Shown here: one piece after another, positions 1-64,000 of the stretch
Numbering within the stretch: the stretch's first letter is position 1
Layout: the number at the start of each line of letters is the position of its first letter
Assembly: GCA_021814165.1 (NCBI GenBank)
Contig: JAKAIX010000002.1
Location: 69,371-133,370 of the forward strand
Reading direction: 5' to 3'
DNA length: 64,000 bases
From: a bacterium
GTDB lineage: Bacteria > Patescibacteriota > Minisyncoccia > UBA6257 > GWB1-50-10
Translations under genes and position numbers: made by a program
The notes under the pieces: model-generated
Seen by the model: only the letters and a program-made list of their open reading frames with translations
Database searches by the model: none
Told to the model about the DNA's origin: nothing

Positions 1-1
1 C

Positions 2-706
2 GGAGTAACTCCGGAAACACTTTCCGCGACCAGGGCGGCGCTTCGCGTGAAAGGCGGGAGGGTCGGGGTCGTAACGACGGGAGGCCCGCTTCTTCGTCTT
101 GCCGAAACAAAAGGATTGTCTCGCGTGACATTTCGTGCGGGAGACTTGACACCGCGGGAATCCCATGCTTATATGTATTACGCTATCATCGAGATGGTGC
201 GGAAGATGCTTCCTCTGAAGACGCCGACTATCTCGAGATCATTCTCTCCTTCCAAACTGCGCACGCAAGGGAAACGTTACGCGAAAAGGATTCGCGGCGT
301 ACCGACGCTCATTTACGCTCCATCCGCCGACGCGCATTTGGGATACATCTGGAAGAGGAACCTGAACGAGACGGGAAAAATCCCTGCTTTTACGCATCAA
401 TATCCAGAACTCTATCACGAAGAAATAGCGGGTTTTGAGAAAAAAAAGACGCACTGGAACGCACTTTGGATTATGAGTCCGCGGCTCCGGCGGGAAGAAA
501 AGAAAAAAATAGAGCGCGCGCAATCGATTCTCGCAACATACGGAGTAACAAGCTTCTCAATTCCACTCCACGGAAACAATAAACTTGAAGAGCTTTGGAA
601 TTCGGAAGTACTTTCTCATTGGGTTTCTTATTACTTGGCAAAAGCGGGGGGGCTTGATCCGAAAGCAATCCCCATTATTACCAAGCTGAAAAGTTTGAAA
701 AAGTAA
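2..706 (+). CDS. 3' part of a gene that runs off the window start; the C-terminus weakly resembles the C-terminal domain of bacterial bifunctional phosphoglucose/phosphomannose isomerase (SIS family)
   Basis: The frame is open from base 2 with no upstream stop. The C-terminal stretch SHWVSYYLAKAGGLDPKAIPIITKLK resembles the bact-PGI_C pattern. Recognition is weak. Confidence 0.3.
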   Translation, partial: GVTPETLSATRAALRVKGGRVGVVTTGGPLLRLAETKGLSRVTFRAGDLTPRESHAYMYYAIIEMVRKMLPLKTPTISRSFSPSKLRTQGKRYAKRIRGVPTLIYAPSADAHLGYIWKRNLNETGKIPAFTHQYPELYHEEIAGFEKKKTHWNALWIMSPRLRREEKKKIERAQSILATYGVTSFSIPLHGNNKLEELWNSEVLSHWVSYYLAKAGGLDPKAIPIITKLKSLKK

Positions 707-712
707 CGCGTC

Positions 713-796
713 GCCGAGGTGGCGAAACTGGCAGACGCACTGGCTTCAGGAGTCAGCGACCGCAAGGTCTTGGGAGTTCAAATCTCCCCCTCGGCA
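713..796 (+). tRNA. tRNA-Leu (anticodon CAG), class II with a long variable arm
   Basis: Acceptor GCCGAGG/CCTCGGC, anticodon stem-loop CTGGC-TTCAGGA-GTCAG with CAG at positions 34-36, long variable arm, and T-arm GGAGTTCAAATCTCC. CCA is not encoded. Confidence 0.8.
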
Positions 797-1047
797 CAAA
801 CAGGAATTTTCAATTATCAATTTCCAATTTTTCCGCCGAAGGCGGGTCATCCTTCGAAGGACAATCAATTTCGTAATTGTAAAATTTTCAAATTGAAAAT
901 TCACTGTCTCCCTACGGGAGATGTTCCGAAGGGACAAAAATTGATCATTGGAAATTGAAAATTAATAAAGTAAATAGCTTTTTCCGCCTTATCCCGAATT
1001 CGGAGTAATGTCGAAATTCCAGAGCGGGTGAAAAGAGTTAATAAAAT

Positions 1048-2772
1048 ATGCCACGAATGGCACAACACAGGACAAGGAGGTCCTCGGATCACGAAACACT
1101 CCAAAAAGAAAAAGGTCACGTCAATCTCATTCCCTTGGGCGGGCTTGAGGAAATCGGACGTAATATGTCCTACGTCGAATACAAAGATGAGATCGTCATC
1201 GTCGACGCGGGCATCCAGTTTCCCGAAGAAACGACGCCGGGCGTTGATTTCATCATTCCGAACGTGAGTTCGCTTGAATCGAAGAAATCACATATCAAGG
1301 CGCTTGTGCTCACGCACGCACACTTCGATCATATTGGTGCGCTCCCCTATCTCACCGAAAGATTGGGGAATCCGCCGATTTACACGATGGAGCTCACAAA
1401 AGCCCTGATCGAAAAGCGGCAGAACGAGTTTACGAATGCGCCGAAGCTCGTTGTCGAAACCGTAAAATACGGCGACAAGAAGAGGGTCGGCCAATATCTC
1501 GAACTTGAGTTCTTCGGCGTGGACCACACGGTGCCCGAAACGAGCGGCATCGTTATAAAAACACCCATCGGGAACATCGTGCACTTCGCCGATTTCCGTC
1601 TCGAATACAACGAGAAGGGTGAGCCGCAGAACACGGCGGAGTTCAAGCGCATCGGAGAAATGGGGGTGCATACCTTCATGATCGACAGCACGAATGCCGA
1701 GGAGGAGGGGCACTCGCTCTCCGAAAAGAATATCGAGAAAAATCTCGAGAAACTTTTTGAACAGGCACAGGGACGCATCATTCTTACCACGTTTTCCTCA
1801 ATGCTCACCCGTATCGCGGAGATCATCAAAATTGCGGAACGGCTCGGGCGAAAGGTTTCTATCAACGGCCGCTCAATGAAGGAAGGGGTTCAAATCGCCC
1901 AGTCCCTCGGCTATATCAAATCGAAGAAAGATACCTTAATTCCGGTCGAGGACATACACAAACACAAAGACAATAAAGTGCTGATCCTTACGACCGGCTC
2001 GCAGGGACAGGAAAACGCGGGACTTATGAGAATTATGACGGGCGAGCATCGCTACATCCGCATCAAGCCCGGTGACATGGTTCTCTTTTCCTCTTCGGCA
2101 ATTCCCGGAAATGAACGGAGCATCCAGACATTAAAAGACAACCTAAGCAGACAGGGAGCGCTCGTTATTACTTCTTCGATCATCGATATCCACGTCAGCG
2201 GTCATGCGCCGAAAGGAGATTTGGAGGCGGTGATAAAACTCATCAAGCCGAAATTTCTTATGCCGGTGCACGGTTACTACTTTATGCGTTTCGCAAACGG
2301 CCAGAACGGCGTCGCGGCGGGACTCAGGCCCGATCAAGTGCGCCTTATGGATAACGGACAAATTGCGCACCTTACCGAACATGAGTTCGTAATTACCAAG
2401 GAAACGGTGCCCGCGAACTATGTGCTTGTTGACGGGCTGGGAGTCGGCGATGTAGGCGAGGTGGTACTTCGCGACCGACGCATGCTCTCGCAGGAAGGCA
2501 TGTTCGTGATTATCACGACTATCGATAAGAAGACGGGAAGAGTGCTCAAAAATCCCGACATCATCTCGCGCGGATTCATTTATCTCAAGGAAAATCAGAC
2601 GCTCCTGGATGAGATACGGAAACGGGTGCGCGGCATCATCGGCCGCATCCCCCGCTATCAACCGCTCGATGCGGATTACGTGAAATCGCTTATCCGCGAT
2701 CAGGTGGGGCAGTTTCTCTATAACAAGACGAAGAGACGTCCCATGGTACTTCCGGTACTCATCGAAATCTAA
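1048..2772 (+). CDS. rnj: Ribonuclease J (metallo-beta-lactamase / beta-CASP family)
   Basis: 574 aa. Contains the HAHFDHIGALP metal-binding motif, an RNase J-like N-terminus (LIPLGGLEEIGRNMSYVEY...IVDAG), and a beta-CASP plus C-terminal domain. Confidence 0.85.
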   Translation: MPRMAQHRTRRSSDHETLQKEKGHVNLIPLGGLEEIGRNMSYVEYKDEIVIVDAGIQFPEETTPGVDFIIPNVSSLESKKSHIKALVLTHAHFDHIGALPYLTERLGNPPIYTMELTKALIEKRQNEFTNAPKLVVETVKYGDKKRVGQYLELEFFGVDHTVPETSGIVIKTPIGNIVHFADFRLEYNEKGEPQNTAEFKRIGEMGVHTFMIDSTNAEEEGHSLSEKNIEKNLEKLFEQAQGRIILTTFSSMLTRIAEIIKIAERLGRKVSINGRSMKEGVQIAQSLGYIKSKKDTLIPVEDIHKHKDNKVLILTTGSQGQENAGLMRIMTGEHRYIRIKPGDMVLFSSSAIPGNERSIQTLKDNLSRQGALVITSSIIDIHVSGHAPKGDLEAVIKLIKPKFLMPVHGYYFMRFANGQNGVAAGLRPDQVRLMDNGQIAHLTEHEFVITKETVPANYVLVDGLGVGDVGEVVLRDRRMLSQEGMFVIITTIDKKTGRVLKNPDIISRGFIYLKENQTLLDEIRKRVRGIIGRIPRYQPLDADYVKSLIRDQVGQFLYNKTKRRPMVLPVLIEI

Positions 2773-2785
2773 TTTTGGGAAGATT

Positions 2786-2837
2786 GGAAGCCGGGCCTCC
2801 GTGACCTGCCTGCGCAGGCAGGGGAAGCCCGGCTTCC
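2786..2837. repeat. GC-rich nested palindromic repeat: outer IR GGAAGCCGGGCCTCC/GGAAGCCCGGCTTCC around a perfect 18-bp palindrome CCTGCCTGCGCAGGCAGG; followed by TTTTT at 2842-2846 (probable rnj terminator)
   Basis: The palindrome is read directly from the sequence. The same core recurs at 23092-23147, 58777-58800 and 34681-34701 (variant), and related arms occur at 9579-9612 and 21265-21283. Confidence 0.7.
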
Positions 2838-2955
2838 ATGTTTTTATCGTTGCTCGCTGGAGGCCGTACCTCCGTTAGGAGGTCCGGCCTCCTTATATTG
2901 ACGTCATTAATGATCCGTCTTGCACAACCTACGATCACAAATTACCATACTACAT

Positions 2956-3939
2956 ATGAAACCAATCCTCGTATCGGGAATCCAGCCGACGGGAAAATTG
3001 CATATCGGAAATTACCTCGGCGCGCTCAAGAACTTCGTGGCTCTCCAAAACACGGGGAAGTTCCAGTGTTTTTTCTTTGTCGCAGATCTCCACTCCATGA
3101 CCGAGGAATTCAATCCGAAAGAGAAGTCGAAACAGGTCGAGAATCTCATTCTCGACTTTCTCGCGGCGGGGATCGACACAAAAAAATCGACGCTCTTCGT
3201 ACAGTCGGCAATCCCCGCTCACAGCGAACTCGCATGGATTTTGAACACCATCACTTCCTTCGGAGAACTGCGCCGCATGACGCAGTTCAAAGAAAAGACG
3301 GGTGAGGAGTATGAAACGACAAACGTCGGTCTTTTCGACTATCCCGTCCTTATGGCAGCGGATATTCTGCTTTACAGCGCGAAGTTCGTTCCTGTAGGCG
3401 ATGATCAACTCCAACACCTCGAACTCACCCGTACGCTCGCTCGGAAGTTTAACTCGAAATTCGGGAACACATTCTTTGAGCCGAAACCGCTCCTGACAGA
3501 AGTTCCCCGTCTTATGAGCTTGGACGACCCGACAAAGAAGATGTCGAAATCACGCCCCGAGGGATGTCTTTTTCTCGACGATGAACCGGAGGTAATCAGA
3601 AAGAAAATTATGCGCGCCGTTACAGACTCGGATACGGAGGTGCGCGCCGATCGCGATCGAAAACCGGCGGTTACGAATCTTATCAGAATCTATTCCGCAA
3701 TGAGCGGCAAGGACGCACTTCAGATTCAGGAGCGCTTTAGGGGAAAGGGGTATGGGGAGTTCAAAAAAGAACTTGCGGAGACCGTCATACAAGGACTTGC
3801 GCCGTTCCAAAAAAGAAAGAAAGAACTCAAGAAAAAACGGGCAGTAATCATGGGGCAGGTCGCCGCGGGAAACAAGAAGGCAAATGTGATCGCTTGGAAA
3901 AAACTTGCGGAAGCAAAGAAAAAAACCGGCCTCGTTTGA
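2956..3939 (+). CDS. trpS: Tryptophanyl-tRNA synthetase
   Basis: The N-terminus reads MKPILVSGIQPTGKLHIGNYLGA (a class I HIGH-type motif) and KMSKS is present. I picked the start at 2956, the internal Met that matches the TrpRS N-terminus. Confidence 0.85.
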   Translation: MKPILVSGIQPTGKLHIGNYLGALKNFVALQNTGKFQCFFFVADLHSMTEEFNPKEKSKQVENLILDFLAAGIDTKKSTLFVQSAIPAHSELAWILNTITSFGELRRMTQFKEKTGEEYETTNVGLFDYPVLMAADILLYSAKFVPVGDDQLQHLELTRTLARKFNSKFGNTFFEPKPLLTEVPRLMSLDDPTKKMSKSRPEGCLFLDDEPEVIRKKIMRAVTDSDTEVRADRDRKPAVTNLIRIYSAMSGKDALQIQERFRGKGYGEFKKELAETVIQGLAPFQKRKKELKKKRAVIMGQVAAGNKKANVIAWKKLAEAKKKTGLV

Positions 3940-3993
3940 CAGGAAAACACAAAAAGAACTAGAGTAATAACGGGTCGGAAAAAAATAATATTT

Positions 3994-4158
3994 ATGAACA
4001 CCGAAAAATTCCAAGAGGAAGAAACACCACAGGAAGAGAGTGCAAAAACGGAGCAGCTCTATCCAACTGCGGACGGGATGTTTCTAACCGAGCAAGAAAA
4101 AAGGAGCCAGGACGAGGAGAAAAAAGCAAACCCGAATTGGTATCACGAACAAGAATAA
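3994..4158 (+). CDS. Small (54 aa) highly acidic hypothetical protein
   Basis: ATG at 3994 and TAA at 4156, so too short to appear in the ORF track. It is followed immediately by a strong hairpin terminator, but there is no other support. Confidence 0.25.
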   Translation: MNTEKFQEEETPQEESAKTEQLYPTADGMFLTEQEKRSQDEEKKANPNWYHEQE

Positions 4159-4192
4159 AGAAAACCGCGGCCTAGGCCGCGGTTTTCTTTCA
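4159..4192. terminator. Bidirectional rho-independent terminator (AAAACCGCGGCCTAGGCCGCGGTTTT)
   Basis: A perfect GC-rich palindrome flanked by an A-run and a T-run, lying between the convergent small ORF and the ileS 3' end. Confidence 0.7.
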
Positions 4193-4225
4193 ATCTTCAC
4201 CACCTCTCTCTTCCCTACTAACCTG

Positions 4226-7200
4226 CTATAATCTCCTTAATCCTATCCAGATTTTGAGCTCATCGAGCTCGGTATCAAGCTCCGCATCGAACTTCTCCGA
4301 TCGTTTCCACTCGAAGGACGCTGCTCCCGTTTCTTTCCTGATAAGCGCCTCGTTATTTTCAACGATGTGTTTGAATTCTTTGTTTCCTTCCGTCATAAGC
4401 GCGATTCTGTCCTTCGGCTCCAGTTTCGCGTCCTGGCGCAGGCCCTGAATCATCCTTACCAATTCTCTCAACATCCCCTCCTCCCGAAGTTCGTGCGTAA
4501 TTTCCGTATCAAGTATAAACTCCTCCTTCAGATTCTTATCAAACGTGATTTGCTTCACGTTAACCTCATCCTTCAATATATCAAGCAGTTCTTTCTCATC
4601 CTTTCCGCCAAAGGCGGATCCTCCTTTGGAGGAAATTCTCAATTCCCGTAATGGTTGCCTCACCTTAATTCCCAATTCCGCCCGCTTTGCGAGAACGGCA
4701 CTCGCAAGATCGCGAATTTGTTGCATTGCTCCAAGGAGTTTTTTGTCGATAAGCTTTTTGTCCGCCTTCGTCCATTCGGCCGCATGCACCGACGTGTTTT
4801 TCCCCTCAAGCGACAAATAAAGCGCCTCCGCAAAAAACGGCGTGAAGGGGGCCATGAGTTTCGTAATTTCTTCCAGCACGAACTTCAAGGTGGTTGATGC
4901 GGCGAGATAGTCTTTCTGTGTGTCCGGCTTTTGTAAACGCCTTCGCGAGCGGCGGATATACCATCGGGAGACGTCCCCGACGAACTCCTCGATATTTCTC
5001 GCCGCGATTCCCACTTCGTATATATCGAGGTTCTTCGTCGCGACATCGATAGTCTCATGAAGCCGCGCGAGAATCCACCTGTCGAGAATGTTCGAGGATT
5101 TTATATTTGAAGCTTTGGGTTTCGAATTTTTATCCCCGTATGTTTCATAAAATATGAACGAGTTGTAGATGAGCGAGAAAAACTGCCTCGATACTTTCCC
5201 GAGATCGGCTTCATCGAAGCGCTTCGGTTCGCTGGGAGGATTCACGACATAAAAGTACCAACGGACGGCGTCCGCGCCGTACTTCGCAATCATATCCCAC
5301 GGATTCACGGTGTTCCCTTTTGATTTGGACATCTTGGATCCCTCCTTGTCGAGAATGAGTCCTAGAACAATCACGTTCCGGTAGGGTGACTCGAGCCCTA
5401 AGAGTGTCGCAAGTGCAAGGAGTGTATAGAACCACCCTCTTGTCTGATCCATCGCCTCGCAAATATAGTCGGCGGGAAAGTCGATTGATTTCAGGTGCGT
5501 CCTTAGCTTCTGGTCGGAGAGTTTCAATACATGATCCGTGAGCTTCAAGCTGTTGCCGAAGGGGAAGTGCGCCTGGGCGTACGGCATCGCTCCCGAGTCG
5601 AGCCATACGTCAACCACCTCGGGAGTGCGACGCATCGCCGCCTTGCATTTGGGGCATCTGGTCGGGAGCTCGTCGATGTAGGGCTTATGAAGATCAAACG
5701 CGCCCGTCTCATCTCTCGGTACCAAGCGGAATGTTCCGCGTTCTACCTGCCCGTTTTTTACGTAATCTTCGCCGCGCCTATCCTTCTCCGCGACTGCCTC
5801 GACGCTTGTCCAGCCCTGCATGATGTGTTGCAGCATCCAAACGCATGATTCGTGCGTCACGACGAGAATCGTTTTTCCCGCATACTTCTTTTCGAGATCC
5901 CGTACAAAATCAAAGAGCCGCGCGCGAAGGTCCGCAAAGCTCTCGCCGTTCGGCGCTTGTTTTAAAAATTTCTCATGGCGGGAGCTGTAGTAGCCCTTGT
6001 ACGCCTCATACGGTTTTCCGTTAAAATCACCGAAGTCGAATTCGCGAATGCGCGGATCGAAAAGTACGGTTCCGAGAGAGAGTTGTTTCTTGAATATTTC
6101 CGCACTTTCTTTTGTGCGGGTGAGATCGGACGCAAACACGAGATCCACTTTGTCCTTTTTAATTTCCTTCGCCGCCGCCTCGATCTGTTTTCTCCCCTTA
6201 AGTGTGAGATGATACGGCTTCCTCTCGGGCCAACTGATAACCATGTGCTGAATGTTGCTCTCCGCTTCTCCGTGGCGCACGAAGATGTATTTATTGGCGC
6301 TTTTCGGCGCGAGGAGCTCAAGTTCCCTTACGCTTCCCGCGCAGTACCCCTTGCCGCATTTTTCGCACTGCCACACGGGGAGCGGCGTTCCCCAGTAACG
6401 ATCCCGCGACACCGCCCAATCCTTCACCTCGCGAAGCCATTCGCCGAACCTGCCGTCTCGAATCGTTTCCGGGACCCAGTTGATTTTTTTATTTGACGCG
6501 AGAAGTTTCGACCGGAGCTTGCTCATAGCGATAAACCATGAGTCGCGCGCGTAATACAGGAGCGGCGTACCGCACCTCCAGCAGAACGGATAGTCGTGGG
6601 TGTAAAGTTCGGTTTTAAAAAGGAGTTTTCTTTTCTTGAGATATTCAAGAATTTTATTCGTCGTTTCCGTTTCCGTCTTCTCGTCCTTCGATTTCACTGT
6701 CATTCCTTCGAATCCCTTCACGTCTCCCGTGAATCTCCCCCGCTCGTCCACCGTATGATGCTGGGGAAGCCCGATTTTTGTTCCGAGATTGTAATCGTCC
6801 TCGCCGTACATTACCGCGGTATGCACGACGCCCGTACCGTCAGTCGTCGTCACGAAGTCAGCGAGATATATCTTGTAGGAGGTCTCTGATTTAAGCGCCG
6901 GCACGTCGAAGAGCGGCTCATACTCAAGCCCGACCAGGTCGTTCCCGCTTAAAGTGGCAAGTGTCTCGTATTTCGTATCAAATATTTTATCCGCTAAATC
7001 CGCGGCAACAATAAAGTTTTCCCCGGTATTCTTAATACTCACTACTTGATACTTGATGCTCTTCCCTACCGCGAGCGCCACGTTTCCCGGTAACGTCCAC
7101 GGCGTCGTCGTCCAAGAGAGAATATAAGTATCACCGCGAGTTTTTAGTTTCGGGTTTTTAGTTTTTAGTTTAAATTTTATATATACGGAGGTGTCTTGCG

Positions 7201-7798
7201 TCTCCTTATACCCTTGTGCAATTTCATGCGACGAAAGCGCCGTACCGCATCGCGTGCACCACGGCACCACTTTGTGTCCCTTGTAGAGCAACTTCTTCTC
7301 CCATACCTGTTTCAAAATAAACCAGATCGACTCCATGTAGTCGTTCTCGTAAGTCACGTAAGGATGCTTCATGTCGAGCCAGAATCCGATTCGGTTCGTG
7401 AGTTTCTCCCACTCGTCCTGATACTGCCAGACCGATTTTCTGCACTCCTGGTTAAACTTCGAAACGCCATACGACTCGATTTCCTTCTTTGATTTGATGC
7501 CGAGCTTTTTCTCGACCTCGAGCTCCACCGGAAGCCCGTGCGTATCCCATCCCGCGCGGCGCGGCACGTAGAAACCTCTCATCGACTTGTAGCGGAGTAT
7601 GATGTCCTTGAAAGAGCGTGCAAGCACGTGATGGAGGCCCGGTCGGCCGTTCGCCGTCGGAGGACCTTCATAAAACACGAATTTTTTGCTCTTCTTGCGG
7701 GAGGTGAGCGTTTTTTCAAATATTGCGTTTGTGTGCCAGAACTCAAGTACTTTTTCCTCGATCTCCGGAAGCGAAAATTTCGAAAGCCTTCGTAGCAT
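4226..7798 (-). CDS. ileS: Isoleucyl-tRNA synthetase with an inserted histidine-phosphatase (PGAM-superfamily) domain
   Basis: 1190 aa. It has class I aaRS blocks, a CP1 editing motif (TDGTGVVHTAVMYGEDD), DVWLDSGAMPY and KMSKS. Residues about 503-700 carry YIFVRHGEAESN and ILVVTHESCVW motifs between two CxxC pairs. Confidence 0.9.
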   Translation of the reverse strand: MLRRLSKFSLPEIEEKVLEFWHTNAIFEKTLTSRKKSKKFVFYEGPPTANGRPGLHHVLARSFKDIILRYKSMRGFYVPRRAGWDTHGLPVELEVEKKLGIKSKKEIESYGVSKFNQECRKSVWQYQDEWEKLTNRIGFWLDMKHPYVTYENDYMESIWFILKQVWEKKLLYKGHKVVPWCTRCGTALSSHEIAQGYKETQDTSVYIKFKLKTKNPKLKTRGDTYILSWTTTPWTLPGNVALAVGKSIKYQVVSIKNTGENFIVAADLADKIFDTKYETLATLSGNDLVGLEYEPLFDVPALKSETSYKIYLADFVTTTDGTGVVHTAVMYGEDDYNLGTKIGLPQHHTVDERGRFTGDVKGFEGMTVKSKDEKTETETTNKILEYLKKRKLLFKTELYTHDYPFCWRCGTPLLYYARDSWFIAMSKLRSKLLASNKKINWVPETIRDGRFGEWLREVKDWAVSRDRYWGTPLPVWQCEKCGKGYCAGSVRELELLAPKSANKYIFVRHGEAESNIQHMVISWPERKPYHLTLKGRKQIEAAAKEIKKDKVDLVFASDLTRTKESAEIFKKQLSLGTVLFDPRIREFDFGDFNGKPYEAYKGYYSSRHEKFLKQAPNGESFADLRARLFDFVRDLEKKYAGKTILVVTHESCVWMLQHIMQGWTSVEAVAEKDRRGEDYVKNGQVERGTFRLVPRDETGAFDLHKPYIDELPTRCPKCKAAMRRTPEVVDVWLDSGAMPYAQAHFPFGNSLKLTDHVLKLSDQKLRTHLKSIDFPADYICEAMDQTRGWFYTLLALATLLGLESPYRNVIVLGLILDKEGSKMSKSKGNTVNPWDMIAKYGADAVRWYFYVVNPPSEPKRFDEADLGKVSRQFFSLIYNSFIFYETYGDKNSKPKASNIKSSNILDRWILARLHETIDVATKNLDIYEVGIAARNIEEFVGDVSRWYIRRSRRRLQKPDTQKDYLAASTTLKFVLEEITKLMAPFTPFFAEALYLSLEGKNTSVHAAEWTKADKKLIDKKLLGAMQQIRDLASAVLAKRAELGIKVRQPLRELRISSKGGSAFGGKDEKELLDILKDEVNVKQITFDKNLKEEFILDTEITHELREEGMLRELVRMIQGLRQDAKLEPKDRIALMTEGNKEFKHIVENNEALIRKETGAASFEWKRSEKFDAELDTELDELKIWIGLRRL

Positions 7799-7891
7799 GC
7801 TAACTATTGTAATAGGGACCTAGCTTTTTCGCAAAAATTCGGAATATTGGAGGCCGGGCTCCTATTGGGAACTAAACCTTCTGAAAACGTG

Positions 7892-7931
7892 CTGCCTCAA
7901 AATCTATGCATATGCACAAATTTTGAGGCAG
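7892..7931 (-). terminator. Hairpin CTGCCTCAAAAT...ATTTTGAGGCAG just downstream of the argS stop
   Basis: A perfect 12-bp inverted repeat with a 16-nt loop. A T-rich run follows it on the minus strand. Confidence 0.5.
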
Positions 7932-7936
7932 GTCGC

Positions 7937-9529
7937 TTACATCTTTTTTGGGGCGCTGATACCGATCGTCGAAAAGAGATTCTCAAATATAATGCATGTT
8001 GCGGCAACGAGTGCGACGCGCGCATCGCTGATTCCTTTTTCTTCTCCCGCCACGCGCTCCGCTTCGTAGAAGTTATGGAATGTCTTTGCGAGCTCCGATG
8101 CGTATCGCGTGAGGCGGTGGACGCCGTAGTCGCGGGCGGCATCCTCGATAATCTCAGGAAACCGCGCAAGTTCGCGGATGAGGCCTATATCATGCACGGT
8201 CGAGAGTTTCGTAACGTCGAAGTTCTTCGACGCGGTTGTTATCTTCATCTTCGTGAGAATATTCTTCGCGCGCACATACGCATACTGAACGTAATACACG
8301 GGGTTTTTCTGCGATCTCTCTTTCGCGAGCGCGAGATCGAAATCCATATGCGTTTCCGGAGCGATCATGAGAAAAAAGAATCGCGCCACATCGGCTCCCA
8401 CCTCGTCCACAAGCTCCTCGAACGTCACGAATTTTCCTTTCCGTTTGGACATTTTTACCAACTCTCCTTGTTCCATAAGGCGAATCGCCTGTGTGACAAG
8501 TACGGTCGATTCTTTGAACCCGAGGATTTTCGCGACGGCTTGGATGCGCGCCACATAGCCGTAATGATCCGGCCCCAGAATGTTGATCTTAGTATCAAAT
8601 CCGCGTTGCTTCGTTTGGAGATAATGCCCGGCATCCGCAAGAAAATACGTCGGATTCCCCTCCTTTGTGATAATTACCCGGTCCTTGTCGTCGCCGAACG
8701 CGGTCGTCTTGAGCCACGTTGCTCCGTCCTCTTCGAATACAAAATTTTTCTTCTTAAAGAGCGTGAGCACTTTCTTGACGAGGCCGGTCGTATGGATCTG
8801 TTTCTCGGAGGTAAAACGATCGAATTTGATCCTCGCTTTTTTCTGTACGGCAGTTTTGATAAACCTGAGAAAGTCTTTCGCGGCGCGCTCTCCCAGGGAA
8901 AGCGGCTTTCCCTTCATGCTCTCGATAAGCGCGCGGTGACCGTCCGCCCATTCTTTTACATAATCACCCTTGTAGTACTCCTCCGAGTCGGGAATGATTC
9001 CTCCCGCGGCAAGTATGGATTTCCCCAGGTTCAATACCTGATTTCCCGTGTCGTTCACGTAATACTCCCGCTCCACCTTTGCGCCCGCGCGCGCGAGCAC
9101 GTTTCCCAGGGCGTCGCCCAAAAATCCTCCCCTGCCGTTCGCGAGCGTAAGCGGCCCCGTCGGATTCGCCGAGATGAACTCAAGCTGGACTTTCTTCTTG
9201 AGGAGCTTGAGTGTTCCGTACTTCTTCTTCTCGTTCAAAATCCGCTTCAGCTCCTCTTCGAGTACGTTGCTGCTTACCGAAAAATTAATGAATCCGGGGC
9301 CCGCAACTTCCACTTTCTCGAAAAAACCCTTAGGCGCTTTTACCCCGATGCTGTCCGCGATCTTCGTTGCGATCTCCCGCGGATTCTTTTTCTCCGCCTT
9401 TGCGAGCTGGAATGCGACCATCGTTGCGTAGTGCGCCTCCTGATGTTCCTCGGCAACCCGCACGTCGAATACCGTCCCCTTGGGAACCGCTTTCGCGACG
9501 ATTGCCGTAATCCTCGATCGAATACCCAT
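7937..9529 (-). CDS. argS: Arginyl-tRNA synthetase
   Basis: 530 aa with an ArgRS-type N-terminal domain, a class I catalytic core and a DALR-like C-terminus. The 562-aa ORF on the + strand over the same span is its antisense shadow. Confidence 0.85.
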   Translation of the reverse strand: MGIRSRITAIVAKAVPKGTVFDVRVAEEHQEAHYATMVAFQLAKAEKKNPREIATKIADSIGVKAPKGFFEKVEVAGPGFINFSVSSNVLEEELKRILNEKKKYGTLKLLKKKVQLEFISANPTGPLTLANGRGGFLGDALGNVLARAGAKVEREYYVNDTGNQVLNLGKSILAAGGIIPDSEEYYKGDYVKEWADGHRALIESMKGKPLSLGERAAKDFLRFIKTAVQKKARIKFDRFTSEKQIHTTGLVKKVLTLFKKKNFVFEEDGATWLKTTAFGDDKDRVIITKEGNPTYFLADAGHYLQTKQRGFDTKINILGPDHYGYVARIQAVAKILGFKESTVLVTQAIRLMEQGELVKMSKRKGKFVTFEELVDEVGADVARFFFLMIAPETHMDFDLALAKERSQKNPVYYVQYAYVRAKNILTKMKITTASKNFDVTKLSTVHDIGLIRELARFPEIIEDAARDYGVHRLTRYASELAKTFHNFYEAERVAGEEKGISDARVALVAATCIIFENLFSTIGISAPKKM

Positions 9530-9578
9530 TATTAATTAATGTAACGCGTTACCGACAAAACCTCCAGTCGCTTAAGGA

Positions 9579-9612
9579 GGAAGCCCGGCCTCCGATCGGA
9601 GGCCGGGCTTCC
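9579..9612. repeat. Perfect 34-bp GC-rich palindrome GGAAGCCCGGCCTC-CGATCG-GAGGCCGGGCTTCC
   Basis: Read directly. The arms are the same as the outer arms of the 2786-2837 element. The flanking CCTTATATT motif is also shared with 2888-2900. Confidence 0.7.
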
Positions 9613-9659
9613 TTATATTAATCCGTCCGTAATTTTTGATTCCTAATTTGTAATTCCCG

Positions 9660-11429
9660 TTACACGACTTCTGCTTGATAACATGATTCGCAGTATACAA
9701 TCTCATGTCGCTCGGGCGCGTAGCTTGTCTCGAACTCGTTGGGACATTTCTCCGTCCCGTGAGTATGTTTCCCGGTATTTTGATAAACGCCGTTTTCCGA
9801 TTTCGATCCCACACATTGGCACTTTCTATGCCATAACTTAAGTGGATTCTTCCGAAAAAACCGCGCCTGATGTCTGCAGTTGGGACACAGACGCGGAAGG
9901 GGCAGATTCATCCTGCGGTGAAACGTGAGTTCCTCCGGAATGATTTTGAACGCCGTAGTACACTGATGCGCGCACTTCCCTTCGTGCGCGCATCCGACTA
10001 CCTCCTCCAAAATAGAATCCGGAACATCTTTAATGGTCTGCTGCAAATTTTTGCTCTCTTGCGTCACCTTATAGTTCCGCTCCTCCGGCTCCTTCCATAA
10101 AAATCCCTTTCCTGCCGCTTCCTGCTTTGAAAGAGGGAAGTAGTCCTGAGCGACCGTTTCGTTATATGCAAAGGGGCAGAGATCGGAGGAAAAAAATTCA
10201 CCGTATCCGAATCGCCGTCCTCCGGTATCCTGAAACGGTTTTTCTTTCATCTGCAGAACGACTTTTTCTCTTAATTCTTCATATTCCTCTTTCGAATATT
10301 GTTTGTTTAAAATGCAGTATTGCGCTTTCCGCAAACTTACGCACCCGAACAAATTATTCGAGTTCTCGCAGGTATCGCAGTATTCCGCATCAAAATCGTT
10401 CCATACGCAGTATCCGAACTTCACATTACTCGTCGTGATCGCGCTCACAATCTCATACGAAAACTGGCCATCATCAACCGCAACATACCCGTCATAACAG
10501 TTCCTGCTTTTGTTTCCGTGATTCATGAACTTCGAGTCCTCAAGCAATTCGGAATCGTATGCATGAAAGGCGTTTTTCGAGTTGAACACGTAGTCACCCG
10601 AAACGTTGGTGTTTTGAATCCCGTGGATGTGTTTTGATGGGAATCTTTTCCAGAACTCGAACGCGAGAACTCGCGTCGAGTCGATACCGTCCTGGGAGTC
10701 CAGTCTCATGGACTCCATTTCTTTCAAATAGTCCTCTTTCGAGTACTGCTTATTGAAAATCTGATAGCGCGCGTTCCGCAGGTTGGCACATCCGATACAG
10801 TCCTGGCAGTTCGCACAGTTCTTACAAAAGAAGAGGTCTTGGGAATCATTGCAATCCTCCGAAAAGCAGATCTTGTAGCACTTCCGGCACGTGACCGAAT
10901 CGTAAGAAAGTTCGCACTCGTGGCAATTCAGGAGATCCGCACTGTTGCGGCAATCGAAGGTTGAATACGAGTACATCAGATCCTCATTGTGGTCGCTTAC
11001 AAAGATAAGGTAACAATTTTTGTTGAACGCAGCGCCGTTCGCATAATCGCTCTTCACATTCTGAAATGCGAACGCATAAAGACGCGGAACTTTAAATTGC
11101 AGTTTCCTGAACTGTTCGAGAAAGGGCCTCGAGAAATCGACATCAACACCGAAAGAAAGCGGATCCCACTTATCCGAGTGGTAACACTCCCGGCAGTACA
11201 CTGTGTAGGGCTTGTCGGGAGAGTATATGGAAATTATGGTGTTGCCGCAGAGATCGCATTTTCTCCGGTACAAACTGCGTTCACAGCGCCAGATGAGGCG
11301 CCGCTGCAATCTGCATTCCGAACACCACGTGGGAGGAGGAACCTGTAGTTTCTCATAAAATGAAAAATCATCCGGTTCGATCGTGAACGATTGCTTGCAA
11401 TTCTGACAGATTTTGGATTCCGTATTCAT
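9660..11429 (-). CDS. Cysteine-rich multi-zinc-ribbon protein, paralog 1 of 3 (family not recognised)
   Basis: The true start is probably the internal Met (MNTESKICQNCKQSFTIEPDDF...) at 11429, not the track start at 11495. It has an N-terminal double CxxC ribbon (PPPTWCxxCRLQRR), two internal C-x2-C-x2-C...FGC...YCIxNKQYSKEEYE modules, and a C-terminal Cys/His cluster ending YCESCYQAEVV. Confidence 0.7.
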   Translation of the reverse strand: MNTESKICQNCKQSFTIEPDDFSFYEKLQVPPPTWCSECRLQRRLIWRCERSLYRRKCDLCGNTIISIYSPDKPYTVYCRECYHSDKWDPLSFGVDVDFSRPFLEQFRKLQFKVPRLYAFAFQNVKSDYANGAAFNKNCYLIFVSDHNEDLMYSYSTFDCRNSADLLNCHECELSYDSVTCRKCYKICFSEDCNDSQDLFFCKNCANCQDCIGCANLRNARYQIFNKQYSKEDYLKEMESMRLDSQDGIDSTRVLAFEFWKRFPSKHIHGIQNTNVSGDYVFNSKNAFHAYDSELLEDSKFMNHGNKSRNCYDGYVAVDDGQFSYEIVSAITTSNVKFGYCVWNDFDAEYCDTCENSNNLFGCVSLRKAQYCILNKQYSKEEYEELREKVVLQMKEKPFQDTGGRRFGYGEFFSSDLCPFAYNETVAQDYFPLSKQEAAGKGFLWKEPEERNYKVTQESKNLQQTIKDVPDSILEEVVGCAHEGKCAHQCTTAFKIIPEELTFHRRMNLPLPRLCPNCRHQARFFRKNPLKLWHRKCQCVGSKSENGVYQNTGKHTHGTEKCPNEFETSYAPERHEIVYCESCYQAEVV

Positions 11430-11498
11430 AATTCCCGTTACACGACTTCTGCTTGACCCTCCTTCGCTTTTCGAGCTACGAAGGGCAAGTAGCACCGC
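11430..11498 (-). other. 69-bp spacer between the tandem paralogs containing a fossil copy of a paralog 3' end (...QAEVV-stop + CGGGAATT)
   Basis: The 28-nt block TCAAGCAGAAGTCGTGTAACGGGAATTA at 9651-9678 (the C-terminal codons plus stop of paralog 1) is repeated at 11430-11456, directly upstream of the paralog 1 ATG. Confidence 0.6.
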
Positions 11499-13286
11499 TC
11501 ATACAACCTCCGCCTGATAACATCCCTCACAGTAGATGACCTCGGGTCGCTCCGGAGCGTACGGAGTTTCAAATTCGCTGGGACAGTGGGTGTTTCCATG
11601 AACGTGCTTACCGGTATTTTTGAAAATTTCCTTCTCGGAAGCGGCGCCCGCGCACATGCATTTCCGGTGCCAGAGCTTCAACGGATTGCGCTTCGAAAAC
11701 CGCTCATGGTGGCGGCAATTGGGGCAGAGGCGCGGAAGCGGTACTCCCAGCTGCTTGTACAAACTAAGCTCCTTGGGAATTATCTTGAAGGCGGTCGTGC
11801 ACTGCTCCACGCACTTCCCTTCGTGCGCGCATCCTACAACTTCGTTCAGGATAGAATCATTTACATCCTCGATACGATCCGGAAGATCATTGGCGCGTAC
11901 CGTGACGGTGTAATTTTTATTTTCCATTTCCCGCCATACGAGTCCGCGCGCTTCCATTTCCTCTTTAGTGAGCGGGTAATAATCTTGTGCAATTGTTTCG
12001 TTATAGGCGAAGGGTGAAAACTCCGGCGGGAAAAACTCGCCGTAGGCATACATCCTCCCCTTCTTATCCGTGTACGGCATCGCATTCATGTGGGCAACGA
12101 GCTTCGGCAACAGTAATTCATACTCCTCTTTTGTATACTGCCTGTTCAGGATGCAATACTGCTTGCTGTGCAATCCCACACACCCGAAGCAGTCCTGGCA
12201 TCCGGTGCAGCCAACCGAGTAGTAAATTCGCGCACTCCCCTTTATGAAGAAGCTGAAGTAATAGTCCTGGTTTTCATTCGATTCGAATCCTATCGCTATC
12301 GTCTCATACACTCTCTCGGCGCTCGGCATGCCGTAGTTGTCATACCCGTCCTTCACGCCGATCACCGCATACACCGTGTATTTCGAGTCCTCGGATCCGG
12401 TCCCCGACAGATCGAAACAGTTCTTGCAGTTCCTGGCGTTTCTCACGTTGTCACCAGTGGAGTTTTCCGTGTTGACCATAAACGCGTAGCGATGGAGTGA
12501 TTTTCGGTATAATTCGTCGAATTTCCGCTTGGCCTCCTGCAACGCCCCGTGGTTCCCGAGATTCAGCTCTTTCACCCGCTTTTCATATTCTTCTTTGGTT
12601 AGCTGCTCGTTAAAGAAACAATTACTCTTGCCTCGGAGATTCGCGCACCCGAAACAGTTCGTACAGTTCTTGCACTCATAAAGGAACCAGGAGTCGGAAC
12701 AGTTATCCGAGTATTTACTGAAAAGGAGTCGGTTAGAGTTCTCGCATTGGATATCCTCGTAGCAAAGTTCCATCTTCGAACAGTTAAAAAGATCGAGAGA
12801 ATCTCTCGTAGATGAGGTGGTCTCGGAATAGAGAAGGTCTTCGTTCTGCCTGCCGCCGAAAATGAGATAGGAATTTTTATTCGAGGCGGTGAAGTTGCAG
12901 TAATCGGAGTTCACCGATTGTGTATTAAAAAGATTGATCACGGGTACCGCTTTAAAGAGGTTTTTGAATTGGGATAAAAAACTTTCGCTGAAATCCAACT
13001 TCATGCCGTAAGACATCGGATCCCACGCATCGCCCCACCAGCATTCCTGGCAAAATACCGTCATCGGGCTCGTGTCGGATAGAAAGGAGATAATCGATTT
13101 CCCGCACTTGTCGCACTTTCTCCTGTAGAGCGATCTCTGGTTCCGGAACGCCAGGCGCCGTTGGAGCCGGCATGCCGGGCACCACGTGGGGGGAGGCACT
13201 TTCATCTTCTCGTAGAAGGCGAAGTCATCCGGCTCGATCGTGAACGATTGCTTGCAGTTTTGGCATTGTCGTGTTTCCTTCTCCAT
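11499..13286 (-). CDS. Cysteine-rich multi-zinc-ribbon protein, paralog 2 of 3
   Basis: 595 aa. It starts MEKETRQCQNCKQSFTIEPDDFAFYEKMKVPPPTWCPACRLQRR, has the same module architecture as paralog 1, and ends YCEGCYQAEVV. Confidence 0.7.
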   Translation of the reverse strand: MEKETRQCQNCKQSFTIEPDDFAFYEKMKVPPPTWCPACRLQRRLAFRNQRSLYRRKCDKCGKSIISFLSDTSPMTVFCQECWWGDAWDPMSYGMKLDFSESFLSQFKNLFKAVPVINLFNTQSVNSDYCNFTASNKNSYLIFGGRQNEDLLYSETTSSTRDSLDLFNCSKMELCYEDIQCENSNRLLFSKYSDNCSDSWFLYECKNCTNCFGCANLRGKSNCFFNEQLTKEEYEKRVKELNLGNHGALQEAKRKFDELYRKSLHRYAFMVNTENSTGDNVRNARNCKNCFDLSGTGSEDSKYTVYAVIGVKDGYDNYGMPSAERVYETIAIGFESNENQDYYFSFFIKGSARIYYSVGCTGCQDCFGCVGLHSKQYCILNRQYTKEEYELLLPKLVAHMNAMPYTDKKGRMYAYGEFFPPEFSPFAYNETIAQDYYPLTKEEMEARGLVWREMENKNYTVTVRANDLPDRIEDVNDSILNEVVGCAHEGKCVEQCTTAFKIIPKELSLYKQLGVPLPRLCPNCRHHERFSKRNPLKLWHRKCMCAGAASEKEIFKNTGKHVHGNTHCPSEFETPYAPERPEVIYCEGCYQAEVV

Positions 13287-13395
13287 AATTCTTAGTTCAT
13301 AACTCTTTATTCCCGTCTCTACTACTCTACCGCGCGGGGCAGAAAATCTCCAGCACGAAGTTGATCTTCAAATACGTTTCCCTCCAATGTAAATA

Positions 13396-13431
13396 AAAAG
13401 TGGCGCAGAAGGGTTGTTTGCGCCACTTTTC
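13396..13431. terminator. Hairpin AAAAGTGGCGC...GCGCCACTTTT
   Basis: Inverted repeat with flanking A and T runs. It lies downstream of the 129-aa gene on the minus strand and upstream of the Cys-rich paralog pair. Confidence 0.55.
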
Positions 13432-13470
13432 AAAAGATGGGTTTTTAAAAATGAGGTTGAGAAGGTTGAG

Positions 13471-13860
13471 TTAGCTATTATTATACACAACTTCGGTTTT
13501 TGCGTCCGCTGTAACAGTAACCTTGCCGTTGGAAGTAATGAGCGCATTTATCAGGTTTACGTGGCCCGTTTTTCTTGTTTTCAGTCCTGTTACAGCAACC
13601 TCTGAAGGGAGTGCGGCATTGTCACCTACCTGTTCAACGGTGCGGATTGCAAGATTGGTAACACCACAAAAGAAAATTTGTTTCACCTTCTGTGCGGTTA
13701 CTCCTTCAACCTGTTCACTAAGATTGATGGTATCGCCGATTCTTGCGTTTTCGATGTCGGCACGCACTGTTTGGTTGTGAGTCATTCCCGCTTCTTCCAT
13801 GTAATTGGTAAGAACTTCCGGTTGGGAACTCGAAAGCACAACTACCGTTCTCTTTCTCAT
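13471..13860 (-). CDS. Hypothetical protein (129 aa), first gene upstream of the Cys-rich tandem pair
   Basis: This ORF sits in an AT-richer stretch. I recognised no motif. Confidence 0.35.
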   Translation of the reverse strand: MRKRTVVVLSSSQPEVLTNYMEEAGMTHNQTVRADIENARIGDTINLSEQVEGVTAQKVKQIFFCGVTNLAIRTVEQVGDNAALPSEVAVTGLKTRKTGHVNLINALITSNGKVTVTADAKTEVVYNNS

Positions 13861-14159
13861 AAAAATACCCTCCTTAGGATATTTAGTTATGAATTAAATT
13901 ATTTAGGTACAGCCGTGATATCAAGGCTGATGTTAGAGTACACCACACCAGACCCGCACATCAAGTGTTTCTCTTTCACGCTCACGCCCCGCCCCGGAAG
14001 TTAGTAGCACGAGCATATCCACAGTTACCTATTTCAATCTCCTCCATCTGTGATACCTTTAAAAGAACCAAAAACGAGCCACGAAGATAGGAGGCGCGCT
14101 CGTCCAGGTAGTACAGTAGTACGGAACGCTTTTTTAAAACTTTAAATATAGAGGTTATC

Positions 14160-14684
14160 ATGAAAGCGAAAAATGTCTTTGGTATATTTCTGTGTTTGGT
14201 GTTCGTTGGTCTCTTAGCAATTTCGCAGGTAGATCAAGCGGGTAATACCAAAACACAAGCACAGGTAGTTGATTTTCAATCGGCGTTTCAAACCCATCCA
14301 CCTGGAACTGCAACCCTTAAGGTATACCAGGTGAAAGAGAATATAACCGCAGGACAGGTGCTACAACGAGTACATATGGAACAGTTGGATGTCGGCCAAA
14401 TTGCAAACCAGAAGCTGATGGCAAACACTACTCGGAATTTAACAATGGTACAAGGTACAAATGACGTTACAGGTGCTGCTCAATACATTGTTCTCCAAAA
14501 GGTAAAAACCCAAGCTATACAAGATGATTTCGGTAACGGTTATAACCAATTGGCGAACTCGGCTTACTCAGAACAAAATACTACAAACTTTAACTCTGCA
14601 ATCTTTGCAAATAACAGTGCTGCTGTGAGTAATGATGCTCCAACCTCAAAATTTCTAAGAGCAAGCTACGTTCTTAGAATCTAA
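14160..14684 (+). CDS. Hypothetical secreted protein (N-terminal signal peptide, Asn/Gln/Thr-rich)
   Basis: The N-terminus MKAKNVFGIFLCLVFVGLLAISQVDQA is signal-peptide-like. A hairpin terminator follows at 14695-14730. Confidence 0.45.
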   Translation: MKAKNVFGIFLCLVFVGLLAISQVDQAGNTKTQAQVVDFQSAFQTHPPGTATLKVYQVKENITAGQVLQRVHMEQLDVGQIANQKLMANTTRNLTMVQGTNDVTGAAQYIVLQKVKTQAIQDDFGNGYNQLANSAYSEQNTTNFNSAIFANNSAAVSNDAPTSKFLRASYVLRI

Positions 14685-14694
14685 TTTCCAGTTC

Positions 14695-14730
14695 TTAGGG
14701 AAGGCAAAATGTCTTCCCTAAAACTTTTTA
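14695..14730 (+). terminator. Hairpin TTAGGGAAG-GCAAAATGT-CTTCCCTAA followed by an A/T run
   Basis: Read directly from the sequence, downstream of the 174-aa gene. Confidence 0.5.
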
Positions 14731-14760
14731 AGGCCTCTACGAATTTAACTCCGGCACCAG

Positions 14761-14794
14761 AAAACCACAGAACCCACCATTAAGGTGGGTTCTG
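14761..14794 (-). terminator. Rho-independent terminator of the tmRNA gene (CAGAACCCACC...GGTGGGTTCTG + TGGTTTT on the minus strand)
   Basis: A perfect 11-bp inverted repeat immediately 3' of the tmRNA acceptor end. Confidence 0.65.
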
Positions 14795-14801
14795 TAGTTT
14801 G

Positions 14802-15139
14802 TGGAGATGGCCGGAGTTGAACCGGCATCCAGTAGCTTCCTTACAAACCTTCTACAAGCTTAGTCCGTTAAGACGATGTTTGATTCTTTGTTTAACGAGC
14901 GTATCCGAATCGCTATACACTCACGAGTCCCATGTATAACACCAGTGATCCTCTATGGAACCTGAAGGACTGATGCCCCTCCTTCGCATAAAGCTACGGG
15001 AGGGGATCCCACACTACGCGTAAGCGAGCGCGGGAACTGCGTTTCTATTGGCAGTTAAAATTGAGTGAAGAGTTTCACGAGATTTTCAGCTCGACCTGCG
15101 GTTTGCAAGGGAATGATACTGTCGAAGCCTAGCATCCCC
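14802..15139 (-). ncRNA. ssrA: tmRNA (SsrA), about 338 nt
   Basis: Minus-strand 5' GGGGATGCTAGGCTTCGAC and 3' ...GCCGGTTCAACTCCGGCCATCTCCA form a 7-bp acceptor stem with one G-U pair, and the T-arm is GCCGG-TTCAACT-CCGGC. A candidate tag ORF GCC AAT AGA AAC GCA GTT CCC GCG CTC GCT TAC GCG TAG encodes ANRNAVPALAYA. smpB is adjacent. Confidence 0.7.
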
Positions 15140-15186
15140 AACGGAAATTATCAATTTCCAATTTTCAAATAACGAACGAGGAGATA

Positions 15187-15636
15187 CTAATATGAACGTT
15201 TCTCGGCTCGTTTTATTTCACGCTCCGTCTCACGTTTCTTGATGGTTTCCCGTTTGTCATATTGTTTCTTGCCTCTTGCGAGCCCGAGCTCTATCTTCAC
15301 CCGAGCGCCTTTATTATACAATCTAACAGGCACCAGCGTCAACCCGCTCTTCGTTTTTCCTATAAGATAGGAGATTTCCTTTTTATTAAGAAGAAGTTTC
15401 TTCGTGCGCATCGAGTCGTAGTTTGCGGGCGCGTTTTTCGGTTGGAATGACGGCACGTCCATCCCCACGAGGAATAACTCCCCGCCGCGGACGATCGCGT
15501 GCGCTCCCGCAAGGTTTACGTGCCCCGTTTTGATGGATTTTGCCTCGTGTCCGGATAATACGATGCCGGCCTCGAATTTTTCGAGGATCTCATAGTCGAA
15601 TCTCGCTTTTTTGTTTTCCTTTACACCTTTCCGCAT
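15187..15636 (-). CDS. smpB: SsrA-binding protein SmpB
   Basis: 149 aa with an SmpB-like pattern (KKARFDYEILEKFEAGIVLSGHEAKSIK...LVPVRLY..GK.KVELALA.GKK.YDKRE) and a basic C-terminal tail. Confidence 0.85.
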   Translation of the reverse strand: MRKGVKENKKARFDYEILEKFEAGIVLSGHEAKSIKTGHVNLAGAHAIVRGGELFLVGMDVPSFQPKNAPANYDSMRTKKLLLNKKEISYLIGKTKSGLTLVPVRLYNKGARVKIELGLARGKKQYDKRETIKKRETEREIKRAEKRSY

Positions 15637-15824
15637 AACACTCTCACATTATCACACATAAAGTGAGGTGAAAAATAGGGGGTGAAAAAAGAGAAACTCA
15701 AATAAAGACAGGGAAAATTTCTAATCTATGGTTTTAAAGAGGCAGCGAAGCGACGACGTGAAATTCTGGCCATCTTTATAGAAAACCAAGGGGGTTTCTG
15801 CTTTTTGGTTAGTATTGGATTGCT

Positions 15825-15853
15825 TTGACTTTCGATTTATTTTCGACTATAAT
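15825..15853 (+). promoter_or_regulatory. Consensus sigma70-type promoter TTGACT-N17-TATAAT whose spacer is the 17-nt motif TTTCGATTTATTTTCGA (candidate LexA operator)
   Basis: TTGACT is at 15825-15830 and TATAAT at 15848-15853. The 17-mer at 15830-15846 is identical to 17316-17332, just upstream of the lexA ATG. Confidence 0.5.
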
Positions 15854-15922
15854 GAAAACACAACATGAAGGCAAAAACTCGGATGTGGATAACTAACAAA
15901 GGCCGGAAGACAAAGTAAAAAT

Positions 15923-16114
15923 ATGCCATTAGGAGAACATCAGAGGACAAAAGAGGGTACGTTCAGAAGAGAGCGGAGCGATTCCAAGGTGGGTAATCTT
16001 AAGGAGGATTATCCCGTACTAGACCAATTCAATGGAAATACTCATCTGGGAACGCTTTTAGAAAAGTACGACGTTGATTCCTTAAGTCAATTACTCAAAA
16101 AGTTACGTAAGTGA
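15923..16114 (+). CDS. Hypothetical small protein (63 aa)
   Basis: ORF downstream of the candidate promoter; it overlaps the next gene in an ATGA junction. Confidence 0.35.
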   Translation: MPLGEHQRTKEGTFRRERSDSKVGNLKEDYPVLDQFNGNTHLGTLLEKYDVDSLSQLLKKLRK

Positions 16115-16587
16115 GTATGTCACCGATCTTAACCTCAGCGGTTATAGCCGGGCTTGTGAGTGCGATGATAAGTGGCGCGGTTCAGATTTATGCCTGGTTT
16201 CTTAATCACAACCAAGAGCGCTATCAGCAACTCTATGGGCCATTAAGGTTGAATCTCTTAATGATGCAAGTTATCACTGAAAATAGTGAGGAAGTTGCTA
16301 AAGAGATTCGAGAGACTATCGGAAATATTGAAATGAGAATTGAATCGCTTTCAACTCACATATCCCCACTCACAAGAGAATGGCTAGCTCATCGGGACAC
16401 TATCAAGTTACTATTTGAGAAACATATCGGATTAGTCAGGCGTCGGGATCTCGCGTTAGTTAAGGAATTTATGGATGCACATCTCAAGCGCAAAATAATA
16501 CAGGAGGGTCAGAACTCACTTGCAACAGAAGAACGCATAACAAAAATTATAGACATTATAAAGGAACTTCAAAATAAACTTCTATGA
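16111..16587 (+). CDS. Hypothetical membrane-anchored protein (158 aa: one N-terminal TM helix then a coiled-coil-like region); candidate SOS-regulated gene
   Basis: The N-terminus ILTSAVIAGLVSAMISGAVQIYAWF is hydrophobic. The operon carries the lexA-promoter motif in its own promoter. Confidence 0.4.
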   Translation: MSMSPILTSAVIAGLVSAMISGAVQIYAWFLNHNQERYQQLYGPLRLNLLMMQVITENSEEVAKEIRETIGNIEMRIESLSTHISPLTREWLAHRDTIKLLFEKHIGLVRRRDLALVKEFMDAHLKRKIIQEGQNSLATEERITKIIDIIKELQNKLL

Positions 16588-16654
16588 CACCTATAATTTC
16601 CTGAACCGCCATGAAAAAATTCCATCGTCGGAAGAGTTTGATGTAGTATAGAAC

Positions 16655-16687
16655 AAAAAAACCGCCAACTGCATCGGCGGTTTTTTG
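16655..16687. terminator. Bidirectional terminator AAAAAAACCGCC-AACTGCAT-CGGCGGTTTTTT
   Basis: Lies between the convergent 158-aa gene and lexA. Confidence 0.65.
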
Positions 16688-16692
16688 TTTTT

Positions 16693-17307
16693 CTAGTCAG
16701 CCTTACGTTTAATCACCCCGAGCACTACTCCCTGAATCGCGAATCCGGTGTTGCCGCTTCGCACGATGATCGGTTCCATTTTTTTGTTCGCGGGCTGTAA
16801 TCTTACCTGTCCCCTTTCTTTGAAGAAGGTTTTGAGTGTCGCCTCGTGATTGTCGATGAGTGCAACGACTTTCTCTCCGTTGTCCGCGGTCGACTGATGA
16901 CGCACCAGAACGATGTCGCCATCGTTGATGTTCTCGTCGATCATGCTGTTGCCGACGACCTTCAACGCGTAAATGTTTCCCAGAGAACGCGGAAGCCGGC
17001 TTCTCGGAATCGCGATAATTTCTTTCGTTTCCATCGCCTCTATCGGCATACCGGCCGCGATCGTGCCGAGTAAAGGAATTTGAATCATCTGTTCCGATTG
17101 GAAAACATCGATGCCGCGCGGCTGGTTTTCTTCCCTGCTCAGATATCCCAGACCTTCCAACGCTTTTACGTGGTGATGGGCCGTCGAAACGGAAGACAAA
17201 CCGAGATGTTTTTTTATCTCCTCGAGAGACGGAGCATACCCCTTCTTCTTCTTATAGCCCCCTATGAAATCCAGGGCTTCTTTCTGTTTTTTGGTGATTG
17301 GCGACAT
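16693..17307 (-). CDS. lexA: LexA repressor (winged-HTH + S24 peptidase)
   Basis: 204 aa with an N-terminal HTH, an Ala-Gly cleavage-site region (GTIAAGMPIEA), a VVGNSM serine motif and a catalytic Lys region (LKTFFKERGQVRL). Confidence 0.8.
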   Translation of the reverse strand: MSPITKKQKEALDFIGGYKKKKGYAPSLEEIKKHLGLSSVSTAHHHVKALEGLGYLSREENQPRGIDVFQSEQMIQIPLLGTIAAGMPIEAMETKEIIAIPRSRLPRSLGNIYALKVVGNSMIDENINDGDIVLVRHQSTADNGEKVVALIDNHEATLKTFFKERGQVRLQPANKKMEPIIVRSGNTGFAIQGVVLGVIKRKAD

Positions 17308-17315
17308 GGTTATGT

Positions 17316-17332
17316 TTTCGATTTATTTTCGA
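17316..17332 (-). promoter_or_regulatory. 17-nt motif TTTCGATTTATTTTCGA (TTCGA-N6-TTCGA direct repeat, 11-bp period) immediately upstream of the lexA start; candidate LexA box
   Basis: Identical to 15830-15846. It lies between a TTGACT-N16-TAGAAT promoter-like pair and the lexA ATG on the minus strand. Confidence 0.45.
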
Positions 17333-17409
17333 TTCTACTACAAGCACGCGGTAAGTCAAAGGGTGCGGTTATCCACACCCCCACAGTAAAATCCCAAATA
17401 ACTTCATAG

Positions 17410-17490
17410 CCCCGCACGCATCCCTCCGAACGAGGGTAAGACCGGCCAAGCGGCCTTGGAGCGCCCGAGTGAGGGGGAATGTGTGCGGGG
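17410..17490. mobile_element. MITE-like element of about 81 bp with imperfect terminal inverted repeats (CCCCGCACGCATCCCTC ... GAGGGGGAATGTGTGCGGGG); family B
   Basis: It shares the internal blocks CGAACGAGGGTAAG and GGAGCGCCCGAGT with the element at 58741-58834, and has a central palindrome CCAAGCGGCCTTGG. Confidence 0.55.
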
Positions 17491-17503
17491 ATTAAGTTAA
17501 AAC

Positions 17504-18046
17504 TCAAAACCTCATTTGATACCAATCCAGGCCATAGACGGTTTGGATGAGAAGCCGCTCCCCCTTCGCCCACGTGCGGTTTCCTTTGAGACCGAGGAGC
17601 TTGATCGCCTCCTGCACGTGTTCCTCGCTTGATCCTTCAATTTCGAGATACGGCGGCATTCCCGGATAGTAGTCGATCTCAAACTGCCAGTCTTTGAGTA
17701 TGAAGGAAACCCGCTTCTTCTCCTGATACGCATAGCGCTCCAGTCCGATCGCTTCAAAAAACGCGCCCATCTTCTCCGGATCCGAGACAATAAGGTTGAT
17801 CTCCTTATGCGTCCGCGAGGCGCCGAGAATGTCGGACCTTCCTTTCCACGTAACCTCGTGATTGCCTTCCGAATCGGATCGAATCCTAAGATACCACGGA
17901 TCTTCCCCTTCCTTCGTGCCTTGTATGCGGTACCAACGCACGCTCAAAGTGGTGTCTCTCGTCTTTTTCGCGCCGAGTGATCCGAGTTTCTTTTTTACCG
18001 CTTCCGCGTCGATGTCCAAAATCGTCGATTCGGTCTCGTGTGCCAT
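17504..18046 (-). CDS. CYTH-domain protein (class IV adenylate cyclase / triphosphatase family)
   Basis: CYTH-like pattern of charged beta-strands: LRIRSDSEGNHEVTWKG and the C-terminal EIDYYPGMPPYLEIEG. Confidence 0.45.
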   Translation of the reverse strand: MAHETESTILDIDAEAVKKKLGSLGAKKTRDTTLSVRWYRIQGTKEGEDPWYLRIRSDSEGNHEVTWKGRSDILGASRTHKEINLIVSDPEKMGAFFEAIGLERYAYQEKKRVSFILKDWQFEIDYYPGMPPYLEIEGSSEEHVQEAIKLLGLKGNRTWAKGERLLIQTVYGLDWYQMRF

Positions 18047-18053
18047 ACGGGAA

Positions 18054-18701
18054 TTATATCTTAAAATCTTCGAGTTCCGCGATTATGTTTTTTGATCCTT
18101 CTTCGCTTATATCCTCCGGCTTGATTTTCATCTTCCCGAATATCTGTCGTTCCAGTTCTCTCAACGCGTCATCGAGCGTTTGTAACCGCTCCGGACTCAT
18201 CTCCTTATCCTTTCTCCCCGCGTACCGATTCCTCCCTTCGGAAATTCGCTCCTCGATGGAACATACGCCGTAGGGATTTACCCTCATGTCCGCATACGCG
18301 CAGATTTTCTTTTCAAAAGAAGCGTCACGAAGCGCGTGTTCCAGGTTTTGATAGCCGACCGCGCAAAGATACAAAAACGCGCGCTCCGAAATTCCCGCTT
18401 CCCTCGCGATCGTCTGGGTGGCGTGATGCTCGCTTCTGCCGTATTTTTCCACATATTCATCTTTCACCTTTTGCCAGTATTCGAGTCCTTCCGGCTTAAG
18501 GTGTTCCGGAAAATAGTTAAGATCGAATTTGATAATATTCCCCATGTCATGGAGAAGGCACGCGACGAGAATTTCGCGCTTGTCGAGTGGCTCCGGAAAA
18601 TTATCGCAGATCGTCTTCGCGACGGCGGCGACGCGAAGCTGGTGCAGCCCCAAGCTCGGCATAATACGATACGCCGAGTATATTTCCCGAACGGTCCTCA
18701 T
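18054..18701 (-). CDS. HD-domain phosphohydrolase
   Basis: Contains ...LLHDMGN... (the HD motif). 215 aa. Confidence 0.5.
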   Translation of the reverse strand: MRTVREIYSAYRIMPSLGLHQLRVAAVAKTICDNFPEPLDKREILVACLLHDMGNIIKFDLNYFPEHLKPEGLEYWQKVKDEYVEKYGRSEHHATQTIAREAGISERAFLYLCAVGYQNLEHALRDASFEKKICAYADMRVNPYGVCSIEERISEGRNRYAGRKDKEMSPERLQTLDDALRELERQIFGKMKIKPEDISEEGSKNIIAELEDFKI

Positions 18702-19762
18702 GCTTCAATCGACTTGAAGTCCTTTAAAAGCGCGTTGATATATTTTCTCAAACCAACCGAGATCCTTACGGTGCCGTCGTCGAAAAACTTCACAAGCACT
18801 ATCTTTTGTCTCTTCACTATCCTTTTCATTTCCGAAACCGCGCGCGGGGAAGGCCTGAGAAGTATGAAATTCGCATTCGACGAGAATACTTTGAGACCCT
18901 TCGCCCTGAGTTTCGAAATTAAATATTCCCTGTCCCGTTTCACCTCCGCGGCCACGCGCCTGTAGTATGTCTCGGAATTCAGCGCTGCAATCGCGGTTTC
19001 TTCAAGCACCCTGCTCAAACCGAGAAAGCGGTTCTCATAGTTCAATAATTCCTTCACCTTCTTCCCGCAAAGCGCGAATCCTATTCTCATCCCCGCAAGC
19101 GCGTAGTATTTTGAAAAAGTCCGGAGAAGCGCGAGGTTCGGATATTTTTCGAGAAGCCGAAGGAACGATCGCTCATTATATTTCTTCTCGAATCCGCGAT
19201 AGGCCTGGTCGAGAAGCACGGGGCAGTCCTTCTTCACATTTTTCAGGATTACCTCCAACTCACGGACCGAGAGTACGTTGCCCGTCGGATTCGCGGGGGA
19301 CGCAAGGAGTATCATCTCGGGCTTGTGCGCACGATACTTCCTTATGAAATCCTTTATGTCGAACGAGAACGAATCGCCGGCCTCCGGCATGCGGAAGGTG
19401 AGAAGCCGTACATTCTTGAACTTCGCATGAATGCGGTAGTACGTGTAGTGATACTCGCTCGTAAGGATGCTCCCCTTTCTCTCGGAAACTTTCTCAAACA
19501 TGAGCGACAAGAAATCCTCAATGCCGTAACTCAGAATAATTCTGTCCTCCGGAATGCGGAATTTCCCCGAAAGCGCGGGGATAAGGAGCGAGCTGTAGTA
19601 GCCCGGGATATAGGTGCTTGCGTGATCTTTCTTAAACGCCCGAAGCGCCTGAAGCGCTTTCGGGGAGAGACCCTGGAGCACCTCGTTCCTATCCAGAAGC
19701 TGCCGTTTCATCTTTATTATTGTACCACTCCACGGGCGTTCCGTCCGACAATAGCTTGACAT
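18698..19762 (-). CDS. Class I/II PLP-dependent aminotransferase (histidinol-phosphate aminotransferase / CobD-like)
   Basis: Contains LLASPANPTGNVLSVRELEVIL and a lysine region typical of the HisC/CobD family. It overlaps the HD gene by 4 bp. Confidence 0.5.
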   Translation of the reverse strand: MSSYCRTERPWSGTIIKMKRQLLDRNEVLQGLSPKALQALRAFKKDHASTYIPGYYSSLLIPALSGKFRIPEDRIILSYGIEDFLSLMFEKVSERKGSILTSEYHYTYYRIHAKFKNVRLLTFRMPEAGDSFSFDIKDFIRKYRAHKPEMILLASPANPTGNVLSVRELEVILKNVKKDCPVLLDQAYRGFEKKYNERSFLRLLEKYPNLALLRTFSKYYALAGMRIGFALCGKKVKELLNYENRFLGLSRVLEETAIAALNSETYYRRVAAEVKRDREYLISKLRAKGLKVFSSNANFILLRPSPRAVSEMKRIVKRQKIVLVKFFDDGTVRISVGLRKYINALLKDFKSIEA

Positions 19763-19981
19763 GAAACAAAATTCCTTGCATATCGTTATATCTTGTACAA
19801 CAGCTATGAAACGGTTTTATCACGACATGAATACGAATACCTGGACGAATAACGCGTCGCCGCGTTGCGTCGCCATCCGCCAGATGAAATACGTTTGTAT
19901 TCAGCCGTGATACTTTTAATGCTCTAAAAGATACTTACATATCATTTTTAGAAGAATCTCGGCTGAACGAAAGCCGAGTTT

Positions 19982-21208
19982 TTGTTTTCGCTTCAGCAGC
20001 TTTTTTACAACAAAAAAGGGGCTCGTATGAAGCTGAAACACACATATCGAAACGTCATCCTCTATAAACGCTTCGTGTTGTTCAATGAACCCTTGTTCCG
20101 TGGAGCCGTTATTATTACCTCACTCCAGAAGCTTGCGCACATGTCGCTATCCGATATTTATTTCATGGAATCGGCGGTGGTAGTGCTCTGGGCGCTGTTC
20201 GACATACCCGCGGGAGCGCTCGCGGACCTCATCGGAAGAAAGAAAACCATTATTATCGGGCAGATATTCCTTCTCGGAAGCTTTATCGGGTTTGCGCTCA
20301 TGACATCCCCTCTTACCGCGTGGATCTCCGATATTCTTTGGGCAATTGGAATCTCGTTCCAGTCGGGGGCGGACAAGGCACTTCTTCAGAACTCTCTGAA
20401 CGAGTGTAAAATGGGGAATAAGTTCAAAGAAATCGAGGGGCGCGCGATGGGATCGCGATATCTCCTTATTGCTTTTTGCTCGCTTGTGGTGGGACCGCTT
20501 GCGGAAATTAATCTGAGAATCCCGCTTATCCTGTCCGTTCCCGGATTTCTCATTTCGTTCGTCACCTCTTGGTCATTCCAAGAGCCCGCTCGAACGAAAG
20601 GATATAACCCGCGGGCGCAACTAAGAGCGGTAAGGGAGGGGGTTGCCTACTCGGTCAAGAAAAAAGAGATACGGTGGATCGTCGGATTTTGTGCGCTCCT
20701 CATGGCAAGCGCAAAGGTCTGGTTTTTCACTTACAATCCTTATTTCGAGAGAGTCGGAATCGAACTGAAGTATTACGGTCTTATCTTTTTTCTCCTTAAC
20801 CTCATCGCGTGGCTATCAAGCCGCTATGCGAAGGAAATTGAGCGGCGGCTCGGAGAGCGATCGTGCGTCACGACAATGATACTCTCGACAGGCGTTCCCA
20901 TGCTCCTTATGGGACTTTTTCCCGTACAGCCGGCCGCCTATCTTGTGCTCACGCAAAACGTCGTACGCGGATTTATAACGCCGTTCATCGGGGATTTCGT
21001 AAACAAACACATCGAGTCGGAGCATATCCGTGCAACGGTGCTTTCGGTGAGATCTTCCTCGACGAATGCGGCAACTATCGCGGCACTCGCATGGTTCGGA
21101 GTTATGACGACCCGACTCGATCTCCTCGAATCACTCACCGCGCTTGGAGTGGCGGTTCTCGCGTTGGGAAAAATAAGCTTCAGAAGTTACGAGAGGATGA
21201 CAAAGTAA
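19982..21208 (+). CDS. MFS-type transporter
   Basis: About 12 predicted hydrophobic segments with an MFS-like loop pattern. A terminator follows at 21213-21244. Confidence 0.5.
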   Translation: MFSLQQLFYNKKGARMKLKHTYRNVILYKRFVLFNEPLFRGAVIITSLQKLAHMSLSDIYFMESAVVVLWALFDIPAGALADLIGRKKTIIIGQIFLLGSFIGFALMTSPLTAWISDILWAIGISFQSGADKALLQNSLNECKMGNKFKEIEGRAMGSRYLLIAFCSLVVGPLAEINLRIPLILSVPGFLISFVTSWSFQEPARTKGYNPRAQLRAVREGVAYSVKKKEIRWIVGFCALLMASAKVWFFTYNPYFERVGIELKYYGLIFFLLNLIAWLSSRYAKEIERRLGERSCVTTMILSTGVPMLLMGLFPVQPAAYLVLTQNVVRGFITPFIGDFVNKHIESEHIRATVLSVRSSSTNAATIAALAWFGVMTTRLDLLESLTALGVAVLALGKISFRSYERMTK

Positions 21209-21212
21209 CGAC

Positions 21213-21244
21213 AAAAGCGGCGCGCTTCACGACGCCGCTTTTTA
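21213..21244. terminator. Bidirectional terminator AAAAGCGGCG-CGCTTCACGA-CGCCGCTTTT
   Basis: Lies between the convergent MFS gene and Cys-rich paralog 3. It is followed by the palindrome ATCGAGGCCGGGCCTCGAT at 21265-21283. Confidence 0.65.
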
Positions 21245-21312
21245 TTCTCAAATTTTCAACAACCCTTCCAATCTATCGAGGCCGGGCCTCGATAATTTTG
21301 GGGATAACTTTT

Positions 21313-23058
21313 TTATACCACCTCTTTTTGATAGCACTCCTCGCAATACACGACCTCGGGACGATCGGGAGCATACGGCGTTTCGAACTCATTAGGACAC
21401 CTCTCCGGATGTCCGTGATCCGAACCATTGCACATGCATGAACGCCGCCAAAGACGGATGTTTAAGGGATTCCTGTATTCTATTCTTTCATAATGCCGGC
21501 AGTTGGGGCACAACCACGGGAGAGGGAGATGCATCCTCCGATAGAACTGGAGTTCCGACTCCAGAATCCTGAACGCGGTGGTACACTGATGTTCGCACGA
21601 CCCGTTGTGCGCGCACCTTATCGTTTCCTCCGTTATCGAATCGGAAACATTTTTGATGTCGCGAGGTAATTGTCCGGGATCTTTCGTAACGCGGTACTCT
21701 CGCGGAACCGAAACTCCCCAGCGGAAACCAGATTCGATGGCTTTTTCCTTTGTCACGGGATAATATTCCTGCGCGATCGATTCGTTGTACGCGAAGGGAG
21801 AAAACTCCGCCGGAAAGAACTCTCCGAAGGCGTACGTCCTCCCCTTTTCGTCTTTGTACGGCATTGCGTTCATGTGCTCGATGATTTTCGGAATCATCGA
21901 CTCATATTCCTCCTTCGAGTACGGCTTGTTTAGAATATGGTATTGCTTTTTCCGCAACCCCGCGCACCCGAAAATATTCTGCGAAGTTCTGCAGTAATCG
22001 CAGTAGGTTGCGTCACGGATGTCCTCAAAGGTGTTCGTGGAAAACCTGATGAGCGAGTCCCTATATCCCACGTTCACGCCGTCGTACAGGAGTTCCGCTC
22101 CGTTTCCTACGCCATAGAGATCCGCCGAGTCCTTCGCCTCAATGACTCTGATGCCGTAACTCACGTTTTCCAGATCTTCGCCGGTAAAACAATATCTGGC
22201 GTTCTTCGCGTTGATAAGGTTGTTCCCGGTGGCGTTCACGGTTTTGAACAAGCTCGCAAAACGGTGAATTGCTTTCGTCCTCAACGCCTCATACTCGGGG
22301 ATAAGCGCCTGAAACGCCACGCGATCTCCCAAACCCAATTCGCTCATTCTTCGTTCATACTCCTCCTTGGAAAGTTCCTGATTCCTGAACACATATGATT
22401 TGTTCCGCAGGTTTGAACTCATAAAACAATTCCTGCATCCCCTGCAATCGTAGAGAAAAGCGGAGTCAAGACATTCCCTGCAATCGGTCAGATACACGGC
22501 GTTGGCACACCGTTGACAGTCCTGTGATCCATAACAGAGTTGGGAGTCGTACAGGTAGGTTGAGTCCATACTGTCCTGACAGCGCGTGGTTCCGTGGCAG
22601 TAGGAAATATTCTCCGAGTATATGACTGACGAGGAAAGATATACGTTCTTGCTTATCCAGGTGTAGTTGGTGTAGGGCGAGCCCTCATTTTGATAGGCCT
22701 CGAGCGCCATTTTGGGAACCCTCTTGAGAAGCTCCGCGAACTGCACGAAAAACGGTTTACCGAAGTCGTAATCCGTTCCGTACTCCGTCGGATCCCATTT
22801 GTCCGACCACCAACACTCGTTGCAGTATACGATTATGTCCGCGTCGGGATGATACATGGTTATAATGTCCTTTTCACACAGGCCGCACTTCCTCTTAAAA
22901 AGCGCCCGCTCCTGACGGAATACCATCCTTCGCTTCATTCTGCACTCCGGACACCACGTGGGCGGCGGCACTTTTATGTGTTCATAAAACGTAAAATCGT
23001 CCTGCTCGATAACAAATCCTTGCTTGCAGTTTTGACACGTTCTCGATCCCATCTGCAT
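21313..23058 (-). CDS. Cysteine-rich multi-zinc-ribbon protein, paralog 3 of 3
   Basis: 581 aa. It starts MQMGSRTCQNCKQGFVIEQDDFTFYEHIKVPPPTWCPECRMKRR, has the same internal modules, and ends YCEECYQKEVV. Confidence 0.7.
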   Translation of the reverse strand: MQMGSRTCQNCKQGFVIEQDDFTFYEHIKVPPPTWCPECRMKRRMVFRQERALFKRKCGLCEKDIITMYHPDADIIVYCNECWWSDKWDPTEYGTDYDFGKPFFVQFAELLKRVPKMALEAYQNEGSPYTNYTWISKNVYLSSSVIYSENISYCHGTTRCQDSMDSTYLYDSQLCYGSQDCQRCANAVYLTDCRECLDSAFLYDCRGCRNCFMSSNLRNKSYVFRNQELSKEEYERRMSELGLGDRVAFQALIPEYEALRTKAIHRFASLFKTVNATGNNLINAKNARYCFTGEDLENVSYGIRVIEAKDSADLYGVGNGAELLYDGVNVGYRDSLIRFSTNTFEDIRDATYCDYCRTSQNIFGCAGLRKKQYHILNKPYSKEEYESMIPKIIEHMNAMPYKDEKGRTYAFGEFFPAEFSPFAYNESIAQEYYPVTKEKAIESGFRWGVSVPREYRVTKDPGQLPRDIKNVSDSITEETIRCAHNGSCEHQCTTAFRILESELQFYRRMHLPLPWLCPNCRHYERIEYRNPLNIRLWRRSCMCNGSDHGHPERCPNEFETPYAPDRPEVVYCEECYQKEVV

Positions 23059-23091
23059 GCACTTATTATACTATCTAACGACCTTCAATGT

Positions 23092-23147
23092 TTTGAGGCC
23101 CGGCTTCCCCCGCCTGCGCAGGCAGGTCTCGAAGGCCGGGCCTCAAA
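23092..23147. repeat. GC-rich nested palindromic repeat, family A (TTGAGGCCCGGCTTCC-CCCGCCTGCGCAGGCAGG-TCTCGAAGGCCGGGCCTCAA)
   Basis: Same architecture as 2786-2837. It lies between the divergent starts of paralog 3 and the GDPD gene. Confidence 0.7.
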
Positions 23148-23167
23148 TTCTACGCTATAATAAACGC

Positions 23168-23935
23168 ATGAAATGCCGAATCATCAGCCACCGCGGGCTT
23201 TGCAGAAAACATTTCTGGAATTTGCGGAAAGGAGAAAATACGATTGAGGCCTTCAGAGAGGGGTTGGAAGCGCTCGAAAAAATGGGGGTAAAAAAATCGA
23301 TCGAGTTCGACGTTCGCGCTACGAAAGACGCGATTCTTGTGGTGCGTCACAACGAGCGGCTGAGCGGCATCGCCGGCGCGGCGGGATTCGTGCGAGACTA
23401 CACGGCGGAAGAACTTCAGAAACTGGATGCGGGATATGGGAGAAAAATTCCCCTTCTTGAGGAAGTACTCGACGAATTCAAAAACGACGATGTTGAATTT
23501 AACATAGAACTCAAGGAAAGCGGGGTTATTAAGCGGGTGAAAGAGGCGGTGATGGCGCGCGGTCTGGGAAAGAGAACAATCGTTTCCGCGTTTGACGATA
23601 ATGACAACGATCCGCGTTATAAATTTCCCGAACGATTCTCGAGATGGGACGAACTTTCGCAGGCAGGCACCGAGGTGCATTTCGCGCTTCTCGCGACGGG
23701 GTGGAAAATAAGAAGTTTGGGTGGTGAAAAAGCATTCGTGAGAAAAGCCATCGAGTACGGGGCTTCATCGGTTAATCCGGAACGCGCCGCCGCGACAAAA
23801 GCACTCATCGATGCGGCGCACGACGCGGGACTCGAGGTGCGAATATGGGTGGTGAACGGAAAAAGAGAATATAGAAAGTTTGAACAACTCGGGGTTGATG
23901 CGGTTTTCTCCGATAATCCGTTCTTCCTGCAATAA
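23168..23935 (+). CDS. Glycerophosphodiester phosphodiesterase
   Basis: Starts MKCRIISHRG...ENTIEAFREG...EFDVRATKDAILVVRHNERL (GDPD family). I chose the start at 23168 over the longer track ORF that runs through the palindrome. Confidence 0.7.
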   Translation: MKCRIISHRGLCRKHFWNLRKGENTIEAFREGLEALEKMGVKKSIEFDVRATKDAILVVRHNERLSGIAGAAGFVRDYTAEELQKLDAGYGRKIPLLEEVLDEFKNDDVEFNIELKESGVIKRVKEAVMARGLGKRTIVSAFDDNDNDPRYKFPERFSRWDELSQAGTEVHFALLATGWKIRSLGGEKAFVRKAIEYGASSVNPERAAATKALIDAAHDAGLEVRIWVVNGKREYRKFEQLGVDAVFSDNPFFLQ

Positions 23936-24104
23936 GACCGTCAAGTTATCCACAAAATATGAATGGAGCCCTACGTCGCTTCACTCCTCAGGATGATTGA
24001 TTTTCTAAGCTCCTTACGTCGCTAAGAAAATCGAATCAGCCACGGCCTCGATAGACCACGATATAACACTTTATTAACGATCGTGAGAGAAGTGTTATAG
24101 AAAA

Positions 24105-24806
24105 TTAGTTCAAAAACCTGAAGGTTTTTATGATATCCAGGCCCTTATCGAAGTAGGAACGGAGCGCCGTATCAACATCCTCCACGGAGCTCGTGGTGTC
24201 CCTATAGTTACTCCCCGCCCGAAGCTGCTCCACCGCAAAACACATCCCGTTATGCACTGTTCTGAAACTTTTCCCTTCAAGATATTGCATCATGGCGGCA
24301 TCTTGAATGGGAAATTCGTAGAATGTGGTTCCGTTTATTACCACCTCGGTTGAAGAGGCGTTCGCATAAGGATCTGAAGAGGTGCAATTCGAAATGTCCC
24401 GAGCATTCATACTTATTCCGAGGCGCACCTCCGCACTGAAATAACGGGGGTACGTGCTTGTACTTTCCGTCCGATAAATAGGAAATGCCACGACGGGAGT
24501 CCCCGTCGAATCGGGAGCGCTATCCGCGCGCCAACCGTTGGAGAGGAGGTAGAACTGTTTGAATGAGGTGTCGGGCAGCAGCTCTTGGGGATAGCGAATC
24601 TCGAATCCGTACTCCGCGTTTTTATACATATTCCACGCCGCCTCGGAGGTTGTCGTCGCGGCACCCTCGGGCGTGCTTGTCGCACCCTTGTTTGATTCAA
24701 TCGGCGCGAACGTTACCGATGGAATCGATGGAAACGCCCAAAACACGATACCCACGGCAATAACCACAAGAAGAAGTATCAGCCACTTGAGTTTTATGTC
24801 CCCCAT
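24105..24806 (-). CDS. Hypothetical membrane-anchored / secreted protein
   Basis: The likely start is MGDIKLKWLILLLVVIAVGIVFWAF (an N-terminal TM helix), followed by a Thr/Ser-rich linker. Confidence 0.4.
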   Translation of the reverse strand: MGDIKLKWLILLLVVIAVGIVFWAFPSIPSVTFAPIESNKGATSTPEGAATTTSEAAWNMYKNAEYGFEIRYPQELLPDTSFKQFYLLSNGWRADSAPDSTGTPVVAFPIYRTESTSTYPRYFSAEVRLGISMNARDISNCTSSDPYANASSTEVVINGTTFYEFPIQDAAMMQYLEGKSFRTVHNGMCFAVEQLRAGSNYRDTTSSVEDVDTALRSYFDKGLDIIKTFRFLN

Positions 24807-24874
24807 GGTGTAATAGTACTTCCGTAAAGCGGACTTTACTAGACACAAAACAACCGAGGAATAGAATTGAAACT

Positions 24875-25582
24875 ATGAGCACCGCCAAGGAACTGCACCC
24901 GATCCAAGCAAGCATTCTCCGGGTCCTTATGTATAAGCCAAAAGCGAGATTCTCCGATCTGAACGTCGAAGGGCTTTCGAGCGATCACTTCACGTTCCAT
25001 GTGAAGAAACTTCTCGAGATGGAACTTATCGAGAAAACAGACGAGAGCTCATATTGTCTTACGAGATCGGGAAAAGAATTTACCAACAGGTTTGATACCG
25101 ACGTAAAACAGATTGTGCTTGAACGACAGGCGAAGATAGGCGTGAGTATTATCTGTACGCGCGGGGAAGAAGGAAAAACCGAATATTTAATACAGCAGCG
25201 ACTCAAACAGCCCTACTACGGATTTTACGGATTTGTCACCGGAAAAGTGCGTTGGGGAGAAAGTGTCCACGATACCGCGGCGCGGGAACTTAAAGAGGAA
25301 ACGGGGCTCTCCGCAACATTACAACTTGTCGGCATCGAGCATAAGATGGATTATTCCGAGGAGGGAGAACTTCTGGAAGATAAGTACTTTTTTATTTTCA
25401 GGGGGACGACGGCAAACGGCAAGCTCGTCGAACAATTCGAGGGGGGACGGAATGCCTGGTACTCCAGGAGTGAGGTTGGAAAACTTCCGGAAGTGTTCGG
25501 CGACGTGGAAGAGATACTTGATGTCATTATGAAAGGAGAGTTCGGATTCATAGAAAGGAAGTTCACCGTATCAAAATACTAG
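24875..25582 (+). CDS. Winged-HTH + Nudix hydrolase fusion protein
   Basis: The N-terminal roughly 70 aa are MarR/wHTH-like (ILRVLMYKPKARFSDLNV...HVKKLLEMELIEK). A Nudix box GKVRWGESVHDTAARELKEETGL follows. Confidence 0.6.
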   Translation: MSTAKELHPIQASILRVLMYKPKARFSDLNVEGLSSDHFTFHVKKLLEMELIEKTDESSYCLTRSGKEFTNRFDTDVKQIVLERQAKIGVSIICTRGEEGKTEYLIQQRLKQPYYGFYGFVTGKVRWGESVHDTAARELKEETGLSATLQLVGIEHKMDYSEEGELLEDKYFFIFRGTTANGKLVEQFEGGRNAWYSRSEVGKLPEVFGDVEEILDVIMKGEFGFIERKFTVSKY

Positions 25583-25596
25583 ATTTACAAAAAGAG

Positions 25597-25620
25597 AAAA
25601 CCGCCCTTTTAGGCGGTTTT
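25597..25620. terminator. Bidirectional terminator AAAACCGCC-CTTTTA-GGCGGTTTT
   Basis: Lies between the convergent Nudix and DUF378 genes. Confidence 0.6.
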
Positions 25621-25634
25621 CCTTTTCGTTCCGG

Positions 25635-25865
25635 TTATGCCTTCGGCATTGCGGACGACGGAGCGGAGCACTCTTTGCACGTACCCTTGTGGCCGAACAT
25701 TTCGACAAGCGCCGAGATTCCGACCAGTATGTAGATAATGCGAGAAATGATTTCGCCCTGTCCGCCGAAAATCTCACCGATGTCCCAGCTAAACACTCCG
25801 AGGAGAAGCCAGTTCAAACCACCGATTATCAAGAGGACAAAAGCAATTTTATGAAGTCCTTTCAT
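25635..25865 (-). CDS. DUF378-family small membrane protein
   Basis: MKGLHKIAFVLLIIGGLNWLLLGVF... is the typical DUF378 signature. I chose the internal Met at 25865 as the start; the longer track ORF is probably an upstream extension. Confidence 0.55.
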   Translation of the reverse strand: MKGLHKIAFVLLIIGGLNWLLLGVFSWDIGEIFGGQGEIISRIIYILVGISALVEMFGHKGTCKECSAPSSAMPKA

Positions 25866-26392
25866 TGTTGTTGCGCGATTTTCCCGACCTTTCCCCGCAC
25901 CTTTGGAGGATGACTTGTTTTTTAACTCTCCCCAAAGCACTAGATTGGATATTGATTCCTTCTTCCTATCTATCTTCCTTGAAACACTTTCACTAAAATC
26001 CTCCAAAGGTGCGGGGTTTACCCCAAAAGCGCGGTTTTTCTTTATTATACCATCCTTGGAGGGAATGGGGGCGATTTTAGGGAAGTTATCAACAGCCCCC
26101 ATTTTGCGCGGGCGCAAATTTGGTATACTTAGATTAGAACTTCGACAAGTTCAAAAGTTTAAGCTCGCCGAGATCGCTTCGCGACCCCGGTAAATATGGA
26201 GAAAGTTTATTTTTCTCCCAAGCAATAAGGCCGCTATACAATTTCTATTATTTTTTCTCTTGTAGCGGTCTTTAATTTTACATACCCCGTCGGATCCCCG
26301 CTTCAATGGCGGTTTTTTGTTTCTCGAGCTTTCTGGACGAAAGCAAGAGGAACTGATATTATTCCCATATCCATTATCGAATCAACAATCAA

Positions 26393-26869
26393 ATAGCGGC
26401 GCGGGAACTTAGGGTTATCGACGAACGCGGAGAAAATCTGGGCGTTATTTCCAAGGAAGAAGCATTAAAGATTGCGGGAGGAAAGGGGCTCGACCTTATC
26501 GAGATCGCGCCTACGGCGAACCCCCCGGTCGCGCGGATAATGAGCTTTGATAAGTTCCGCTATGAGCGGGAAAAGGAGGAGCGACGCCAGCGACAGGCCC
26601 AGAAACCGAAAGAATTGAAGGAGGTACGAATCACCCCGCGAGCCGCCCTGAACGATCTTCAGGTAAAGGCGAAAAGGGCGGACGAATTTCTGAAGGAGGG
26701 GCATAAGGTCACCATTAATCTCTTTCTCCGCGGACGCGAGAAAGCGAATAAGGACTGGGCCTTGCAGAAAATGGAAGAATTCTTTAGGATGGTGAGCGTC
26801 CCCTACCAGATCACGATGATGCCGAAGCCGGGCGGACGAGGTTATATCGCACAAATTACGAAAAAATAA
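26393..26869 (+). CDS. infC: Translation initiation factor IF-3
   Basis: Reads IAARELRVIDERGENLGVISKEEALKIAGGKGLDLIEIAPTANPPVARIMSFDKFRYE...VTINLFLRGRE. The start is probably a non-ATG codon (ATA 26393 or ATC 26381), as is usual for infC, so the exact start is uncertain. Confidence 0.75.
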   Translation: MAARELRVIDERGENLGVISKEEALKIAGGKGLDLIEIAPTANPPVARIMSFDKFRYEREKEERRQRQAQKPKELKEVRITPRAALNDLQVKAKRADEFLKEGHKVTINLFLRGREKANKDWALQKMEEFFRMVSVPYQITMMPKPGGRGYIAQITKK

Positions 26870-26870
26870 C

Positions 26871-27059
26871 ATGGGAATTAAAAGCGTCAAAAAGAGCATC
26901 ACAAAACGGCTTAGAGTTACGAGGCGAGGGAAAGTGCTGCGGCGGGCGATGGCATTAGGGCACGCGAAGGCAAATAAGAACACCGTACAAAAGAAGAGAA
27001 AGAAGGCTCACCGCACGCTCGGCGTGGGCATAACAAAACAACTGCAACAATATTTATAA
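26871..27059 (+). CDS. rpmI: Ribosomal protein L35
   Basis: 62 aa and basic; the sequence is L35-like and the gene sits between infC and rplT. Confidence 0.8.
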   Translation: MGIKSVKKSITKRLRVTRRGKVLRRAMALGHAKANKNTVQKKRKKAHRTLGVGITKQLQQYL

Positions 27060-27062
27060 CGT

Positions 27063-27407
27063 ATGACACGAGTAAAACGGGGCACAATTGCACACAAGAA
27101 ACGGGAGCGCGTGCTTAAAAAGACAAAAGGGTACCGCTGGGGCAGAAAAACAAAGGAGCGCGCCGCAAAGGAGGCGCTGCTGCACGGGCTGAGCAGGAAG
27201 TTCAAGGGGAGAAAAGAAAAGAAGCGTACGGCGCGGGCGCACTGGCAGGTAAAAATCAACGCCGCGGTACGCGCGGAAGGTATGAGTTACAGCGCGTTTA
27301 TAAGCGCACTAAAAAAGAAAAATATCGTACTCGACAGAAAAGTGCTCGCCGACCTTGCGGAACACAAGCCGGCAATTTTCAAAAGGCTAATTGAGTTCGT
27401 ACGATAG
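27063..27407 (+). CDS. rplT: Ribosomal protein L20
   Basis: The N-terminus MTRVKRGTIAHKKRERVLKKTKGYRWGRK matches L20 closely. Confidence 0.85.
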   Translation: MTRVKRGTIAHKKRERVLKKTKGYRWGRKTKERAAKEALLHGLSRKFKGRKEKKRTARAHWQVKINAAVRAEGMSYSAFISALKKKNIVLDRKVLADLAEHKPAIFKRLIEFVR

Positions 27408-27411
27408 CCGG

Positions 27412-27930
27412 TTATACCTGCTTTTCCTGGGGCGCCGTTTCTTTCTTCGGATCGGCGTTTTCTTTTTGTTTCGGCAAGTGCTCCCGCATCACAATATCGT
27501 ATGCCTTCTTCAAATTCCGCTTCAAATTCGGCGCCTTGAGCATCCGTGCCGCATCCTTATAAAGAAACCATCCGTATCCCTGATGTTCGCGCGGAACGAT
27601 CGTGATAACCTGCTTCGACGTCTCCGCGAGGTAGTAGATCACGAGGCGCGATACGCGTTTTTTCTCTTTCGTGAAGAATACGAACCGGTCGGAAACCTTA
27701 AACCAATTATTGAATCGGAGCTCACGGGGGCCGATCCCCGTCTCTTCCCGCACCTCCCGGAGCGCGGCGCGAAAACTCCGTTCCCCTTCCGTCAGCTTTC
27801 CTTTGGGAAAATTCCAGTAGGGGCCGCCGTGGTATAAAAGCAGAAACTTGGGGCCCTCGGGGGTCCTTCGAAAAATGATAATGCCCGCGGAGACGGACAC
27901 CTCTTTCTTATCTTCCTGTTTGGGAGACAT
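27412..27930 (-). CDS. Nudix hydrolase
   Basis: Nudix box GKLTEGERSFRAALREVREETGI. Confidence 0.6.
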   Translation of the reverse strand: MSPKQEDKKEVSVSAGIIIFRRTPEGPKFLLLYHGGPYWNFPKGKLTEGERSFRAALREVREETGIGPRELRFNNWFKVSDRFVFFTKEKKRVSRLVIYYLAETSKQVITIVPREHQGYGWFLYKDAARMLKAPNLKRNLKKAYDIVMREHLPKQKENADPKKETAPQEKQV

Positions 27931-27988
27931 AACCCCCTTATTTTACCCTCCTTCGCGGAGCAACGGAAGCCCGACACCGAAGCGGGGG

Positions 27989-30514
27989 TTATCCTTTGCT
28001 TATCCCGGAATTCGTGGAAAACTCGAACGACCCGTTCCGAAACGTTACGGAGATGCTGTCGCCTCGGCGTACCTCCTTCCTCAATATTTTCTTCGCAAGG
28101 ATGCTTTTCAGCTGGTTTGAAATGACTTCTCGAAGCGGACGCGCGCCGAAGACGGGGTCGTACCCGAGACGCGCAAGTTCCCGGAGCGCCGCATCGTCGC
28201 ACTCGAGCCACAGCCCGTTCCGCTCCTTGAGAGAAGTCGCAAGCTCCCGGATAAGAAGCTTGGTAATGAGATAGGTTTCTTCCTGATTCAAGTTGCGGAA
28301 GACGATGATTCCCGAAAAGCGGTTCAGGAGTTCCGGTTTGAAATAATCCGTCAGTTTTTTCTTCAGTTCCTCGCCGATCGCTTCCGCGGACCGCCCCGCT
28401 TCGATCGAGGATTTGATGAATTCCGAGTGGGCATTCGAGGTTGCGATGATAATCGTGTTCGTAAAGTCGACGACTCTCCCCAAATTATCAGTCAAGCGTC
28501 CGTCATCGAATACGGGGAGAAAAAGATTCAAGAGGTCCGGGTGCGCCTTTTCGAACTCATCGAGAAGAATCAAGGAATATGGGTGCTCCGCGATCGCATC
28601 GGTAAGCGCTCCGGAGTTCGTTCCGTCCGGCGATCCGATAAACTGCGAGATGCTTGCCTTTTCCTGGTACTGCGACATATCAAAACGCTCCATCGCGTCT
28701 TTCGAGCCGAACTGGATTCCCGCAAGGATCTTCGCGAGCTCGGTTTTTCCGACGCCGGTCGGACCCACAAAAAGAAACGTCGCGATCGGTCCGCCTTTTC
28801 TCGAAAGGCCGCTTCGGTACTCCCTGATTGCCTGCGCAACGGCACGCACGGCGTCGTCCTGCCCGATAAGCCGCTCGTGGATTTTTGTTTCAAGGTTCAG
28901 GAGTTGTTCCGTCTCTTCCTTCCCCGCTTGCTGTATCGGGATGCGGCTAAGCTTCTCCGCAACCGCAATTACGTCATCCGCAACCACTTTTTTCTTCTTG
29001 TCCTCGCTTGCTTGCGCGAGTGCTTGTTTCAGAAGATCCATCGCGCTCCCAGGAAGCAGTTTGTTATGAAAGTACCGATGCGCGAGCGTGACCGCCTGTC
29101 GAATCGCGAGAAACGAGATAAACATCTTGTACTGGCGCTCGAGAATCAGGGCTTCGTAGATTAAGACCTTCACCGCGTCGTCCTCGCTTATTTCATTTAC
29201 CCGAACCGTCTCAAACTGTTCGACAAAATCGGAACGCGGCTCAATATATTGTTTATACTCTCTCGGATATGTTTCTCCTATGACCGGAATTATCTCCTCC
29301 TTGATGATGGGAAATATAATGTCGATGGGGTTCAATCCCGCCTTCTGGGATGTCCTGAAAAGATCGTGAACTGAAGGGATATACAGCACGATATTCCCCG
29401 CATTCAGTATCTCCTCAACGATTGTCTTTAAGCGCCCGCTTAGCACCTCGGGCGGCGCGTCAGCGATGAGCGCGCCGATCTCAAGCGATACGAGCCGTTT
29501 ATCGAAGAGCACCGACGGCACCTGGTCTTTTATCATCCTGAACGCGAGATGCGCGATGATACTCGATTTCCCCGCGCCCGGCTCTCCCACGAGGAGCGCG
29601 TTCGGTTTTCCGCTTCTTGAAATTACTTGAATGAGGTTTTGGAATTCCTCCTCGTGCCCCACAAGGAGCCCCACTTCCTCTGCGCGCGCAAGATCCGTGA
29701 GATCGGTCGTAAACTTGTCCAAAACGGGGGTGGGTCGCGCCGTCCATGCGCGGTTCATCACGCGATGTCGGAGAAAGTGCGGCTTGTTCGCGAACCCCCC
29801 GATCGAAGCGGGAAGAAAACGCACCTTGCCGAGCAACCGGCGCCACCTCCCGAAAATCGCCGCCGCTTGCAAATCCTTCATGGTTACGTTGAACGAATCG
29901 AAAACGCTCTGCATCTCCCGAGGAACGTTCGGTAAAGAAACGAGCGCGACAAGAATATTCCTCGTATCGATAAAGCGTTCGTTGCCGCCTATAGCGCTTT
30001 GATGCGCAAGAAGCGTGAGCGCCGCTATTTTTTGCAGAAGCTCTACCGGCGAGGCTGCCGCCTCCTTCGGCGCGTCCGGAAGAAGCTCCTGGATCCTTTT
30101 CCGAAAAGCAGCGGGGTTCACGTCGAGTCGGCTCAACGTCTCCTGAATGTCCTCCTTTTCGGAAAGTGATTCGAGAAGGAGAAAATAAAAATCCTGGCCA
30201 GTCATCTTCGTGCGCCGATACGCGTGGCTTAATACGCGGACGCTCGAAGGAGTGAAGGCTTTTGCGATATTCGCGGTCTTCATTCTTCCGAGCTCGCTTA
30301 AATCACGTTCTCCCTCGCCCGCATGAACCGCGCGGTCTATGAGAAAAAGGGCAAACAGTACGCCGAGCCACGAAAGCGACTCCGATCCGGAAAAGAAGAG
30401 AATCACCGTGGTAGCGGAAAGGAGAATGTACCACGAATATATGGCAAGCCGTACCACGAACTCGTCCGCGGCGTTCAGAAATAGTCTCGATTCTTTGAAA
30501 TAGAACTGCGTCAT
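27989..30514 (-). CDS. ClpC/ClpA-like AAA+ ATPase with an N-terminal transmembrane segment
   Basis: 841 aa. The N-terminal about 60 aa are hydrophobic (LAIYSWYILLSATTVILFF...LGVLFALFLI). Clp-N-like repeats follow, then two Walker A sites, GEPGAGKSS and GPTGVGKTE. Confidence 0.7.
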   Translation of the reverse strand: MTQFYFKESRLFLNAADEFVVRLAIYSWYILLSATTVILFFSGSESLSWLGVLFALFLIDRAVHAGEGERDLSELGRMKTANIAKAFTPSSVRVLSHAYRRTKMTGQDFYFLLLESLSEKEDIQETLSRLDVNPAAFRKRIQELLPDAPKEAAASPVELLQKIAALTLLAHQSAIGGNERFIDTRNILVALVSLPNVPREMQSVFDSFNVTMKDLQAAAIFGRWRRLLGKVRFLPASIGGFANKPHFLRHRVMNRAWTARPTPVLDKFTTDLTDLARAEEVGLLVGHEEEFQNLIQVISRSGKPNALLVGEPGAGKSSIIAHLAFRMIKDQVPSVLFDKRLVSLEIGALIADAPPEVLSGRLKTIVEEILNAGNIVLYIPSVHDLFRTSQKAGLNPIDIIFPIIKEEIIPVIGETYPREYKQYIEPRSDFVEQFETVRVNEISEDDAVKVLIYEALILERQYKMFISFLAIRQAVTLAHRYFHNKLLPGSAMDLLKQALAQASEDKKKKVVADDVIAVAEKLSRIPIQQAGKEETEQLLNLETKIHERLIGQDDAVRAVAQAIREYRSGLSRKGGPIATFLFVGPTGVGKTELAKILAGIQFGSKDAMERFDMSQYQEKASISQFIGSPDGTNSGALTDAIAEHPYSLILLDEFEKAHPDLLNLFLPVFDDGRLTDNLGRVVDFTNTIIIATSNAHSEFIKSSIEAGRSAEAIGEELKKKLTDYFKPELLNRFSGIIVFRNLNQEETYLITKLLIRELATSLKERNGLWLECDDAALRELARLGYDPVFGARPLREVISNQLKSILAKKILRKEVRRGDSISVTFRNGSFEFSTNSGISKG

Positions 30515-30518
30515 AGAA

Positions 30519-30863
30519 TTAGGAAAGCGTCATAAAAAATTGCCACACCACCGCCGGCGGGATGAGAAGCCATAAGAGATACCCGAAGATCGAAACCGCG
30601 AAGATAAGAATATATACCACGCTCGCGAGAACGAGGCGGATGGTGCGAAAAACAAACCCCAATATGCGCCCGACAATCGAATAGTCTTTATAGAGCGGCT
30701 CGAGAAGGTGGTTCCACGTGATTCTCAACGCAAGCACCTCATCGATCTGGGAAAGCTTGTTCAAAACGAAGTTGGAATAGATTTTCCCGCTCTTCACATA
30801 CCAGTGTCGCAGAAACTCCACAATACGGTAGAGGAAGCGTTCCCCGAGATAAATAAATGCCAT
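30519..30863 (-). CDS. Hypothetical small membrane protein
   Basis: 114 aa with a C-terminal TM helix. It lies 4 bp upstream of the Clp-like gene and was not recognised. Confidence 0.3.
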   Translation of the reverse strand: MAFIYLGERFLYRIVEFLRHWYVKSGKIYSNFVLNKLSQIDEVLALRITWNHLLEPLYKDYSIVGRILGFVFRTIRLVLASVVYILIFAVSIFGYLLWLLIPPAVVWQFFMTLS

Positions 30864-30955
30864 TTAACAGATTATACCTTATGTTCTTGGCTTTTTAAAA
30901 TACTGAAGCGCCGAGATAAAAGTATCCGACGCTTCGATTTTTGTTTAAAACTCAA

Positions 30956-31300
30956 CTATTCCTTCGGTTTTGGCAACTCGGTTCTCGTAAACGCGAAGTT
31001 ACCGGTGTTTTTCTTTTCACAAAGAAAATACTTGCCGGAGTCCCCTTCGATCCAACTCACACTTTGAACACCTTCTATGTTCAAAATGTCTGCCAAGTTC
31101 GTTGCAGAATTTAGGCTCGCGATAGTTGCGGGATCATCGAACGAAACAGAATATTTTCCCACAGTTACCGTCGACGGTTTCGATAGTTCTCTTTCGATCA
31201 TTTTGTCATCTGCCGCATTCGAACGAATAAACACAAATGCGGACATGGCTAAAATCGCGAAAAGAAACAGGGCGGCATAAATCGTGTTTCGGTTCATCAC
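30956..31300 (-). CDS. Hypothetical secreted / membrane-anchored protein
   Basis: N-terminal signal/TM segment MMNRNTIYAALFLFAILAMSAFVFI. Confidence 0.35.
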   Translation of the reverse strand: MMNRNTIYAALFLFAILAMSAFVFIRSNAADDKMIERELSKPSTVTVGKYSVSFDDPATIASLNSATNLADILNIEGVQSVSWIEGDSGKYFLCEKKNTGNFAFTRTELPKPKE

Positions 31301-31384
31301 TCTATCCTTATAAAGTTAGAAATATGCTAATAATTGTAGAATATTACCATAAAACAATAAAAAAGTCAATCCTTCACAACCCCA

Positions 31385-32296
31385 TCAAAAATACCTCACT
31401 TCTTCCTCCAGGGTTATTCCGAACTTCGCTTTTACCTTCTTTCTTAAAATATCTGCCAATTTTTTAACGTCCTTCGCGGTTGCCTTGCCGGTATTCTCGA
31501 AAAGATTCCCGTGGAAGTCGGGGATTCTGATGCCGCCCTGTCGTATCCCCTTCGCGCCCACTTCTTCAAGGAGGTAGCCGGTGGGTATCTTCCCGCCGAT
31601 TATTTTTGTTGTGTCGATTTTCTTCATCGCGGATCGCGAAACCTCGCTCGCCACCACGTTTTTGAAAAAACTTCCCGGGCATTTGATGCCTGGCTTGTAC
31701 TTTTTTTCTCTGACGGAGACAATCTCTCCCGATTTTTTTTGAAGTTCTTTTTTGTCCCCTCTTTTAAACCGAAGCTCGACGCGAAGCACAAAGAACGGCT
31801 TATGTTTCAATATGCTTTCCCTATATCCGAACCCGCACGCCTTGTTTATAATCCACCTTCTTTTTTTCCCATCCCATATCTCGACCCTTGTGATGACTTC
31901 CGAAATCGAGTGCCCGTAAGCGCCCGCGTTCCCCACCGTCGCGCCGCCGACCGTTCCGGGAATTCCCGAGAGCGTCTCGAGTCCCTTAAATCCGTGCCGT
32001 ATCGCGGTTCTGATAACTTTCATAAGCGGCACGCCCGCGTCGGCGATAATTTTATTATTCGAAATTTTGAGCGATCCTCCGTGAAATCTAACGAGGAGGC
32101 CTTTTAATCCTTCGTCGGGAAATACGATGTTGCTCCCGCCCGCGAATACCCTGAAGGGGATTTTGTGTTTCTTGGCCCACTCGATTGTAACAATCAAATC
32201 CTCTGGTGTTTTTACCAACCGAAACAATTCTGTTTTCCCGCCGATGCGGAACGTTGAAAGAGAGGCGAGGGATATGTTTTTTTGAATTCGAATCAT
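31385..32296 (-). CDS. murB: UDP-N-acetylenolpyruvoylglucosamine reductase
   Basis: FAD-binding FRIGGKTELF...FAGGSNIVF and the MurB C-terminal GLE.LSGIPGTVGGA..GNAGAYG. Confidence 0.8.
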   Translation of the reverse strand: MIRIQKNISLASLSTFRIGGKTELFRLVKTPEDLIVTIEWAKKHKIPFRVFAGGSNIVFPDEGLKGLLVRFHGGSLKISNNKIIADAGVPLMKVIRTAIRHGFKGLETLSGIPGTVGGATVGNAGAYGHSISEVITRVEIWDGKKRRWIINKACGFGYRESILKHKPFFVLRVELRFKRGDKKELQKKSGEIVSVREKKYKPGIKCPGSFFKNVVASEVSRSAMKKIDTTKIIGGKIPTGYLLEEVGAKGIRQGGIRIPDFHGNLFENTGKATAKDVKKLADILRKKVKAKFGITLEEEVRYF

Positions 32297-32401
32297 AACA
32301 CTTCGAATTATGAATAAAAATTTATGAATTGGGGTAACGAGTGTTTGGATCTTTTTTTCTGTTCCAGTCCATAATTCCTTATTCCTGATTCTTTATTCGA
32401 G

Positions 32402-33925
32402 CTAGACGCCTTCCATCACCTGTATATCCGCTCCAATGGAGTTTAGCCGCGAGGCGATTTCCTCATAGCCCCTGTTGATGGAATAAACATTCCGGAGGAT
32501 CGACGTTCCCTCGGCCGCCAGCATGGCGATAAGGATGATCATCGCGGGTCTCAGGGCCGGCGGACACACGATCTGTCCCGCCTTGAGCCGTGTTTTTCCG
32601 GTAATAAAGACGCGGTGCGGATCCGCCAAGGTAACCTGCGCTCCGAGACGGTTTAATTCGGTGAAGTACACGGCTCTGTTTTCCCACATCCAATCGTGGA
32701 TCAGGGTCGTTCCTTCGGCCTGTGTCGCAATCGGCACGAAAAACGGGAGGTTGTCGGAGTTAATGCCGGGATACGGCAGAGAGTGGATCTTATCCGACGG
32801 CGCCTTAAGCTTTGAAGGAAAGACGGTGATATCCACCAGATCCGTTCGTCCGTTGTATGACTTGTACTTCGGCGAAACGGAGAATTTGAGCCCCATCTTT
32901 TCAAGCTTCAGGAGTTCGAGCGAGAGAAAATCGATGGGGCAGCGCGTGATGTGCAATTTCGAGTTCGTCGTCGCCGCGACGGAGATAAACATCATGGACT
33001 CGATCGGATCTTCGCTGTTCCAATACTCTATCGGTTTGTTGATTTCCTTGATCCCGTGGACGACAAGATTGGTCGTGCCGATTCCTTCGATCTTCACCCC
33101 CGCTTTTTCCAAAAAGAAACAGAGTTCCTGCACCTGATAGTTCGGCGGCGCGAAACGAATGGTCGTCGCGCCGGGAATCAGGGCCGCAGCCATCAGAATA
33201 TTGTTTGCCGCCGTATCCCCCGCCTCATACATGACGATCTCCGCAGGTTTCAATTTTTTTGTGGAGACCGTGTAATGATCCGATCTCGTTATAATCGAGA
33301 CGCCGAGTTCTTCCAAACCATAACGATGCGCGGCGATCGTACGGTTTCCCATCTTGCACCCCCCCGCGTGCGGCAACTGAAACTCCGACTCGCGGTGAAC
33401 GAGGGAACCGATAAACATCAAACTCGACCGAACCTTCGAGGCCGCGTCGCGATCAAGTTTTCCGAGCGTAAAATGTTTCGGCGGCATAATCTCGACGCTG
33501 TTCTTCGCAATCCATTTTGCGGAAACGCCGATACTCTCCATAATTTCCATGAGCCGGTTCACCTCCTCGATTCTCGAGATGCCGTGAAGCGTCGTTTTCC
33601 CCCTATTCAAGAGCGAAGCGCATAAAAGCGCCACCGATCCGTTCTTCGAGAAGTTCGTCGCGATGCTTCCCGATAACTTCTTTCCCCCGGTGATTTGGAA
33701 ATCGATCGAGTGGGAGATCGAGACGATTCTTCGATTGAGGATCTTGCTGATCTTCTGGAGTTCTTTCGTGCTGAAATTTTGTTTCCCCGCCTCCATGCGC
33801 GCGACCGCCGACTGGGACGTACCGAGCTCTTTTGCAAAGGCCGCCTGGGTCATGCCACGTTCTTCCCGGAGATTCTTGATGAAATACCCTATCTTCTCCT
33901 GTGTATTCTGGTGGGTGATTGCCAT
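32402..33925 (-). CDS. murA: XRE-type HTH domain fused to UDP-N-acetylglucosamine 1-carboxyvinyltransferase (MurA)
   Basis: The N-terminal about 65 aa read IGYFIKNLREERGMTQAAFAKELGTSQSAVARMEAGKQNFSTKELQKISKIL (classic XRE HTH). The rest is MurA-like (ITGGKKLSGSIATNFSKNGSVALLCASLL...). Confidence 0.75.
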   Translation of the reverse strand: MAITHQNTQEKIGYFIKNLREERGMTQAAFAKELGTSQSAVARMEAGKQNFSTKELQKISKILNRRIVSISHSIDFQITGGKKLSGSIATNFSKNGSVALLCASLLNRGKTTLHGISRIEEVNRLMEIMESIGVSAKWIAKNSVEIMPPKHFTLGKLDRDAASKVRSSLMFIGSLVHRESEFQLPHAGGCKMGNRTIAAHRYGLEELGVSIITRSDHYTVSTKKLKPAEIVMYEAGDTAANNILMAAALIPGATTIRFAPPNYQVQELCFFLEKAGVKIEGIGTTNLVVHGIKEINKPIEYWNSEDPIESMMFISVAATTNSKLHITRCPIDFLSLELLKLEKMGLKFSVSPKYKSYNGRTDLVDITVFPSKLKAPSDKIHSLPYPGINSDNLPFFVPIATQAEGTTLIHDWMWENRAVYFTELNRLGAQVTLADPHRVFITGKTRLKAGQIVCPPALRPAMIILIAMLAAEGTSILRNVYSINRGYEEIASRLNSIGADIQVMEGV

Positions 33926-34000
33926 ATATCATATATGATATAAATCCAGATAAAAAAGTAAAGTGTGCAACAAAACTCCTATATTGCTTATAATTAGCAT

Positions 34001-34573
34001 ATGGATTTACGCTTCGTTCTTGGAGTTTTGGGTGGTATTATCACTGCATTTTCCGTTATCCCCTATGTACGGGATATTATGAAGAAAACAACGCGCCCGA
34101 ATTCTGTCTCATGGTCCATTTGGGTACTTCTTCTTACTATTTCGATTTTCGCTCAATGGAGCGCCGGAGCGTCGTGGTCGATTATTCTTCTTATAGGCGA
34201 TCTAATCGGCACAAGTACCATCGCCGCGCTTTCTTTCGCGGGCTACGGCTACGGAAAATATGGCCGCCTCGAGTGGACGTGTCTCGGCCTCGCAATCCTC
34301 GCAATTATTTCCTGGCAAATTACAAGCCAACCGATCTGGGCGATTGTCTTCGCAATCATCGCCGATGCGCTCGCGGCATTTCCCACGCTCGTCAAGGCGT
34401 TCCGCGATCCCCGCTCCGAACACCCGACTATGTGGCTCCTAATTTCATTGGGCGCTCTCCTCGGTATCGCTTCAACCACAATCGTTAATGCCGCAAATCT
34501 TCTCTTCCCCTTTTATCTCTTTGTGATTAACAGCACAATTGGCATCACGACGCTCGTCGGGAGAAAAAAATAA
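34001..34573 (+). CDS. Hypothetical polytopic membrane protein
   Basis: 190 aa with about 6 hydrophobic segments. Confidence 0.4.
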   Translation: MDLRFVLGVLGGIITAFSVIPYVRDIMKKTTRPNSVSWSIWVLLLTISIFAQWSAGASWSIILLIGDLIGTSTIAALSFAGYGYGKYGRLEWTCLGLAILAIISWQITSQPIWAIVFAIIADALAAFPTLVKAFRDPRSEHPTMWLLISLGALLGIASTTIVNAANLLFPFYLFVINSTIGITTLVGRKK

Positions 34574-34580
34574 GTTTTTT

Positions 34581-34774
34581 TGTGCCCTCGATAGGAAGCA
34601 AACGTCGCTTCGCTCCTTGAGAACCCTCGGTTCTCAACGGGCTTCGCCCTGCTCTCCTACACGGGAGACCAGCGTGTTCTCCCTGCCTGCGCAGGCGGGC
34701 CGACCCCACTCCTGTTCGATTCCTTTGAGAAAAAATCAAAAATCCCCAGGACAAGCCCGGGGACTTTTGATTTG
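34581..34774. other. Structured GC-rich segment bounded by a 17-nt imperfect direct repeat of the tRNA-Arg 3' end (TGTGCCCTCGAYAGGAA at 34581-34597 and 34773-34789)
   Basis: Contains the hairpin TTGAGAACC-CTC-GGTTCTCAA, a family-A core variant CCTGCCTGCGCAGGCGGG, and a terminator-like hairpin ATCAAAAGTCCCC...GGGGATTTTTGAT. Confidence 0.5.
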
Positions 34775-34846
34775 TGCCCTCGACAGGAATCGAACCTGTA
34801 TCTTCTCCTTCGGAGGGAGATATTCTATCCATTGGACTACGAGGGC
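34775..34846 (-). tRNA. tRNA-Arg (anticodon CCG)
   Basis: Minus-strand sequence GCCCTCGTAGTCCAATGGATAGAATATCTCCCTCCGAAGGAGAAGATACAGGTTCGATTCCTGTCGAGGGCA. The anticodon loop is CT-CCG-AA and the T-arm is ACAGG-TTCGATT-CCTGT. Confidence 0.8.
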
Positions 34847-34887
34847 TCCCTTCCTAAACAAAAATTACCACAAAGATGGGTGGTTTG

Positions 34888-36180
34888 CTAACCATTTCCC
34901 TGCTTCTGCCCCAGGCCCAGAAGCAGGCCTGCGGAGAGCCAAAACATAAGCTGGCCCGCCTCTAAATCCCACATGAAGTGGTCTACGAGACCGAAGAGAA
35001 GGAGGCCGCCAAAAAGCACGCTCACCACGAAAATCTCGTGGGTCTTCTCTTCTCCCTTTGTTTCCTTGAAGCGCCTGAATGCGGAGCGAAATACAAGGAA
35101 TAAAAAGACAAGGAACGCCGAGACGCCCGCAATCCCGCTCTCCGTCGCTACTAAAATGTACAGGTTATGAATCGGCTGTTCTTGCCACGAAAGCGAGAGG
35201 CCCTGTTCGCCGTACAATCCTTCGTGTGCGGCGGTCAGAATCTGATTTCCCCACCCAACGCCGAAGGGGTGACGAAGAAGAAGTTCGGCACCGATCGTAT
35301 TGTACCGTACCCGATGATCTACCGAAGGCTCCTCGGCGGTGAAGTGCGCGCGGGGAAACACTAGCCACCCGAACTGGATAAGAAGCGCTGCGAGCGTTAT
35401 CACCACGACACAGAAAAGGAAAAATGCACGGGAGCGAAGCGGTTTTTTTAGAAAACCATATAAAAGAAGTGCGGCGACGCTTAGTGCCGCGACGATCCAT
35501 CCCGATCGGGAGAAAGTAAGAAGAAGGCCGCCAAGAAGAATAAAAACACAGATTCCGAGAGACGTATTTTCCCATCGTTTCTTGTCTCCCAAAAACAGAA
35601 GTCCGATCGCCGCGACGATTCCCATTACAAAGAGTGCCGCGAGAATATTCGCGTGCGGCATCGTGCCGTAGATACGGAGGAACGAGAGGTCACCGACACT
35701 TACCCTCGCAACACCCTTCGTAAGCGAGGTGATGAATGATTCCCCAAAGAGGTGCAGTCCCACGCTCGCCTGCGCGCCGAACTGGAAGAACCCCACAACA
35801 CCCTGAAGCATGGAGGAGATTACGAGAAGCCATAAAATTATTCTGAGCTCAATGGTTCCTTTTCGGAGAAGCGCCGCGACGGCGAGCGCGAAAAGGAGGA
35901 AAAGGAGAAGGTGAATCCATTTGTAAACAATAAGCCACGGGTCGGAAGACCAAAAGACCGGAAGAAGCCCCAGGAGAGAGAAAGCAAGAAGGAGTTTCGT
36001 GATAGCGTCCCGTTTAATCGCGCGCACGCCCCACGCCGCGAGAAAAAACACAAGAAGGATATCAATCCCGAAGAGGAAAATTGAATGATAATCGCTCACT
36101 CCCGGCGTAAAGGAGAAGAGATATTTTTTCGTCCCCACGGGGATCAAAAACGCGAGGACATATACAAACCAGGAACTCAT
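34888..36180 (-). CDS. O-antigen ligase / polymerase-like polytopic membrane protein
   Basis: 430 aa with more than 10 TM segments and a large periplasmic loop; the Wzy/WaaL-like topology is a tentative call. Confidence 0.4.
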   Translation of the reverse strand: MSSWFVYVLAFLIPVGTKKYLFSFTPGVSDYHSIFLFGIDILLVFFLAAWGVRAIKRDAITKLLLAFSLLGLLPVFWSSDPWLIVYKWIHLLLFLLFALAVAALLRKGTIELRIILWLLVISSMLQGVVGFFQFGAQASVGLHLFGESFITSLTKGVARVSVGDLSFLRIYGTMPHANILAALFVMGIVAAIGLLFLGDKKRWENTSLGICVFILLGGLLLTFSRSGWIVAALSVAALLLYGFLKKPLRSRAFFLFCVVVITLAALLIQFGWLVFPRAHFTAEEPSVDHRVRYNTIGAELLLRHPFGVGWGNQILTAAHEGLYGEQGLSLSWQEQPIHNLYILVATESGIAGVSAFLVFLFLVFRSAFRRFKETKGEEKTHEIFVVSVLFGGLLLFGLVDHFMWDLEAGQLMFWLSAGLLLGLGQKQGNG

Positions 36181-36186
36181 ACGGGT

Positions 36187-37302
36187 TTATAGTACCACGC
36201 GCGCCACCTCATAAAAGAGTGCCGCAGCAAAAACGAAATAAAGCGAGAAGCTCAGTGCCCTTAAGCGGTGCGAGGGGAAGGCCTTCTGCCACATTCGCAC
36301 AATGAACATACCCTCGAAGGCGAGAAATACGCTCCCCGTGAAGGCCACTAGCTCGAGAAACGTCCCGATGCCGGAAACATAGAAGAGAAGTGGCACAAAA
36401 AGCACGAGAAGCGAGCTCCATGAGGGGCGCACTTTAAGATCGCTCCGAAGAAGATCCTTCACGTTAAGACCTATCATGAAATACGATGTCCAGAGAGCTA
36501 GAAACCCAACAATGCCGAGACCTACGAGAAGCGTCTGTGGAAGCCCGGAAAAACCGCTTAGGGCGTCGGTTGTAACGTTCGGATTGATGCGCAATACCGC
36601 AAACACAAATACGAGATATGTAAGAAGCGGCGCGATCGTGCCGAGCATGATTGCGTTTTTGAGTTTGAATCCGCGTCCCTCTTTTTTTGCAATGCGGTAC
36701 TCCTCCACCATTTTCGGAATCGCAGGCCTTCCGGAAAAAGAAAAAAGAAGTGGGCCAAAGGGGAGCAAGAGCACAATCCAATGGGACGGCGAAACAAAGA
36801 GAGGGGAAGAAACCGATCCTTCCCCCGCGCCGAGTATAAGAAAAATAATCCCCAGGATTCCCGCGATGCCGAACATCTCCGCAACGCCGAGAATAGAGAG
36901 CTCAACAAATATGAAAATCGACGACACGGCCCAAAAAACGATCCCTAAAGGAAGTCCGCTCCATCCGACAATAAGTTCCATAAACGAAGGTGCAAGCACG
37001 AGATAAATTGCGAGCGTAAATATCATCTCCCCCACAATTATGAAATCCGCCCAGATTCTTGCCCGCGGAGAAAAATAATGTTCGGCAAAATATACGAAAC
37101 GGTGGCTACCCTCGTGTCTTAAGCAAATAGCCGCGTACATGGAATGAATGCAGAAATATACAAAAGTAAAAAAGAGAAGATAGAAAAAGCCGAGCACAAG
37201 CCCGACTTTCGAGACGACGTACGGCAGGGAAAAAATCCCCGCGCCAATAATCGTCCCCGCAAGGAGTCCTGAGGAGAGAACGGCGTTCGCGTTCAGGCGC
37301 AT
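36187..37302 (-). CDS. Amino acid permease-like transporter (HAAAP / TnaB-Mtr-TyrP-like)
   Basis: The N-terminal GTIIGAGIFSLP motif resembles the HAAAP signature. About 11 TM segments. Confidence 0.4.
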   Translation of the reverse strand: MRLNANAVLSSGLLAGTIIGAGIFSLPYVVSKVGLVLGFFYLLFFTFVYFCIHSMYAAICLRHEGSHRFVYFAEHYFSPRARIWADFIIVGEMIFTLAIYLVLAPSFMELIVGWSGLPLGIVFWAVSSIFIFVELSILGVAEMFGIAGILGIIFLILGAGEGSVSSPLFVSPSHWIVLLLPFGPLLFSFSGRPAIPKMVEEYRIAKKEGRGFKLKNAIMLGTIAPLLTYLVFVFAVLRINPNVTTDALSGFSGLPQTLLVGLGIVGFLALWTSYFMIGLNVKDLLRSDLKVRPSWSSLLVLFVPLLFYVSGIGTFLELVAFTGSVFLAFEGMFIVRMWQKAFPSHRLRALSFSLYFVFAAALFYEVARVVL

Positions 37303-37309
37303 GGAATTA

Positions 37310-37954
37310 TCAAATAATACGCCCGTTCACGCCGTTCTTGCGCTCTTCTTCGTGAATAACATCGAGTACCAGATCAATGAGTGTTGAGGGGTCTTTTGAA
37401 AACACCACTTTCCCTAGGCCGCGATGCGCTCCTTCGAGTATCCCCTTTATCATGTCCGCGGTGCCTCCCGTACCTTCAAGCACGCCCTGGGGCTTTTGAT
37501 CTTCGAATGCAACCGTAAATTCGTTCAGGGTTCCGGTGCGACCGCACACCGTGATAACCGCGTCCGCCGATCGGGTAAGAAGAAGGTTTCTGCCCGCGTA
37601 ATCGAAGCCGGTATAAATGATAATATCGTGATAATCAAGCGGTAAGTGGTAGGTTTTTACGTGCGCGAGCTTTGAGGCGGCCGGCGAAAGTCCCACCACA
37701 AAACCCCCTTCCTCTTTCGCGCCTTTCGCGGCCCAGTACGGCAGCCCAATAGTGGCGCCCGTCACGAGAATGAGCCCGCGTCGCGCGATCTCTCTTCCTA
37801 AGGCCTCCGCTTTTTCCGCGGCATCCTTCGCACAATGCCCCGTCTCTGCGGCGCCCGACACGCAAATTTTATACTTCAGGTGATACCCAAAATGGTGAGC
37901 GTGAGACTTTGCTTCGGGTTGCTTCTTCGCCGCGATATTCTTTTTCTTCTGCAT
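37310..37954 (-). CDS. LOG / TIGR00725-family protein (Rossmann-like, cytokinin riboside 5'-monophosphate phosphoribohydrolase family)
   Basis: Family-typical motifs GLILVTGATIGLPYWAAKGA and VCGRTGTLNEF. Confidence 0.55.
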   Translation of the reverse strand: MQKKKNIAAKKQPEAKSHAHHFGYHLKYKICVSGAAETGHCAKDAAEKAEALGREIARRGLILVTGATIGLPYWAAKGAKEEGGFVVGLSPAASKLAHVKTYHLPLDYHDIIIYTGFDYAGRNLLLTRSADAVITVCGRTGTLNEFTVAFEDQKPQGVLEGTGGTADMIKGILEGAHRGLGKVVFSKDPSTLIDLVLDVIHEEERKNGVNGRII

Positions 37955-37972
37955 ATATTTATTGTGCGTTTA

Positions 37973-39328
37973 TTATAACACCACCGATTCTCCGAACAAA
38001 GGGACTTCCGCCGCAATCACGAGTTCATCTTTTATCTTTTGTGCGAGCGCTTCAGATTCTTCCTTGTCTCCTTGCACCACAAAGATTTTTTTTACGTGCG
38101 GACGCATCGCTTCCGCCCATTTCATAAGTTGCAGCTGATCGGCGTGCGCCGAATACCCGGAGATGGTTTTAATATGGCACCGCACCGGCACCGTTTTCTT
38201 CTCTATTACGACAGACGACGCCCCGTCCTGAAGCGCGCGCCCGAGCGACCCCGTCGCCTGATATCCGACAATAAGAAGGGTGCTCCTCGGGTCGGGAAGA
38301 TAACGCACTTCATGATGGAGGATCCGCCCGCCGTTCGACATTCCCGCCCCCGCGATTATGATCTTGGGCGGCGGTACGTCGTTAATCTTCTTCGACTCCT
38401 CCTTGGTTGCCGTTTGAATGAGGCCGGGGAAATCAAAAATGCCGTCTCCCTTCCCCGCAAGACGGATCGTTTCTTCGTTGAAGTAGTCGGGATCGTTCAT
38501 GTATTTCTTATACACTTCGGTGAGCCTGATCGCGAGCGGGCTGTCGACATACACGGGTGTCTTTGGAATGCGTTTTCCCTCCACGAGTTCGTTCAGTTCA
38601 AATATCATTTCCTGCGTGCGCTCCATCGCGAACGCGGGGATCATAAGAACTCCGCCGTCACGCACGGTATCTTCTATCACGTCTTCCATCATGTTCTTCC
38701 GTTCTTCCGGGTGTTCATGAATGCGGTTCCCGTACGCGGATTCGATGAGCGCGTAATCGACGTCGCCAAAATACTCAATCGGCTTGATAAGAGGCGCGGG
38801 AGTATTTCCGAGATCTCCCGAGAACACGATTTTCTTTCCTTCGGCGGTAATGAGAATCGAACTCGATCCCAAAACATGTCCCGCATCATAAAACTCAACC
38901 GCCACGTCGCCTAAGGAGAGTGGCGCGTGGTATCTTGCGGTCTGCCAGTACATCATCGCCTCCTTCACGTCGTCTTCGGTATAGAGATGTGGAATTCCTT
39001 TAAGGTCCGCTTCCTTGCCGAGTACGTGTTCCGAGTCGAGAAGAAGGAGTTCCGCGATTTCTTTCGTGGGTGGCGTTGAAACAATCATACCGCGGAAACC
39101 CGCCTTCACGAGCTGCGGAATTCGTCCTACATGATCGATGTGCGCGTGCGTTACGAAAACCGCGTCAATCTCCGCGGGATCATAAGAGAACGGCCTGAGA
39201 TTTGTTTCGGAGGCGAACTCCTCCCCTTGCTCAAGGCCACAATCGACGAGTATCTTCTTTCCGCCTGTTTCGAGGAGATAATTCGCCCCTGTCACGGTTC
39301 CCGCCCCTCCGTAAAATGTGAGTTTCAT
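37973..39328 (-). CDS. MBL-fold beta-CASP ribonuclease (second RNase J / CPSF-like paralog)
   Basis: Starts MKLTFYGGAGTVTG, has the HAHIDHVGRIP motif and a beta-CASP C-terminal region. I chose the start at 39328 to avoid overlap with the upstream gene. Confidence 0.6.
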   Translation of the reverse strand: MKLTFYGGAGTVTGANYLLETGGKKILVDCGLEQGEEFASETNLRPFSYDPAEIDAVFVTHAHIDHVGRIPQLVKAGFRGMIVSTPPTKEIAELLLLDSEHVLGKEADLKGIPHLYTEDDVKEAMMYWQTARYHAPLSLGDVAVEFYDAGHVLGSSSILITAEGKKIVFSGDLGNTPAPLIKPIEYFGDVDYALIESAYGNRIHEHPEERKNMMEDVIEDTVRDGGVLMIPAFAMERTQEMIFELNELVEGKRIPKTPVYVDSPLAIRLTEVYKKYMNDPDYFNEETIRLAGKGDGIFDFPGLIQTATKEESKKINDVPPPKIIIAGAGMSNGGRILHHEVRYLPDPRSTLLIVGYQATGSLGRALQDGASSVVIEKKTVPVRCHIKTISGYSAHADQLQLMKWAEAMRPHVKKIFVVQGDKEESEALAQKIKDELVIAAEVPLFGESVVL

Positions 39329-40605
39329 TTGGTGTGTAATAATTCTTCCGTAATCTCCCGTTCGTTCCACGGAATTTTCTTTCCGTGCGCAAGACGTATC
39401 GAGCTTTCGCTCCCCTTCCCAGTCATAATAACCACATCCCCTTCTTTCGCAAGTGAGATCGCTTTTTGTATCGCTTCTCTTCTGTCCAAAATTTTCCAGT
39501 AGTTTTTCGAAATTTGAAATTTGGCACCTGGAATTCGTGAAAATCCCGCTTCAATATCGTCTATTATTGCCGCCGGGTCTTCATCAAAGGGGTCTTCGTT
39601 TGTGAGAATTAAGAGCTCGCATTTCTTTGCGGCTATTTTCCCCATCTGCGGCCTCTTCCATTTATCCCTTCCCCCGCCCGCGGAGCCGAGTACGCAAATA
39701 AGCGATCCGTGTTTCCCGAATATTTCCTCGGGCCGGACGGCACTATAGGCCTTTTCGAGCGAGTCCGGCGTATGCGCATAATCGATTACAACCGCGAAAG
39801 GTTCCCGCTGTATGAATTCAAAGCGACCGGGTACGCCGCGAAATTCCCAAAGCGCTCTCATAAACGTCTTCCAAGGAATGTTTTGCGTTTTAGCAAACAC
39901 CCACGCGGCGGCGGCATTCACCATGTTAAAATCCGGCACGAACCACTCGTTCAGTGCGCGGCGTCCTTCCGCGCTCCGAAGATCGTTTCCGCACAAAGAC
40001 GCTTCTTGTAGAAGTGATCCGAGCGAAAACGGGAACAATTTCCCGTTCTTCGTCTCTCGCGCCGCTTCCGTAAAATACCCAGCGTTATCGTCGTCTTCGT
40101 TCACAAAGAAGTATTTTGTCGGCTTTCTTGACCTTGAAAGATATTTGAAAAACGAGACCTTCGCCGCGCGGTAATTCTCGAAAGATCCGTGCCGCTCAAT
40201 ATGTTCGGGGGCGATATTCAGAAACAACGCGGCATCCCAGTCGATGAAACGATGGCGGTGTTGCAATATTCCTTCGGACGTAACCTCAATAATCGCGTAT
40301 TCCGCGCCGGCACACACCGCATCGTGGAGAAATCTCTGGATCGCAAAACGGCCGGGCATCGTGTTGCCCGTCTTTCCTTTTGTGCTCTCGTACAGGATTT
40401 TTTTTCGCACCGATCCCAAAAGCGCGGTTTTTTTCTCCGCAGTTTCCAGCACCGCATTGAGAACTTCAACCGTACTCGATTTTCCTTTCGTTCCCGTTAC
40501 TCCTATTACAAAGAGCTTCCGCGAGGGGTGCCCGTACCACACACTTCCCGCCCACGCCATTAAAAAATGGTAAACCCTCTTGAGTCGCTCGTAACAATAT
40601 CCCAT
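39325..40605 (-). CDS. Mur ligase family protein (MurE/MurT-like; lacks a typical long N-terminal domain)
   Basis: P-loop IGVTGTKGKSST and VIDYAHTPDSL (Mur ligase middle/C-terminal motifs). 426 aa. Confidence 0.5.
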   Translation of the reverse strand: MGYCYERLKRVYHFLMAWAGSVWYGHPSRKLFVIGVTGTKGKSSTVEVLNAVLETAEKKTALLGSVRKKILYESTKGKTGNTMPGRFAIQRFLHDAVCAGAEYAIIEVTSEGILQHRHRFIDWDAALFLNIAPEHIERHGSFENYRAAKVSFFKYLSRSRKPTKYFFVNEDDDNAGYFTEAARETKNGKLFPFSLGSLLQEASLCGNDLRSAEGRRALNEWFVPDFNMVNAAAAWVFAKTQNIPWKTFMRALWEFRGVPGRFEFIQREPFAVVIDYAHTPDSLEKAYSAVRPEEIFGKHGSLICVLGSAGGGRDKWKRPQMGKIAAKKCELLILTNEDPFDEDPAAIIDDIEAGFSRIPGAKFQISKNYWKILDRREAIQKAISLAKEGDVVIMTGKGSESSIRLAHGKKIPWNEREITEELLHTK

Positions 40606-40611
40606 GGACCG

Positions 40612-41190
40612 TTAACGCTTCCCTAAAATCCTCAATGCCTGCCGCAGGCGGTCCTCAAGCGTCTCCGCTTCCGGCCCAACTTCTCCCAACGCCTTCCGTA
40701 TTTCTTGCCGTCCGTAGCCGAGCCCCGAAAGCGCGTCTTCAATCTCCATATTCGCACTTACCACCCGCCCCATTGCTTCGGCCTTGGGAAGAGCAATCCT
40801 GTTATTGAGATCGAGTATTATGCGTTCCGCGGTTTTCTTCCCGATACCGGAGGCGCGTGCGAGCACTTCGGTTTGTTTGTTTATGATGGCCGCCATCACA
40901 TGTTCCACCGTGTCGACGTCCAAGACCGAGAGGGCGGTCTTGGGACCTACGCCGGAGACGGAGATGAGAAACTCAAAAAGCTTGAGCGCTTCTTCCTCTG
41001 GAAATCCGTATAAATCAAGTTGGTCTTCGCGTACATAAAGATGACAAAAAAGCGCCACGTTTTCTCCTTCGTGAGGCAGGCGGGAAAACGTTCGTTCGTT
41101 CGTAAATATCTTAAATCCTATGCCTCCCGTTTTCACAACGAGGAAGTGGTCCTCGCGGCGCAAGAGCGTCCCTTCGACGGTGTAAACCAT
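40612..41190 (-). CDS. ruvA: Holliday junction DNA helicase RuvA
   Basis: The N-terminal OB domain, the tandem HhH region (VSGVGPKTALSVL...ASGIGKKTAERII) and the C-terminal domain are all typical of RuvA. Confidence 0.8.
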   Translation of the reverse strand: MVYTVEGTLLRREDHFLVVKTGGIGFKIFTNERTFSRLPHEGENVALFCHLYVREDQLDLYGFPEEEALKLFEFLISVSGVGPKTALSVLDVDTVEHVMAAIINKQTEVLARASGIGKKTAERIILDLNNRIALPKAEAMGRVVSANMEIEDALSGLGYGRQEIRKALGEVGPEAETLEDRLRQALRILGKR

Positions 41191-41372
41191 ATACGTTCAT
41201 TATAGGCCTAAATGCCAAATCAACAATAAAACCTAAAACGTTTTTCGATGCCGGTTGTCGGGTTTGGTTTGTATGAGACGTTTGAACCGTGCTATTTCAA
41301 AAACAATTCGAGCTGATACATCCGTTTCTAAAAATTGACAACGGCTCCTGGACCCCATATTATATCTCTACT

Positions 41373-41648
41373 ATGCCTATTACGAAATCGGCACAAAAGG
41401 CCCATCGACAGACCGCACGCAGACGAAAGCGGAATCTTCTGAGAAAAAAGAAGATGCTTTCTTCTATTAAGGAGTTTAAAAAACTCGCCGCAACGGGCGA
41501 TCCGAAAGCAAACGAAAAACTCCCCTCACTCTACAAAACCATCGATAAAATGAAGAAGGTGAAGCTTATTAAGCGCGGGAGAGCGAATCGGTTGAAATCG
41601 CGCCTCACGAAAAAGCTACGCGCCGGCTCCAAGGAGCACAAATCGTAA
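41373..41648 (+). CDS. rpsT: Ribosomal protein S20
   Basis: MPITKSAQKAHRQTARRRKRNLLRKKKM... I chose the start at 41373, the internal Met that matches S20. Confidence 0.8.
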   Translation: MPITKSAQKAHRQTARRRKRNLLRKKKMLSSIKEFKKLAATGDPKANEKLPSLYKTIDKMKKVKLIKRGRANRLKSRLTKKLRAGSKEHKS

Positions 41649-42434
41649 CAGCGCCTCCTCGTACTCCATTTTCCCGCTCTTTACCGCCACGTCGTAATCG
41701 GCGAGGGCGATGAGTTCGTTCCCGCGAGCCCCGTAGGCGAGTGAATTGAAAATATAAGCCCCCGCTTCGCGCTGAAGGAACAGGCGCTCAAGGAGCGATA
41801 TCCGCTCTTTCCAGTTCCGCGTTGAGAGCATTTCCCTTGTTACGCGGAACACTTCAAATTTCAGAGAGTAGTTGATATATCTCCCAAGCTCCGCTCGCGA
41901 GAGCGGTTTTCCGTTTCCAAGAAGCGAGAGTTTATCGAGCTCCGTGACCGCAACCCAACTGCGTTCTTCCGCTGCGTCGAGAGACTCGAGAAAGAAGCGA
42001 AGCGCGTCCGGAGCGAGCTCGACTTCTCTCGCCTTCATTTCCTCGCGCACAAACACCTCAAGAAGTCGTCCTCCGAGAGTCTTGAATTCCTGGGTGCGTA
42101 CCGGCGACTCAAGAAGAAAGCGGAAATCCTTGAGCGGCCCTTTTTCTTCAGAAAGAATAAGAAAGATCTTCTTGTTTTCCAAAAAAGATTTTATGGTTTT
42201 TACCCATTCTTTTTCTTTCGTTTCGCCGGGATTTTTCACCACGGCAACCTTCGAATCCACGAACATTGAGGGCTGGTTTAGAAAATCCCTTACTTTTTCC
42301 CAATCCTTCGGTTCGTCCTCAAGGTCGACCGAATAAAGATCAAGGCTGGGGTACTTCTTTTTGTATTCGGAAAGGAGCGCTCCGAGCTTTTTCTGGCGCC
42401 TATAGGAATCAGGTCCGTAAAGGTAAATAACCAT
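41616..42434 (-). CDS. holA: DNA polymerase III delta subunit-like (HolA, short form)
   Basis: N-terminus MVIYLYGPDSYRRQKKLGALL..., an AAA-lid-like middle region, and the usual holA-rpsT neighbourhood. Its 3' end overlaps rpsT by 33 bp in convergent orientation. Confidence 0.5.
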   Translation of the reverse strand: MVIYLYGPDSYRRQKKLGALLSEYKKKYPSLDLYSVDLEDEPKDWEKVRDFLNQPSMFVDSKVAVVKNPGETKEKEWVKTIKSFLENKKIFLILSEEKGPLKDFRFLLESPVRTQEFKTLGGRLLEVFVREEMKAREVELAPDALRFFLESLDAAEERSWVAVTELDKLSLLGNGKPLSRAELGRYINYSLKFEVFRVTREMLSTRNWKERISLLERLFLQREAGAYIFNSLAYGARGNELIALADYDVAVKSGKMEYEEALLRFVLLGAGA

Positions 42435-42509
42435 AGAGATATTATAAAGAGGTTTGGTATAACCTCAAACAGCCGACCCGTAGTTGGTTGATTAACTACG
42501 GGCCTTAAA

Positions 42510-43277
42510 CTAATAGGTATTTCTAATAATGGAGGGGGTGAGCAATATTTGCACAGCACGGGGGGTATTGTTCGTCCAAACAGAAAAACTAGAACCTGAC
42601 CACCCTACTTCTCTTCCTCTGTCACTATACACGAATTTAACAGGAATTGTTCCATTAACTTGGAGCACGTTTTCATAGGGAAGGGTTATGTCTTCCATGC
42701 TTGAGACGTGAACGCTGTGACCAGTTCCGAGTTTTGCTTCTACAGCAAAATATGTACAGTTTATAAACTGTACATATACCGTTGTCCCCAAAGAAGTTCC
42801 TGGAAAATCAATTTCCTTATCCTTAGGGAGGTCGGGTGCCCCATATGGAGATACTCCATAATAATTATAAAGAGAGTATCTTCCGTCTGGGTAATAAACC
42901 TGCGTGACGATCCACTCTCCTAACTGGTTTTCGCGAAAGTTTGGCGCCCCGAACGCGACACCAATTCTTCTCCCGGTAGCGTCGAGCATCCACCCAACAA
43001 ATGGGTACTGCTCCCCGTCGAATTTCACAGAATGTGTTCCCCACGCAAATCCTCCTGGGGGAATAGAGCCTACCGGTTTTCCCAACGCCGAAATACTGGT
43101 GGTAAAGGGTGTCGGGTTAAAAATTGTAACCCTCTCCTTCGCTAAACCAAAAAGATTTAATATGGTTTTTGCCGGCGAAGGAATGGTAACCTGCATGGTT
43201 GTCTGCGCAAGTGAAACGACGGAAAATACAAGGGCAAGAATTATTGTTTTTTTCAACTTCTCATCTCCTCCAGTCAA
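42510..43277 (-). CDS. Hypothetical secreted protein
   Basis: Signal-like N-terminus ...KKTIILALVFSVVSLAQT; beta-rich; not recognised. Confidence 0.4.
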   Translation of the reverse strand: MTGGDEKLKKTIILALVFSVVSLAQTTMQVTIPSPAKTILNLFGLAKERVTIFNPTPFTTSISALGKPVGSIPPGGFAWGTHSVKFDGEQYPFVGWMLDATGRRIGVAFGAPNFRENQLGEWIVTQVYYPDGRYSLYNYYGVSPYGAPDLPKDKEIDFPGTSLGTTVYVQFINCTYFAVEAKLGTGHSVHVSSMEDITLPYENVLQVNGTIPVKFVYSDRGREVGWSGSSFSVWTNNTPRAVQILLTPSIIRNTY

Positions 43278-43486
43278 ACGACTGGCTTTTGTTTTAAAAT
43301 AAGTCGAGTTAAACTCTTATTTTCTGAGCAAATTATACATAAAATTTACATCTATGTCAAACTCACTTACGGCTCAATATTAGAAGACCCGGCCTCAGTG
43401 GGGGGGCGGGGCCTTCTTTCATCACTCGGCTTCAAGTGATGGTTTTCTTCTTGTGAGCGTCAAAAAAACGCTCTACACTTATAGAA

Positions 43487-45157
43487 ATGCTTCAATCGAA
43501 AGCGCTCGAAGAACAAGTACGGCGACAAAGGAAGGAGGCGGAAGAGAACGACGCAAAACGCCGCGCCCAAAAACTCGGGCTCCCCTACACGGATCTCATC
43601 TCAACATCGGTTCCGACCGAAATAAAAGCGCTCTCGCTCGTTTCCGAGACGGACGCGAAAAAGGCGTTCCTTGCGCCGCTCCAACTTGTAAAAAAAACGC
43701 TTATCGTCGCGGTCTTCGATTCCGAAAAGCAGGAAACAAAATCGGTGATCGACGAGTTGAAGAAGAAATTTGAGGTGAAGCTTGTAGTGTGTTCGATGAC
43801 CGGCCTCGCACACGCCTGGTCATACTATCAATATGTCGTCCACGAAAAGGAAATTAGCGGACGCGTCGAGATCAACGAGGAGCGCCTCCACTCAATCGAG
43901 GAAACCATTCACAGCCTGGGGGACCTCGAAAAAAACATCCGTGAGTTCAAGAGCCCTTACACCTCGGAAATTTTGGAAATCGTCTTAAGCGGCGCCCTGG
44001 CGCTTCACGCTTCGGACATCCATCTCGAACCCTCGAAAGAAACGGGAGCTCTTCGCCTCCGGATCGACGGGCTTTTACACCTCGCTTACGGCGAGTTCCC
44101 CATCCATACCTATGAGCTTCTCGTTACGAGAATAAAGCTCCTCTCTAATTTAAAACTCAACATTCGTGACGAACCGCAGGACGGCCGCTTCACGATCGGT
44201 CTCAAGGATCGGTCGATTGAAATGCGTACATCGATCATCCCCTCGGAATTCGGTGAGACGGCCGTGCTTCGTCTGCTTGATCCAAAGGCGCTTAAGGTAA
44301 ATCTGGAAGAGCTCGGCTGGCGCGCGGACGATCTCGAAATTGCAAAACGCGCGATTAAAGAGCCAAACGGCCTTATTCTTAATACAGGACCGACCGGATC
44401 GGGAAAAACAACGACGCTGTATGCTTTCCTTACGTACGTCCGGAAGCCCGAAATAAAAATAATTACTATTGAGGATCCGATAGAGTACCATCTGGCCGGC
44501 ATCTCGCAGACACAAGTGGATCCCGACGCGAACTATACGTTTGCGTCCGGTCTCCGATCAATCCTAAGACAGGATCCGAACATTATCCTGGTGGGAGAGA
44601 TTCGCGATAAAGAAACGGCGGAGATTGCCCTGAACGCGTCCTTGACCGGCCATCTCGTATTTTCAACGCTCCACACGAATGACGCGGTGGGTGCTATTCC
44701 GCGACTTATCGATCTCGACATCCAGGGAAACATTTTAGGGCCGTCTTTAAGTCTTATCATCGCTCAACGTCTTGTCCGCGTGCTCTGCCCCAAATGCAAG
44801 ACAAAAAAAGAGCCCGACGAAATACTCAAAAAGAAGGTGAATACCTTCCTTACAAAGCTTCCCTCCCGAGTGGACAGGGCGCCTTATCTTAATTTCACCG
44901 TTTTCGAGTCCAAGGGATGTGCCGAGTGCGGCAATCTCGGGTACCGGGGAAGAACATCGATATTCGAGCTCTTTCCCGTTGACGAGACAATCGAGGAAGC
45001 GATCTATAAAAACCCCACCGAGATAGAACTGAGGCGCTTGGCAAAAAACACCGGAATGGTTACGATGCAAGAAGACGGCGTATTGAAGGCTCTTTTAGGA
45101 ATTACTTCGTTCGATGAGATCGAACGACTTACGGGACCGATTGTGTGGGACAAATAA
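43487..45157 (+). CDS. pilB: Type IV pilus / type II secretion assembly ATPase (PilB/GspE family)
   Basis: Walker A LNTGPTGSGKTTTLYAFL, Asp box, His box, and the C-terminal tetracysteine motif CPKC...CAEC. Confidence 0.8.
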   Translation: MLQSKALEEQVRRQRKEAEENDAKRRAQKLGLPYTDLISTSVPTEIKALSLVSETDAKKAFLAPLQLVKKTLIVAVFDSEKQETKSVIDELKKKFEVKLVVCSMTGLAHAWSYYQYVVHEKEISGRVEINEERLHSIEETIHSLGDLEKNIREFKSPYTSEILEIVLSGALALHASDIHLEPSKETGALRLRIDGLLHLAYGEFPIHTYELLVTRIKLLSNLKLNIRDEPQDGRFTIGLKDRSIEMRTSIIPSEFGETAVLRLLDPKALKVNLEELGWRADDLEIAKRAIKEPNGLILNTGPTGSGKTTTLYAFLTYVRKPEIKIITIEDPIEYHLAGISQTQVDPDANYTFASGLRSILRQDPNIILVGEIRDKETAEIALNASLTGHLVFSTLHTNDAVGAIPRLIDLDIQGNILGPSLSLIIAQRLVRVLCPKCKTKKEPDEILKKKVNTFLTKLPSRVDRAPYLNFTVFESKGCAECGNLGYRGRTSIFELFPVDETIEEAIYKNPTEIELRRLAKNTGMVTMQEDGVLKALLGITSFDEIERLTGPIVWDK

Positions 45158-45474
45158 CACAAAACGAACCCCGAGGGGCTCGTAACGGATCCCGACCGAA
45201 GATCTGTGGACACTTTAGCCAAAGTGAGAGAGGCGTATGTGAGATTCTTTCGAGGAATTACCCAGCCGGAGCCAAGCAACCCGAAGCTGGAAAGATTCTC
45301 CCTGTCCACAGGTCTCCAATCAGGATACGACTGCCATACTAGCACAAACAATTATAAATGTCAATGCCTCTCTGGCGCCTGCGGGTAAGGGGGTACAGGG
45401 AGCCAGATACGAAGGATTTTAAATAAAAACGAGCAATAATTATACTAAGTAGGGGGAGTCAATCCCCAACCGCC

Positions 45475-46479
45475 ATGGATCAGCAAATAAAAAAAACACA
45501 AAAGGAGGATGAGCGAAATCTTGAGCTTCTGCTCCGCCCCACGCGATGGGAGGATTATGTAGGCCAGGAAAAGGTGAAAACAAATCTTCGACTTATCGTC
45601 GAGGCGGCAAAAGGAAGAGGAGAAAGCACCGATCACCTTCTTTTTTACGGTCAGGCGGGGCTTGGAAAAACAACGCTCGCCTATCTTATTGGAAGGGAAA
45701 TGAACGCGAGTGTGCGATCAACATCGGGACCTGCTCTTGAGAAGGCGGGCGACATCGCCGCGCTCTTAAGCAACCTCGAGCCGCACGAGATTCTCTTTAT
45801 CGACGAGATCCACCGCATCAATAAACTTGTGGAGGAAATCCTTTATCCCGCTCTTGAATCGAGAAAACTTCATCTCATCATCGGGAAGGGGCCGACCGCA
45901 AAAACATTTACACTTGATCTTCCCCCCTTCACGGTGATCGGCGCGACAACCAGGGTGAATCTTCTTTCGGCGCCGCTCAGGTCTCGTTTCGGTGCGACGT
46001 TCCGTCTCGATTATTACAACTTCGAGGATGTGGAAAAAATCGTAAAGCGTTCGGCGGAAATCCTCGGGGTGCATATTGCTCCCGGAGCGGTACGCGAGCT
46101 CGCGAAGGCGGCGCGGTTCACGCCGAGAATAGCGAACCGGCTTCTGAAGCGCGCTCGCGATTATGCGCAGGTATACAAAAAACGGGAGATTGACGAAGAG
46201 GTGGTGCAAAAAACACTGGACATGCTCGAGATTGACGAATTGGGGCTTGAGGAGACCGACCGCGAACTCCTAAAAATTATCATCAAAAAGTTCGGTGGGG
46301 GGCCCGTAGGACTGAAAACGCTCGCAGCTTCCCTCAATGAGGAAATGGAGACTATTGAGGAGGTGTATGAGCCTTTTCTTATGAAATTGGGGCTTCTTCA
46401 TAGAACTTCCTCGGGGCGCATCGCAACGGAGCTCGCCTACCAACACCTCAAAATTCCCCGTGATAAGAAACTCCTCTAA
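45475..46479 (+). CDS. ruvB: Holliday junction DNA helicase RuvB
   Basis: LLFYGQAGLGKTTLAYLIGREM (Walker A) and a RuvB-type C-terminal winged helix. Confidence 0.85.
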   Translation: MDQQIKKTQKEDERNLELLLRPTRWEDYVGQEKVKTNLRLIVEAAKGRGESTDHLLFYGQAGLGKTTLAYLIGREMNASVRSTSGPALEKAGDIAALLSNLEPHEILFIDEIHRINKLVEEILYPALESRKLHLIIGKGPTAKTFTLDLPPFTVIGATTRVNLLSAPLRSRFGATFRLDYYNFEDVEKIVKRSAEILGVHIAPGAVRELAKAARFTPRIANRLLKRARDYAQVYKKREIDEEVVQKTLDMLEIDELGLEETDRELLKIIIKKFGGGPVGLKTLAASLNEEMETIEEVYEPFLMKLGLLHRTSSGRIATELAYQHLKIPRDKKLL

Positions 46480-46945
46480 AATGAGGCGCATAACAACGAG
46501 AAGACCAAGCTGTTCTCCCCGAGAAACGAAACAACAGGGCGCTTTTTTCGCAAAAACACTCTTGATGCGGCGCAGCACAACGCCGCTCGTAGTTGCGCTC
46601 CGCGGCGAGCTTGGCTCCGGCAAGACAACGTTTGTCCAGGGCCTTGCCCGGGAACTCGGGGTACGACGAACCATAACAAGCCCCACCTTCCTTATTGTTC
46701 GGCACTATCCCGTCCGCCGAGGAGCCGTTAAACACCTTTTTCATATTGATGCGTATCGTATGAAGAACAAGAAAGAGGTTTCCACCATCGGGTTGCGGGA
46801 GATTTTCTCGACACCAAGGAGTGTCATCGTCGTCGAGTGGCCCGAACGCCTCCACACCAAACTTCCGCGAGGTACCGTACGTGTGACGTTCCGCCACGGT
46901 TCACACGAACGCGAGCGAACATTACGCGTTCCTTCATCCTTATAA
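46460..46945 (+). CDS. tsaE: tRNA threonylcarbamoyladenosine biosynthesis protein TsaE
   Basis: LRGELGSGKTTFVQGLARELGV is the TsaE/YjeE P-loop. Confidence 0.7.
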   Translation: MIRNSSKMRRITTRRPSCSPRETKQQGAFFAKTLLMRRSTTPLVVALRGELGSGKTTFVQGLARELGVRRTITSPTFLIVRHYPVRRGAVKHLFHIDAYRMKNKKEVSTIGLREIFSTPRSVIVVEWPERLHTKLPRGTVRVTFRHGSHERERTLRVPSSL

Positions 46946-49344
46946 TGAAAAAATTTCTTCTTATCGACGCAAACTCGCTGATTCATCGATCGTTTCACGC
47001 GCTTCCTCCTCTTACCTCGCCCGAGGGAAAACCGGTGGGCGCGCTTTACGGCCTCGCCGGAGCCCTTATTAAAATAATAAAAGAGCAGAAGCCGGACTAT
47101 GTCGCGGCGGCGTTCGATCGTCCAGAGCCGACCTTCAGAAAAGAAATGTTTAAGGATTATAAGGCGCATCGCCCGGAAACTCCGGAGGAGCTCGCGGAAC
47201 AACTTAACGAGGCGAGAGCTCTTTTTAGCCGTTTTGGAATCAGGACGTTCGACGAGAAGGGCTTTGAGGCGGACGATATTATCGGCACCTTTGTAAAGCG
47301 ATTCAAAAAGAAGGGTGGCTTGAAAATCATCATCCTTACCGGCGACCTCGACACGCTCCAACTTGTCGACGACGAACGGATTGTGGTCGTAACGCCGAAA
47401 CGCGGCGTGAGCGAGACAATCGAGTATGACGAAACGGCGGTACGCGAACGTTACGGGCTCTCTCCCGGACAAATTCCCGATTACAAGGGTCTTGTAGGAG
47501 ACACATCGGACAATATTCCCGGCATAAAGGGGATAGGACCGAAGACCGCGACAACACTCCTCCAGGAGTTCGGAACAATCGAGAATCTTTTCCGAGATAT
47601 GAAACAAGAGGATAAGCGCGCCCCAAAGGTTCTTCCTTTCAAGGAGATAGCGCTTACTTCAAAAGAACTGGGAACTATTCGCGCTGACGCACACGTCTCT
47701 GCAACACTTCAAGATGTCGCCTGCGATCTGTTTTTCCCGAAAAAGCTGGCGGAATATTTCGAAGCCAAGGGGTTTGTGAGTTTGTTGGGGCGACTTCCTT
47801 CGGTAAAAGACGGGGGGGCACAAAAATCCGAGAGTCCATCCGGGGGCGGGGAACAAGAAATTCAAATTGGCGATACCGATGCCGCGTGGGCGTGGAAACC
47901 GATTTTAAAGGAACGGATAAAGGCGGGCGGACGGATCCCTAAAAAACTTTTTGACTGTTCCGTCGCGGGGTGGCTTCTTGCGCCCGAGGAAACGGACTTT
48001 TCCGAAACAACCCTAAAAAGAAGGTTTTTAAGACGGGGGGGCGACGAGGGCAGCCTCCGCGAGATCGTTCCCGCTCTTATGAGCGCGATAGAAAAAGAGG
48101 GTCTCGCACGAGTGTGTTATGAGATCGAAATGCCGTTGATCGAGGTTTTGGCACATATGGAACTTTGCGGAATACGACTCGATCGAAACAAGCTTGAGAA
48201 GCTTCTCGAGGAAGCGACGCTTGAGCTAAACGGTGCCGCAAAAGAGATATACGGCCATGCGGGCGTGATATTTAACATTAATTCACCCCAACAGGTGGGC
48301 GAGGTGCTTTTTAAAAAACTCGGGGTACGAGACACAAAGATTAAGAGAACGAGAACGGGACGATATTCAACCTCGGAAGAAACACTCTCCTCGCTTAAAG
48401 GAAACAATCCGATCGTCGATCTTCTCCTCTCGTACCGTGAAACGTCAAAAATCAAATCGACGTATCTCGAACCGCTCCTCTCGCTTATTGAAAGCGACGG
48501 ACGCGTTCATACCACATTTATTCAGACCGGGACGTCCACCGGACGGCTTGCTTCCGAGAAACCGAACCTCCAAAACATTCCGCAGGAATCGAAGTGGGCC
48601 CCCGAACTCCGCAATGCGTTTGTTCCGGAGTCCGGTTGGAAATTTTTTTCACTCGATTATTCACAACTGGAGCTTCGCCTCCTCGCTCACATCACGCAAG
48701 ATAAAAATCTGCTTCGTGCGTTTCACGAAGGCGAGGATATTCACACGCTTACTATATCGCGCGTGCTCGGCATATCAAAGGAACGCGTAACGCCGGAGCT
48801 GCGTCGCATCGGGAAGACGCTTAATTTCGGCATAATTTACGGCATGGGACCGAGAGCGTTCGCGAGAACGAGCGGTGTTTCGGTTGAAGACGCCTCCCGT
48901 TTCATTAAAAAGTATTTTGAAGAATTCCCCGATATCAGAAGGTGGCAAGAGTCATCGAGGGAGCAGGTAAAACAAAGGGGATATGCGGAGGATTTTTTGG
49001 GGAGAAAACGATGGTTTTCGAGAAAAATCAACGCGCAAAACCCCGGAGCGTTTGCCGAAATAGAACGGGCGGCGATAAACATGCCGATTCAGGCGCTTGA
49101 GGCGGAGATTGTAAAGATAGCCATGAAAGAAACCTATGATTTCCTGTATAAAAAGGGGTGGCTTACAACAAAAGCAAGGCTACTTTTAAGCATTCACGAC
49201 GAATTGCTCTTCGAAATCCGCGATGATATTCTAAAAGAAGCGAGCGGTCCGCTTAAGGAAATTATGGAGCGTGTTTTCCCGCTTGACGTTCCTCTGGTAG
49301 TTGAGGGCGGCACGGGAACAAGCTGGGGGTCGCTTCGTCTGTAA
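46945..49344 (+). CDS. polA: DNA polymerase I (5'-3' exonuclease + polymerase domains)
   Basis: Start MKKFLLIDANSLIHRSFHAL (FEN/5'-nuclease), HhH2, and the polymerase motifs A (DYSQLELR), B (RRIGKTLNFGIIYG) and C (IHDELLFE). Confidence 0.85.
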   Translation: MKKFLLIDANSLIHRSFHALPPLTSPEGKPVGALYGLAGALIKIIKEQKPDYVAAAFDRPEPTFRKEMFKDYKAHRPETPEELAEQLNEARALFSRFGIRTFDEKGFEADDIIGTFVKRFKKKGGLKIIILTGDLDTLQLVDDERIVVVTPKRGVSETIEYDETAVRERYGLSPGQIPDYKGLVGDTSDNIPGIKGIGPKTATTLLQEFGTIENLFRDMKQEDKRAPKVLPFKEIALTSKELGTIRADAHVSATLQDVACDLFFPKKLAEYFEAKGFVSLLGRLPSVKDGGAQKSESPSGGGEQEIQIGDTDAAWAWKPILKERIKAGGRIPKKLFDCSVAGWLLAPEETDFSETTLKRRFLRRGGDEGSLREIVPALMSAIEKEGLARVCYEIEMPLIEVLAHMELCGIRLDRNKLEKLLEEATLELNGAAKEIYGHAGVIFNINSPQQVGEVLFKKLGVRDTKIKRTRTGRYSTSEETLSSLKGNNPIVDLLLSYRETSKIKSTYLEPLLSLIESDGRVHTTFIQTGTSTGRLASEKPNLQNIPQESKWAPELRNAFVPESGWKFFSLDYSQLELRLLAHITQDKNLLRAFHEGEDIHTLTISRVLGISKERVTPELRRIGKTLNFGIIYGMGPRAFARTSGVSVEDASRFIKKYFEEFPDIRRWQESSREQVKQRGYAEDFLGRKRWFSRKINAQNPGAFAEIERAAINMPIQALEAEIVKIAMKETYDFLYKKGWLTTKARLLLSIHDELLFEIRDDILKEASGPLKEIMERVFPLDVPLVVEGGTGTSWGSLRL

Positions 49345-49370
49345 GACCTTCGCGTAACGCTGGAAAGAAA

Positions 49371-50717
49371 ATGGGAGCAAGCGAACAGAAACAATCTTTT
49401 TCGATGTTTATCCAAGAGATACGAACTTACCTCGGGAAGCGCGGCATGGCGCTTCTTTTGTGCGCTGCGTTCTCGTGGCTCTTTATTCTTCTTCTCTCCG
49501 TGTTTTTTCTCCCCGTCCCCGTTCTCCTATCGGTCGCGCTTCTCCTCGTGTTCGCGTGCGTTTGTATAGCCATCGGATATCGCAACATCGCGCGACTGGG
49601 ATTCGCCGACAAAATAAGGAACACCGAACTTGAGGCGGTGGTAGAAAACATAAGAGACGGCGTTATGGTGTATGATCCGAACTTCAGAATCATTAGCATG
49701 AACCGCGCCGCGGAAGAGGTGTTCGGCCTCTCGGCAAAGGAGGTTGTTGGTACTTTCGTAACTCCCGAGCTCGTGAATAACGCCCATCTCCGCATCCTCG
49801 CCCAAGTAATCTTTCCTTCCCTTGCTCCATCGATTAACGTCACATCAAACGAGTGGCCGCAGGTTATGGATATAACATTCGAGGAGCCGCATCTTGAGCT
49901 TCACACCGTTCTAAACAGAATTGTGGGCAGCGACGGAAGGGTGATTGGTTTTTTAAAACTCATAACCGACACAACAAGGGAGAAGGCTATACTTGCTTCA
50001 AAGAGCGAATTTATCACCGTTGCCGCCCACCAGCTCCGCACGCCCCTCACCGCGCTGAGTTGGATATTTGAAACAATACAGAAGGCGGTGAAAGAAAAAA
50101 ACAACGCCGACCCGACGCTTTCCTCAAACATCCAGGAGGGATGGGGGCTCACCCAACGATCGCTCAGGATTATTAACGACCTTCTCGATGCAGCAAGGAT
50201 CGAGGAGGGAAAATTTGGTTTTCATTTTCAGGACGTTATACTTGCGGAGTTGGTAAAAACGATCTCCGACGAGGCGGTTATTATTGCGAAGGAAAAAGGG
50301 GTGACGGTCCGTTTTTCCACCGGCGCGGCGCGCGACGCGGTGCGAGCGGACCCCGAGCGCCTCGGGATCGCGATAAGCAATCTCGTCGATAACGCCATAA
50401 AATATAATACCAAGGGTGGTTCGGTTGATATAAGCGTGAATCCATCCGCTAATGGGGCCCTCCTCGAGGTGCGCGTCACCGACACGGGGATTGGCATAAA
50501 GAAAGAGGATGTCGCAAAACTATCCCAGAAATTCTATCGGGGAGAGAATGCGACACAGCTCGAACCGAACGGAAGCGGACTTGGAATATACATCGCAAAA
50601 AACATCATCGAACGACATGGAGGGACGATAAGTGTTGTGTCGGAACCCGAGAGAGGGACAACGTTTTCGTTTACCATACCGGTAAAAAATTCTTCCGAAA
50701 GCTCTATCGTACGATGA
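49371..50717 (+). CDS. Sensor histidine kinase (2 TM + PAS + HisKA + HATPase_c), with no adjacent response regulator
   Basis: H-box ITVAAHQLRTPLTAL, N-box VDNAIKYN, and G-boxes DTGIGI...GSGLGI. Confidence 0.75.
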   Translation: MGASEQKQSFSMFIQEIRTYLGKRGMALLLCAAFSWLFILLLSVFFLPVPVLLSVALLLVFACVCIAIGYRNIARLGFADKIRNTELEAVVENIRDGVMVYDPNFRIISMNRAAEEVFGLSAKEVVGTFVTPELVNNAHLRILAQVIFPSLAPSINVTSNEWPQVMDITFEEPHLELHTVLNRIVGSDGRVIGFLKLITDTTREKAILASKSEFITVAAHQLRTPLTALSWIFETIQKAVKEKNNADPTLSSNIQEGWGLTQRSLRIINDLLDAARIEEGKFGFHFQDVILAELVKTISDEAVIIAKEKGVTVRFSTGAARDAVRADPERLGIAISNLVDNAIKYNTKGGSVDISVNPSANGALLEVRVTDTGIGIKKEDVAKLSQKFYRGENATQLEPNGSGLGIYIAKNIIERHGGTISVVSEPERGTTFSFTIPVKNSSESSIVR

Positions 50718-51184
50718 TTATATTAGGAATAGATCCTGGAATAACGAGAGCGGGATATGGCCTGGTGAAGAAAAAACAAGGAGGGCTCGTATATCTCAAG
50801 AGCGGCCTTCTTTCTTCTCCCGACACGAGCGATCATGGCGATCGGCTTCTCGCGCTCGAACGCGGGCTTCGGAACGTTATTAGAACCGCCCGACCCGAAG
50901 TTGTGGGAATGGAAAGATTATATATTACAAAGAATAAAAAGACGGCGGTGCGCGTTGCGGAGGCAAGGGGCGTCATTATAAAACTCCTCTACGAAAAAGG
51001 GCTTCACCTGGAAGAGTTCTCTCCGCCGTCCGTGAAGCTCGCGGTTACTGGAAGTGGGCGCGCCGACAAAAAGGCGGTGGCGAAAATGGTTTCTCTAATT
51101 CTTCATATAAACACTTCAAAGATGCTCGACGACGTGACCGACGCCCTTGCAATAGCAATCGCCACCTCCTCTCTACGTTCTTAA
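50714..51184 (+). CDS. ruvC: Holliday junction resolvase RuvC
   Basis: MIILGIDPGITRAGYGLV... with RuvC-family catalytic acidic residues. Confidence 0.8.
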   Translation: MIILGIDPGITRAGYGLVKKKQGGLVYLKSGLLSSPDTSDHGDRLLALERGLRNVIRTARPEVVGMERLYITKNKKTAVRVAEARGVIIKLLYEKGLHLEEFSPPSVKLAVTGSGRADKKAVAKMVSLILHINTSKMLDDVTDALAIAIATSSLRS

Positions 51185-51475
51185 CACCAATCGGGCTCTT
51201 TCTTCTTCCTTATAAGCACATTAAGGAGGTTTAGGAATCTCCGAGTAAAGACGACGCACACGAGAAATCACGCACCGCCCGAGTTCCCCTGGGCCGAATT
51301 TGCGTGATTTCCGCGTGTGCGAGGACGCGCGAGGAGGATTCCTTCAAGCGAACGTTTCTGCTTATGAGAGAGTGAAAGAAGACGCTCTCCCGCCTATTTG
51401 ACTTTTAAATCTTCTTCCTTATACTATCCGCAATATATCAAAAGGTCGTAATACCAGACGGATTCCAAGAGAATT

Positions 51476-51643
51476 ATGCTCTCCACAGAACTATTAAAAC
51501 CTTCTCTGTTATTGAACTATTCCGACGATGAGGAAGAAGAGGGGGGGGTTGACGCTGGCCTTGGCGAGGAAGAAAACGAAGAGCTTGGCGGAGGCGCGAA
51601 CGACGACGATGAAATAGACGAGTTCGACGACGAAGAACTATAA
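51476..51643 (+). CDS. Small (55 aa) extremely acidic hypothetical protein (Asp/Glu-rich)
   Basis: ATG at 51476 and TAA at 51641. A perfect hairpin terminator follows at 51660-51686, but it is too short for the ORF track. Confidence 0.3.
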   Translation: MLSTELLKPSLLLNYSDDEEEEGGVDAGLGEEENEELGGGANDDDEIDEFDDEEL

Positions 51644-51659
51644 GTCGCTCCTCTTACGG

Positions 51660-51686
51660 CCTCGCGCAATTGCGCGAGGTTTTTGT
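51660..51686 (+). terminator. Rho-independent terminator CCTCGCGCAATTGCGCGAGG + TTTTT
   Basis: A perfect 20-bp palindrome followed by a T-run. Confidence 0.65.
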
Positions 51687-51721
51687 TTGCAATCGGGATA
51701 ATGCGTTATAGAATTACTACC

Positions 51722-54226
51722 ATGCGGATCGGAAAAACAAAACCAAAGAGAAACGGGGCGAAGAAAACGTCCAGCAAAAAGAGGGTGATTCTTTCGGCTC
51801 TCATTGTTTCTTTTATTGTGGGGTTAAGCGTAACGGTGGTTGTTGTGGTATATGCAGTGGTTGCAATTCGACAGCTTCCTTCTCCCGATCAATTCTCAAC
51901 GCGGCAGGTGAGCCAGTCGACAAAGCTTTATGACCGGACTGGAAAAATTCTCCTCTACGAAATACATGGCGAAGAAAAACGAACGGTTGTGCCCCTATCA
52001 GATATTCCGGACACCCTGAAGAACGCGACCCTCGCGGCGGAGGACTCCAACTTTTATACGAGGCCGGCGTTTGATTGGAAGGGTATACTTCGTGCGGTTT
52101 GGACCGACATCAAGGAGTGGCGCGCGGCCGCCGGCGGATCAACGATCACTCAACAGCTAGCACGAAACGCTTTTCTCTCCGGAGAAAAAACCATTACGAG
52201 AAAGATTAAGGAATTAATTCTCGCGATAGAGCTTGAGGCAAAATACCCGAAAAATGACATTCTCGGTTTTTATTTAAACCAAATTCCTTACGGATCGAAT
52301 GCATACGGGGTTGAGGCGGCAAGCCAAACCTACTTTAATAAGCCGGTGAGGGATATTACCCTGAATGAGGCGGCAATACTTGCGGGCATTGTAAAGGCGC
52401 CCAGCTACTATTCCCCATGGGGAACACACACCGACGACCTTATAGTGAGGAAGAATTACGTTCTTGATAGAATGGCGGCGCTCGGGTTTATAACCCAACA
52501 GGAGGCGGACGCGGCAAAAAAAGAGATGCCGAAATTCGCACCGCCGTCTCTTGGATCTATTAAGGCGCCTCATTTCTCCCTTGCGGTAAAAGACTGGCTC
52601 ATAGATAAATATGGGGAGGATTTAGTGACAAACGGCGGACTTAGGGTTATCACCACGCTCGACTGGTCTATGCAACAAACCGCGGAGAAGGTGGTACAAG
52701 AAGGAGCCAAACGCAACAGCGAGCTCTATAAAGGAACAAACGCGGCGCTCGTAGCCCAGGACCCGAAGACCGGACAAATTCTTGCGCTCGTAGGGTCACA
52801 CGATTATTTCGACACGGAACACGGCGGAAACTTCAATGTTCCTCTCCAAGGACTCCGACAACCGGGATCGGCGTTGAAGCCGTTTGTATATATGATGGCA
52901 TTCGAGAAAGGATACCTGCCAAAAACCACCATTTTTGACGTACCAACCGAGTTTGTCTCGGGAAGCAGCAATTGCCCCCCCATTCCCTCCCTTGACGACT
53001 CCTCTCCCCATACCGAGTGTTTTCACCCTCAGGACTTTGAGCCGTTCACCGGTCCCGTTACGCTTGAGCAGGCGCTGGCACAATCAATAAACGTGCCAGC
53101 GGTGAAGATGCTTTACCTTGTCGGCTTAAGAAACGTTTTGGATACCGCGCGTTCTCTCGGAATATCAACACTTACCGACCCGTCGCGTTACGGCCTCTCG
53201 CTGGTCTTGGGGGGCGGCGAAGTAAAGATGATAGAGCTTGTAAATGCATATGCAACACTTTCTCAGGAGGGGGTAAGGCACGATCAGACTATGGTGCTTG
53301 AGGTTTCCGATTCAAATGGAAAAATACTCGAAACATACCGCGACCAGAACACGAAGGTTATCGACCCGGAATATCCTCGGCTTATAAACCAAATTCTCTC
53401 CGATAAGGAATTGCGTTCAGGACTCTTTCAGGGGAGCTTATCACTCACCGTGTTCCCCGACCACGACGTTGCCCTTAAGACGGGTACCACAAACGATTAT
53501 CGCGACGCGTGGGCGTTCGGATATACCCCCTCGCTTGTGGTGGGAGTCTGGGCGGGAAATAACAACAACGCGCCAATGCAACGTCAGGGGTCAAGTATCC
53601 TTGCGGCGGTGCCTATGTGGAGCGATTTCCTAAGCAGGGTATTACCAAACTATCCTCAGGAGCTTTTTTCAAAGCCCGATCCCCTGCCCACATTCCAAAA
53701 ACCGATGTTAAGCGGGCAATTTGTGTATGATGCGGCCGTTGGTGGGGAGGCGCGCCCTCAAATACACTCGATCCTTTATTATGTGGATAAAAACGACCCG
53801 ACCGGGCCAATTCCAAAAGACCCGTCAGAGGATCCTCAGTTTACGAACTGGGAGGCGGGGGTGCTCAATTGGGCACAAAAAAACGTATCGAGTTTCAGTT
53901 CTTTTAATAAATCTATCCCGCTTGGAGCCGGCGCGAGCGAGACCGGCGGGAACATAACAATACAAAACGTTGTCCCCTCAAACGGATCTTTTGTTGTTTC
54001 TCCGTTTCGTGTCCGCGCCGATATACGCTCAATAAATCCCATACAAACGGTTGGTGTTTATATAAACGATATTCCCGTGACGGTGCTTGATGGAATATCT
54101 CAAACACATTATTATCTCGACTACCAAACGACGCAAACACTCGACCCCCAAAACACCCTTGAAATTAGAGCCGTTGATTCGGGCGGGAAGGCCGCCTCAT
54201 CGAAAACAATAGTGTACCGCCGCTAG
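51722..54226 (+). CDS. Class A penicillin-binding protein (PBP1A: glycosyltransferase + transpeptidase) with a C-terminal extension
   Basis: GT51 motifs (EDSNFYTRPAFDW, GGSTITQQLAR), transpeptidase motifs, and an N-terminal TM helix. The start is approximate. Confidence 0.8.
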   Translation: MRIGKTKPKRNGAKKTSSKKRVILSALIVSFIVGLSVTVVVVVYAVVAIRQLPSPDQFSTRQVSQSTKLYDRTGKILLYEIHGEEKRTVVPLSDIPDTLKNATLAAEDSNFYTRPAFDWKGILRAVWTDIKEWRAAAGGSTITQQLARNAFLSGEKTITRKIKELILAIELEAKYPKNDILGFYLNQIPYGSNAYGVEAASQTYFNKPVRDITLNEAAILAGIVKAPSYYSPWGTHTDDLIVRKNYVLDRMAALGFITQQEADAAKKEMPKFAPPSLGSIKAPHFSLAVKDWLIDKYGEDLVTNGGLRVITTLDWSMQQTAEKVVQEGAKRNSELYKGTNAALVAQDPKTGQILALVGSHDYFDTEHGGNFNVPLQGLRQPGSALKPFVYMMAFEKGYLPKTTIFDVPTEFVSGSSNCPPIPSLDDSSPHTECFHPQDFEPFTGPVTLEQALAQSINVPAVKMLYLVGLRNVLDTARSLGISTLTDPSRYGLSLVLGGGEVKMIELVNAYATLSQEGVRHDQTMVLEVSDSNGKILETYRDQNTKVIDPEYPRLINQILSDKELRSGLFQGSLSLTVFPDHDVALKTGTTNDYRDAWAFGYTPSLVVGVWAGNNNNAPMQRQGSSILAAVPMWSDFLSRVLPNYPQELFSKPDPLPTFQKPMLSGQFVYDAAVGGEARPQIHSILYYVDKNDPTGPIPKDPSEDPQFTNWEAGVLNWAQKNVSSFSSFNKSIPLGAGASETGGNITIQNVVPSNGSFVVSPFRVRADIRSINPIQTVGVYINDIPVTVLDGISQTHYYLDYQTTQTLDPQNTLEIRAVDSGGKAASSKTIVYRR

Positions 54227-55329
54227 CCCTTAATCGGCATCACCACGTAAATAAGGTGCGGCTCTTTCGGGTTACGAAGAAGCGCCGGACGCTCTGAGGA
54301 GTGGATTCCTAAAGTTATATCGGTGCCGGAAAAAACCTTAAGTCCATCAAGAAGATAGCGCCAATTAAAAACTACGGAAAATTTTTCTCCCGATAATTTT
54401 GCCGGCACTTTATAAGAACTTTCTCCGAGCGCGCTGTCGGTAGCGTACACCTCGAGAAATTTTTTATTATCACCCGATTTAAGAGTTATGTCGTTCGCTC
54501 TTCCCGAGAAAGAGCTTGCGAGCCGCACGGCGTTTATAAACTCTTGCCGCTCAATTATCGCCTCGTGCGGCGTATTCTTAGGGATCACCGCGCGATAATC
54601 GGGAAATGATCCGTCGATGAGGCGTGAGGTTATTTTCTCGTTCGGCGCAGAAAGAAGTATTTGGTTTGATTCCACAAATATCGTTATTTCGTGCTGTTCT
54701 TTAAAAACCTTCAGAAGCTCCGATGCCGTCTTCAGGGGAATTATGACCGAGATTTTTTCCGCGTCCGTTTTTATACTGCCCGACTCCAACTTCTTTTCGG
54801 CGAGACGAAATCCGTCCGTAGCGGCAAAAACCGCATCACCTCCGGAATATTCAAAATATACGCCGCTTATTTCCGGGCGTATGTCGGAGTACTGTGCCGC
54901 AACAATAACGCTCGCAAGCGCCCCGCGAAAAGACTCCACGCCGCACACGAAGCGTTGTGCTTCCTTATGAACCGAGGGAATAATAGGAAACTCTTTCGGG
55001 TCCTGTCCTTGAAGCACCGCCTCATAATTATCGGTGGTTATTATCACCTTCCCCTCTTTTTCCTCAATCGATATGCGCTCCGCGGCGAGGTTTCGTATAA
55101 TCGAACAAAAAAGGGAGAAGGGTAGTGCCACCCCTCCTTCCTCCAGCACCTTTCCCGACATCGAGTACTCGACGGCGAGCTCGAGGTTGGTGGTGATGAG
55201 TATTATTTTCCCTCCCTCCGCCCTCAGGAGAACGTTTTTTAAAATAGGAAGGTTTGAGCTTTCGTTCACCGCTCTTTCCACAATACCCAGTCCTTCTACT
55301 AGGTTAGTTTTTAATAGTAGTATTTTCAT
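54223..55329 (-). CDS. dnaN: DNA polymerase III beta sliding clamp
   Basis: 368 aa. The N-terminus MKILLLKTNLVEGLGIVERAV... is typical of DnaN, and the gene is adjacent to dnaA. Confidence 0.85.
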   Translation of the reverse strand: MKILLLKTNLVEGLGIVERAVNESSNLPILKNVLLRAEGGKIILITTNLELAVEYSMSGKVLEEGGVALPFSLFCSIIRNLAAERISIEEKEGKVIITTDNYEAVLQGQDPKEFPIIPSVHKEAQRFVCGVESFRGALASVIVAAQYSDIRPEISGVYFEYSGGDAVFAATDGFRLAEKKLESGSIKTDAEKISVIIPLKTASELLKVFKEQHEITIFVESNQILLSAPNEKITSRLIDGSFPDYRAVIPKNTPHEAIIERQEFINAVRLASSFSGRANDITLKSGDNKKFLEVYATDSALGESSYKVPAKLSGEKFSVVFNWRYLLDGLKVFSGTDITLGIHSSERPALLRNPKEPHLIYVVMPIKG

Positions 55330-55502
55330 ATTAGTAGTAATAGTAGGTCGTGTGTAGAAGTGTATAACTCTTGTTTTCTTCGTGTTTTTCTCGCTTTAAA
55401 CACTTTCTTTACTAGAATAATAAGGGGACAACATCGTGATCTTTTTCTATTAATGTGTATAATTATTTTTTTCCCGAAAATACATCCACACAATATCCAC
55501 AG
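55330..55502. other. Candidate oriC segment between dnaA and dnaN, with DnaA-box-like 9-mers and an AT-rich stretch
   Basis: AGTGTATAA (55351), TGTGTATAA (55454), ATCCACACA (55484) and TATCCACAG (55494), against the consensus TTATCCACA/TGTGGATAA, plus ATAATTATTTTTTTCCCGAAAATACA. Confidence 0.55.
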
Positions 55503-56885
55503 CTACATTTTGAATAATCGCTCCTTTATGAGAAGTATTTTTTGGTTAAGGCCGTGGTCTTGGCTGCACTCTTTGTTTATTTTCTCACAAGCGTGTATCG
55601 CGGTAGTGTGATCCCGTTTTCCAAGACGCTCACCGATATGCGGATATGAAAGTTTTAAAATATCTCTCATAAGAAACATGGCTATTTGTCGCGGTTGCAC
55701 CACCTCCTGTTTTCTCCCCCTGTTTAACATGTCGCTTGGAGAAACCTCAAAAAAGTCAGCAACCGCTTTTATAATATCGTTCGCGGTTATGTTTTTGGGG
55801 GTAACCTGGACCGCCTCCCCTATAATTTCCTCGAGTTTTTTCGTGTCAATCTTCTCGTTTTTATATTGTTGATAGAAAATTATTTTATTCAATACTCCCT
55901 CGAGTTCTCTTACGTTTTTTTGAACCCTCGTTGCAACCTGCTCGAGAATATGGTCGTCAACAAGAGAACCCTTCTCTTGGAGTTTTGTTTTAAGAATAGC
56001 GAGCCGGGTTTCGTAGTCGGGATATTCCACATCTACAATCATTCCGCCCTCAAAGCGGGATCGAAGCCTCTCTTCAAGCGTAGGAATCGCGGTCGGCGGC
56101 CTATCGGAAGAAATAATAATCTGTTTATTATTTTCATAAAGGGTATTGAAGGTGTAGAAAAACTCTTGTTCCGTGGCGGTCTTTCCGCCGATGAATTGAA
56201 TGTCGTCGATAATAAGTACGTCTATGTCCCTGTATTTTTTTTTCACATCCTCCATGCGTTTATTGCGGACCGCCCACACCACGTCGTTTATAAATTTTTC
56301 CGAGGAAACGTACAGCGTAGCCACCGAATTTTTATACTCTTTAGAGATTTCATTTCCGATGGCCTGGATCAGGTGGGTCTTTCCCAGCCCCACCCCCCCG
56401 TATACGAACAAGGGGTTGTATTTTTTCCCTACGTCTTTCACCACCGCCTGGGAGGCAGCATACGCCAACTCATTTGATGATCCGACGACGAATGTTGAAA
56501 ACGTATATCGAGGATTCAGGTTTGTTCTGGGATCAATTTTTAATTCAATAAGAGGGGGCTGCGGCTCCTCGGCGGCGACCGGTTCTTGTGGTCTCGCTTT
56601 TTTACCTTGCACAATAACCGCGTGCGCGGAGCCCTGACTCAGGACGGCATAGTCAACATTTTTTATCGATCCGTCGATGTTTCTCAGAGACCCGAGAATA
56701 AGTTTGTGATATCTGCTCTTCACCCACTCCTTCGCAAAATTATTAGGGAGACCGACAAGCACCACCCCTTCCCGCTCATTTTTTTCGAGGAGCTGGCTGT
56801 TTTTGAGCCAGGTTAGAAAATTAGGTCTCGATATCTGAAGCTCGATGTCTCCTAGTACGCTTTGCCAGAGTTCTTTATTTTCCAT
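55503..56885 (-). CDS. dnaA: Chromosomal replication initiator DnaA
   Basis: AAA+ Walker A GGVGLGKTHL and a C-terminal DnaA-box-binding domain. Confidence 0.9.
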   Translation of the reverse strand: MENKELWQSVLGDIELQISRPNFLTWLKNSQLLEKNEREGVVLVGLPNNFAKEWVKSRYHKLILGSLRNIDGSIKNVDYAVLSQGSAHAVIVQGKKARPQEPVAAEEPQPPLIELKIDPRTNLNPRYTFSTFVVGSSNELAYAASQAVVKDVGKKYNPLFVYGGVGLGKTHLIQAIGNEISKEYKNSVATLYVSSEKFINDVVWAVRNKRMEDVKKKYRDIDVLIIDDIQFIGGKTATEQEFFYTFNTLYENNKQIIISSDRPPTAIPTLEERLRSRFEGGMIVDVEYPDYETRLAILKTKLQEKGSLVDDHILEQVATRVQKNVRELEGVLNKIIFYQQYKNEKIDTKKLEEIIGEAVQVTPKNITANDIIKAVADFFEVSPSDMLNRGRKQEVVQPRQIAMFLMRDILKLSYPHIGERLGKRDHTTAIHACEKINKECSQDHGLNQKILLIKERLFKM

Positions 56886-57016
56886 GGTGGTTTAGAAAAC
56901 GCGCTTTCCCTTAAGAATAGAAACTTTTTCAAGGAATGCAACATTGCGGCAAAAACGATTTTGTGCTTTACCTGTGCATTGCTTGTGTATAGTGATTTCT
57001 GGGGTATAATCCGATT

Positions 57017-57151
57017 ATGGCACAGACGTATCAGCCGAAAAAAAAGAAGCGGAAGCGAACGCACGGATTCTTAAAGCGCGCGCGCTCTTCGGGCGGGCGG
57101 AACGTGCTTCTAAGAAGGAGAGCAAAGAAGCGGAAACGGTTAAGCGTGTGA
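57017..57151 (+). CDS. rpmH: Ribosomal protein L34
   Basis: [44 protein letters not shown] is the classic L34 sequence. It is too short for the ORF track. Confidence 0.85.
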
Positions 57152-57411
57152 GCTCGAGCGCGACATCGTTGAGAATTATTACCAAAACCCGCGGGAAGCG
57201 AAGGGCGGTAATTTCTATTTCAAAAAGAGCCGTAAAAAACGCCTCCGCCAGAAACTTGATAAAAAGAAGAATCCGGGTTATCCTACAACCACTTCTGCCT
57301 CGGGTCGCGGGAACAATCGCGGTAACGGTACGGCAAAACGCGACGGCAATCTCTTTTACGGAACTAAAGAGAGAGCTCCTGGAACAAGCGAGGCGGGGCG
57401 GCATTTTATGA
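57148..57411 (+). CDS. rnpA: RNase P protein component
   Basis: Small basic protein with ...RNLIKRRIR... (RnpA-like), immediately after rpmH. Confidence 0.7.
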
Positions 57412-58085
57412 GTGAACTCTTTCATGTGTACATATACGGACCGATCCTCTCGGTTCTTGTGTTTTTGTATCAATATCTCTCCTTTCACGACCTCGGGATA
57501 TCCATCATTGAACTCACCGTCCTTATTCGTCTCGTTCTTCTTCCCGTTTTTTATAAAAGCACGAAAGACCAGACAATTCTCCAGCGCTTACAGCCGCACA
57601 TAAAAAAAATACAAACCGACCACAAAGAAGACAAAGAGCGACAAGCAAAAGAGCTTATGGCGCTGTATCGGGAACACCGCGTAAATCCATTTACCGGATT
57701 TCTTCTTTTATTAATTCAACTCCCCGTGTTTATAGCGCTTTTCCAAATTTTCACGACGGGTATAAGCAGCGGAGCGTTTCAGAGTGGGTGGTTTCTCGGT
57801 GTTCTCGATCTAAGCGGAAAAAGTTGGGCGCTCGTGATTGTGGCGGCGGCACTCCAGTTTTTACAGAGCAAGATGATGCTTGCAAAAAAGGCCCCCGACG
57901 CAAAAGGAAGCGACCCGGCGGCTTCGGTGCAGAAAACCATGCTTTTTGTCGGCCCGCTTCTCACTGTGATAATATTAGGAAACCTCCCCGCAGCCATAGG
58001 TCTTTACTGGCTTGTCTCCAATGCATTCTCTTTGGTGCAGCAGGTATATATTAATAAAAAGGTGGAAGAGAATATTCCCCGATGA
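57408..58085 (+). CDS. yidC: Membrane protein insertase YidC (short form)
   Basis: About 5 TM segments. The motif LALYREHRVNPFTGFLLLLIQLPVFIALF matches the YidC/Oxa1 core. Confidence 0.75.
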   Translation: MSELFHVYIYGPILSVLVFLYQYLSFHDLGISIIELTVLIRLVLLPVFYKSTKDQTILQRLQPHIKKIQTDHKEDKERQAKELMALYREHRVNPFTGFLLLLIQLPVFIALFQIFTTGISSGAFQSGWFLGVLDLSGKSWALVIVAAALQFLQSKMMLAKKAPDAKGSDPAASVQKTMLFVGPLLTVIILGNLPAAIGLYWLVSNAFSLVQQVYINKKVEENIPR

Positions 58086-58516
58086 CAATGAACATAGAAA
58101 CACACATACGAAAGCTTCTCGATCTTATGGGTTTTACCGACGCCCAGGTTTCTGTTGATGAAGAACACAGGAAGGTAGTTGTGGTGGTCGACGATGAACT
58201 GTTTCGATCCCAGCTCCCCACCTCTCTTCCCGCGTTTGAACACCTTATTAATTTGATGTTGAGACGCGAAAAACTCCCCTCATTTGTGGTTGATGTTAAT
58301 TACTACAGAAGAGAACGCGAGCGCCTCATCATTGAGCTTGCAAAAGCGGGAGCAAAGAAGGCCCTTCTTACGAAGACCGACGTTGAATTACCTCCCATGA
58401 ATGCGTACGAGCGCAGATTGGTTCATGTGGAAATTTCCACCCACCCCGACCTCACTACGGAAAGTGAAGGCGTTGGCAAGGATCGCCACACCGTTATCAA
58501 ACACATCACCGCGTAG
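58082..58516 (+). CDS. Jag/KhpB-like RNA-binding protein (KH + R3H)
   Basis: Usual position after yidC. The C-terminal R3H-like ...NAYERRLVHVEIS... is present. Confidence 0.65.
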   Translation: MTMNIETHIRKLLDLMGFTDAQVSVDEEHRKVVVVVDDELFRSQLPTSLPAFEHLINLMLRREKLPSFVVDVNYYRRERERLIIELAKAGAKKALLTKTDVELPPMNAYERRLVHVEISTHPDLTTESEGVGKDRHTVIKHITA

Positions 58517-58740
58517 TTTTTTTGGTTTGCCCCATTCCCTCGCGGCACCGGGTGTCGGAATGCTCCTGCGGCATTCCGCACCCTACGCTCTCGGCTTCCG
58601 CCTTCGCACAAAGCTTCGGCCGGACAAGCGCCCTTACTTTTGCCCTGCCCTCCGTAGCTTTCAAGCGAAGGAGGATCGTCCTGCGAGAGCTGCCGCTTAG
58701 GAACGAGGGCAAACCACACACAATCAATCAAAAAAGATCT

Positions 58741-58834
58741 GCGCCATACTCCTTCGAACGAGGGTAAGGCTTGGCCAAGCCTGCCTGCGCAGGCAGGCGG
58801 CCCGGAGCGCCCGAGTCGAGAAGGAGTATGGCGC
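58741..58834. mobile_element. MITE-like element, family B copy 2, with perfect 14-bp terminal inverted repeats (GCGCCATACTCCTT / AAGGAGTATGGCGC) and an embedded family-A core CCTGCCTGCGCAGGCAGG
   Basis: Shares the CGAACGAGGGTAAG and GGAGCGCCCGAGT blocks with 17410-17490. Confidence 0.6.
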
Positions 58835-58847
58835 AGAGAACAAAAAC

Positions 58848-60074
58848 CTAGTCTCCCGCGCTCTGACCGGCCTCGGAAAACCGATCCGAGGTAAGGTTTA
58901 GCGCATAGAGGTGTCCGTCATAGCGGTTTATAAAGTAAAGAAAGCCCTTACTAAACCTCGGGGAGATTCCATCGAACACCCCCCCGTTTATTGTTTTTGG
59001 GAGATCGGACGACGCGGTGCCGCCATTCGAGAGATTTACTTCAAAAAGAGAATCAGAGGTGAAGATTTTTGACTTGAGGTAGTCGTCGGGAAGAACCGCC
59101 CCTCTGAAATTTTGGGAGGTTGGCACGAAACAATATACGATCACGCCCCCAAACGCGCATTTTTCCGGAACCGTAACGAACGGAATGGGGGTTATGGTGC
59201 TTAGCGTTCTTGGATCGAGCGCGTGGAACGCATTACCTTGGAAGGAAAAAAGCACCCGCTTGTCGTCGCTTGGCGCAAAAAGAAGTCCGTTCTCCGGCCC
59301 GAGGAGAAGATGAACGGAGAGATCGTTCACATCAACCCCCCAGATGCGGGAAGAATATTTTGCAGACCCGCGCTCTTCAAGAAAAAGCGTTGAGGGAGGG
59401 AAAAACGAAAGCTGTACATCCTGAAAACGAAAATCCTTCACAAGAATTTTGGTTGAGACATCGCTCTTGCTTATATCGATCAGAGCGAGCGCGGGAATGC
59501 TCCCGTTTTGAACAACTCCGTAAAGCACACCGTTGTTTGGCCCCCACGTCGCGTTTAAGACGGTATTTGAAAGCGGACGCCACGTCTGATCCACATCATC
59601 GAAAACCCCCCATTGCGGAGAACGCGGATCGCCAAAAGAAGCGAGAACTCTTTGAGAGTTTGGGCCGACCTCGATTGAATTCGGTGTGCCGGCGCGCTGT
59701 TTGACTATTTCCACATCCCCCCCATTTTTATTTTTGTTGACCAAGAACACCCGTCCGTCCCCGCTCAAGTAAAAAATGCCCTCGGTTTGGGGATCAATCC
59801 AATACCCGGAAACCGGCTGGTCAGAAACCTTAAAGACGGGATCGGAGTCGGACGGAAATGTGATGGTGTTTACGGCGCCAATCGGCCCCGTTGATGTCCC
59901 CGCGGTTGGAAAGAGCGATCCTCCGGGGAAAGTCGAAGAGGGAGAAGAAGGCGCAAGGGGGGCCGTTGTTTCCGGGCCGGCAATCCCTCCCCAGATAAAA
60001 TAAATAATAACCCCCACCACGGCGACAATAAGGAGGGCAATGATTATTTTCTTATAGTCCAGTTTTTTTACCAT
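58848..60074 (-). CDS. Hypothetical membrane-anchored protein (N-terminal TM, Pro/Ser/Thr-rich linker, beta-rich ectodomain)
   Basis: N-terminus MVKKLDYKKIIIALLIVAVVGVIIYFIW; not recognised. It is the first gene of the T4SS-like cluster. Confidence 0.4.
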   Translation of the reverse strand: MVKKLDYKKIIIALLIVAVVGVIIYFIWGGIAGPETTAPLAPSSPSSTFPGGSLFPTAGTSTGPIGAVNTITFPSDSDPVFKVSDQPVSGYWIDPQTEGIFYLSGDGRVFLVNKNKNGGDVEIVKQRAGTPNSIEVGPNSQRVLASFGDPRSPQWGVFDDVDQTWRPLSNTVLNATWGPNNGVLYGVVQNGSIPALALIDISKSDVSTKILVKDFRFQDVQLSFFPPSTLFLEERGSAKYSSRIWGVDVNDLSVHLLLGPENGLLFAPSDDKRVLFSFQGNAFHALDPRTLSTITPIPFVTVPEKCAFGGVIVYCFVPTSQNFRGAVLPDDYLKSKIFTSDSLFEVNLSNGGTASSDLPKTINGGVFDGISPRFSKGFLYFINRYDGHLYALNLTSDRFSEAGQSAGD

Positions 60075-61588
60075 TGTACGTGAATATTGTCGCCGGTCGT
60101 CGTGTCATAAGTCTTCCCGTTACAACCCGCGTATTCGTTAAGCGATCCTCCAAGCCCCGCGGCTTTCAGGGCGGCCATCGCCTTTTTCACATTGCCGCAC
60201 GGATCATTCCCGGACGCGGGAGTCGTAAGTTTTATGTCGGCGCAGGTTCCTATCGCGTGGCACGAAGCCATATGGTGAACCGTCGACGGCCACGCCTCCG
60301 TGATATACCACGCGCCGGTTCCTCCCATCGACTTACTAAAGACTTTCAATTTGGTTATTAGGTCGGGATTGAGTTTGCATTCCCCGGTGGCATTTAGGTT
60401 GCTGTTATTTATCGTTTTATCACACGGATTGGAGCCGACCGCGAAACCGGCGCTTGTGACGGTTTCGCATGGGTGCGAGGTGTCGGTTCCTGCACACGCC
60501 TGAACATCCGCATTATTGGACGGCATATTTACCTTGGGGTTCTCGGAGACGGTGCAGGTCCATTTTTGTTCCTGACAGTAATCCGTATAACAGAGACCGT
60601 CTTGTCCGGGAACCGGCCCCACCTTTGTGCCGTCGCTCTTTGTTCTTTCGAGGGGCGGCGGCGAGGAGATATCATAGTAAGGAAACTGATCCGAGACGTC
60701 GACGGCATCAACCACGGGCGTGTACTGCGAGGGATCGTGCGCGTCAAACCCCTTAACCGAGGATCTTTTTGCGGTAAAAGTCCACGTCTTACAGGTGGGG
60801 CTGTCCAGGCTTTGCATTTTCGGGGCACACAACTGTAAGTTGGAATTTAAATCCACCATTTGTATCTCGGGTTTTGTGTTGTTGCTGTCTTTGGGAAGAA
60901 GATACGCATAAATCAGACACTCGGCCGTCGAAGCGCCGCCCTGTTTTTTGAAGTAGGGGTAAAGCCACACCATTGAACCCTTTGATATCACCGGGTTGTC
61001 GTTATAATAATCACCCTCTACAAGCTGAATGTCTTGCGTCTTCAGCACCGATCTTCTATAAAGGCAGTTTAAGCTTGCCACCTGAGAGCTCCCGTCAAAC
61101 ACCCGAATGGTCTCGAATGTCTGTGTGTCAGAGCCAACACAATCGTTCGCGGTAAGAGAATCGGTGTTTTGTGAGGACAGTTTTATATCGCTCTCTCCCG
61201 CGGCAGGAAGTTTAAGGAGGGTGATCTCGGGGTTAATGGTATTCAACACAAGATAAGAGCCGAAGAGGAGAATGAGGCCGAATATCGATGAGGTGATCAT
61301 ATCCGAGGCCTCGCGCAGCTTGTCGGGACTTCCCGCGGAAACGATCCTCATGATGCCGCCCGCGACAATCATTCCCAAGGCGAGCGCTCCGCCGATCCAC
61401 AAGCTGAATTTATAGAGATTATTTATGTAAGTAACGATATCGGTTGTTTTGCTCTGGCATCCGGGACAGGGAAAATCAACATTCACAATCTTGTCGTTCT
61501 GCCCCGCGGTTTGGGCGTGCGCCACAAGACCAAACCCCATAATAATAAGGAAGAGAAAGAAAATTGTTGTGATGTTTTTTCTCCTCAT
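60068..61588 (-). CDS. VirB2/TrbC-like pilin-architecture N-terminus (signal peptide + two TM helices) fused to a ~370-aa Cys-rich extracellular domain
   Basis: Signal peptide MRRKNITTIFFLFLIIMGFGLVAHAQ, TM1 SLWIGGALALGMIVAGGIM, a short loop, TM2 IFGLILLFGSYLVLNTI, then a Cys-rich C-terminal domain. Confidence 0.45.
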   Translation of the reverse strand: MRRKNITTIFFLFLIIMGFGLVAHAQTAGQNDKIVNVDFPCPGCQSKTTDIVTYINNLYKFSLWIGGALALGMIVAGGIMRIVSAGSPDKLREASDMITSSIFGLILLFGSYLVLNTINPEITLLKLPAAGESDIKLSSQNTDSLTANDCVGSDTQTFETIRVFDGSSQVASLNCLYRRSVLKTQDIQLVEGDYYNDNPVISKGSMVWLYPYFKKQGGASTAECLIYAYLLPKDSNNTKPEIQMVDLNSNLQLCAPKMQSLDSPTCKTWTFTAKRSSVKGFDAHDPSQYTPVVDAVDVSDQFPYYDISSPPPLERTKSDGTKVGPVPGQDGLCYTDYCQEQKWTCTVSENPKVNMPSNNADVQACAGTDTSHPCETVTSAGFAVGSNPCDKTINNSNLNATGECKLNPDLITKLKVFSKSMGGTGAWYITEAWPSTVHHMASCHAIGTCADIKLTTPASGNDPCGNVKKAMAALKAAGLGGSLNEYAGCNGKTYDTTTGDNIHVQW

Positions 61589-61589
61589 G

Positions 61590-62306
61590 TTATTGGGATG
61601 TTTGCAAAGGAATAAAGAGCAACGACTTCGCGATTTCGAGCGGATTTAAGTTGTTCTGCGTAGCGGCGGAAATCTGGACGGTATTTTGCGAAATCGTTTT
61701 CGGGGTTCCCACGTTCAGGGTGAGCACGTTGCCTTTTGTGTCGACACGGCCTTCATTTACGGACCAGAAGAAGCTGAGATCGCTCAGCGAGCGAATGGAA
61801 AAGGAAAAAGGAATCGCCTCAACTGTTATTTGGGAGTCGGGTGCGACGGCGCCCGTCGGGGACTTGTAACTTAACACGACCTCCGGCGACACGATGGGAA
61901 TTTGAAGAGAATTTTGGAACGAGCCGTCTTTTGTTACTATGGTGGCGCGAACCGACGCGTAGCCGTCGTCTTCCTGCCCCGCATAGAAGGAAATAGTTTT
62001 GAGCCCGGTGCCCGACTTCAAAAATTCGTCATCAACGAACCAGCGAATCTCGGCGCCCGAAACGTCCATGAGTTTGTTGTTTTGAATAAGTTCAGCAGAC
62101 ACCACAATCTCGGTGTGTGGCGCGGGAAGCGGCTTCCCCGTAAAACCGGCGGGGATATAATTATTCGCCTCCCAAGTAATAATAACCTGGCCGTTCGTTG
62201 TCTGTGCGGAGGAAGGAGAAACAACCGAAAGAGAAATAACGGCAGCAAACGCAAGTAAGGAGAAGAATTTTGAAGTTTGAAATTTGGATTTTAGCATTGT
62301 CTTCAT
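61590..62306 (-). CDS. Hypothetical secreted protein
   Basis: Signal peptide ...FFSLLAFAAVISLSVVSPSSAQ; beta-rich. Confidence 0.4.
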   Translation of the reverse strand: MKTMLKSKFQTSKFFSLLAFAAVISLSVVSPSSAQTTNGQVIITWEANNYIPAGFTGKPLPAPHTEIVVSAELIQNNKLMDVSGAEIRWFVDDEFLKSGTGLKTISFYAGQEDDGYASVRATIVTKDGSFQNSLQIPIVSPEVVLSYKSPTGAVAPDSQITVEAIPFSFSIRSLSDLSFFWSVNEGRVDTKGNVLTLNVGTPKTISQNTVQISAATQNNLNPLEIAKSLLFIPLQTSQ

Positions 62307-62312
62307 TATACC

Positions 62313-62744
62313 CTACTTACCTCCCGCCGCCCCCGCGACACTCTCCGCGATAGCGAATTTTTCGGGGTGGTTGTGAATATAAGTCTCGGCGACGAACATA
62401 ACGGTGTTAATAAAGAGAGGAATCCAGGGAACGACGTTCGCAATCCCCTTGAATACAATCCTTCCTACCTTGGTTGCGTGGGGATCGTTTTTTGACTTAA
62501 GCCACAACCAAATTGTAAACGCAACGCCGTTCCTTAAAACCGGAGTTATTATCGCGCCTATTATCGTGTAGTCGAGCGCCAGACACATAGTGTCGGTGGT
62601 GAAGGTGTATATAAGCCCGACCATTATCTCGGAGGTAGTGAAGTCGTCCGGATTTGGTCCCGCGCTTCCGGAGTATGCCCCCTCTTTCTTTTTAAGGCTT
62701 TGCGTCCCGGAGGATTTGGTTGTTGTTTTCGGAAGCTCCGCCAT
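62313..62744 (-). CDS. Hypothetical small membrane protein, possibly VirB3-like by position (immediately downstream of the VirB4-like gene)
   Basis: Two hydrophobic segments. The VirB3 assignment rests on position only. Confidence 0.3.
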   Translation of the reverse strand: MAELPKTTTKSSGTQSLKKKEGAYSGSAGPNPDDFTTSEIMVGLIYTFTTDTMCLALDYTIIGAIITPVLRNGVAFTIWLWLKSKNDPHATKVGRIVFKGIANVVPWIPLFINTVMFVAETYIHNHPEKFAIAESVAGAAGGK

Positions 62745-62747
62745 GGT

Positions 62748-64000
62748 TTATTTTTGTTGCAACCCCTTAATCTCCATGATTTGTTCGGGGTTCGTGGTAA
62801 TGATCTGATCCTCCGTATAAGAAGGGATGATTTTAATCGCAACGTGCTTCAGTCCCGCAAAGAAAAGCCCTTCACCGATCCCGGCCTGGAGGAGAAATGC
62901 CGCCTCCCCCTCGGTAAGGCCGAACGCCTTGGTAAGAACCTCGATCGAGGTGGGGGATTGTTTTAGGAGTAACTGAAGCGAGGAGTTGGTGATAATCGGC
63001 TTCCCGTACTCCGATTTCAAGAAGTCGTCGACGTCCTGCGTGATAGTGACGACACCGAGATAATATTTTCGCGCTCTTTTTACAAGACCGAAAAGAAACG
63101 AGGCGCTGTCTTTGTGTTTCATCATAAGCCACGCCTCATCAATCACAAGCATCCGCTTTTTAAGTTCCGACCGGATGATGTTCCACACGAAGTTCAAAAT
63201 AATATACATCGCGATGGGACGAAGCTCTTCTTCGAGATCGCGGATTGAAAACACAATGAGCCGATTCTTAATATCGACGTTCGTGGGCGCATTAGTGAAA
63301 CCGGAGTAAGAGCCGTGGGTGAATTTATCGAGACGCTGACCGATACCGCGCCCGCCCTCGGTGTTCATAAGAATTGTTTGCAGGTCCTCGAGGAGCGGCG
63401 GGTTTAATTCCTTCATACTTCCGAAATTCTCCGCAGTAATGTCCCGCGAGGCATACGTCTCGGTGATCGCACGGTCGAGAAGCGATTCCTCCTCGGGGGT
63501 TATTTCTCCCAACATGAGTTTTACGAGACCCGTCAGGTTCAGGATATGAGACTTGAAGACATCCGCCGGTTCATCTCCTTCGGGAATAATCGGGATATCG
63601 AACGGATTAATGTGGCTCGGCGAAGTGAGTGAGATTTTGAAATAACTCCCCCCGATCGCATTCGCCAGGTTTTCATATTCGTTCTCCGGGTCGATCACGA
63701 TAACATTCGTGCCCACCATCATCGAGCGGAGAATCTGAAGCTTTGCCGCATATGATTTTCCGGACCCGGATTTCGCGAAGATGGTCATGTTCGCATTCTC
63801 AAGCGAATAGCGATCGAAAATAATCAAACTATTGTTGTGCATATTTACCCCATAGAGAATGCCTTTTTCCGAGGTAAGATCAGGGGAGATGAACGGAAAG
63901 AGCGATGAGGCGGGGCCCGTGTTCAAAGAGGTTCTCACCGCGAGTTCGTCAGATGCAAGCGGAAACACAGAGTTTAGCCCCTCGGATTGTCTGAAGAGTG
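62748..64000 (-). CDS. virB4: VirB4/TrbE-family type IV secretion ATPase, C-terminal portion (gene continues beyond the window end)
   Basis: Walker A IFAKSGSGKSYAAKL and Walker B MLVIDEAWL. The frame is open to base 64000; the track 'start' at 63968 is a GTG inside the gene. Confidence 0.7.
   Translation of the reverse strand, partial: LFRQSEGLNSVFPLASDELAVRTSLNTGPASSLFPFISPDLTSEKGILYGVNMHNNSLIIFDRYSLENANMTIFAKSGSGKSYAAKLQILRSMMVGTNVIVIDPENEYENLANAIGGSYFKISLTSPSHINPFDIPIIPEGDEPADVFKSHILNLTGLVKLMLGEITPEEESLLDRAITETYASRDITAENFGSMKELNPPLLEDLQTILMNTEGGRGIGQRLDKFTHGSYSGFTNAPTNVDIKNRLIVFSIRDLEEELRPIAMYIILNFVWNIIRSELKKRMLVIDEAWLMMKHKDSASFLFGLVKRARKYYLGVVTITQDVDDFLKSEYGKPIITNSSLQLLLKQSPTSIEVLTKAFGLTEGEAAFLLQAGIGEGLFFAGLKHVAIKIIPSYTEDQIITTNPEQIMEIKGLQQK

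What the first reader, a model, noticed from the sequence alone, without database searches (positions are those of the whole stretch)
5699..6292. Histidine-phosphatase (PGAM-superfamily) domain inserted into the catalytic core of isoleucyl-tRNA synthetase
The 1190-aa IleRS is roughly 150-250 aa longer than typical bacterial IleRS. The extra length sits between the conserved ...RDRYWGTPLPVW block and the ...DVWLDSGAMPY block. Many IleRS carry only a short Zn knuckle there; here the CxxC pairs are CEKCGK and CPKCK. Residues about 503-700 (plus-strand 5699-6292) read YIFVRHGEAESN ... ILVVTHESCVWMLQ. These are the RHG catalytic-His motif and the second His motif of the histidine phosphatase / phosphoglycerate mutase superfamily. 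The ORF is continuous with no frameshift. A phosphatase domain grafted between the two zinc-knuckle halves of a class I aaRS is something I have not seen described. Possible functions are a nucleotide or alarmone phosphatase, a regulatory module, or a moonlighting activity coupled to aminoacylation.
Basis: partly seen in the sequence, partly recalled or inferred. Interest (0 to 1): 0.7.

Follow-up and report, generated by a model that had tools for sequence, protein, structure and literature searches.

The report
Phosphatase domain nested inside isoleucyl-tRNA synthetase
The enzyme that loads isoleucine onto its tRNA carries, in this bacterium and across much of the Patescibacteria (CPR) radiation, a complete and apparently active histidine phosphatase spliced into one of its surface loops; I found no published description of this fusion, and its purpose is unknown.

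Summary
Window 4226-7798 (minus strand) is one uninterrupted 1190-aa type-2 IleRS (TIGR00392 913 bits). A ~205-residue His_Phos_1 domain (E = 1e-33) sits between the two CxxC halves of the second zinc knuckle.

It is not an artefact. The identical protein was assembled on 12 contigs from several samples. All 240 listed top homologues from two searches carry both domains.

Among 31 genome-derived fused or ileS-adjacent copies, R508, H509, R561 and H649 are invariant and position 586 is Glu or Asp. dN in the insert equals that of the synthetase core (omega <= 0.07). AlphaFold gives a confident phosphatase fold closest to PhoE, CobC, PspA and GpgP.

New here:
- Related phosphatases occupy at least three different IleRS loops.
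- Some proteins carry two copies, and one ValRS-like protein carries four.
- In other CPR genomes the phosphatase is a separate gene directly upstream of ileS, overlapping it by 8 nt in two loci.
- 90 of the 150 closest domain relatives are embedded in class Ia synthetases.

The synthetase motifs are intact, so this is most likely a bifunctional enzyme with a phosphatase tied to IleRS. The substrate is unknown. Literature searches found no description. Verdict: a real, widespread, undescribed variant of a known enzyme.

The parts
4226..7798 (-). Complete ileS gene: 1190-aa type-2 (archaeal/eukaryote-like) IleRS with a nested phosphatase. The stop codon is 4226-4228.
   Evidence: Single ORF. 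TIGR00392 912.9 bits against cutoff 621.4, with MupA/MupB-like similarity. Closest solved structures are 8C8W (P. megaterium IleRS2) and 1ILE. Identical to database protein P0089.
5696..6313 (-). The whole insert relative to unfused IleRS, residues 496-701: histidine phosphatase domain plus its C-terminal return segment.
   Evidence: Alignment with unfused CPR IleRS shows only a short connector here. tblastn shows the N-part, insert and C-part contiguous. pLDDT is 90-96 in the full-length model.
5813..6286 (-). Pfam His_Phos_1 (PF00300) match, residues 505-662.
   Evidence: E = 2.2e-32 in the whole protein and 1.3e-33 alone. PDB sequence hits are PhoE 1EBB/1H2E at E = 1e-12, then PspA and CobC. 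Foldseek TM-scores on the target are 0.70-0.76 to GpgP, CobC, PspA and PhoE.
6269..6277 (-). RHG motif: R508, the catalytic nucleophile H509, and G510.
   Evidence: R508 and H509 are invariant in 45 fused proteins and in all 31 site-1 or ileS-adjacent copies.
6116..6118 (-). R561, the second phosphate-binding Arg (SDLTRT).
   Evidence: Invariant.
6041..6043 (-). E586, the predicted proton donor (REFDFG).
   Evidence: At least 90% conserved in 45 sequences. Glu in 26 and Asp in 5 of 31 copies.
5852..5854 (-). H649, the distal active-site His (VVTHES).
   Evidence: Invariant.
6356..6367 (-). First half of the second Zn knuckle, C478-E-K-C481.
   Evidence: C478 and C481 are invariant in 45 fused proteins. 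The same CxxC is present in unfused IleRS.
5645..5656 (-). Second half of the second Zn knuckle, C715-P-K-C718.
   Evidence: C715 and C718 are invariant in 45 fused proteins. All four Cys are lost in L018 and L030, which keep the insert.
5591..5611 (-). DVWLDSG motif, residues 730-736, which opens the second half of the Rossmann/HUP fold 12 residues after the knuckle.
   Evidence: D730, W732, D734, S735 and G736 are invariant. The domain ranges are from PMC10485003.
7628..7639 (-). Class I signature motif in the swapped form G54-L-H-H57 (GXHH instead of HXGH).
   Evidence: GXHH is described as a mupirocin hyper-resistance variant of IleRS2 in PMC10485003.
5321..5335 (-). KMSKS loop, residues 822-826.
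   Evidence: Conserved in fused orthologues.
6785..7120 (-). CP1 editing-domain signature motifs: WTTTPWTLPGN (229-239) and DGTGVVHTAVMYGEDD (320-335).
   Evidence: Conserved in fused and unfused forms, so the editing site appears intact.
4646..5083 (-). Anticodon-binding domain (Pfam Anticodon_1, residues 906-1051).
   Evidence: E = 2.8e-31.
4247..4516 (-). Type-2 C-terminal domain (Pfam DUF5915, residues 1095-1184).
   Evidence: E = 1.6e-20.

Best explanation
What it is. The gene encodes a bifunctional protein: a complete, editing-competent type-2 IleRS of a Patescibacteria (CPR) bacterium. A self-contained, catalytically intact branch-1 histidine phosphatase is nested at the tip of the second zinc knuckle of connective peptide CP2. 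The two CxxC pairs bring the domain's N- and C-termini together.

Shown here:
- The synthetase motifs are intact.
- The phosphatase has the full catalytic set: R508/H509 as the nucleophile pair, R561 and H649 as phosphate ligands, and E586 as proton donor.
- It folds as an independent PhoE/CobC/PspA-like domain.
- It is under purifying selection as strong as that on the synthetase.
- This is the usual IleRS architecture in many Patescibacteria lineages.

Inferred:
- The domain hydrolyses a phosphomonoester, or a terminal phosphate, through a phospho-His509 intermediate.
- Its activity is functionally tied to IleRS. The same phosphatase subfamily has been attached to IleRS repeatedly: at three or more different loops, in one to four copies, or as a gene directly upstream of ileS that overlaps it in two loci.
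- Because the attachment point varies, proximity or stoichiometric coupling probably matters more than a precise allosteric geometry.

My preferred guess at the substrate, held at low confidence: a small nucleotide-like phosphate compound linked to the aminoacylation cycle. It could be a by-product or an inhibitor, such as AMP, 2'/3'-phosphonucleotides or PPi. Clearing it locally would keep activation and proofreading running forward in these energy-poor fermenters.
For: Identity and integrity.

Not an artefact:
- The identical protein is on 12 contigs, including GCA_027423885.1 and Logan runs.
- L001 is an independent 76%-identical copy.
- About 30 genome loci show a contiguous N-part, insert and C-part, most as single 1150-1224-aa frames.
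- All 120 plus 120 top homologues carry PF00133 and PF00300.

Active phosphatase:
- Invariant R508, H509, R561, E619, R627 and H649, with E586 at least 90% conserved.
- dN of 0.07-0.13 in the insert, similar to the core, with saturated dS and omega <= 0.07.
- AF2 pLDDT 89.4 and pTM 0.86, and 90-96 within the full-length model.
- Foldseek and phmmer hits to PhoE, PspA, CobC and GpgP.

Functional coupling:
- A standalone homologue lies directly upstream of ileS in L003, L012, L023, L029 and L045. It is the only gene pair conserved in all five, on the same strand, overlapping by 8 nt in two loci and 2 nt apart in a third.
- These standalone copies nest within the site-1 insert clade in a rough NJ tree.
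- There are independent insertions at site 2 (L031, P0313, P0322) and site 3 (P0245, P0322), and a tandem double (P0248).
- 90 of the 150 best domain representatives are embedded in class Ia synthetases.

Small-molecule preference:
- The nearest structures are small-molecule phosphatases with a cap of similar size.
- The domain is not systematically basic.
Against: - No substrate has been tested, and none can be deduced from sequence.
- The scores for CobC, PspA, dPGM and SixA models are all far below their cutoffs, so no known specificity can be transferred.
- All aaRSs make AMP and PPi, so a by-product-clearing role does not by itself explain the restriction to IleRS, with one ValRS-like case.
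- PPi hydrolysis is not an established activity of branch-1 histidine phosphatases (my own knowledge).
- Variable insertion sites are also what a neutral hitch-hiker would show.
- I could not obtain model coordinates, so the distance between the two active sites is unknown.
- Only 64 kb of the genome was seen, so a second, unfused ileS elsewhere is not excluded.
Confidence: 0.5

Rival explanations
1. Hitch-hiking housekeeping phosphatase. The domain does an unrelated cellular job as a broad-specificity phosphatase and merely resides in permissive surface loops of IleRS. It got there by recombination from the neighbouring gene. It is kept because both activities are needed, with no mechanistic link to aminoacylation.
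For: - The domain folds autonomously.
- It occurs free-standing in related genomes.
- The insertion site varies.
- No synthetase motif changes consistently with its presence. For example, both HxGH and GxHH forms carry it.
- The nearest solved relative, PhoE, is known to me as a broad-specificity phosphatase.
Against: - Internal in-frame insertion is much harder to achieve than an end-to-end fusion. Yet it happened at three or more sites, although the free gene sits directly upstream, where an N-terminal fusion would be trivial.
- The only hosts found are IleRS and one ValRS-like protein.
- 60% of the closest relatives of the domain are synthetase-embedded.
- Selection on the insert is as strong as on the essential core.
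Confidence: 0.25
2. tRNA-end healing. The phosphatase removes a 2'/3'-phosphate, or a toxin-added pyrophosphate, from the CCA end of tRNA-Ile. The damaged tRNA can then be charged by the synthetase it is already bound to.
For: - The domain is tethered to an enzyme that holds the tRNA 3' end. Site 1 lies next to the start of the second Rossmann half.
- NCBIfam shows similarity to the phosphatase half of the bifunctional RNase H/acid phosphatase, NF005567.
- Precedents from my own knowledge: the HD-domain phosphatase of the E. coli CCA-adding enzyme, and toxSAS/CapRel toxins that pyrophosphorylate the tRNA CCA end.
Against: - Fused domains are not systematically basic: pI 5.2-9.7, median 6.8.
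- The nearest structures are capped small-molecule enzymes.
- Three different attachment sites and free-standing forms argue against a fixed geometry towards the CCA end.
- There is no reason such damage would be specific to tRNA-Ile.
Confidence: 0.12
3. Protein phosphatase for self-repair. The domain reverses inhibitory phosphorylation of IleRS, for example by HipA-like toxin kinases, in the manner of the protein-directed family members PGAM5, Sts and SixA.
For: - Branch-1 members include protein phosphatases (my own knowledge). There is a weak SixA hit of 21.9 bits.
- Tethering would give a high local concentration whatever the insertion site.
Against: - The SixA score is far below its cutoff of 74.5.
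- The domain keeps a cap subdomain typical of small-molecule enzymes.
- No kinase partner was seen in the five standalone-locus neighbourhoods.
- No IleRS-targeting kinase is known to me.
Confidence: 0.05
4. Non-catalytic module. The fold is used only as a structural, dimerisation or tRNA-binding element.
For: - Insertion domains of class Ia synthetases often serve tRNA handling (my own knowledge).
- Tandem copies could mimic the dimers common in this family.
Against: - All catalytic residues, including the proton donor, are conserved in every copy examined. This holds even in 2- and 4-copy proteins.
- That pattern is not expected for a purely structural role.
Confidence: 0.05
5. Assembly chimera or pseudogene.
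For: L001 has two in-frame stop codons.
Against: - The identical 1190-aa ORF is on 12 contigs from different samples.
- Hundreds of homologous clusters show the same architecture.
- GC content is uniform across the junctions, and no repeats flank them.
- The L001 stops are single C-to-T changes from Gln codons on one short contig.
Confidence: 0.01

Closest known systems
Type-2 isoleucyl-tRNA synthetase (IleRS2), e.g. Priestia megaterium 8C8W and Thermus thermophilus 1ILE
   Same: - Overall domain order and the split tRNA-synt_1 match.
- The CP1 editing motifs and KMSKS.
- Both Zn knuckles.
- Anticodon_1 and the DUF5915 C-terminus.
- The GXHH form of the signature motif is a described IleRS2 variant (PMC10485003).
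   Different: It carries a ~205-residue enzymatic domain inside the CP2 Zn knuckle, where solved and unfused IleRS2 have a short connector. Neither broad IleRS study that I searched mentions this.
PhoE (YhfR) phosphatase of Geobacillus stearothermophilus, 1EBB/1H2E
   Same: It is the best PDB sequence match (E = 1e-12) across residues 9-157 of the insert. It shares the catalytic residues, has a cap of similar length with hydrophobic residues after the proton-donor Glu, and gives a TM-score of 0.76.
   Different: PhoE is a free-standing ~200-aa protein. Structure-based sequence identity is about 21-22%. No specificity can be transferred.
CobC alpha-ribazole phosphatase, PspA phosphoserine phosphatase and mycobacterial GpgP (Rv2419c)
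   Same: The same fold and catalytic core, and they are among the top structural neighbours.
   Different: Model scores are far below the family cutoffs: TIGR03162 88-92 against 162.9, and PspA 59-63 against 350. It is therefore not a member of these equivalogs.
Bifunctional RNase H / acid phosphatase (NF005567, the Rv2228c type)
   Same: A CobC-like histidine phosphatase joined to an enzyme that acts on nucleic acid. Its phosphatase half hits the insert at 76-80 bits.
   Different: That protein is an end-to-end fusion (profile positions 176-331 of 378). Here the domain is nested inside the partner's fold. The score is below the cutoff of 326.
IleRS with an N-acetyltransferase domain (NCBIfam NF040702, ileS_w_GNAT)
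   Same: A curated precedent for an IleRS carrying an extra enzymatic domain. It is listed among the hits.
   Different: The added domain is a GNAT, not a phosphatase. The window protein matches only its IleRS part (319 bits against cutoff 1999). I did not examine where the GNAT sits.
HD-domain phosphatase of the E. coli CCA-adding enzyme (my own knowledge, not tested here)
   Same: A phosphatase or phosphodiesterase activity physically joined to an enzyme that works on the tRNA 3' end.
   Different: An unrelated fold (HD), a terminal fusion and a different host enzyme.

Membership tests
Histidine phosphatase superfamily, branch 1 (Pfam PF00300) | Significant match to the family profile, above the curated cutoff. 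| tested here: met
   116.7 bits against cutoff 21.7, E = 1.3e-33.
Histidine phosphatase superfamily, branch 1 (Pfam PF00300) | RHG motif with the nucleophilic His and its Arg. | tested here: met
   R508-H509-G510. R and H are invariant in 45 and in 31 sequences.
Histidine phosphatase superfamily, branch 1 (Pfam PF00300) | A second Arg and a distal His that complete the phosphate pocket, plus an acidic proton donor. | tested here: met
   R561 and H649 are invariant. E586 is Glu in 26 and Asp in 5 of 31 copies.
Histidine phosphatase superfamily, branch 1 (Pfam PF00300) | The alpha/beta fold of the family. | tested here: met
   AF2 pLDDT 89.4. Foldseek probability 1.00 with TM-scores of 0.70-0.76 to PhoE, PspA, CobC and GpgP.
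Histidine phosphatase superfamily, branch 1 (Pfam PF00300) | Phosphatase or mutase activity through a phospho-His intermediate. | not testable with these tools
   This needs enzymology comparing wild type with H509A.
Isoleucyl-tRNA synthetase (TIGR00392), type 2 | Equivalog model above its cutoff. | tested here: met
   912.9 bits against 621.4, matched in two stretches around the insert.
Isoleucyl-tRNA synthetase (TIGR00392), type 2 | The class I signature motifs HIGH and KMSKS. | tested here: met
   KMSKS at 822-826. HIGH is present as the swapped GLHH, a described functional IleRS2 variant.
Isoleucyl-tRNA synthetase (TIGR00392), type 2 | CP1 editing-domain motifs. | tested here: met
   WTTTPWTLPGN and GTGVVH..GEDD are conserved.
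Isoleucyl-tRNA synthetase (TIGR00392), type 2 | The type-2 C-terminus, which lacks the IleRS1 zinc-binding domain. | tested here: met
   Anticodon_1 plus DUF5915. The best PDB matches are IleRS2 structures.
Isoleucyl-tRNA synthetase (TIGR00392), type 2 | Aminoacylation of tRNA-Ile. | not testable with these tools
   This needs biochemistry. No second ileS lies in the 64-kb window; the rest of the genome was not seen.
2,3-bisphosphoglycerate-dependent phosphoglycerate mutase (dPGM) | Equivalog models above their cutoffs. | tested here: not met
   NF038349 scores 76-79 against 225, TIGR01258 26-31 against 81.7, and the other gpmA models are far below cutoff. The positions after the proton donor read F-D-F, which by my recollection of E. 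coli dPGM numbering differs from its substrate-binding Arg and Tyr.
Alpha-ribazole phosphatase CobC (TIGR03162) | Equivalog model above its cutoff. | tested here: not met
   87.6-91.8 bits against 162.9.
Phosphoserine phosphatase PspA (NF045917) | Equivalog model above its cutoff. | tested here: not met
   58.8-63 bits against 350.
Phosphohistidine phosphatase SixA (TIGR00249) | Equivalog model above its cutoff, with a minimal cap-less fold. | tested here: not met
   21.9 bits against 74.5. The insert has a cap region of PhoE-like length.
Mobile insertion (intein or transposable element) | Terminal repeats, a compositional break or splicing motifs at the junctions. | tested here: not met
   There are no repeats flanking 5696 and 6313. 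GC content is uniform. The only Pfam hits are phosphatase and synthetase domains.

The most novel reading that the evidence does not exclude
The phosphatase is a third catalytic site of the synthetase, integrated into the aminoacylation and proofreading cycle, and is conserved across a bacterial superphylum. One version is a tethered pyrophosphatase or nucleotidase that keeps activation irreversible in PPi-rich, energy-poor CPR cells. Another is an activity that heals phosphorylated tRNA-Ile 3' ends. Either would be a previously unrecognised kind of accessory chemistry in an aminoacyl-tRNA synthetase.
Probability: 0.3. Interest if true: 0.85.

Novelty: new variant of a known kind. Interest (0 to 1): 0.66.

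Why it matters
Aminoacyl-tRNA synthetases are among the best-studied enzymes. Their added domains usually handle tRNA, editing or, in eukaryotes, signalling.

A conserved and apparently active phosphomonoesterase nested in the connective-peptide region of IleRS would be a new accessory activity for this enzyme class. It has been acquired repeatedly, at different loops, across the Patescibacteria. The fusion and gene-neighbour pattern is a strong comparative-genomic signal that some phosphorylated compound matters specifically for isoleucine charging in these reduced, host-dependent bacteria.

There are practical consequences too:
- The insert makes NCBI label many of these essential enzymes only 'class I tRNA ligase family protein'.
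- The PGAM-like domain could be miscounted as a phosphoglycerate mutase or CobC in metabolic reconstructions of CPR genomes.
- The GXHH signature motif suggests these IleRS enzymes are also intrinsically mupirocin-resistant.

Tried and rejected
1. Apparent rarity. The first homology search with the 250-aa insert returned only one fused hit. This was an artefact of word-based candidate selection: full-length queries and the exhaustive search show that the fusion is common.
2. Chimeric assembly or pseudogene. Rejected.
3. Recent mobile-element insertion. There are no flanking repeats and no GC break, and the insert is ancient, with 29-50% identity across classes.
4. Membership in dPGM, CobC, PspA or SixA. 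All scores are below cutoff.
5. A nucleic-acid-binding surface inferred from charge. There is no consistent basic pI.
6. Degenerate pseudo-dimer copies in multi-copy proteins. All copies keep the catalytic residues.
7. A link between the insert and the GXHH motif. Both HxGH and G/AxHH forms carry the insert.
8. A cultivated host for experiments. A search seeded with a Saccharibacteria-labelled protein returned only uncultured lineages, so whether cultivated strains such as TM7x have the insert is undetermined.
9. AlphaFold DB search. The library was unavailable.
10. Full-length AF2 model. It gave confidence values but no coordinates, so the distance between active sites could not be measured. 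The low pLDDT at residues 39-87 probably reflects the shallow 45-sequence alignment, since that sequence is highly conserved.
11. One Pfam call failed on a size limit and one paper search failed on syntax.
Full report
**1. The observation**

The window holds one uninterrupted ORF at 4226..7798 on the minus strand, 1190 aa.

Pfam splits the class I synthetase match around a His_Phos_1 domain at residues 505-662. The E-value is 2e-32 in context and 1.3e-33 (116.7 bits, cutoff 21.7) for the excised segment. NCBIfam identifies the host as IleRS: TIGR00392 scores 912.9 bits against a cutoff of 621.4, with MupA/MupB-like (type 2) similarity. GC content is uniform across the junctions, and no repeats flank them.

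**2. Not an artefact, and not rare**

My first search with the insert alone found a single fused fragment among 88 hits. That fragment comes from a 3.1-kb contig (L001) whose single frame encodes the same IleRS with the same insert, 76% identical to the window protein.

The apparent rarity was a search artefact:
- The full-length query recovers the window protein itself (P0089, 100% identity). All 120 listed homologues (53-86% identity, 1110-1373 aa) carry both PF00133 and PF00300.
- A second full-length query from another lineage gave the same result for another 120 clusters.
- The identical 1190-aa protein was assembled on 12 contigs, among them an NCBI MAG (GCA_027423885.1, 340-kb contig) and independent Logan assemblies.

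A scan of species-representative genomes and of metagenomes gave 42 loci. tblastn with the N-part, insert and C-part of the window protein shows the three pieces contiguous in about 30 of them. Most are single open frames of 1150-1224 aa.

The record titles name Paceibacterota, Minisyncoccia, Kerfeldbacteria, Wildermuthbacteria, Yanofskybacteria, Azambacteria, Spechtbacterales and Saccharibacteria. The protein sources add Jorgensen-, Wolfe- and Taylorbacteria. All of these are Patescibacteria/CPR.

**3. Anatomy**

An alignment of 31 fused and 5 unfused IleRS proteins shows the same insertion point everywhere. It lies after the strand-helix `GS(v/i)xEL` that follows the first CxxC, and before `DLH(K/R)PYID`, which precedes the second CxxC. 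Unfused proteins have only a short connector there.

From the residue ranges published for P. megaterium IleRS2 (HUP core 40-168 and 513-632; PMC10485003) and the alignment to 8C8W, I infer that the site lies in connective peptide CP2. It is 12 residues upstream of the invariant `DVWLDSG` that opens the second Rossmann half.

The synthetase looks fully functional. KMSKS, both CP1 editing motifs and the first Zn site are conserved in fused and unfused forms. The signature motif reads GLHH. This is the GXHH swap shown to be functional in IleRS2 and to give mupirocin hyper-resistance (PMC10485003). It does not track the insert, because fused proteins with HxGH also exist.

**4. The phosphatase is intact and under selection**

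- In 45 fused proteins, R508, H509, R561, E619, R627, H649 and the four knuckle cysteines are invariant. E586 is at least 90% conserved.
- In 31 genome-derived site-1 or ileS-adjacent copies, R508, H509, R561 and H649 are invariant, and position 586 is Glu (26) or Asp (5).
- Against five close relatives, dN in the insert (0.07-0.13) matches or is lower than in the synthetase parts (0.06-0.20). Where dS could be estimated (four of the five) it is saturated, giving omega <= 0.07.
- AlphaFold2 on residues 464-740 gives pLDDT 89.4 and pTM 0.86, with the knuckle strands packed at the base of a standard alpha/beta phosphatase fold. In the full-length model (pLDDT 81, pTM 0.70) the insert is the most confident region, at 90-96.
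- The nearest solved proteins are small-molecule phosphatases: PhoE (1EBB/1H2E, E = 1e-12 by sequence), PspA, CobC and mycobacterial GpgP. TM-scores on the target are 0.70-0.76.
- No equivalog model (CobC, PspA, dPGM, SixA) approaches its cutoff. The specificity is therefore open.

**5. Evidence that the phosphatase is tied to IleRS**

(a) The closest free-standing homologue (P0002, 43% identical) is encoded immediately upstream of an unfused IleRS. The same holds in L012, L023, L029 (two tandem copies) and L045. Across these five loci the phosphatase-ileS pair is the only conserved neighbourhood. The genes are on the same strand. They overlap by 8 nt in L023 and L029, lie 2 nt apart in L045, and are 132-151 nt apart in L003 and L012.

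(b) In a rough NJ tree these adjacent copies nest within the clade of site-1 inserts.

(c) A Gracilibacteria IleRS (L031, read in genetic code 25) has an uninterrupted knuckle. It carries a 41%-identical phosphatase in the loop before the anticodon-binding domain, which I call site 2.

(d) Representatives from the exhaustive search show further arrangements:

| Arrangement | Example |
|---|---|
| Site 1 + site 3 (the loop after `HFPF`) | P0245 |
| Site 3 + site 2 | P0322 |
| Site 1 + site 2 | P0313 |
| Tandem double at site 1 | P0248 |
| Free-standing double | P0345 |

All copies keep the catalytic residues.

(e) P0210, with four copies, scores best as ValRS.

(f) Of the 150 best 50%-identity representatives of this domain in 1.8 billion proteins, 90 contain class Ia synthetase sequence.

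**6. Mechanism**

Shown: a complete IleRS2 and a complete, conserved histidine phosphatase share one polypeptide.

Inferred:
- The phosphatase is active through a phospho-His509 intermediate.
- Physical linkage to IleRS is selected. Internal in-frame insertion arose at several loops, even though a simple N-terminal fusion from the upstream gene would be far easier.
- Because the attachment points differ, proximity or stoichiometry matters more than a fixed geometry.
- The PhoE-like capped active site and the lack of a consistently basic surface (pI 5.2-9.7) favour a small substrate over an extended tRNA-binding mode.

My working guess is a nucleotide-like phosphate linked to the aminoacylation cycle, such as AMP, 2'/3'-phosphonucleotides or PPi. 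I hold it with low confidence, and it does not explain the preference for IleRS.

Rivals:
- A hitch-hiking housekeeping phosphatase (0.25).
- Healing of the tRNA-Ile 3' end (0.12).
- Reversal of inhibitory phosphorylation of IleRS (0.05).
- A non-catalytic module (0.05).
- An artefact (0.01).

**7. Comparison with what is known, and novelty**

Both parts belong to well-known families, and the membership tests for both are met. What is unusual is the nesting and its recurrence.

Nine full-text searches that ran and term searches within three papers found no description. Two of those papers are broad IleRS studies, and one of them annotated about 96,000 IleRS sequences with IleRS-specific domain models. 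The third is an archaeal gene-fusion survey.

Public sources call these proteins 'isoleucine--tRNA ligase', 'isoleucyl-tRNA synthetase', 'class I tRNA ligase family protein' or, once, 'hypothetical protein'. The Pfam hits are already precomputed in public resources, so the architecture is visible to anyone who looks. The subscription literature was not searchable. NCBIfam's ileS_w_GNAT model shows that IleRS with an extra enzymatic domain is a recognised theme.

I therefore rate this a new variant of a known kind, not categorically new.

**8. Verdict**

The feature turns out to be a conserved, multiply evolved trait of a major bacterial radiation, with no function assigned.

Interest is 0.66. 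It would surprise a synthetase specialist and it defines clear experiments, but the biology behind it is still unknown.

Noticed in passing
window 7628-7639 (minus strand), IleRS residues 54-57: The class I HIGH signature reads GLHH, the HXGH-to-GXHH swap. PMC10485003 reports this variant as giving IleRS2 mupirocin hyper-resistance. Close relatives have G(L/I)HH, and two Saccharibacteria-labelled proteins have ALHH. Other fused IleRS keep HxGH.
   Followed up: partly
window 1048-9529: Three aminoacyl-tRNA synthetase genes sit side by side: TrpRS 2920-3939 (+), IleRS 4226-7798 (-) and ArgRS 7937-9529 (-). They lie next to RNase J (1048-2772, +) and a bacterial PGI-type SIS-domain protein (47-706, +).
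   Followed up: partly
window 14799-15636: A tmRNA gene (14799-15139, minus strand, tag peptide ANRNAVPALAYA) lies directly beside its partner gene smpB (15187-15636, minus strand).
   Followed up: no
window 7847-9535 (+): A 562-aa ORF lies entirely antisense to the ArgRS gene. It is most likely a mechanical ORF rather than a gene.
   Followed up: no
window 9660-13286 (-): Two consecutive ORFs of about 600 aa (9660-11495 and 11499-13286) have no Pfam match at E <= 1e-5.
   Followed up: no
L001 (= L044, VFSW01106776.1), positions 1249-1251 and 2014-2016: The orthologous fused ileS on this 3.1-kb contig has two in-frame stops. Each is one C-to-T change from a Gln codon seen in relatives: TAA against CAA in L006, and TAG against CAA in the window. 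This suggests sequence error, DNA damage or a recent pseudogene.
   Followed up: partly
P0210 (1161 aa): A protein that scores best as ValRS (NF004349 411 bits, against 199 for ileS) carries four histidine phosphatase copies, each with an RHG motif. The last copy runs to the end of the protein and lacks the distal-His region, and no C-terminal synthetase half is present, so the sequence is probably a fragment. The phenomenon is therefore not strictly limited to IleRS.
   Followed up: partly
L031 4113-7904; P0245, P0248, P0313, P0322, P0345: Alternative arrangements exist: a phosphatase before the anticodon-binding domain (site 2), one in the loop after HFPF (site 3), tandem doubles, and two-site combinations that reach 1419-1468 aa. 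There is also a free-standing double-domain protein.
   Followed up: yes
L029 7916-9111: Two tandem free-standing phosphatase genes precede ileS. The second overlaps the ileS start by 8 nt.
   Followed up: partly
L028 (Azambacteria, LCEQ01000009.1), about 9998-10510: The insert has an internal deletion of about 50 residues that removes the cap and the GES..R segment. It still keeps RHG, the second Arg, the Glu and the distal His.
   Followed up: no
L018 and L030 (labelled Saccharibacteria): All four cysteines of the second Zn knuckle are lost but the phosphatase insert is retained. Zinc pinning is therefore not required to host the domain.
   Followed up: no
window 5483-5551 (minus strand), IleRS residues about 750-772: The window IleRS has about 17 extra residues in the loop after HFPF compared with unfused relatives. 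This is the same loop that hosts a phosphatase (site 3) in P0245 and P0322.
   Followed up: no
L027 and L034: MAGs labelled 'uncultured Gammaproteobacteria' carry fused IleRS genes that cluster with the Kerfeldbacteria versions. These are probably mis-binned or mislabelled contigs.
   Followed up: no
database names: NCBI annotation often names these essential enzymes only 'class I tRNA ligase family protein', and once 'hypothetical protein'. The likely reason is that the insert disturbs the IleRS model match.
   Followed up: no
L003 8041-9345: In that locus a DUF4147/MOFRL protein (a family I recall as glycerate kinases) lies two genes upstream of the free-standing phosphatase. It is not conserved in the other four standalone loci.
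   Followed up: partly

Follow-up and report, generated by a model that had tools for sequence, protein, structure and literature searches.

The window, a 64,000-nucleotide stretch of bacterial DNA (GCA_021814165.1 JAKAIX010000002.1:69371-133370), carries two adjacent minus-strand genes with the same architecture, here called A and B, at the positions given in the preliminary description of this DNA. The third copy reported there is also present as gene C, located 8 kb away from the pair. The features, in order of position, are as follows.

9578..9613, no strand assigned: perfect 18+18 nt palindrome between gene A and argS, with no T-run
9632..9678, no strand assigned: junction repeat copy 2, 47 nt, last codons of A plus downstream sequence; apparent relic of the start of a lost downstream copy
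9660..11429, minus strand: gene A, 589 aa from ATG, A-type subfamily; ORF matching the family HMM over its full length (868 bits)
9663..10007, minus strand: gene A C-terminal double finger, residues 475-589, placed by alignment with the paralogs
11145..11429, minus strand: gene A N-terminal double finger, residues 1-95, also placed by alignment with the paralogs
11410..11456, no strand assigned: junction repeat copy 1, 47 nt, B-A spacer plus first codons of A; apparent relic of the form '...QAEVV stop + cgggaatt + ATGAAT...'
11499..13286, minus strand: gene B, 595 aa, B-type subfamily; ORF matching the family HMM (1009 bits)
11502..11846, minus strand: gene B C-terminal double finger, residues 481-595, with invariant Cys/His (C486/H488, C492/C496/C521/C524, C543/C545/C568/C586/C589)
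11847..12140, minus strand: gene B helix and acidic conserved domain, residues 383-480 (GEFFPxExSPFAYNETIAQxYFPLTKEEA...W)
12141..12500, minus strand: gene B module 2, residues 263-382, duplicate copy of module 1 containing fewer Cys, among them the conserved C360, C369 and C378
12603..12932, minus strand: gene B module 1, residues 119-228, about nine predicted 12-residue coils in which Cys occupies positions 1/4/7/10
13002..13286, minus strand: gene B N-terminal double finger, residues 1-95 (C8/C11/C36/C39, then C58/C61/C79/C82), defined by Cys conservation
21313..23058, minus strand: gene C, 581 aa, C-type subfamily; ORF flanked by genes for an MFS transporter and a GDPD

The three proteins are 44-49% identical in pairwise comparisons, with strongly conserved termini in the alignment, and the gene A reading frame stays open upstream to a GTG at 11495. 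A, B and C are real genes rather than chance ORFs, given more than 7,900 database homologues and a dN/dS of only 0.05 when compared with an orthologue that is 92% identical. They contain 39, 35 and 32 Cys (5.5-6.6%), fewer than the more than 40 per protein originally counted. As proposed, they lack recognizable transmembrane (TM) segments and signal peptides, with a peak 19-residue Kyte-Doolittle hydropathy of 0.58-0.88 compared to 2.2-2.7 for true TM neighbours.

The 129-aa gene upstream of gene B, suggested to be linked or co-transcribed with the pair, is followed by its own hairpin and T-run, which argues against that link. This gene was also rejected as a family-wide partner; beyond the contigs of the window organism, just 2 of the loci fetched contained a homologue of it, separated from the family gene by about 3 kb and by other genes. 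The palindrome at 9578..9613 is likely a transcript-end or boundary hairpin. There is no structured RNA near the A/B pair, the sole real match being the tmRNA at 14799-15139, and a scan for promoter and terminator consensus sequences gave counts not above shuffled expectation.

Self-comparison of the proteins bears out the described layout of double-finger ends and two internal modules. The N-terminal segment is similar to the C-terminal segment (BLASTP E=8e-13), and module 1 is similar to module 2 (E=3e-15). Each end has a double treble-clef-like zinc finger, and the central part is made up of the two duplicated, Cys-laddered modules plus an acidic conserved domain. The fingers show CxxC pairs spaced by some 17-24 residues, with aromatic and Pro positions conserved in between, and C8/C11...C36/C39, C58/C61...C79/C82, C492/C496...C521/C524, and C586/C589 are invariant or near-invariant. 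The finger-joining, Arg-rich stretch of gene B (residues 40-57) has a mean net charge of +6.2 and the third finger region +2.9, whereas whole family proteins average -4.2. The acidic domain has no Cys, carries a net charge of about -5 over residues 403-480, and is among the best-conserved Cys-free blocks (mean column conservation, 0.77-0.87; pLDDT, 88-97). The gene B terminus is exactly CY(Q/N)xE(V/I)x-COOH, as judged from tail statistics of approximately 380 proteins.

An AF2 model of the gene B protein (pLDDT 85.5, pTM 0.86) is confident in the N-terminal double finger (pLDDT 91-95) and only moderately so in the middle modules (pLDDT 65-73), which are modelled as narrow beta-solenoids of about 12 residues per coil. 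Hydrophobic autocorrelation gives this periodicity modest backing only (0.29 at lag 12 and 0.26 at lag 24, with a lag-12 range of just 0.13-0.29); it is clearer in the Cys columns, all of which fall in one class mod 3, and in the in-register stacking of the 12-mers. Module 1 ends in CxxCxxCxxC (C205/208/211/214) followed by LRxK..FNxQ, and ladder Cys outside this last coil are only 15-70% conserved. The Cys-braced 12-residue beta-helix of the Tenebrio molitor antifreeze protein (PDB 1ezg) is among the nearest known systems for comparison, but these modules show no significant structural or sequence similarity to it and no TCT ice-binding motif. Other single-chain beta-solenoids for comparison are LbH acyltransferase domains, curli CsgA, bactofilin, and the plant ice-binding protein 3ult, and the solenoid matches were to adhesins, curli, and ice-binding proteins. 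The proteins had been read as cytoplasmic and metal binding; solubility is borne out, while the invariant Cys/His sets are consistent with several putative zinc sites through which family members may bind metal.

The family had been called unrecognized, and profile searches place it in no well-characterized family. Scans of the three proteins and 46 relatives against Pfam, NCBIfam, PADLOC, and PHROGs returned nothing above threshold. The best scores fall below the curated cutoffs for the treble-clef domains PF23477 (18.4 bits; cutoff, 27), PF13451 (16.7; 24), and TIGR04272 (18.3; 36). These sub-threshold matches lie in the N-terminal double finger of the paralogs (gene A residues 51-86 match PF23477 at E=0.0017), whereas gene B matches none of the three. 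Weak treble-clef matches were found in 23/46 and 8/46 members (best E, 3e-4 to 8e-4), and a few database members have precomputed PF13451 or PF23477 matches. PF13451 (zf_Tbcl), PF23477 (zf_Tbcl_2), and TIGR04272 resemble the family termini in their paired CxxC...CxxC units and in the motifs F-x-I-x3-(D/E)-x2-F-Y...P-x-P-x2-C-x2-C-R and P(F/Y)xPxxxRPxxYCxxC; they differ in covering less than a third of the protein, and they have no established function themselves. A PDB single-sequence search gave zero matches, a PDB profile search gave only chance antibody matches (E>0.6), and no PDB fold matched either. PADLOC defence models gave no match, PHROGs only matches at E=3e-4 to 6e-3 to a family of unknown function, tblastn against 50,697 phage records no match, and IMG/VR viral contigs none. 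The literature on finger families, CPR Cys-rich and CxxC families, and orphan type IV coupling proteins (T4CPs) contained no paper on the Cys-rich family, and a Paceibacteria metatranscriptome paper covers signal-peptide proteins only.

Every informative name among the homologues is Parcubacteria. With 2,205 clusters at E<=1e-30 and at least 543 loci among species-representative genomes, this is a very large, undescribed family specific to Parcubacteria, which are tiny symbiotic CPR bacteria. The window genome has at least 7 copies. Tandem arrays, which the preliminary description missed, are the family norm: 54/83 loci have 2-9 copies, and wherever two family genes adjoin (75 pairs) they point the same way, separated by a median of 29 nt. 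The rest of the neighbourhoods is unremarkable, made up of housekeeping genes such as aaRS, ribosomal proteins, and ftsW/murG, which is what any gene in such genomes would have around it.

The paralogs had been thought to be actively diversifying. Orthologues in other candidate phyla share 55-65% (A), 56-62% (B), and 65-80% (C) identity with their counterparts, compared to the 44-49% seen between paralogs of the window genome. Because each paralog is closer to its orthologues in other candidate phyla than to its own paralogs, the duplications are ancient. The dN/dS values also speak against diversification: gene B has a dN/dS of 0.053 overall (against one 92%-identical orthologue) and 0.026-0.045 in the two "variable" modules. 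On these comparisons the paralogs are old, functionally maintained subfamilies rather than a rapidly diversifying set. The two 47-nt junction repeat copies are 89% identical, which suggests that a tandem array of A-type genes once grew and later shrank.

The top neighbour of the family is a VirD4/TrwB-like ATPase (PF10412, DUF87, TraG-D_C), found in 32/82 family-centred loci. These loci contain 30 direct adjacencies between the ATPase and a family gene, all co-directional and mostly less than 100 nt apart. In ATPase-centred metagenome loci a family gene is directly adjacent in 39/80 and somewhere in the locus in 45/80; we estimate that roughly 5% would be expected by chance. Arrays in relatives comprise 1-9 co-directional copies beside this soluble ATPase. 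The linkage recurs in distinct settings, namely after secDF-c4-c22-c3-c11, between dnaK and dnaJ, and in a long-ATPase/array/short-ATPase cassette, and B-type orthologues (57-58% identical to gene B) sit in ATPase-linked arrays. In such compact, related genomes, part of the synteny reflects shared descent and does not count as independent evidence. Unlabelled 400-700-aa ORFs in ATPase loci lacking the family were considered as divergent members but are housekeeping genes unrelated to it. In the window genome, all seven known copies lack such an ATPase within 10 kb, the window contains no ATPase cluster, and the second array of this genome has no adjoining ATPase. Because these copies are unlinked and about half of all family loci are without the ATPase, the link is not obligatory in cis.

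The linked ATPase is the "orphan T4CP" of Patescibacteria, in which 5,713 VirD4-type T4CPs were counted in 2,918 genomes, only 148 of them near virB4, and were suggested to be possibly "exapted for other functions" (PMC12102498). Likewise, no VirB4, relaxase, or channel genes are among the annotated recurrent neighbour clusters here. The long form of the ATPase ends in a PF23477 finger (E=3.6e-11), with a tail, VPFxPxxGRPVYCKxC, that mirrors the last finger of the family, TPYAPERPEVIYCExCY; according to the Pfam TraG-D_C description, T4CPs recognize their partners through the tail. The operon-like adjacency to a VirD4/TrwB-family ATPase, whose C-terminal tail carries a finger of the family's own type, resembles that of T4CPs and their partners (the TraD tail binding TraM) and of T7SS EccC with Esx/PE/PPE. 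In contrast to known T4CP systems, the family clusters showed no T4SS channel genes or relaxase, and the family proteins have no relationship to known clients or adaptors of T4CPs. The ATPase is also a soluble protein encoded separately from its TM partner c3, whereas the two are fused in phrog_5156.

What the data show directly is the architecture and conservation of the proteins, their number of copies, the purifying selection on them and, in relatives, the genomic linkage. Beyond this, our best guess, at low confidence, is that the family proteins are cytoplasmic partners, adaptor or cargo, of the orphan ATPase. These soluble proteins would act with the VirD4/TrwB-like ATPase of Patescibacteria, which the c3/c11/c22 proteins would tether to the membrane; docking on it via their finger modules, they would confer specificity or help with loading in the cytoplasm. 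Different paralogs might then confer different client specificities; that the proteins bind metal, touch the ATPase, or have clients at all is our extrapolation. More ambitiously, and in our judgement improbably, the family, c22-c3-c11, and two orphan VirD4-like ATPase paralogs bracketing the arrays could form a Parcubacteria-specific translocation machine without a T4SS channel, moving, for example, nucleic acid or protein between episymbiont and host, with the paralogs as substrate-selecting or substrate subunits and the Cys-lined solenoids as a new metal-braced fold.

Clusters of substrate genes also accompany other secretion systems such as ESX/T7SS, and paralog arrays beside a secretion-type ATPase resemble them. 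The proteins could thus be cargo, that is, non-classically exported or injected effectors or surface proteins that the T4CP-like ATPase recognizes via their invariant termini, with the solenoids as the exposed specificity part. Conservation of the extreme C terminus to the last residue, the solenoid matches to adhesins, curli, and ice-binding proteins, and the protein-handling character of the SecDF and DnaK/DnaJ neighbourhoods fit such a role. However, several putative zinc sites and compact folds make poor translocation substrates, there is no signal peptide, a module dN/dS of 0.03-0.05 and orthologues kept across candidate phyla are unlike host-exposed proteins, and only 148/5,713 T4CPs are near a T4SS channel gene (PMC12102498). 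We consider cargo unlikely and less likely than an adaptor role; a cytoplasmic role is favoured because the proteins have no TM segment or signal, their folds are apparently metal-locked, and strong purifying selection acts in old orthologous subfamilies. We are similarly doubtful that they are nucleic-acid-binding factors whose Arg-rich helices beside treble-clef fingers handle DNA or RNA, for instance scavenged DNA moved by a TrwB-like translocase. The +6.2 and +2.9 finger regions, the description of TrwB-type ATPases as DNA-dependent translocases (Pfam PF10412), weak matches of the ATPase to the Ced DNA-import ATPases CedD and CedB, and the thought that CPR bacteria scavenge DNA (PMC6744442) would suit this role, but the whole proteins and the conserved central domain are net acidic (-4.2 and -5), no nucleic-acid-binding domain is recognized at threshold, and generic DNA binding would hardly call for seven or more divergent paralogs.

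Metal handling through the solenoid-lining Cys ladders, whether to buffer or store zinc or iron, to work as a redox-switch chaperone, or to carry Fe-S clusters, seems quite unlikely. It would account for the 26 Cys positions conserved at 80% or more, the three-residue spacing of Cys, which includes one complete CxxCxxCxxC coil, the recurrence of CutA1 (divalent-ion tolerance) inside clusters (6 family-centred and 6 ATPase-centred loci), and the position of some arrays between dnaK and dnaJ. Against this, the modest Cys content and many conserved aromatic and polar residues are unlike metallothioneins, ladder Cys beyond the last coil vary, Fer4, DnaJ-zinc-finger, and Hsp33 Pfam models give no match, and no Fe-S assembly genes are among the recurrent neighbours. 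Specific known classes were rejected as well: a ferredoxin-type 4Fe-4S protein (neither a CxxCxxCxxxCP motif nor a Fer4-family profile match), a metallothionein (581-595 aa, only 5.5-6.6% Cys, many invariant Tyr, Phe, and Trp), and DnaJ zinc-finger or Hsp33 proteins (no motif or profile backing). We give still less credence to a structural role, in which solenoid rods would homo- or hetero-oligomerize into a cytoplasmic filament or scaffold, like bactofilin.

Parcubacteria genomes are smaller than 1 Mb, yet the window genome spends at least 7 genes (about 12 kb) on a family without a name, a fold match, or literature. The family is conserved across many candidate phyla, and the examined copies are under strong purifying selection. 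Its 12-residue solenoid with Cys ladders may represent a new structural motif braced by metal. Where the published survey found thousands of orphan T4CPs that lie apart from T4SS genes and had no more than exaptation to suggest, the recurrent ATPase linkage offers a testable handle on both the orphan VirD4-type ATPases and the Cys-rich family. Families of this kind likely hold CPR bacterial biology yet to be described.

The window carries three paralogs of an unnamed Cys-rich family ("the family"):

9660-11429, minus strand: gene A, ORF of 589 aa
11499-13286, minus strand: gene B, ORF of 595 aa
21313-23058, minus strand: gene C, ORF of 581 aa

End-to-end alignment gives pairwise identities of 44 to 49% and a mean column identity of 68%, confirming the pair of ORFs of like architecture, with a paralog nearby, that the preliminary description had noticed. 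The window sequence matches contig DAIBYO010000002.1 of assembly GCA_027423885.1. Ordinary genes flank the family copies: argS, smpB with tmRNA, lexA, and genes for an IleRS-like protein, an MFS transporter, and a GDPD. The tmRNA gene (14799-15139, minus strand; Rfam RF00023, 117.5 bits) lies directly downstream of smpB (15187-15636), the usual pairing. The IleRS-like class I aminoacyl-tRNA synthetase (1,190 aa; 4226-7798, minus strand) carries an insertion within its catalytic domain, a histidine-phosphatase domain (PF00300, E=2e-32) at residues 505 to 662, and DUF5915 at its C terminus. A 174-aa ORF (14160-14684, plus strand) combines a hydrophobic, signal-like N terminus with a body rich in Asn, Gln, and Thr; Pfam and NCBIfam give no family match, and within the fetched loci it recurs only in the window organism's own contigs.

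Protein database searches with A, B, and C each returned at least 7,000 to 8,000 homologs, nearly all full-length (roughly 500 to 650 aa). Names are lacking or read "hypothetical" in nearly all of them, and one carries only the label CxxC-x17-CxxC domain protein. The informative source names all fall within the Parcubacteria group (Nomura-, Staskawicz-, Lipton-, Giovannoni-, Yanofsky-, Jorgensen-, Brenner-, and Niyogibacteria, along with Paceibacterota and Minisyncoccia). Against 1.84 billion representative proteins, a family profile gave 4,997 matches at E<=1e-3 and 2,205 at E<=1e-30, and scanning a single genome from each species located at least 543 family loci. Among the matches listed in that scan, many belong to MAGs deposited under the label "uncultured Ca. 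Saccharibacteria", and two lie on short contigs assigned to non-CPR bins, probably through misbinning. Phage records and IMG/VR viral contigs yielded no copies. Pfam and NCBIfam yield only sub-threshold treble-clef finger matches at the termini (PF13451, PF23477, TIGR04272), the PDB gives no match by sequence or by profile, and no publication on the family turned up in literature searches, bearing out its initial designation as unrecognized. It is an undescribed, very large family restricted to Parcubacteria. Treble-clef fingers and solenoids are known kinds of building block; their arrangement here appears to be undescribed, as do the Cys ladder and the linkage to a type IV coupling protein (T4CP).

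The proteins are organized as follows (gene B numbering):

Residues 1-95 region: finger 1, Cys set C8/C11/C36/C39
Residues 1-95 region: finger 2, Cys set C58/C61/C79/C82
Residues 119-228: module 1, duplicated segment
Residues 263-382: module 2, duplicated segment
Residues 383-480: helix, then a strongly conserved acidic domain without Cys (net charge about -5 over 403-480)
Residues 481-595: C-terminal double finger (invariant C486, C492, C496, C521, C524, C543, C568, C586, and C589; near-invariant H488)

Sequence comparison bears out the internal duplications proposed earlier, pairing the first 100 residues with the last 115 (E=8e-13) and module 1 with module 2 (E=3e-15). The three paralogs contain 39, 35, and 32 Cys, fewer than the more than 40 first estimated. 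As had been proposed, they lack transmembrane (TM) segments; 19-residue hydropathy detected no hydrophobic segment, with maxima of 0.58 to 0.88 versus 2.2 to 2.7 in true TM neighbors. An Arg-rich stretch (residues 40 to 57, net charge +6.2) connects fingers 1 and 2, and about 380 full-length members end in exactly CY(Q/N)xE(V/I)x-COOH. AlphaFold2 with 149 sequences modeled the protein at pLDDT 85.5 and pTM 0.86, with the termini and central acidic domain above 90 and the two modules at 65 to 73. Every one of the 21 alignment columns in module 1 whose Cys share reaches 15% belongs to one residue class modulo 3 (chance, ~3e-10). Arranged as stacked 12-mers, the module forms a Cys ladder at coil positions 1, 4, 7, and 10, with a complete CxxCxxCxxC in the last coil (C205/208/211/214). 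DSSP bridges in the gene B model repeat about 12 residues apart, and the lag-12 hydrophobic autocorrelation is modest (0.13 to 0.29). We read both modules as putative narrow solenoids lined by Cys, which may hold metal or form disulfides. The conserved Cys/His sets are consistent with four to five structural zinc sites, besides the Cys-laddered modules.

Orthologs in other lineages share 55 to 65% (A), 56 to 62% (B), and 65 to 80% (C) identity, and each gene is closer to its own orthologs than the paralogs are to one another, indicating that the paralogs are old. Gene B and a 92%-identical ortholog, from a relative that keeps the order B then A, give a dN/dS of 0.053 (dS 1.09); the ratio is 0.026 and 0.045 in the two modules that had been called more variable. 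The subfamilies are ancient and under strong purifying selection, and the earlier suggestion of active diversification is not supported. Arrays are the rule: 2 to 9 copies occur in 54 of 83 loci, and adjacent pairs are co-directional in 75 of 75 cases, with a median gap of 29 nt. This genome has at least seven copies (mutual identity, 43 to 51%), including a second array on GCA_027423885.1 contig DAIBYO010000003.1 (locus L167), between alaS and the infA-rpsM-rpsK-rpsD-rpoA-rplQ operon; it holds full copies of 580, 597, and 593 aa (10001-15355), and positions 1-221, where the locus is cut, encode the C terminus of a truncated fourth. A 47-nt direct repeat (9632-9678 and 11410-11456, 89% identical) lies on each side of gene A and comprises a family-gene end with its stop codon, an 8-nt spacer, and the next family gene's start. 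It is probably what remains of a tandem array of A-type copies that collapsed, a scar of past expansion and contraction, suggesting that copy number has changed over time though the sequences are not diversifying fast. Between gene A and argS, a perfect 18+18-nt palindrome without a T-run (AGGAAGCCCGGCCTCCGA/TCGGAGGCCGGGCTTCCT; 9578-9613) may form a transcript-end hairpin.

The 129-aa gene upstream of gene B (13471-13860), at first considered possibly co-transcribed or functionally linked, was rejected as a partner. It is followed 3' by an intrinsic-terminator-like GC hairpin and T-run (~13391-13426, minus strand; GTGGCGCA...TGCGCCAC then TTTTTATTT), missed by a consensus scan because its loop is ~10 to 11 nt. 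Outside the organism's own contigs, homologs occur in only two fetched loci; in both, ~3 kb and intervening genes separate the homolog from the family gene.

Clustering of neighbor genes across 82 family-centered loci identified as the top cluster a soluble P-loop ATPase of the VirD4/TrwB/TraD type (PF10412, DUF87, TraG-D_C), with 46 genes in 32 of the loci. Thirty of these directly adjoin a family gene, all co-directional and mostly with gaps under 100 nt. Reciprocally, in 80 ATPase-centered loci from a different collection, many on short contigs, a family gene lies directly beside the ATPase in 39 and anywhere in the locus in 45, against a roughly estimated chance expectation of ~5%. In related genomes, the family and these orphan T4CP-like ATPases are associated in both directions. 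The ATPase and its membrane partners are absent from the window and from this genome's second array. Arrays linked to the ATPase include B-type orthologs of the window gene.

Two layouts recur among the neighbor clusters: secD-secF-c4-c22-c3-(c11)-ATPase-array, where c4 combines sigma70 region 4 with HARE-HTH and c3, c11, and c22 are TM proteins, and c10-dnaK-long ATPase-array-short ATPase-dnaJ-c12, where c10 is PaaX-like and on the opposite strand. The whole cassette lies between dnaK and dnaJ in several lineages. Two distinct ATPase paralogs, long (~620 to 730 aa) and short (~485 to 510 aa), bracket arrays (L006, L044, L056, L066, L076, L134, L139, L155, L160, and others). At its C terminus the long form has a PF23477 treble-clef finger (E=3.6e-11), with a motif mirroring that of the last finger in family members. 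c3 (L081, 210-1655) and the ATPase (L006, 7895-9898) match different parts of phrog_5156, a single fused phage protein family of 824 positions with no assigned function. These matches indicate a split/fused gene pair, so c3 probably supplies the ATPase's membrane anchor. A CutA1 gene (divalent-ion tolerance; PF03091, ~101 aa) is sometimes inserted in or beside ATPase/family clusters, in six family-centered and six ATPase-centered loci (L023, L031, L043, L051, L093, L115, L137, L148, L161, L164, and others).

A Patescibacteria survey counted 5,713 VirD4-type T4CPs in 2,918 genomes, only 148 of them near virB4, and its authors proposed that T4CPs may be exapted for other functions (PMC12102498). 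We infer, tentatively, that the family proteins might act in the cytoplasm with the VirD4-like ATPase, as its specificity or loading factors. That they are instead exported cargo seems unlikely, and we regard a role in nucleic-acid handling as unlikely to the same degree. Metal handling or redox chaperone activity appears more doubtful still, and service as a scaffold or filament is quite improbable. The proposed system of family proteins and ATPase is now open to testing.

Follow-up and report, generated by a model that had tools for sequence, protein, structure and literature searches.

The 28 bases stranded between two tandem paralogs of this patescibacterial genome are a displaced, untranslated copy of a family-gene terminus. 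What they record is recombination between gene ends and not the duplication from which the paralogs arose. We hold with about even confidence that the spacer in which they sit (11430-11498 of the window, the whole 64-kb stretch of DNA analysed) is a hairpin plus gene end copied into paralog 2 (P2) by recombination, the fossil then being P2's old end. An earlier, sequence-only reading of the locus is partly supported: it recognised the displaced terminus and recombination between paralog ends, both of which hold, but gave the fossil the wrong age and cause. What appeared to be a scrap of pseudogene becomes a datable recombination mark, and the ends of tandem family genes prove to be exchanged much faster than their cores. 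A new, recurrent module of hairpin and spare terminus, specific to one very large CPR gene family, also comes to light.

The 28-mer, TCAAGCAGAAGTCGTGTAACGGGAATTA, has exactly two exact copies in the window, both on the minus strand, where shuffled sequences are expected to hold none, and the observation is beyond chance. As the sequence-only reading had it, the downstream copy at 9651-9678 encodes the QAEVV-stop end of paralog 1 (P1) plus 9 nt of flank, and the match is exact. Its verbatim recurrence had been placed at 11430-11456; the copy is indeed exact, but its true range is 11429-11456, the last base being the A of P1's ATG, a start that agrees with the family N-terminal consensus. This upstream copy codes for ..QAEVV-stop in a frame shifted +1 from P2 and P1. 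It had been located 16 nt after P2's stop, whereas the actual distance is 42 nt (11457-11498), filled by a conserved hairpin element, with P2's live end YQAEVV-TGA just upstream of the hairpin, as reported. Further copies had been proposed for a search of the genome; our search covered the window, where there are none beyond the two and nothing else resembling the 28-mer.

Table 1. Features of the paralog array and copies of the hairpin in the 64-kb window.
Feature	Position (nt)	Strand	Description
Perfect 18+18 nt palindrome after P1	9578-9613		Inverted repeat; fold z = -4.5
Decayed copy of P1's first 19 nt	9632-9650	-	Directly after the downstream 28-mer; ATG changed to ACA; 14/19 identical to 11410-11428
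Downstream 28-mer	9651-9678	-	Live last 19 nt of P1 with stop codon 9660-9662, plus 9 nt of 3' flank
Paralog 1 (P1), 589 aa	9660-11429	-	Bracketed by both 28-mer copies
Upstream 28-mer	11429-11456	-	Untranslated spare terminus, 8-nt junction CGGGAATT and first base of P1's ATG; exact match
Linker and imperfect GC-rich hairpin	11457-11498	-	42 nt between P2 stop (11499-11501) and upstream 28-mer
Hairpin copy in the spacer	11458-11485	-	Model match, E=0.014
Paralog 2 (P2), 595 aa	11499-13286	-	Cys-rich protein; live end YQAEVV-TGA
Older degenerate junction copy upstream of P2	13282-13326	-	..AGTAGTAGAG ACGGGAAT .. TTATGAAC dead start .. ATGGAG P2 start
Hairpin copy in tmRNA gene (14799-15139)	14977-15005	-	Stem-loop right after tag stop codon; E=8e-4
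Third, solitary paralog, 581 aa	21313-23058	-	Without module or junction relics
Hairpin copy between convergent genes	58597-58624	-	Model match, E=7e-7
Hairpin copy between convergent genes	58647-58675	+	Model match, E=2e-4; opposite orientation to 58597-58624

Similarity between the two copies extends past the 28-mer to 47 nt at 42/47 positions (9632-9678 against 11410-11456), the 19 added bases matching at 14/19. The repeated unit is the whole junction, namely gene end, stop, 8-nt spacer and gene start. The junction before P1 has a live start and a dead end, the one behind P1 a live end and a dead start. The sequence-only reading had also noted a degenerate version upstream of P2, and this is confirmed at 13282-13326, which aligns with 9626-9672 at a score of 37 that 0/500 shuffles reached. 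The two form imperfect direct repeats of ~47 nt bracketing the P2-P1 pair, and the nucleotide alignment that had been called for finds junction-like sequence at all three gene boundaries. A local duplication is apparent at P2's start (13279-13305), where TTATGAACTAAGA is followed by TTATGGAGAAGGA and the first ATG is dead (M-N-stop) and resembles the P1 start. The gene order on the minus strand is P2, P1, the 36-nt palindrome of Table 1, which is likely the terminator of the P2-P1 pair, and then arginyl-tRNA synthetase. The arrangement is the same in NCBI MAG GCA_027423885.1 and in a Logan contig, which are independent assemblies of this organism.

P1 and P2 share 49% amino acid and 55% DNA identity, with synonymous sites saturated and the same codon at 122/284 identical residues. 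Their Cys-rich family is very large in Patescibacteria (CPR), with at least 7,936 and at least 7,975 hits in two homolog searches. It has no relative in Pfam, NCBIfam or PDB: Pfam and NCBIfam returned sub-threshold zinc-finger matches only, and PDB sequence and fold searches with the paralogs gave no match, the AlphaFold model being of moderate quality (pLDDT 76). Our literature search on the family and on such modules returned nothing relevant past general REP biology. Residues ~8-86 of P1 resemble ~480-589 (tblastn cross-hits of 24-37% identity in many loci); the N- and C-terminal zinc-ribbon regions are thus mutually similar, and the conserved gene ends form an internal repeat. As an unbiased set we used 80 genome loci fetched solely for carrying the family, with 149 family gene ends. 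Spacers of 12 nt or less, ATGA overlaps included, separate 17 of the 64 adjacent family pairs in these loci, and tight tandem arrays are therefore normal for the family.

The sequence-only reading took the fossil for a relic of the duplication that made P1 and P2. Such a relic should be as old as the paralogs and present in relatives with the same pair, and it fails on both counts. An exact 28-mer does not date from the birth of paralogs that are 55% identical in nucleotides, because at 49% amino acid identity their synonymous sites are saturated and the sequence is unconstrained. The end of P2 (CAG GCG GAG GTT GTA TGA) differs from the fossil (CAA GCA GAA GTC GTG TAA) at all six wobble positions. 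The sister strain on Logan contig L084 (SRR22746125) carries a P2 ortholog (84% nt) followed by a P1 ortholog (86% nt), joined by a 3-nt junction, TAA-CTT-ATG, with neither the 42-nt segment nor the fossil. The earlier reading had expected the 28-mer at homologous arrays of related strains and mosaicism between the paralogs; the first expectation failed at L084, and the second was borne out. Separately, the PPPTW codons of L084 (~100-130) contain a run of seven C that shifts the frame of the P2 ortholog, with the result that gene calling begins at an internal start; the run may be a sequencing error or reflect a variable homopolymer.

Exchange of gene ends was visible in a comparison of P1 with an ortholog. 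P1 is 85-98% identical to ortholog P0121 over codons ~48-540, compared with 65-73% over the first ~46 codons and 67-80% over the last ~40. Informative sites in codons 0-20 group P1 with P2 at 15 positions, versus 8 and 4 for the alternatives, and in the gene body the ortholog is favoured by 20-35 versus 0-3 sites per 20 codons. A 23-nt run identical in P1 and P2 is missing from the P1 ortholog. Relative to this 90%-identical ortholog, both ends of P1 are mosaic. Identical termini were also found in otherwise diverged array neighbours elsewhere (118 nt in L071, 29 nt in L077, 26+18 nt in L041 and 15 nt in L038). The ortholog compared with P1 here is on contig L083 (95% aa, 90% nt), in a different neighbourhood, and has no fossil at either end; in that related strain an HTH_17/Fic gene pair comes next (1956-2635), with a further family paralog behind it, and the array neighbourhood is thus not conserved.

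Variation within the array, which the sequence-only reading had suggested seeking in other strains, amounts to a single SNP inside the downstream 28-mer. Position 9661 is the middle base of P1's stop, which reads TAA both in this window and in the fossil but TGA in the L001 and L002 assemblies; this base is the sole difference in 13,770 aligned nt from NCBI MAG GCA_027423885.1 and Logan SRR13299515. A lone SNP would fall within either 28-mer copy by chance with a frequency of 56/13770, or 0.4%, and its position hints at conversion between the two copies. Paralog ends do recombine, but no observation points to the 28-mer itself as the driver of cassette shuffling: the exchanged tracts are gene ends of ~120-140 nt, and the 28-nt direct repeat would serve at most for deletion or conversion.

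The 42-nt segment holds a hairpin with arms CCCTTCG (11479-11485) and CGAAGGAGGG (11457-11466), which we class as type A'. Folded alone, the spacer is unremarkable (z = -1.5), and a BLAST search of the window and loci with the 42-nt spacer returned no second copy; a covariance model was needed. Built without the window, it found four matches in the 64 kb at E <= 0.014 (Table 1). The nine pairs of the stem are paired in 92.8% of cells across 20 relatives, against 27-48% in slid controls, with 7 double-sided changes versus 2.3 in shuffles. Many of the pairs are G-U, on the sense strand only, and such G-T pairing implies transcription. The insert agrees at ~30/32 positions (by eye) with that of L165 on an unrelated contig, where the flanking coding DNA is only ~72% identical, and is near-identical also to the inserts of L095 and L151. 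We conclude that the hairpin is a dispersed REP-like repeat: an imperfect palindrome of ~20-40 nt with covariation, present in four dispersed copies in 64 kb, mostly after ORFs. Specificity to the P1/P2 family was rejected, as copies occur in the tmRNA, between other genes and inside coding DNA. The hairpin was also found in frame within a family gene (L138), beside a 5' stump (L101) and alone (L017, L037). The in-frame copy (L138, 2090-2137) adds ~SDEALAKADA in a variable loop before the last zinc-ribbon motif, and resembles Rickettsia palindromic elements.

One copy belongs to the tmRNA at 14799-15139 on the minus strand, recognised by Rfam (117 bits) and by ARAGORN and carrying the tag ANRNAVPALAYA with its stop. 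Compared by eye, the L095 insert agrees at ~26/29 positions with the stem-loop after the tag, which is near-identical to the hairpins after family stops; these likewise sit 5-12 nt past the stop. The resemblances may reflect a common origin or a common binding factor, and the near-identity to the post-tag helix hints that a role at the RNA level may be shared. Rfam searches of the window and ten module loci returned tRNA and tmRNA only, and a scan for promoter and terminator consensus found no excess over shuffles. The two remaining copies in the window stand head-to-head in a densely structured 330-nt gap between convergent genes (58517-58847), within a larger inverted repeat, GTTTGCCC .. GGGCAAAC, for which Rfam has no match.

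What is confined to the family is not the hairpin but the two gene ends that flank it. In the module a live family-gene end with its stop is followed by a short linker, the GC hairpin and a second, unexpressed gene end with its own stop; the upstream 28-mer of the window is this second gene end. Besides the window, six of the 80 unbiased loci have the module (L016, L034, L035, L053, L072, L006), with inserts of 39-56 nt containing a GC-rich hairpin in L072, L053, L034, L016 and L035. A close copy of the last 21 nt (at least 16/21) lies 15-110 nt downstream of 3/149 family ends and of 1/1384 other ORF ends, the lone non-family case being AT-rich. A scan of JGI metagenomes returned at least 120 stretches with at least 125 pattern matches, at least 67 of which pass a family-end motif filter (at least 63 distinct); since the pattern demanded two gene ends 28-58 nt apart, frequencies, boundaries and stump lengths from this set are biased. 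The inserts fall into a few conserved hairpin sequence types, one of which fits the window. In the loci examined, each hairpin of these types after a family stop has a second end, and hairpin-only cases are absent.

The second terminus has the character of coding sequence. In 43 modules the 12 nt outside the search pattern fit GAR NNN TGY TAY at 376/387 constrained positions, while the second and live termini differ at 60/129 wobble positions and have the free codon in common in 5/43. Differences of this coding type mean that the second end was recently part of another live end, or was refreshed from live ends, and a target-site duplication with neutral drift of the second copy was rejected on the same substitution pattern. 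Hairpins are conserved above the adjacent coding DNA (100% against 79-81% in L119/L162, 97% against 67-75% in L095/L151), and beyond the second end neither pair shows related DNA. Modules L106 and L130 are 93% identical over a shared block that opens 170 nt before the stop (-170) and closes at +56, 12 nt into the second terminus; the tails of their second termini and the downstream DNA differ. Tandem repeats of the module occur in L201, L165, L170 and L150. The second terminus meets the next gene's ATG by an ATGA overlap in L137 and L157 and by the 8-nt junction in the window, and this preserved native junction marks the second end as the one in native context. Insert lengths fall in all three frame classes, so that the second terminus has no fixed frame relative to the first. 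Read-through, hopping of the T4 gene 60 type and a small ORF over the second terminus were all rejected, there being always a stop, nothing beyond it and no start codon.

For the spacer of the window, we propose that recombination copied the module in. In tandem arrays the last ~20-120 nt of neighbours and their short junctions would repeatedly be homogenised by gene conversion or unequal exchange, and such homogenisation would have made P2's former terminus identical to that of P1, including the 9 nt past the stop. A hairpin with a replacement terminus on its left would then have been copied into the P2 end by recombinational (break) repair, with the conserved 3' coding region as left homology arm and the second terminus as right arm. 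In the product the live end would be of donor type, followed by the hairpin and, as second copy, by the old end of the recipient. P2 would have been kept intact, its own old terminus, rather than that of another gene, being pushed downstream as a fossil still joined to P1's ATG by the native 8-nt junction. Two terminus copies would permit precise loss or tandem expansion of the module, and the two 28-mers could still convert each other. A donor module of type A' would be expected to have a left terminus ending ..GAGGTTGTATGA; the 64-kb window holds no donor module of this hairpin type.

Copying in would account for a boundary that is constant within each type of hairpin, for the L106/L130 block and for the coding-type differences between the two ends. 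It would likewise explain why no hairpin-only case follows a family gene in the loci examined, why the module can stand in tandem and, through precise loss, why its presence is patchy. Several observations fit it less well. Recombination with arms of 18-30 nt is inefficient in well-studied bacteria. Identity of the second terminus to a neighbour's end was found only in L072 and the window among ~20 testable modules, and this rarity means that copy-in requires the extra homogenisation step here. The decayed 19 nt beside a perfect 28-mer imply unequal histories, which counts against copy-in, and deletion scars better fit a hairpin beside a 5' stump (L101) and a second terminus beside a hairpin without a first one (L124).

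Deletion is at the heart of a serious rival, which we regard as a possible but rather doubtful account of the spacer. By this account a recent tandem duplicate of P1 (gene plus 8-9 nt of 3' flank) gave the order P2-P1a-P1b, and P1a was then deleted from the foot of the REP-like hairpin behind P2's stop to 19 nt before its own stop, leaving the 28-mer as a stump. It is the simplest explanation of a fossil that equals P1's end plus 9 nt of flank, and of a junction, CGGGAATT, unlike the CTT of the sister strain. Stumps of the family are common in other arrays (66 aa in L010, 100 aa in L047, 280 aa in L017), with 5' stumps in L016, L078 and L101 and hairpins at the truncation points in L101 and L124. 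Three events are needed, however: duplication, hairpin arrival and deletion. The endpoint, a GGGT foot directly before CAR, recurs with other hairpin types in the short-form modules L152, L098, L179 and L097, and independent random deletions would not give the same endpoint in unrelated contigs. The rival leaves unexplained both the L106/L130 block and the hairpin-to-GAR boundary, which is constant across 43 other modules, and the 19 nt past the downstream 28-mer have 5 mismatches versus 0 in the 28-mer itself. The end of P2 in L084 matches the live P2 end of the window at 14/18 positions and the fossil at 13/18 (by eye); the two matches are about equal and favour neither copy-in nor a stump.

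Retention of the segment for its usefulness is improbable, whether it serves P1 as native upstream region, for translational coupling or initiation context, or acts as a stem-loop device in the 3'-UTR akin to tmRNA helix 5, for example one that stabilises mRNA or binds a factor. The native spacing to the next ATG is kept in the window, L137 and L157, the hairpin is more conserved than neighbouring coding DNA, and the sense-strand G-U pairs and tmRNA-like position 5-12 nt past the stop would suit such a device. Second termini with a family gene downstream are a mere handful, however (by reading, without a scripted count), and without a consistent frame or a start codon the second terminus is untranslated. 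The spacer fold (z = -1.5) and Rfam give no sign of such a device, and the sister strain lives without the module.

Descent of the fossil from the birth of P1 and P2, with a duplicated unit that included the 3' flank, is very improbable: it would suit the junction-like sequence at all three boundaries, but is opposed by the divergence of the paralogs (49% aa, 55% DNA, common codon at 122/284), the six wobble differences and the sister strain without a fossil. A chimeric assembly join at a short repeat can be set aside almost entirely, because the NCBI MAG and a Logan assembly from a different run share the structure, the P1 protein is on 11 contigs, two of them inspected, and analogous modules occur in many unrelated assemblies.

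Going beyond this locus, we suggest only tentatively that the module is a non-autonomous element that propagates itself and is specialised for the final ~30 nt of a single CPR-specific gene family. Homing-like gene conversion would carry it from one paralog or genome to another; it would provide its host gene with a replacement terminus that keeps the gene intact, and would regenerate its target on both sides. Its hairpin may derive from or mimic tmRNA helix 5. If the module does spread by recombination, small repeats would have a simple and cost-free way into coding ends, and array turnover in uncultured genomes would have a practical marker.

Comparison with known systems places the hairpin closest to REP and BIME elements, including GTAG-tagged REPs (Di Nocera et al. 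2013, PMC3733652). Like these, it is a short, imperfect, GC-rich palindrome that is dispersed, lies mostly just 3' of stop codons, is sometimes arranged head-to-head, contains GTAG and occasionally falls in frame inside genes (PMC3733652). Unlike REPs, for which this has not been described, it is flanked by two copies of the last 20-30 nt of the host gene, and one of its copies is a structural helix of tmRNA. GTAG (CCGTAGC in many copies) is at the loop side and not at the outer end as in GTAG-REPs, and other copies have GAAG. A REP-like hairpin between two copies of a gene terminus had no match in the literature covered by our limited search.

The exchange of gene ends has parallels in gene conversion between tandem paralogs and in Neisseria pilE/pilS, where conserved ends flank a variable core and exchange tracts end inside them. 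The mosaic signal at gene ends, identity limited to a short tract and the SNP inside the repeat are as expected of gene-conversion partners, and short identical blocks between otherwise diverged neighbours are likewise familiar from tandem-paralog conversion. In contrast to pilE/pilS, the spare terminus has no variable cassette and cannot donate diversity. The homing of group I introns and inteins is similar in that the insert is more conserved than its flanks, coding sequence is co-transferred on one side (L106/L130) and the host gene is preserved. It differs in that here no endonuclease or splicing is involved, the ORF is saved by a duplicated terminus, and the target is regenerated on both sides, which allows the module to be repeated in tandem.

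Integrative elements that insert at gene 3' ends, such as tRNA and tmRNA islands and SGI1 at trmE, leave direct repeats of the gene's last bases and an intact gene. The module likewise has direct repeats of the last bases flanking an insert in an intact gene; unlike those elements, its insert is only 40-58 nt, there is no integrase and the repeats are not identical. Three further classes were considered and rejected. A MITE does not fit flanking copies of 18-30 nt that differ at 60/129 wobble positions with constrained positions intact, which is no identical duplication of fixed length. An integron attC site does not fit either, with neither RYYYAAC nor GTTRRRY at the element boundaries (by eye) and no integrase among the neighbouring genes called. 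A DGR variable/template pair, with repeats of ~100 nt or more and adenine differences, is at odds with copies of 18-30 nt and wobble differences of all bases.

Other repeats accompany the family. The palindrome TCCTGAGCTTGTCGAAGGA, whose reverse complement codes SFDKLR, occurs in antisense just after a YCILNKQY..KEE motif in L014, L033 (two genes) and L060, within coding sequence and at the same position in several genomes. Families of near-perfect palindromes occupy the 30-50 nt spacers between tandem family genes of unrelated genomes, and could be operators or terminators: a TTCTAATTCGCGCGAATTAGAA type in L015, L074, L148, L154, L161 and L176, a CATTCTAACATTCTGCAGAATGTTAGAATG type in L052, L056 and L118, and a GGGTGCTATGCTATAGCATAGCACCC type in L150 and L170. 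Long direct repeats also flank single family genes, in L062 (48+65 nt, 3791-3901 against 5842-5984) and in L078 (25+25 nt, 3939-3991 against 6026-6078); those of L078 include the fossil start of one gene joined to a fossil gene end.
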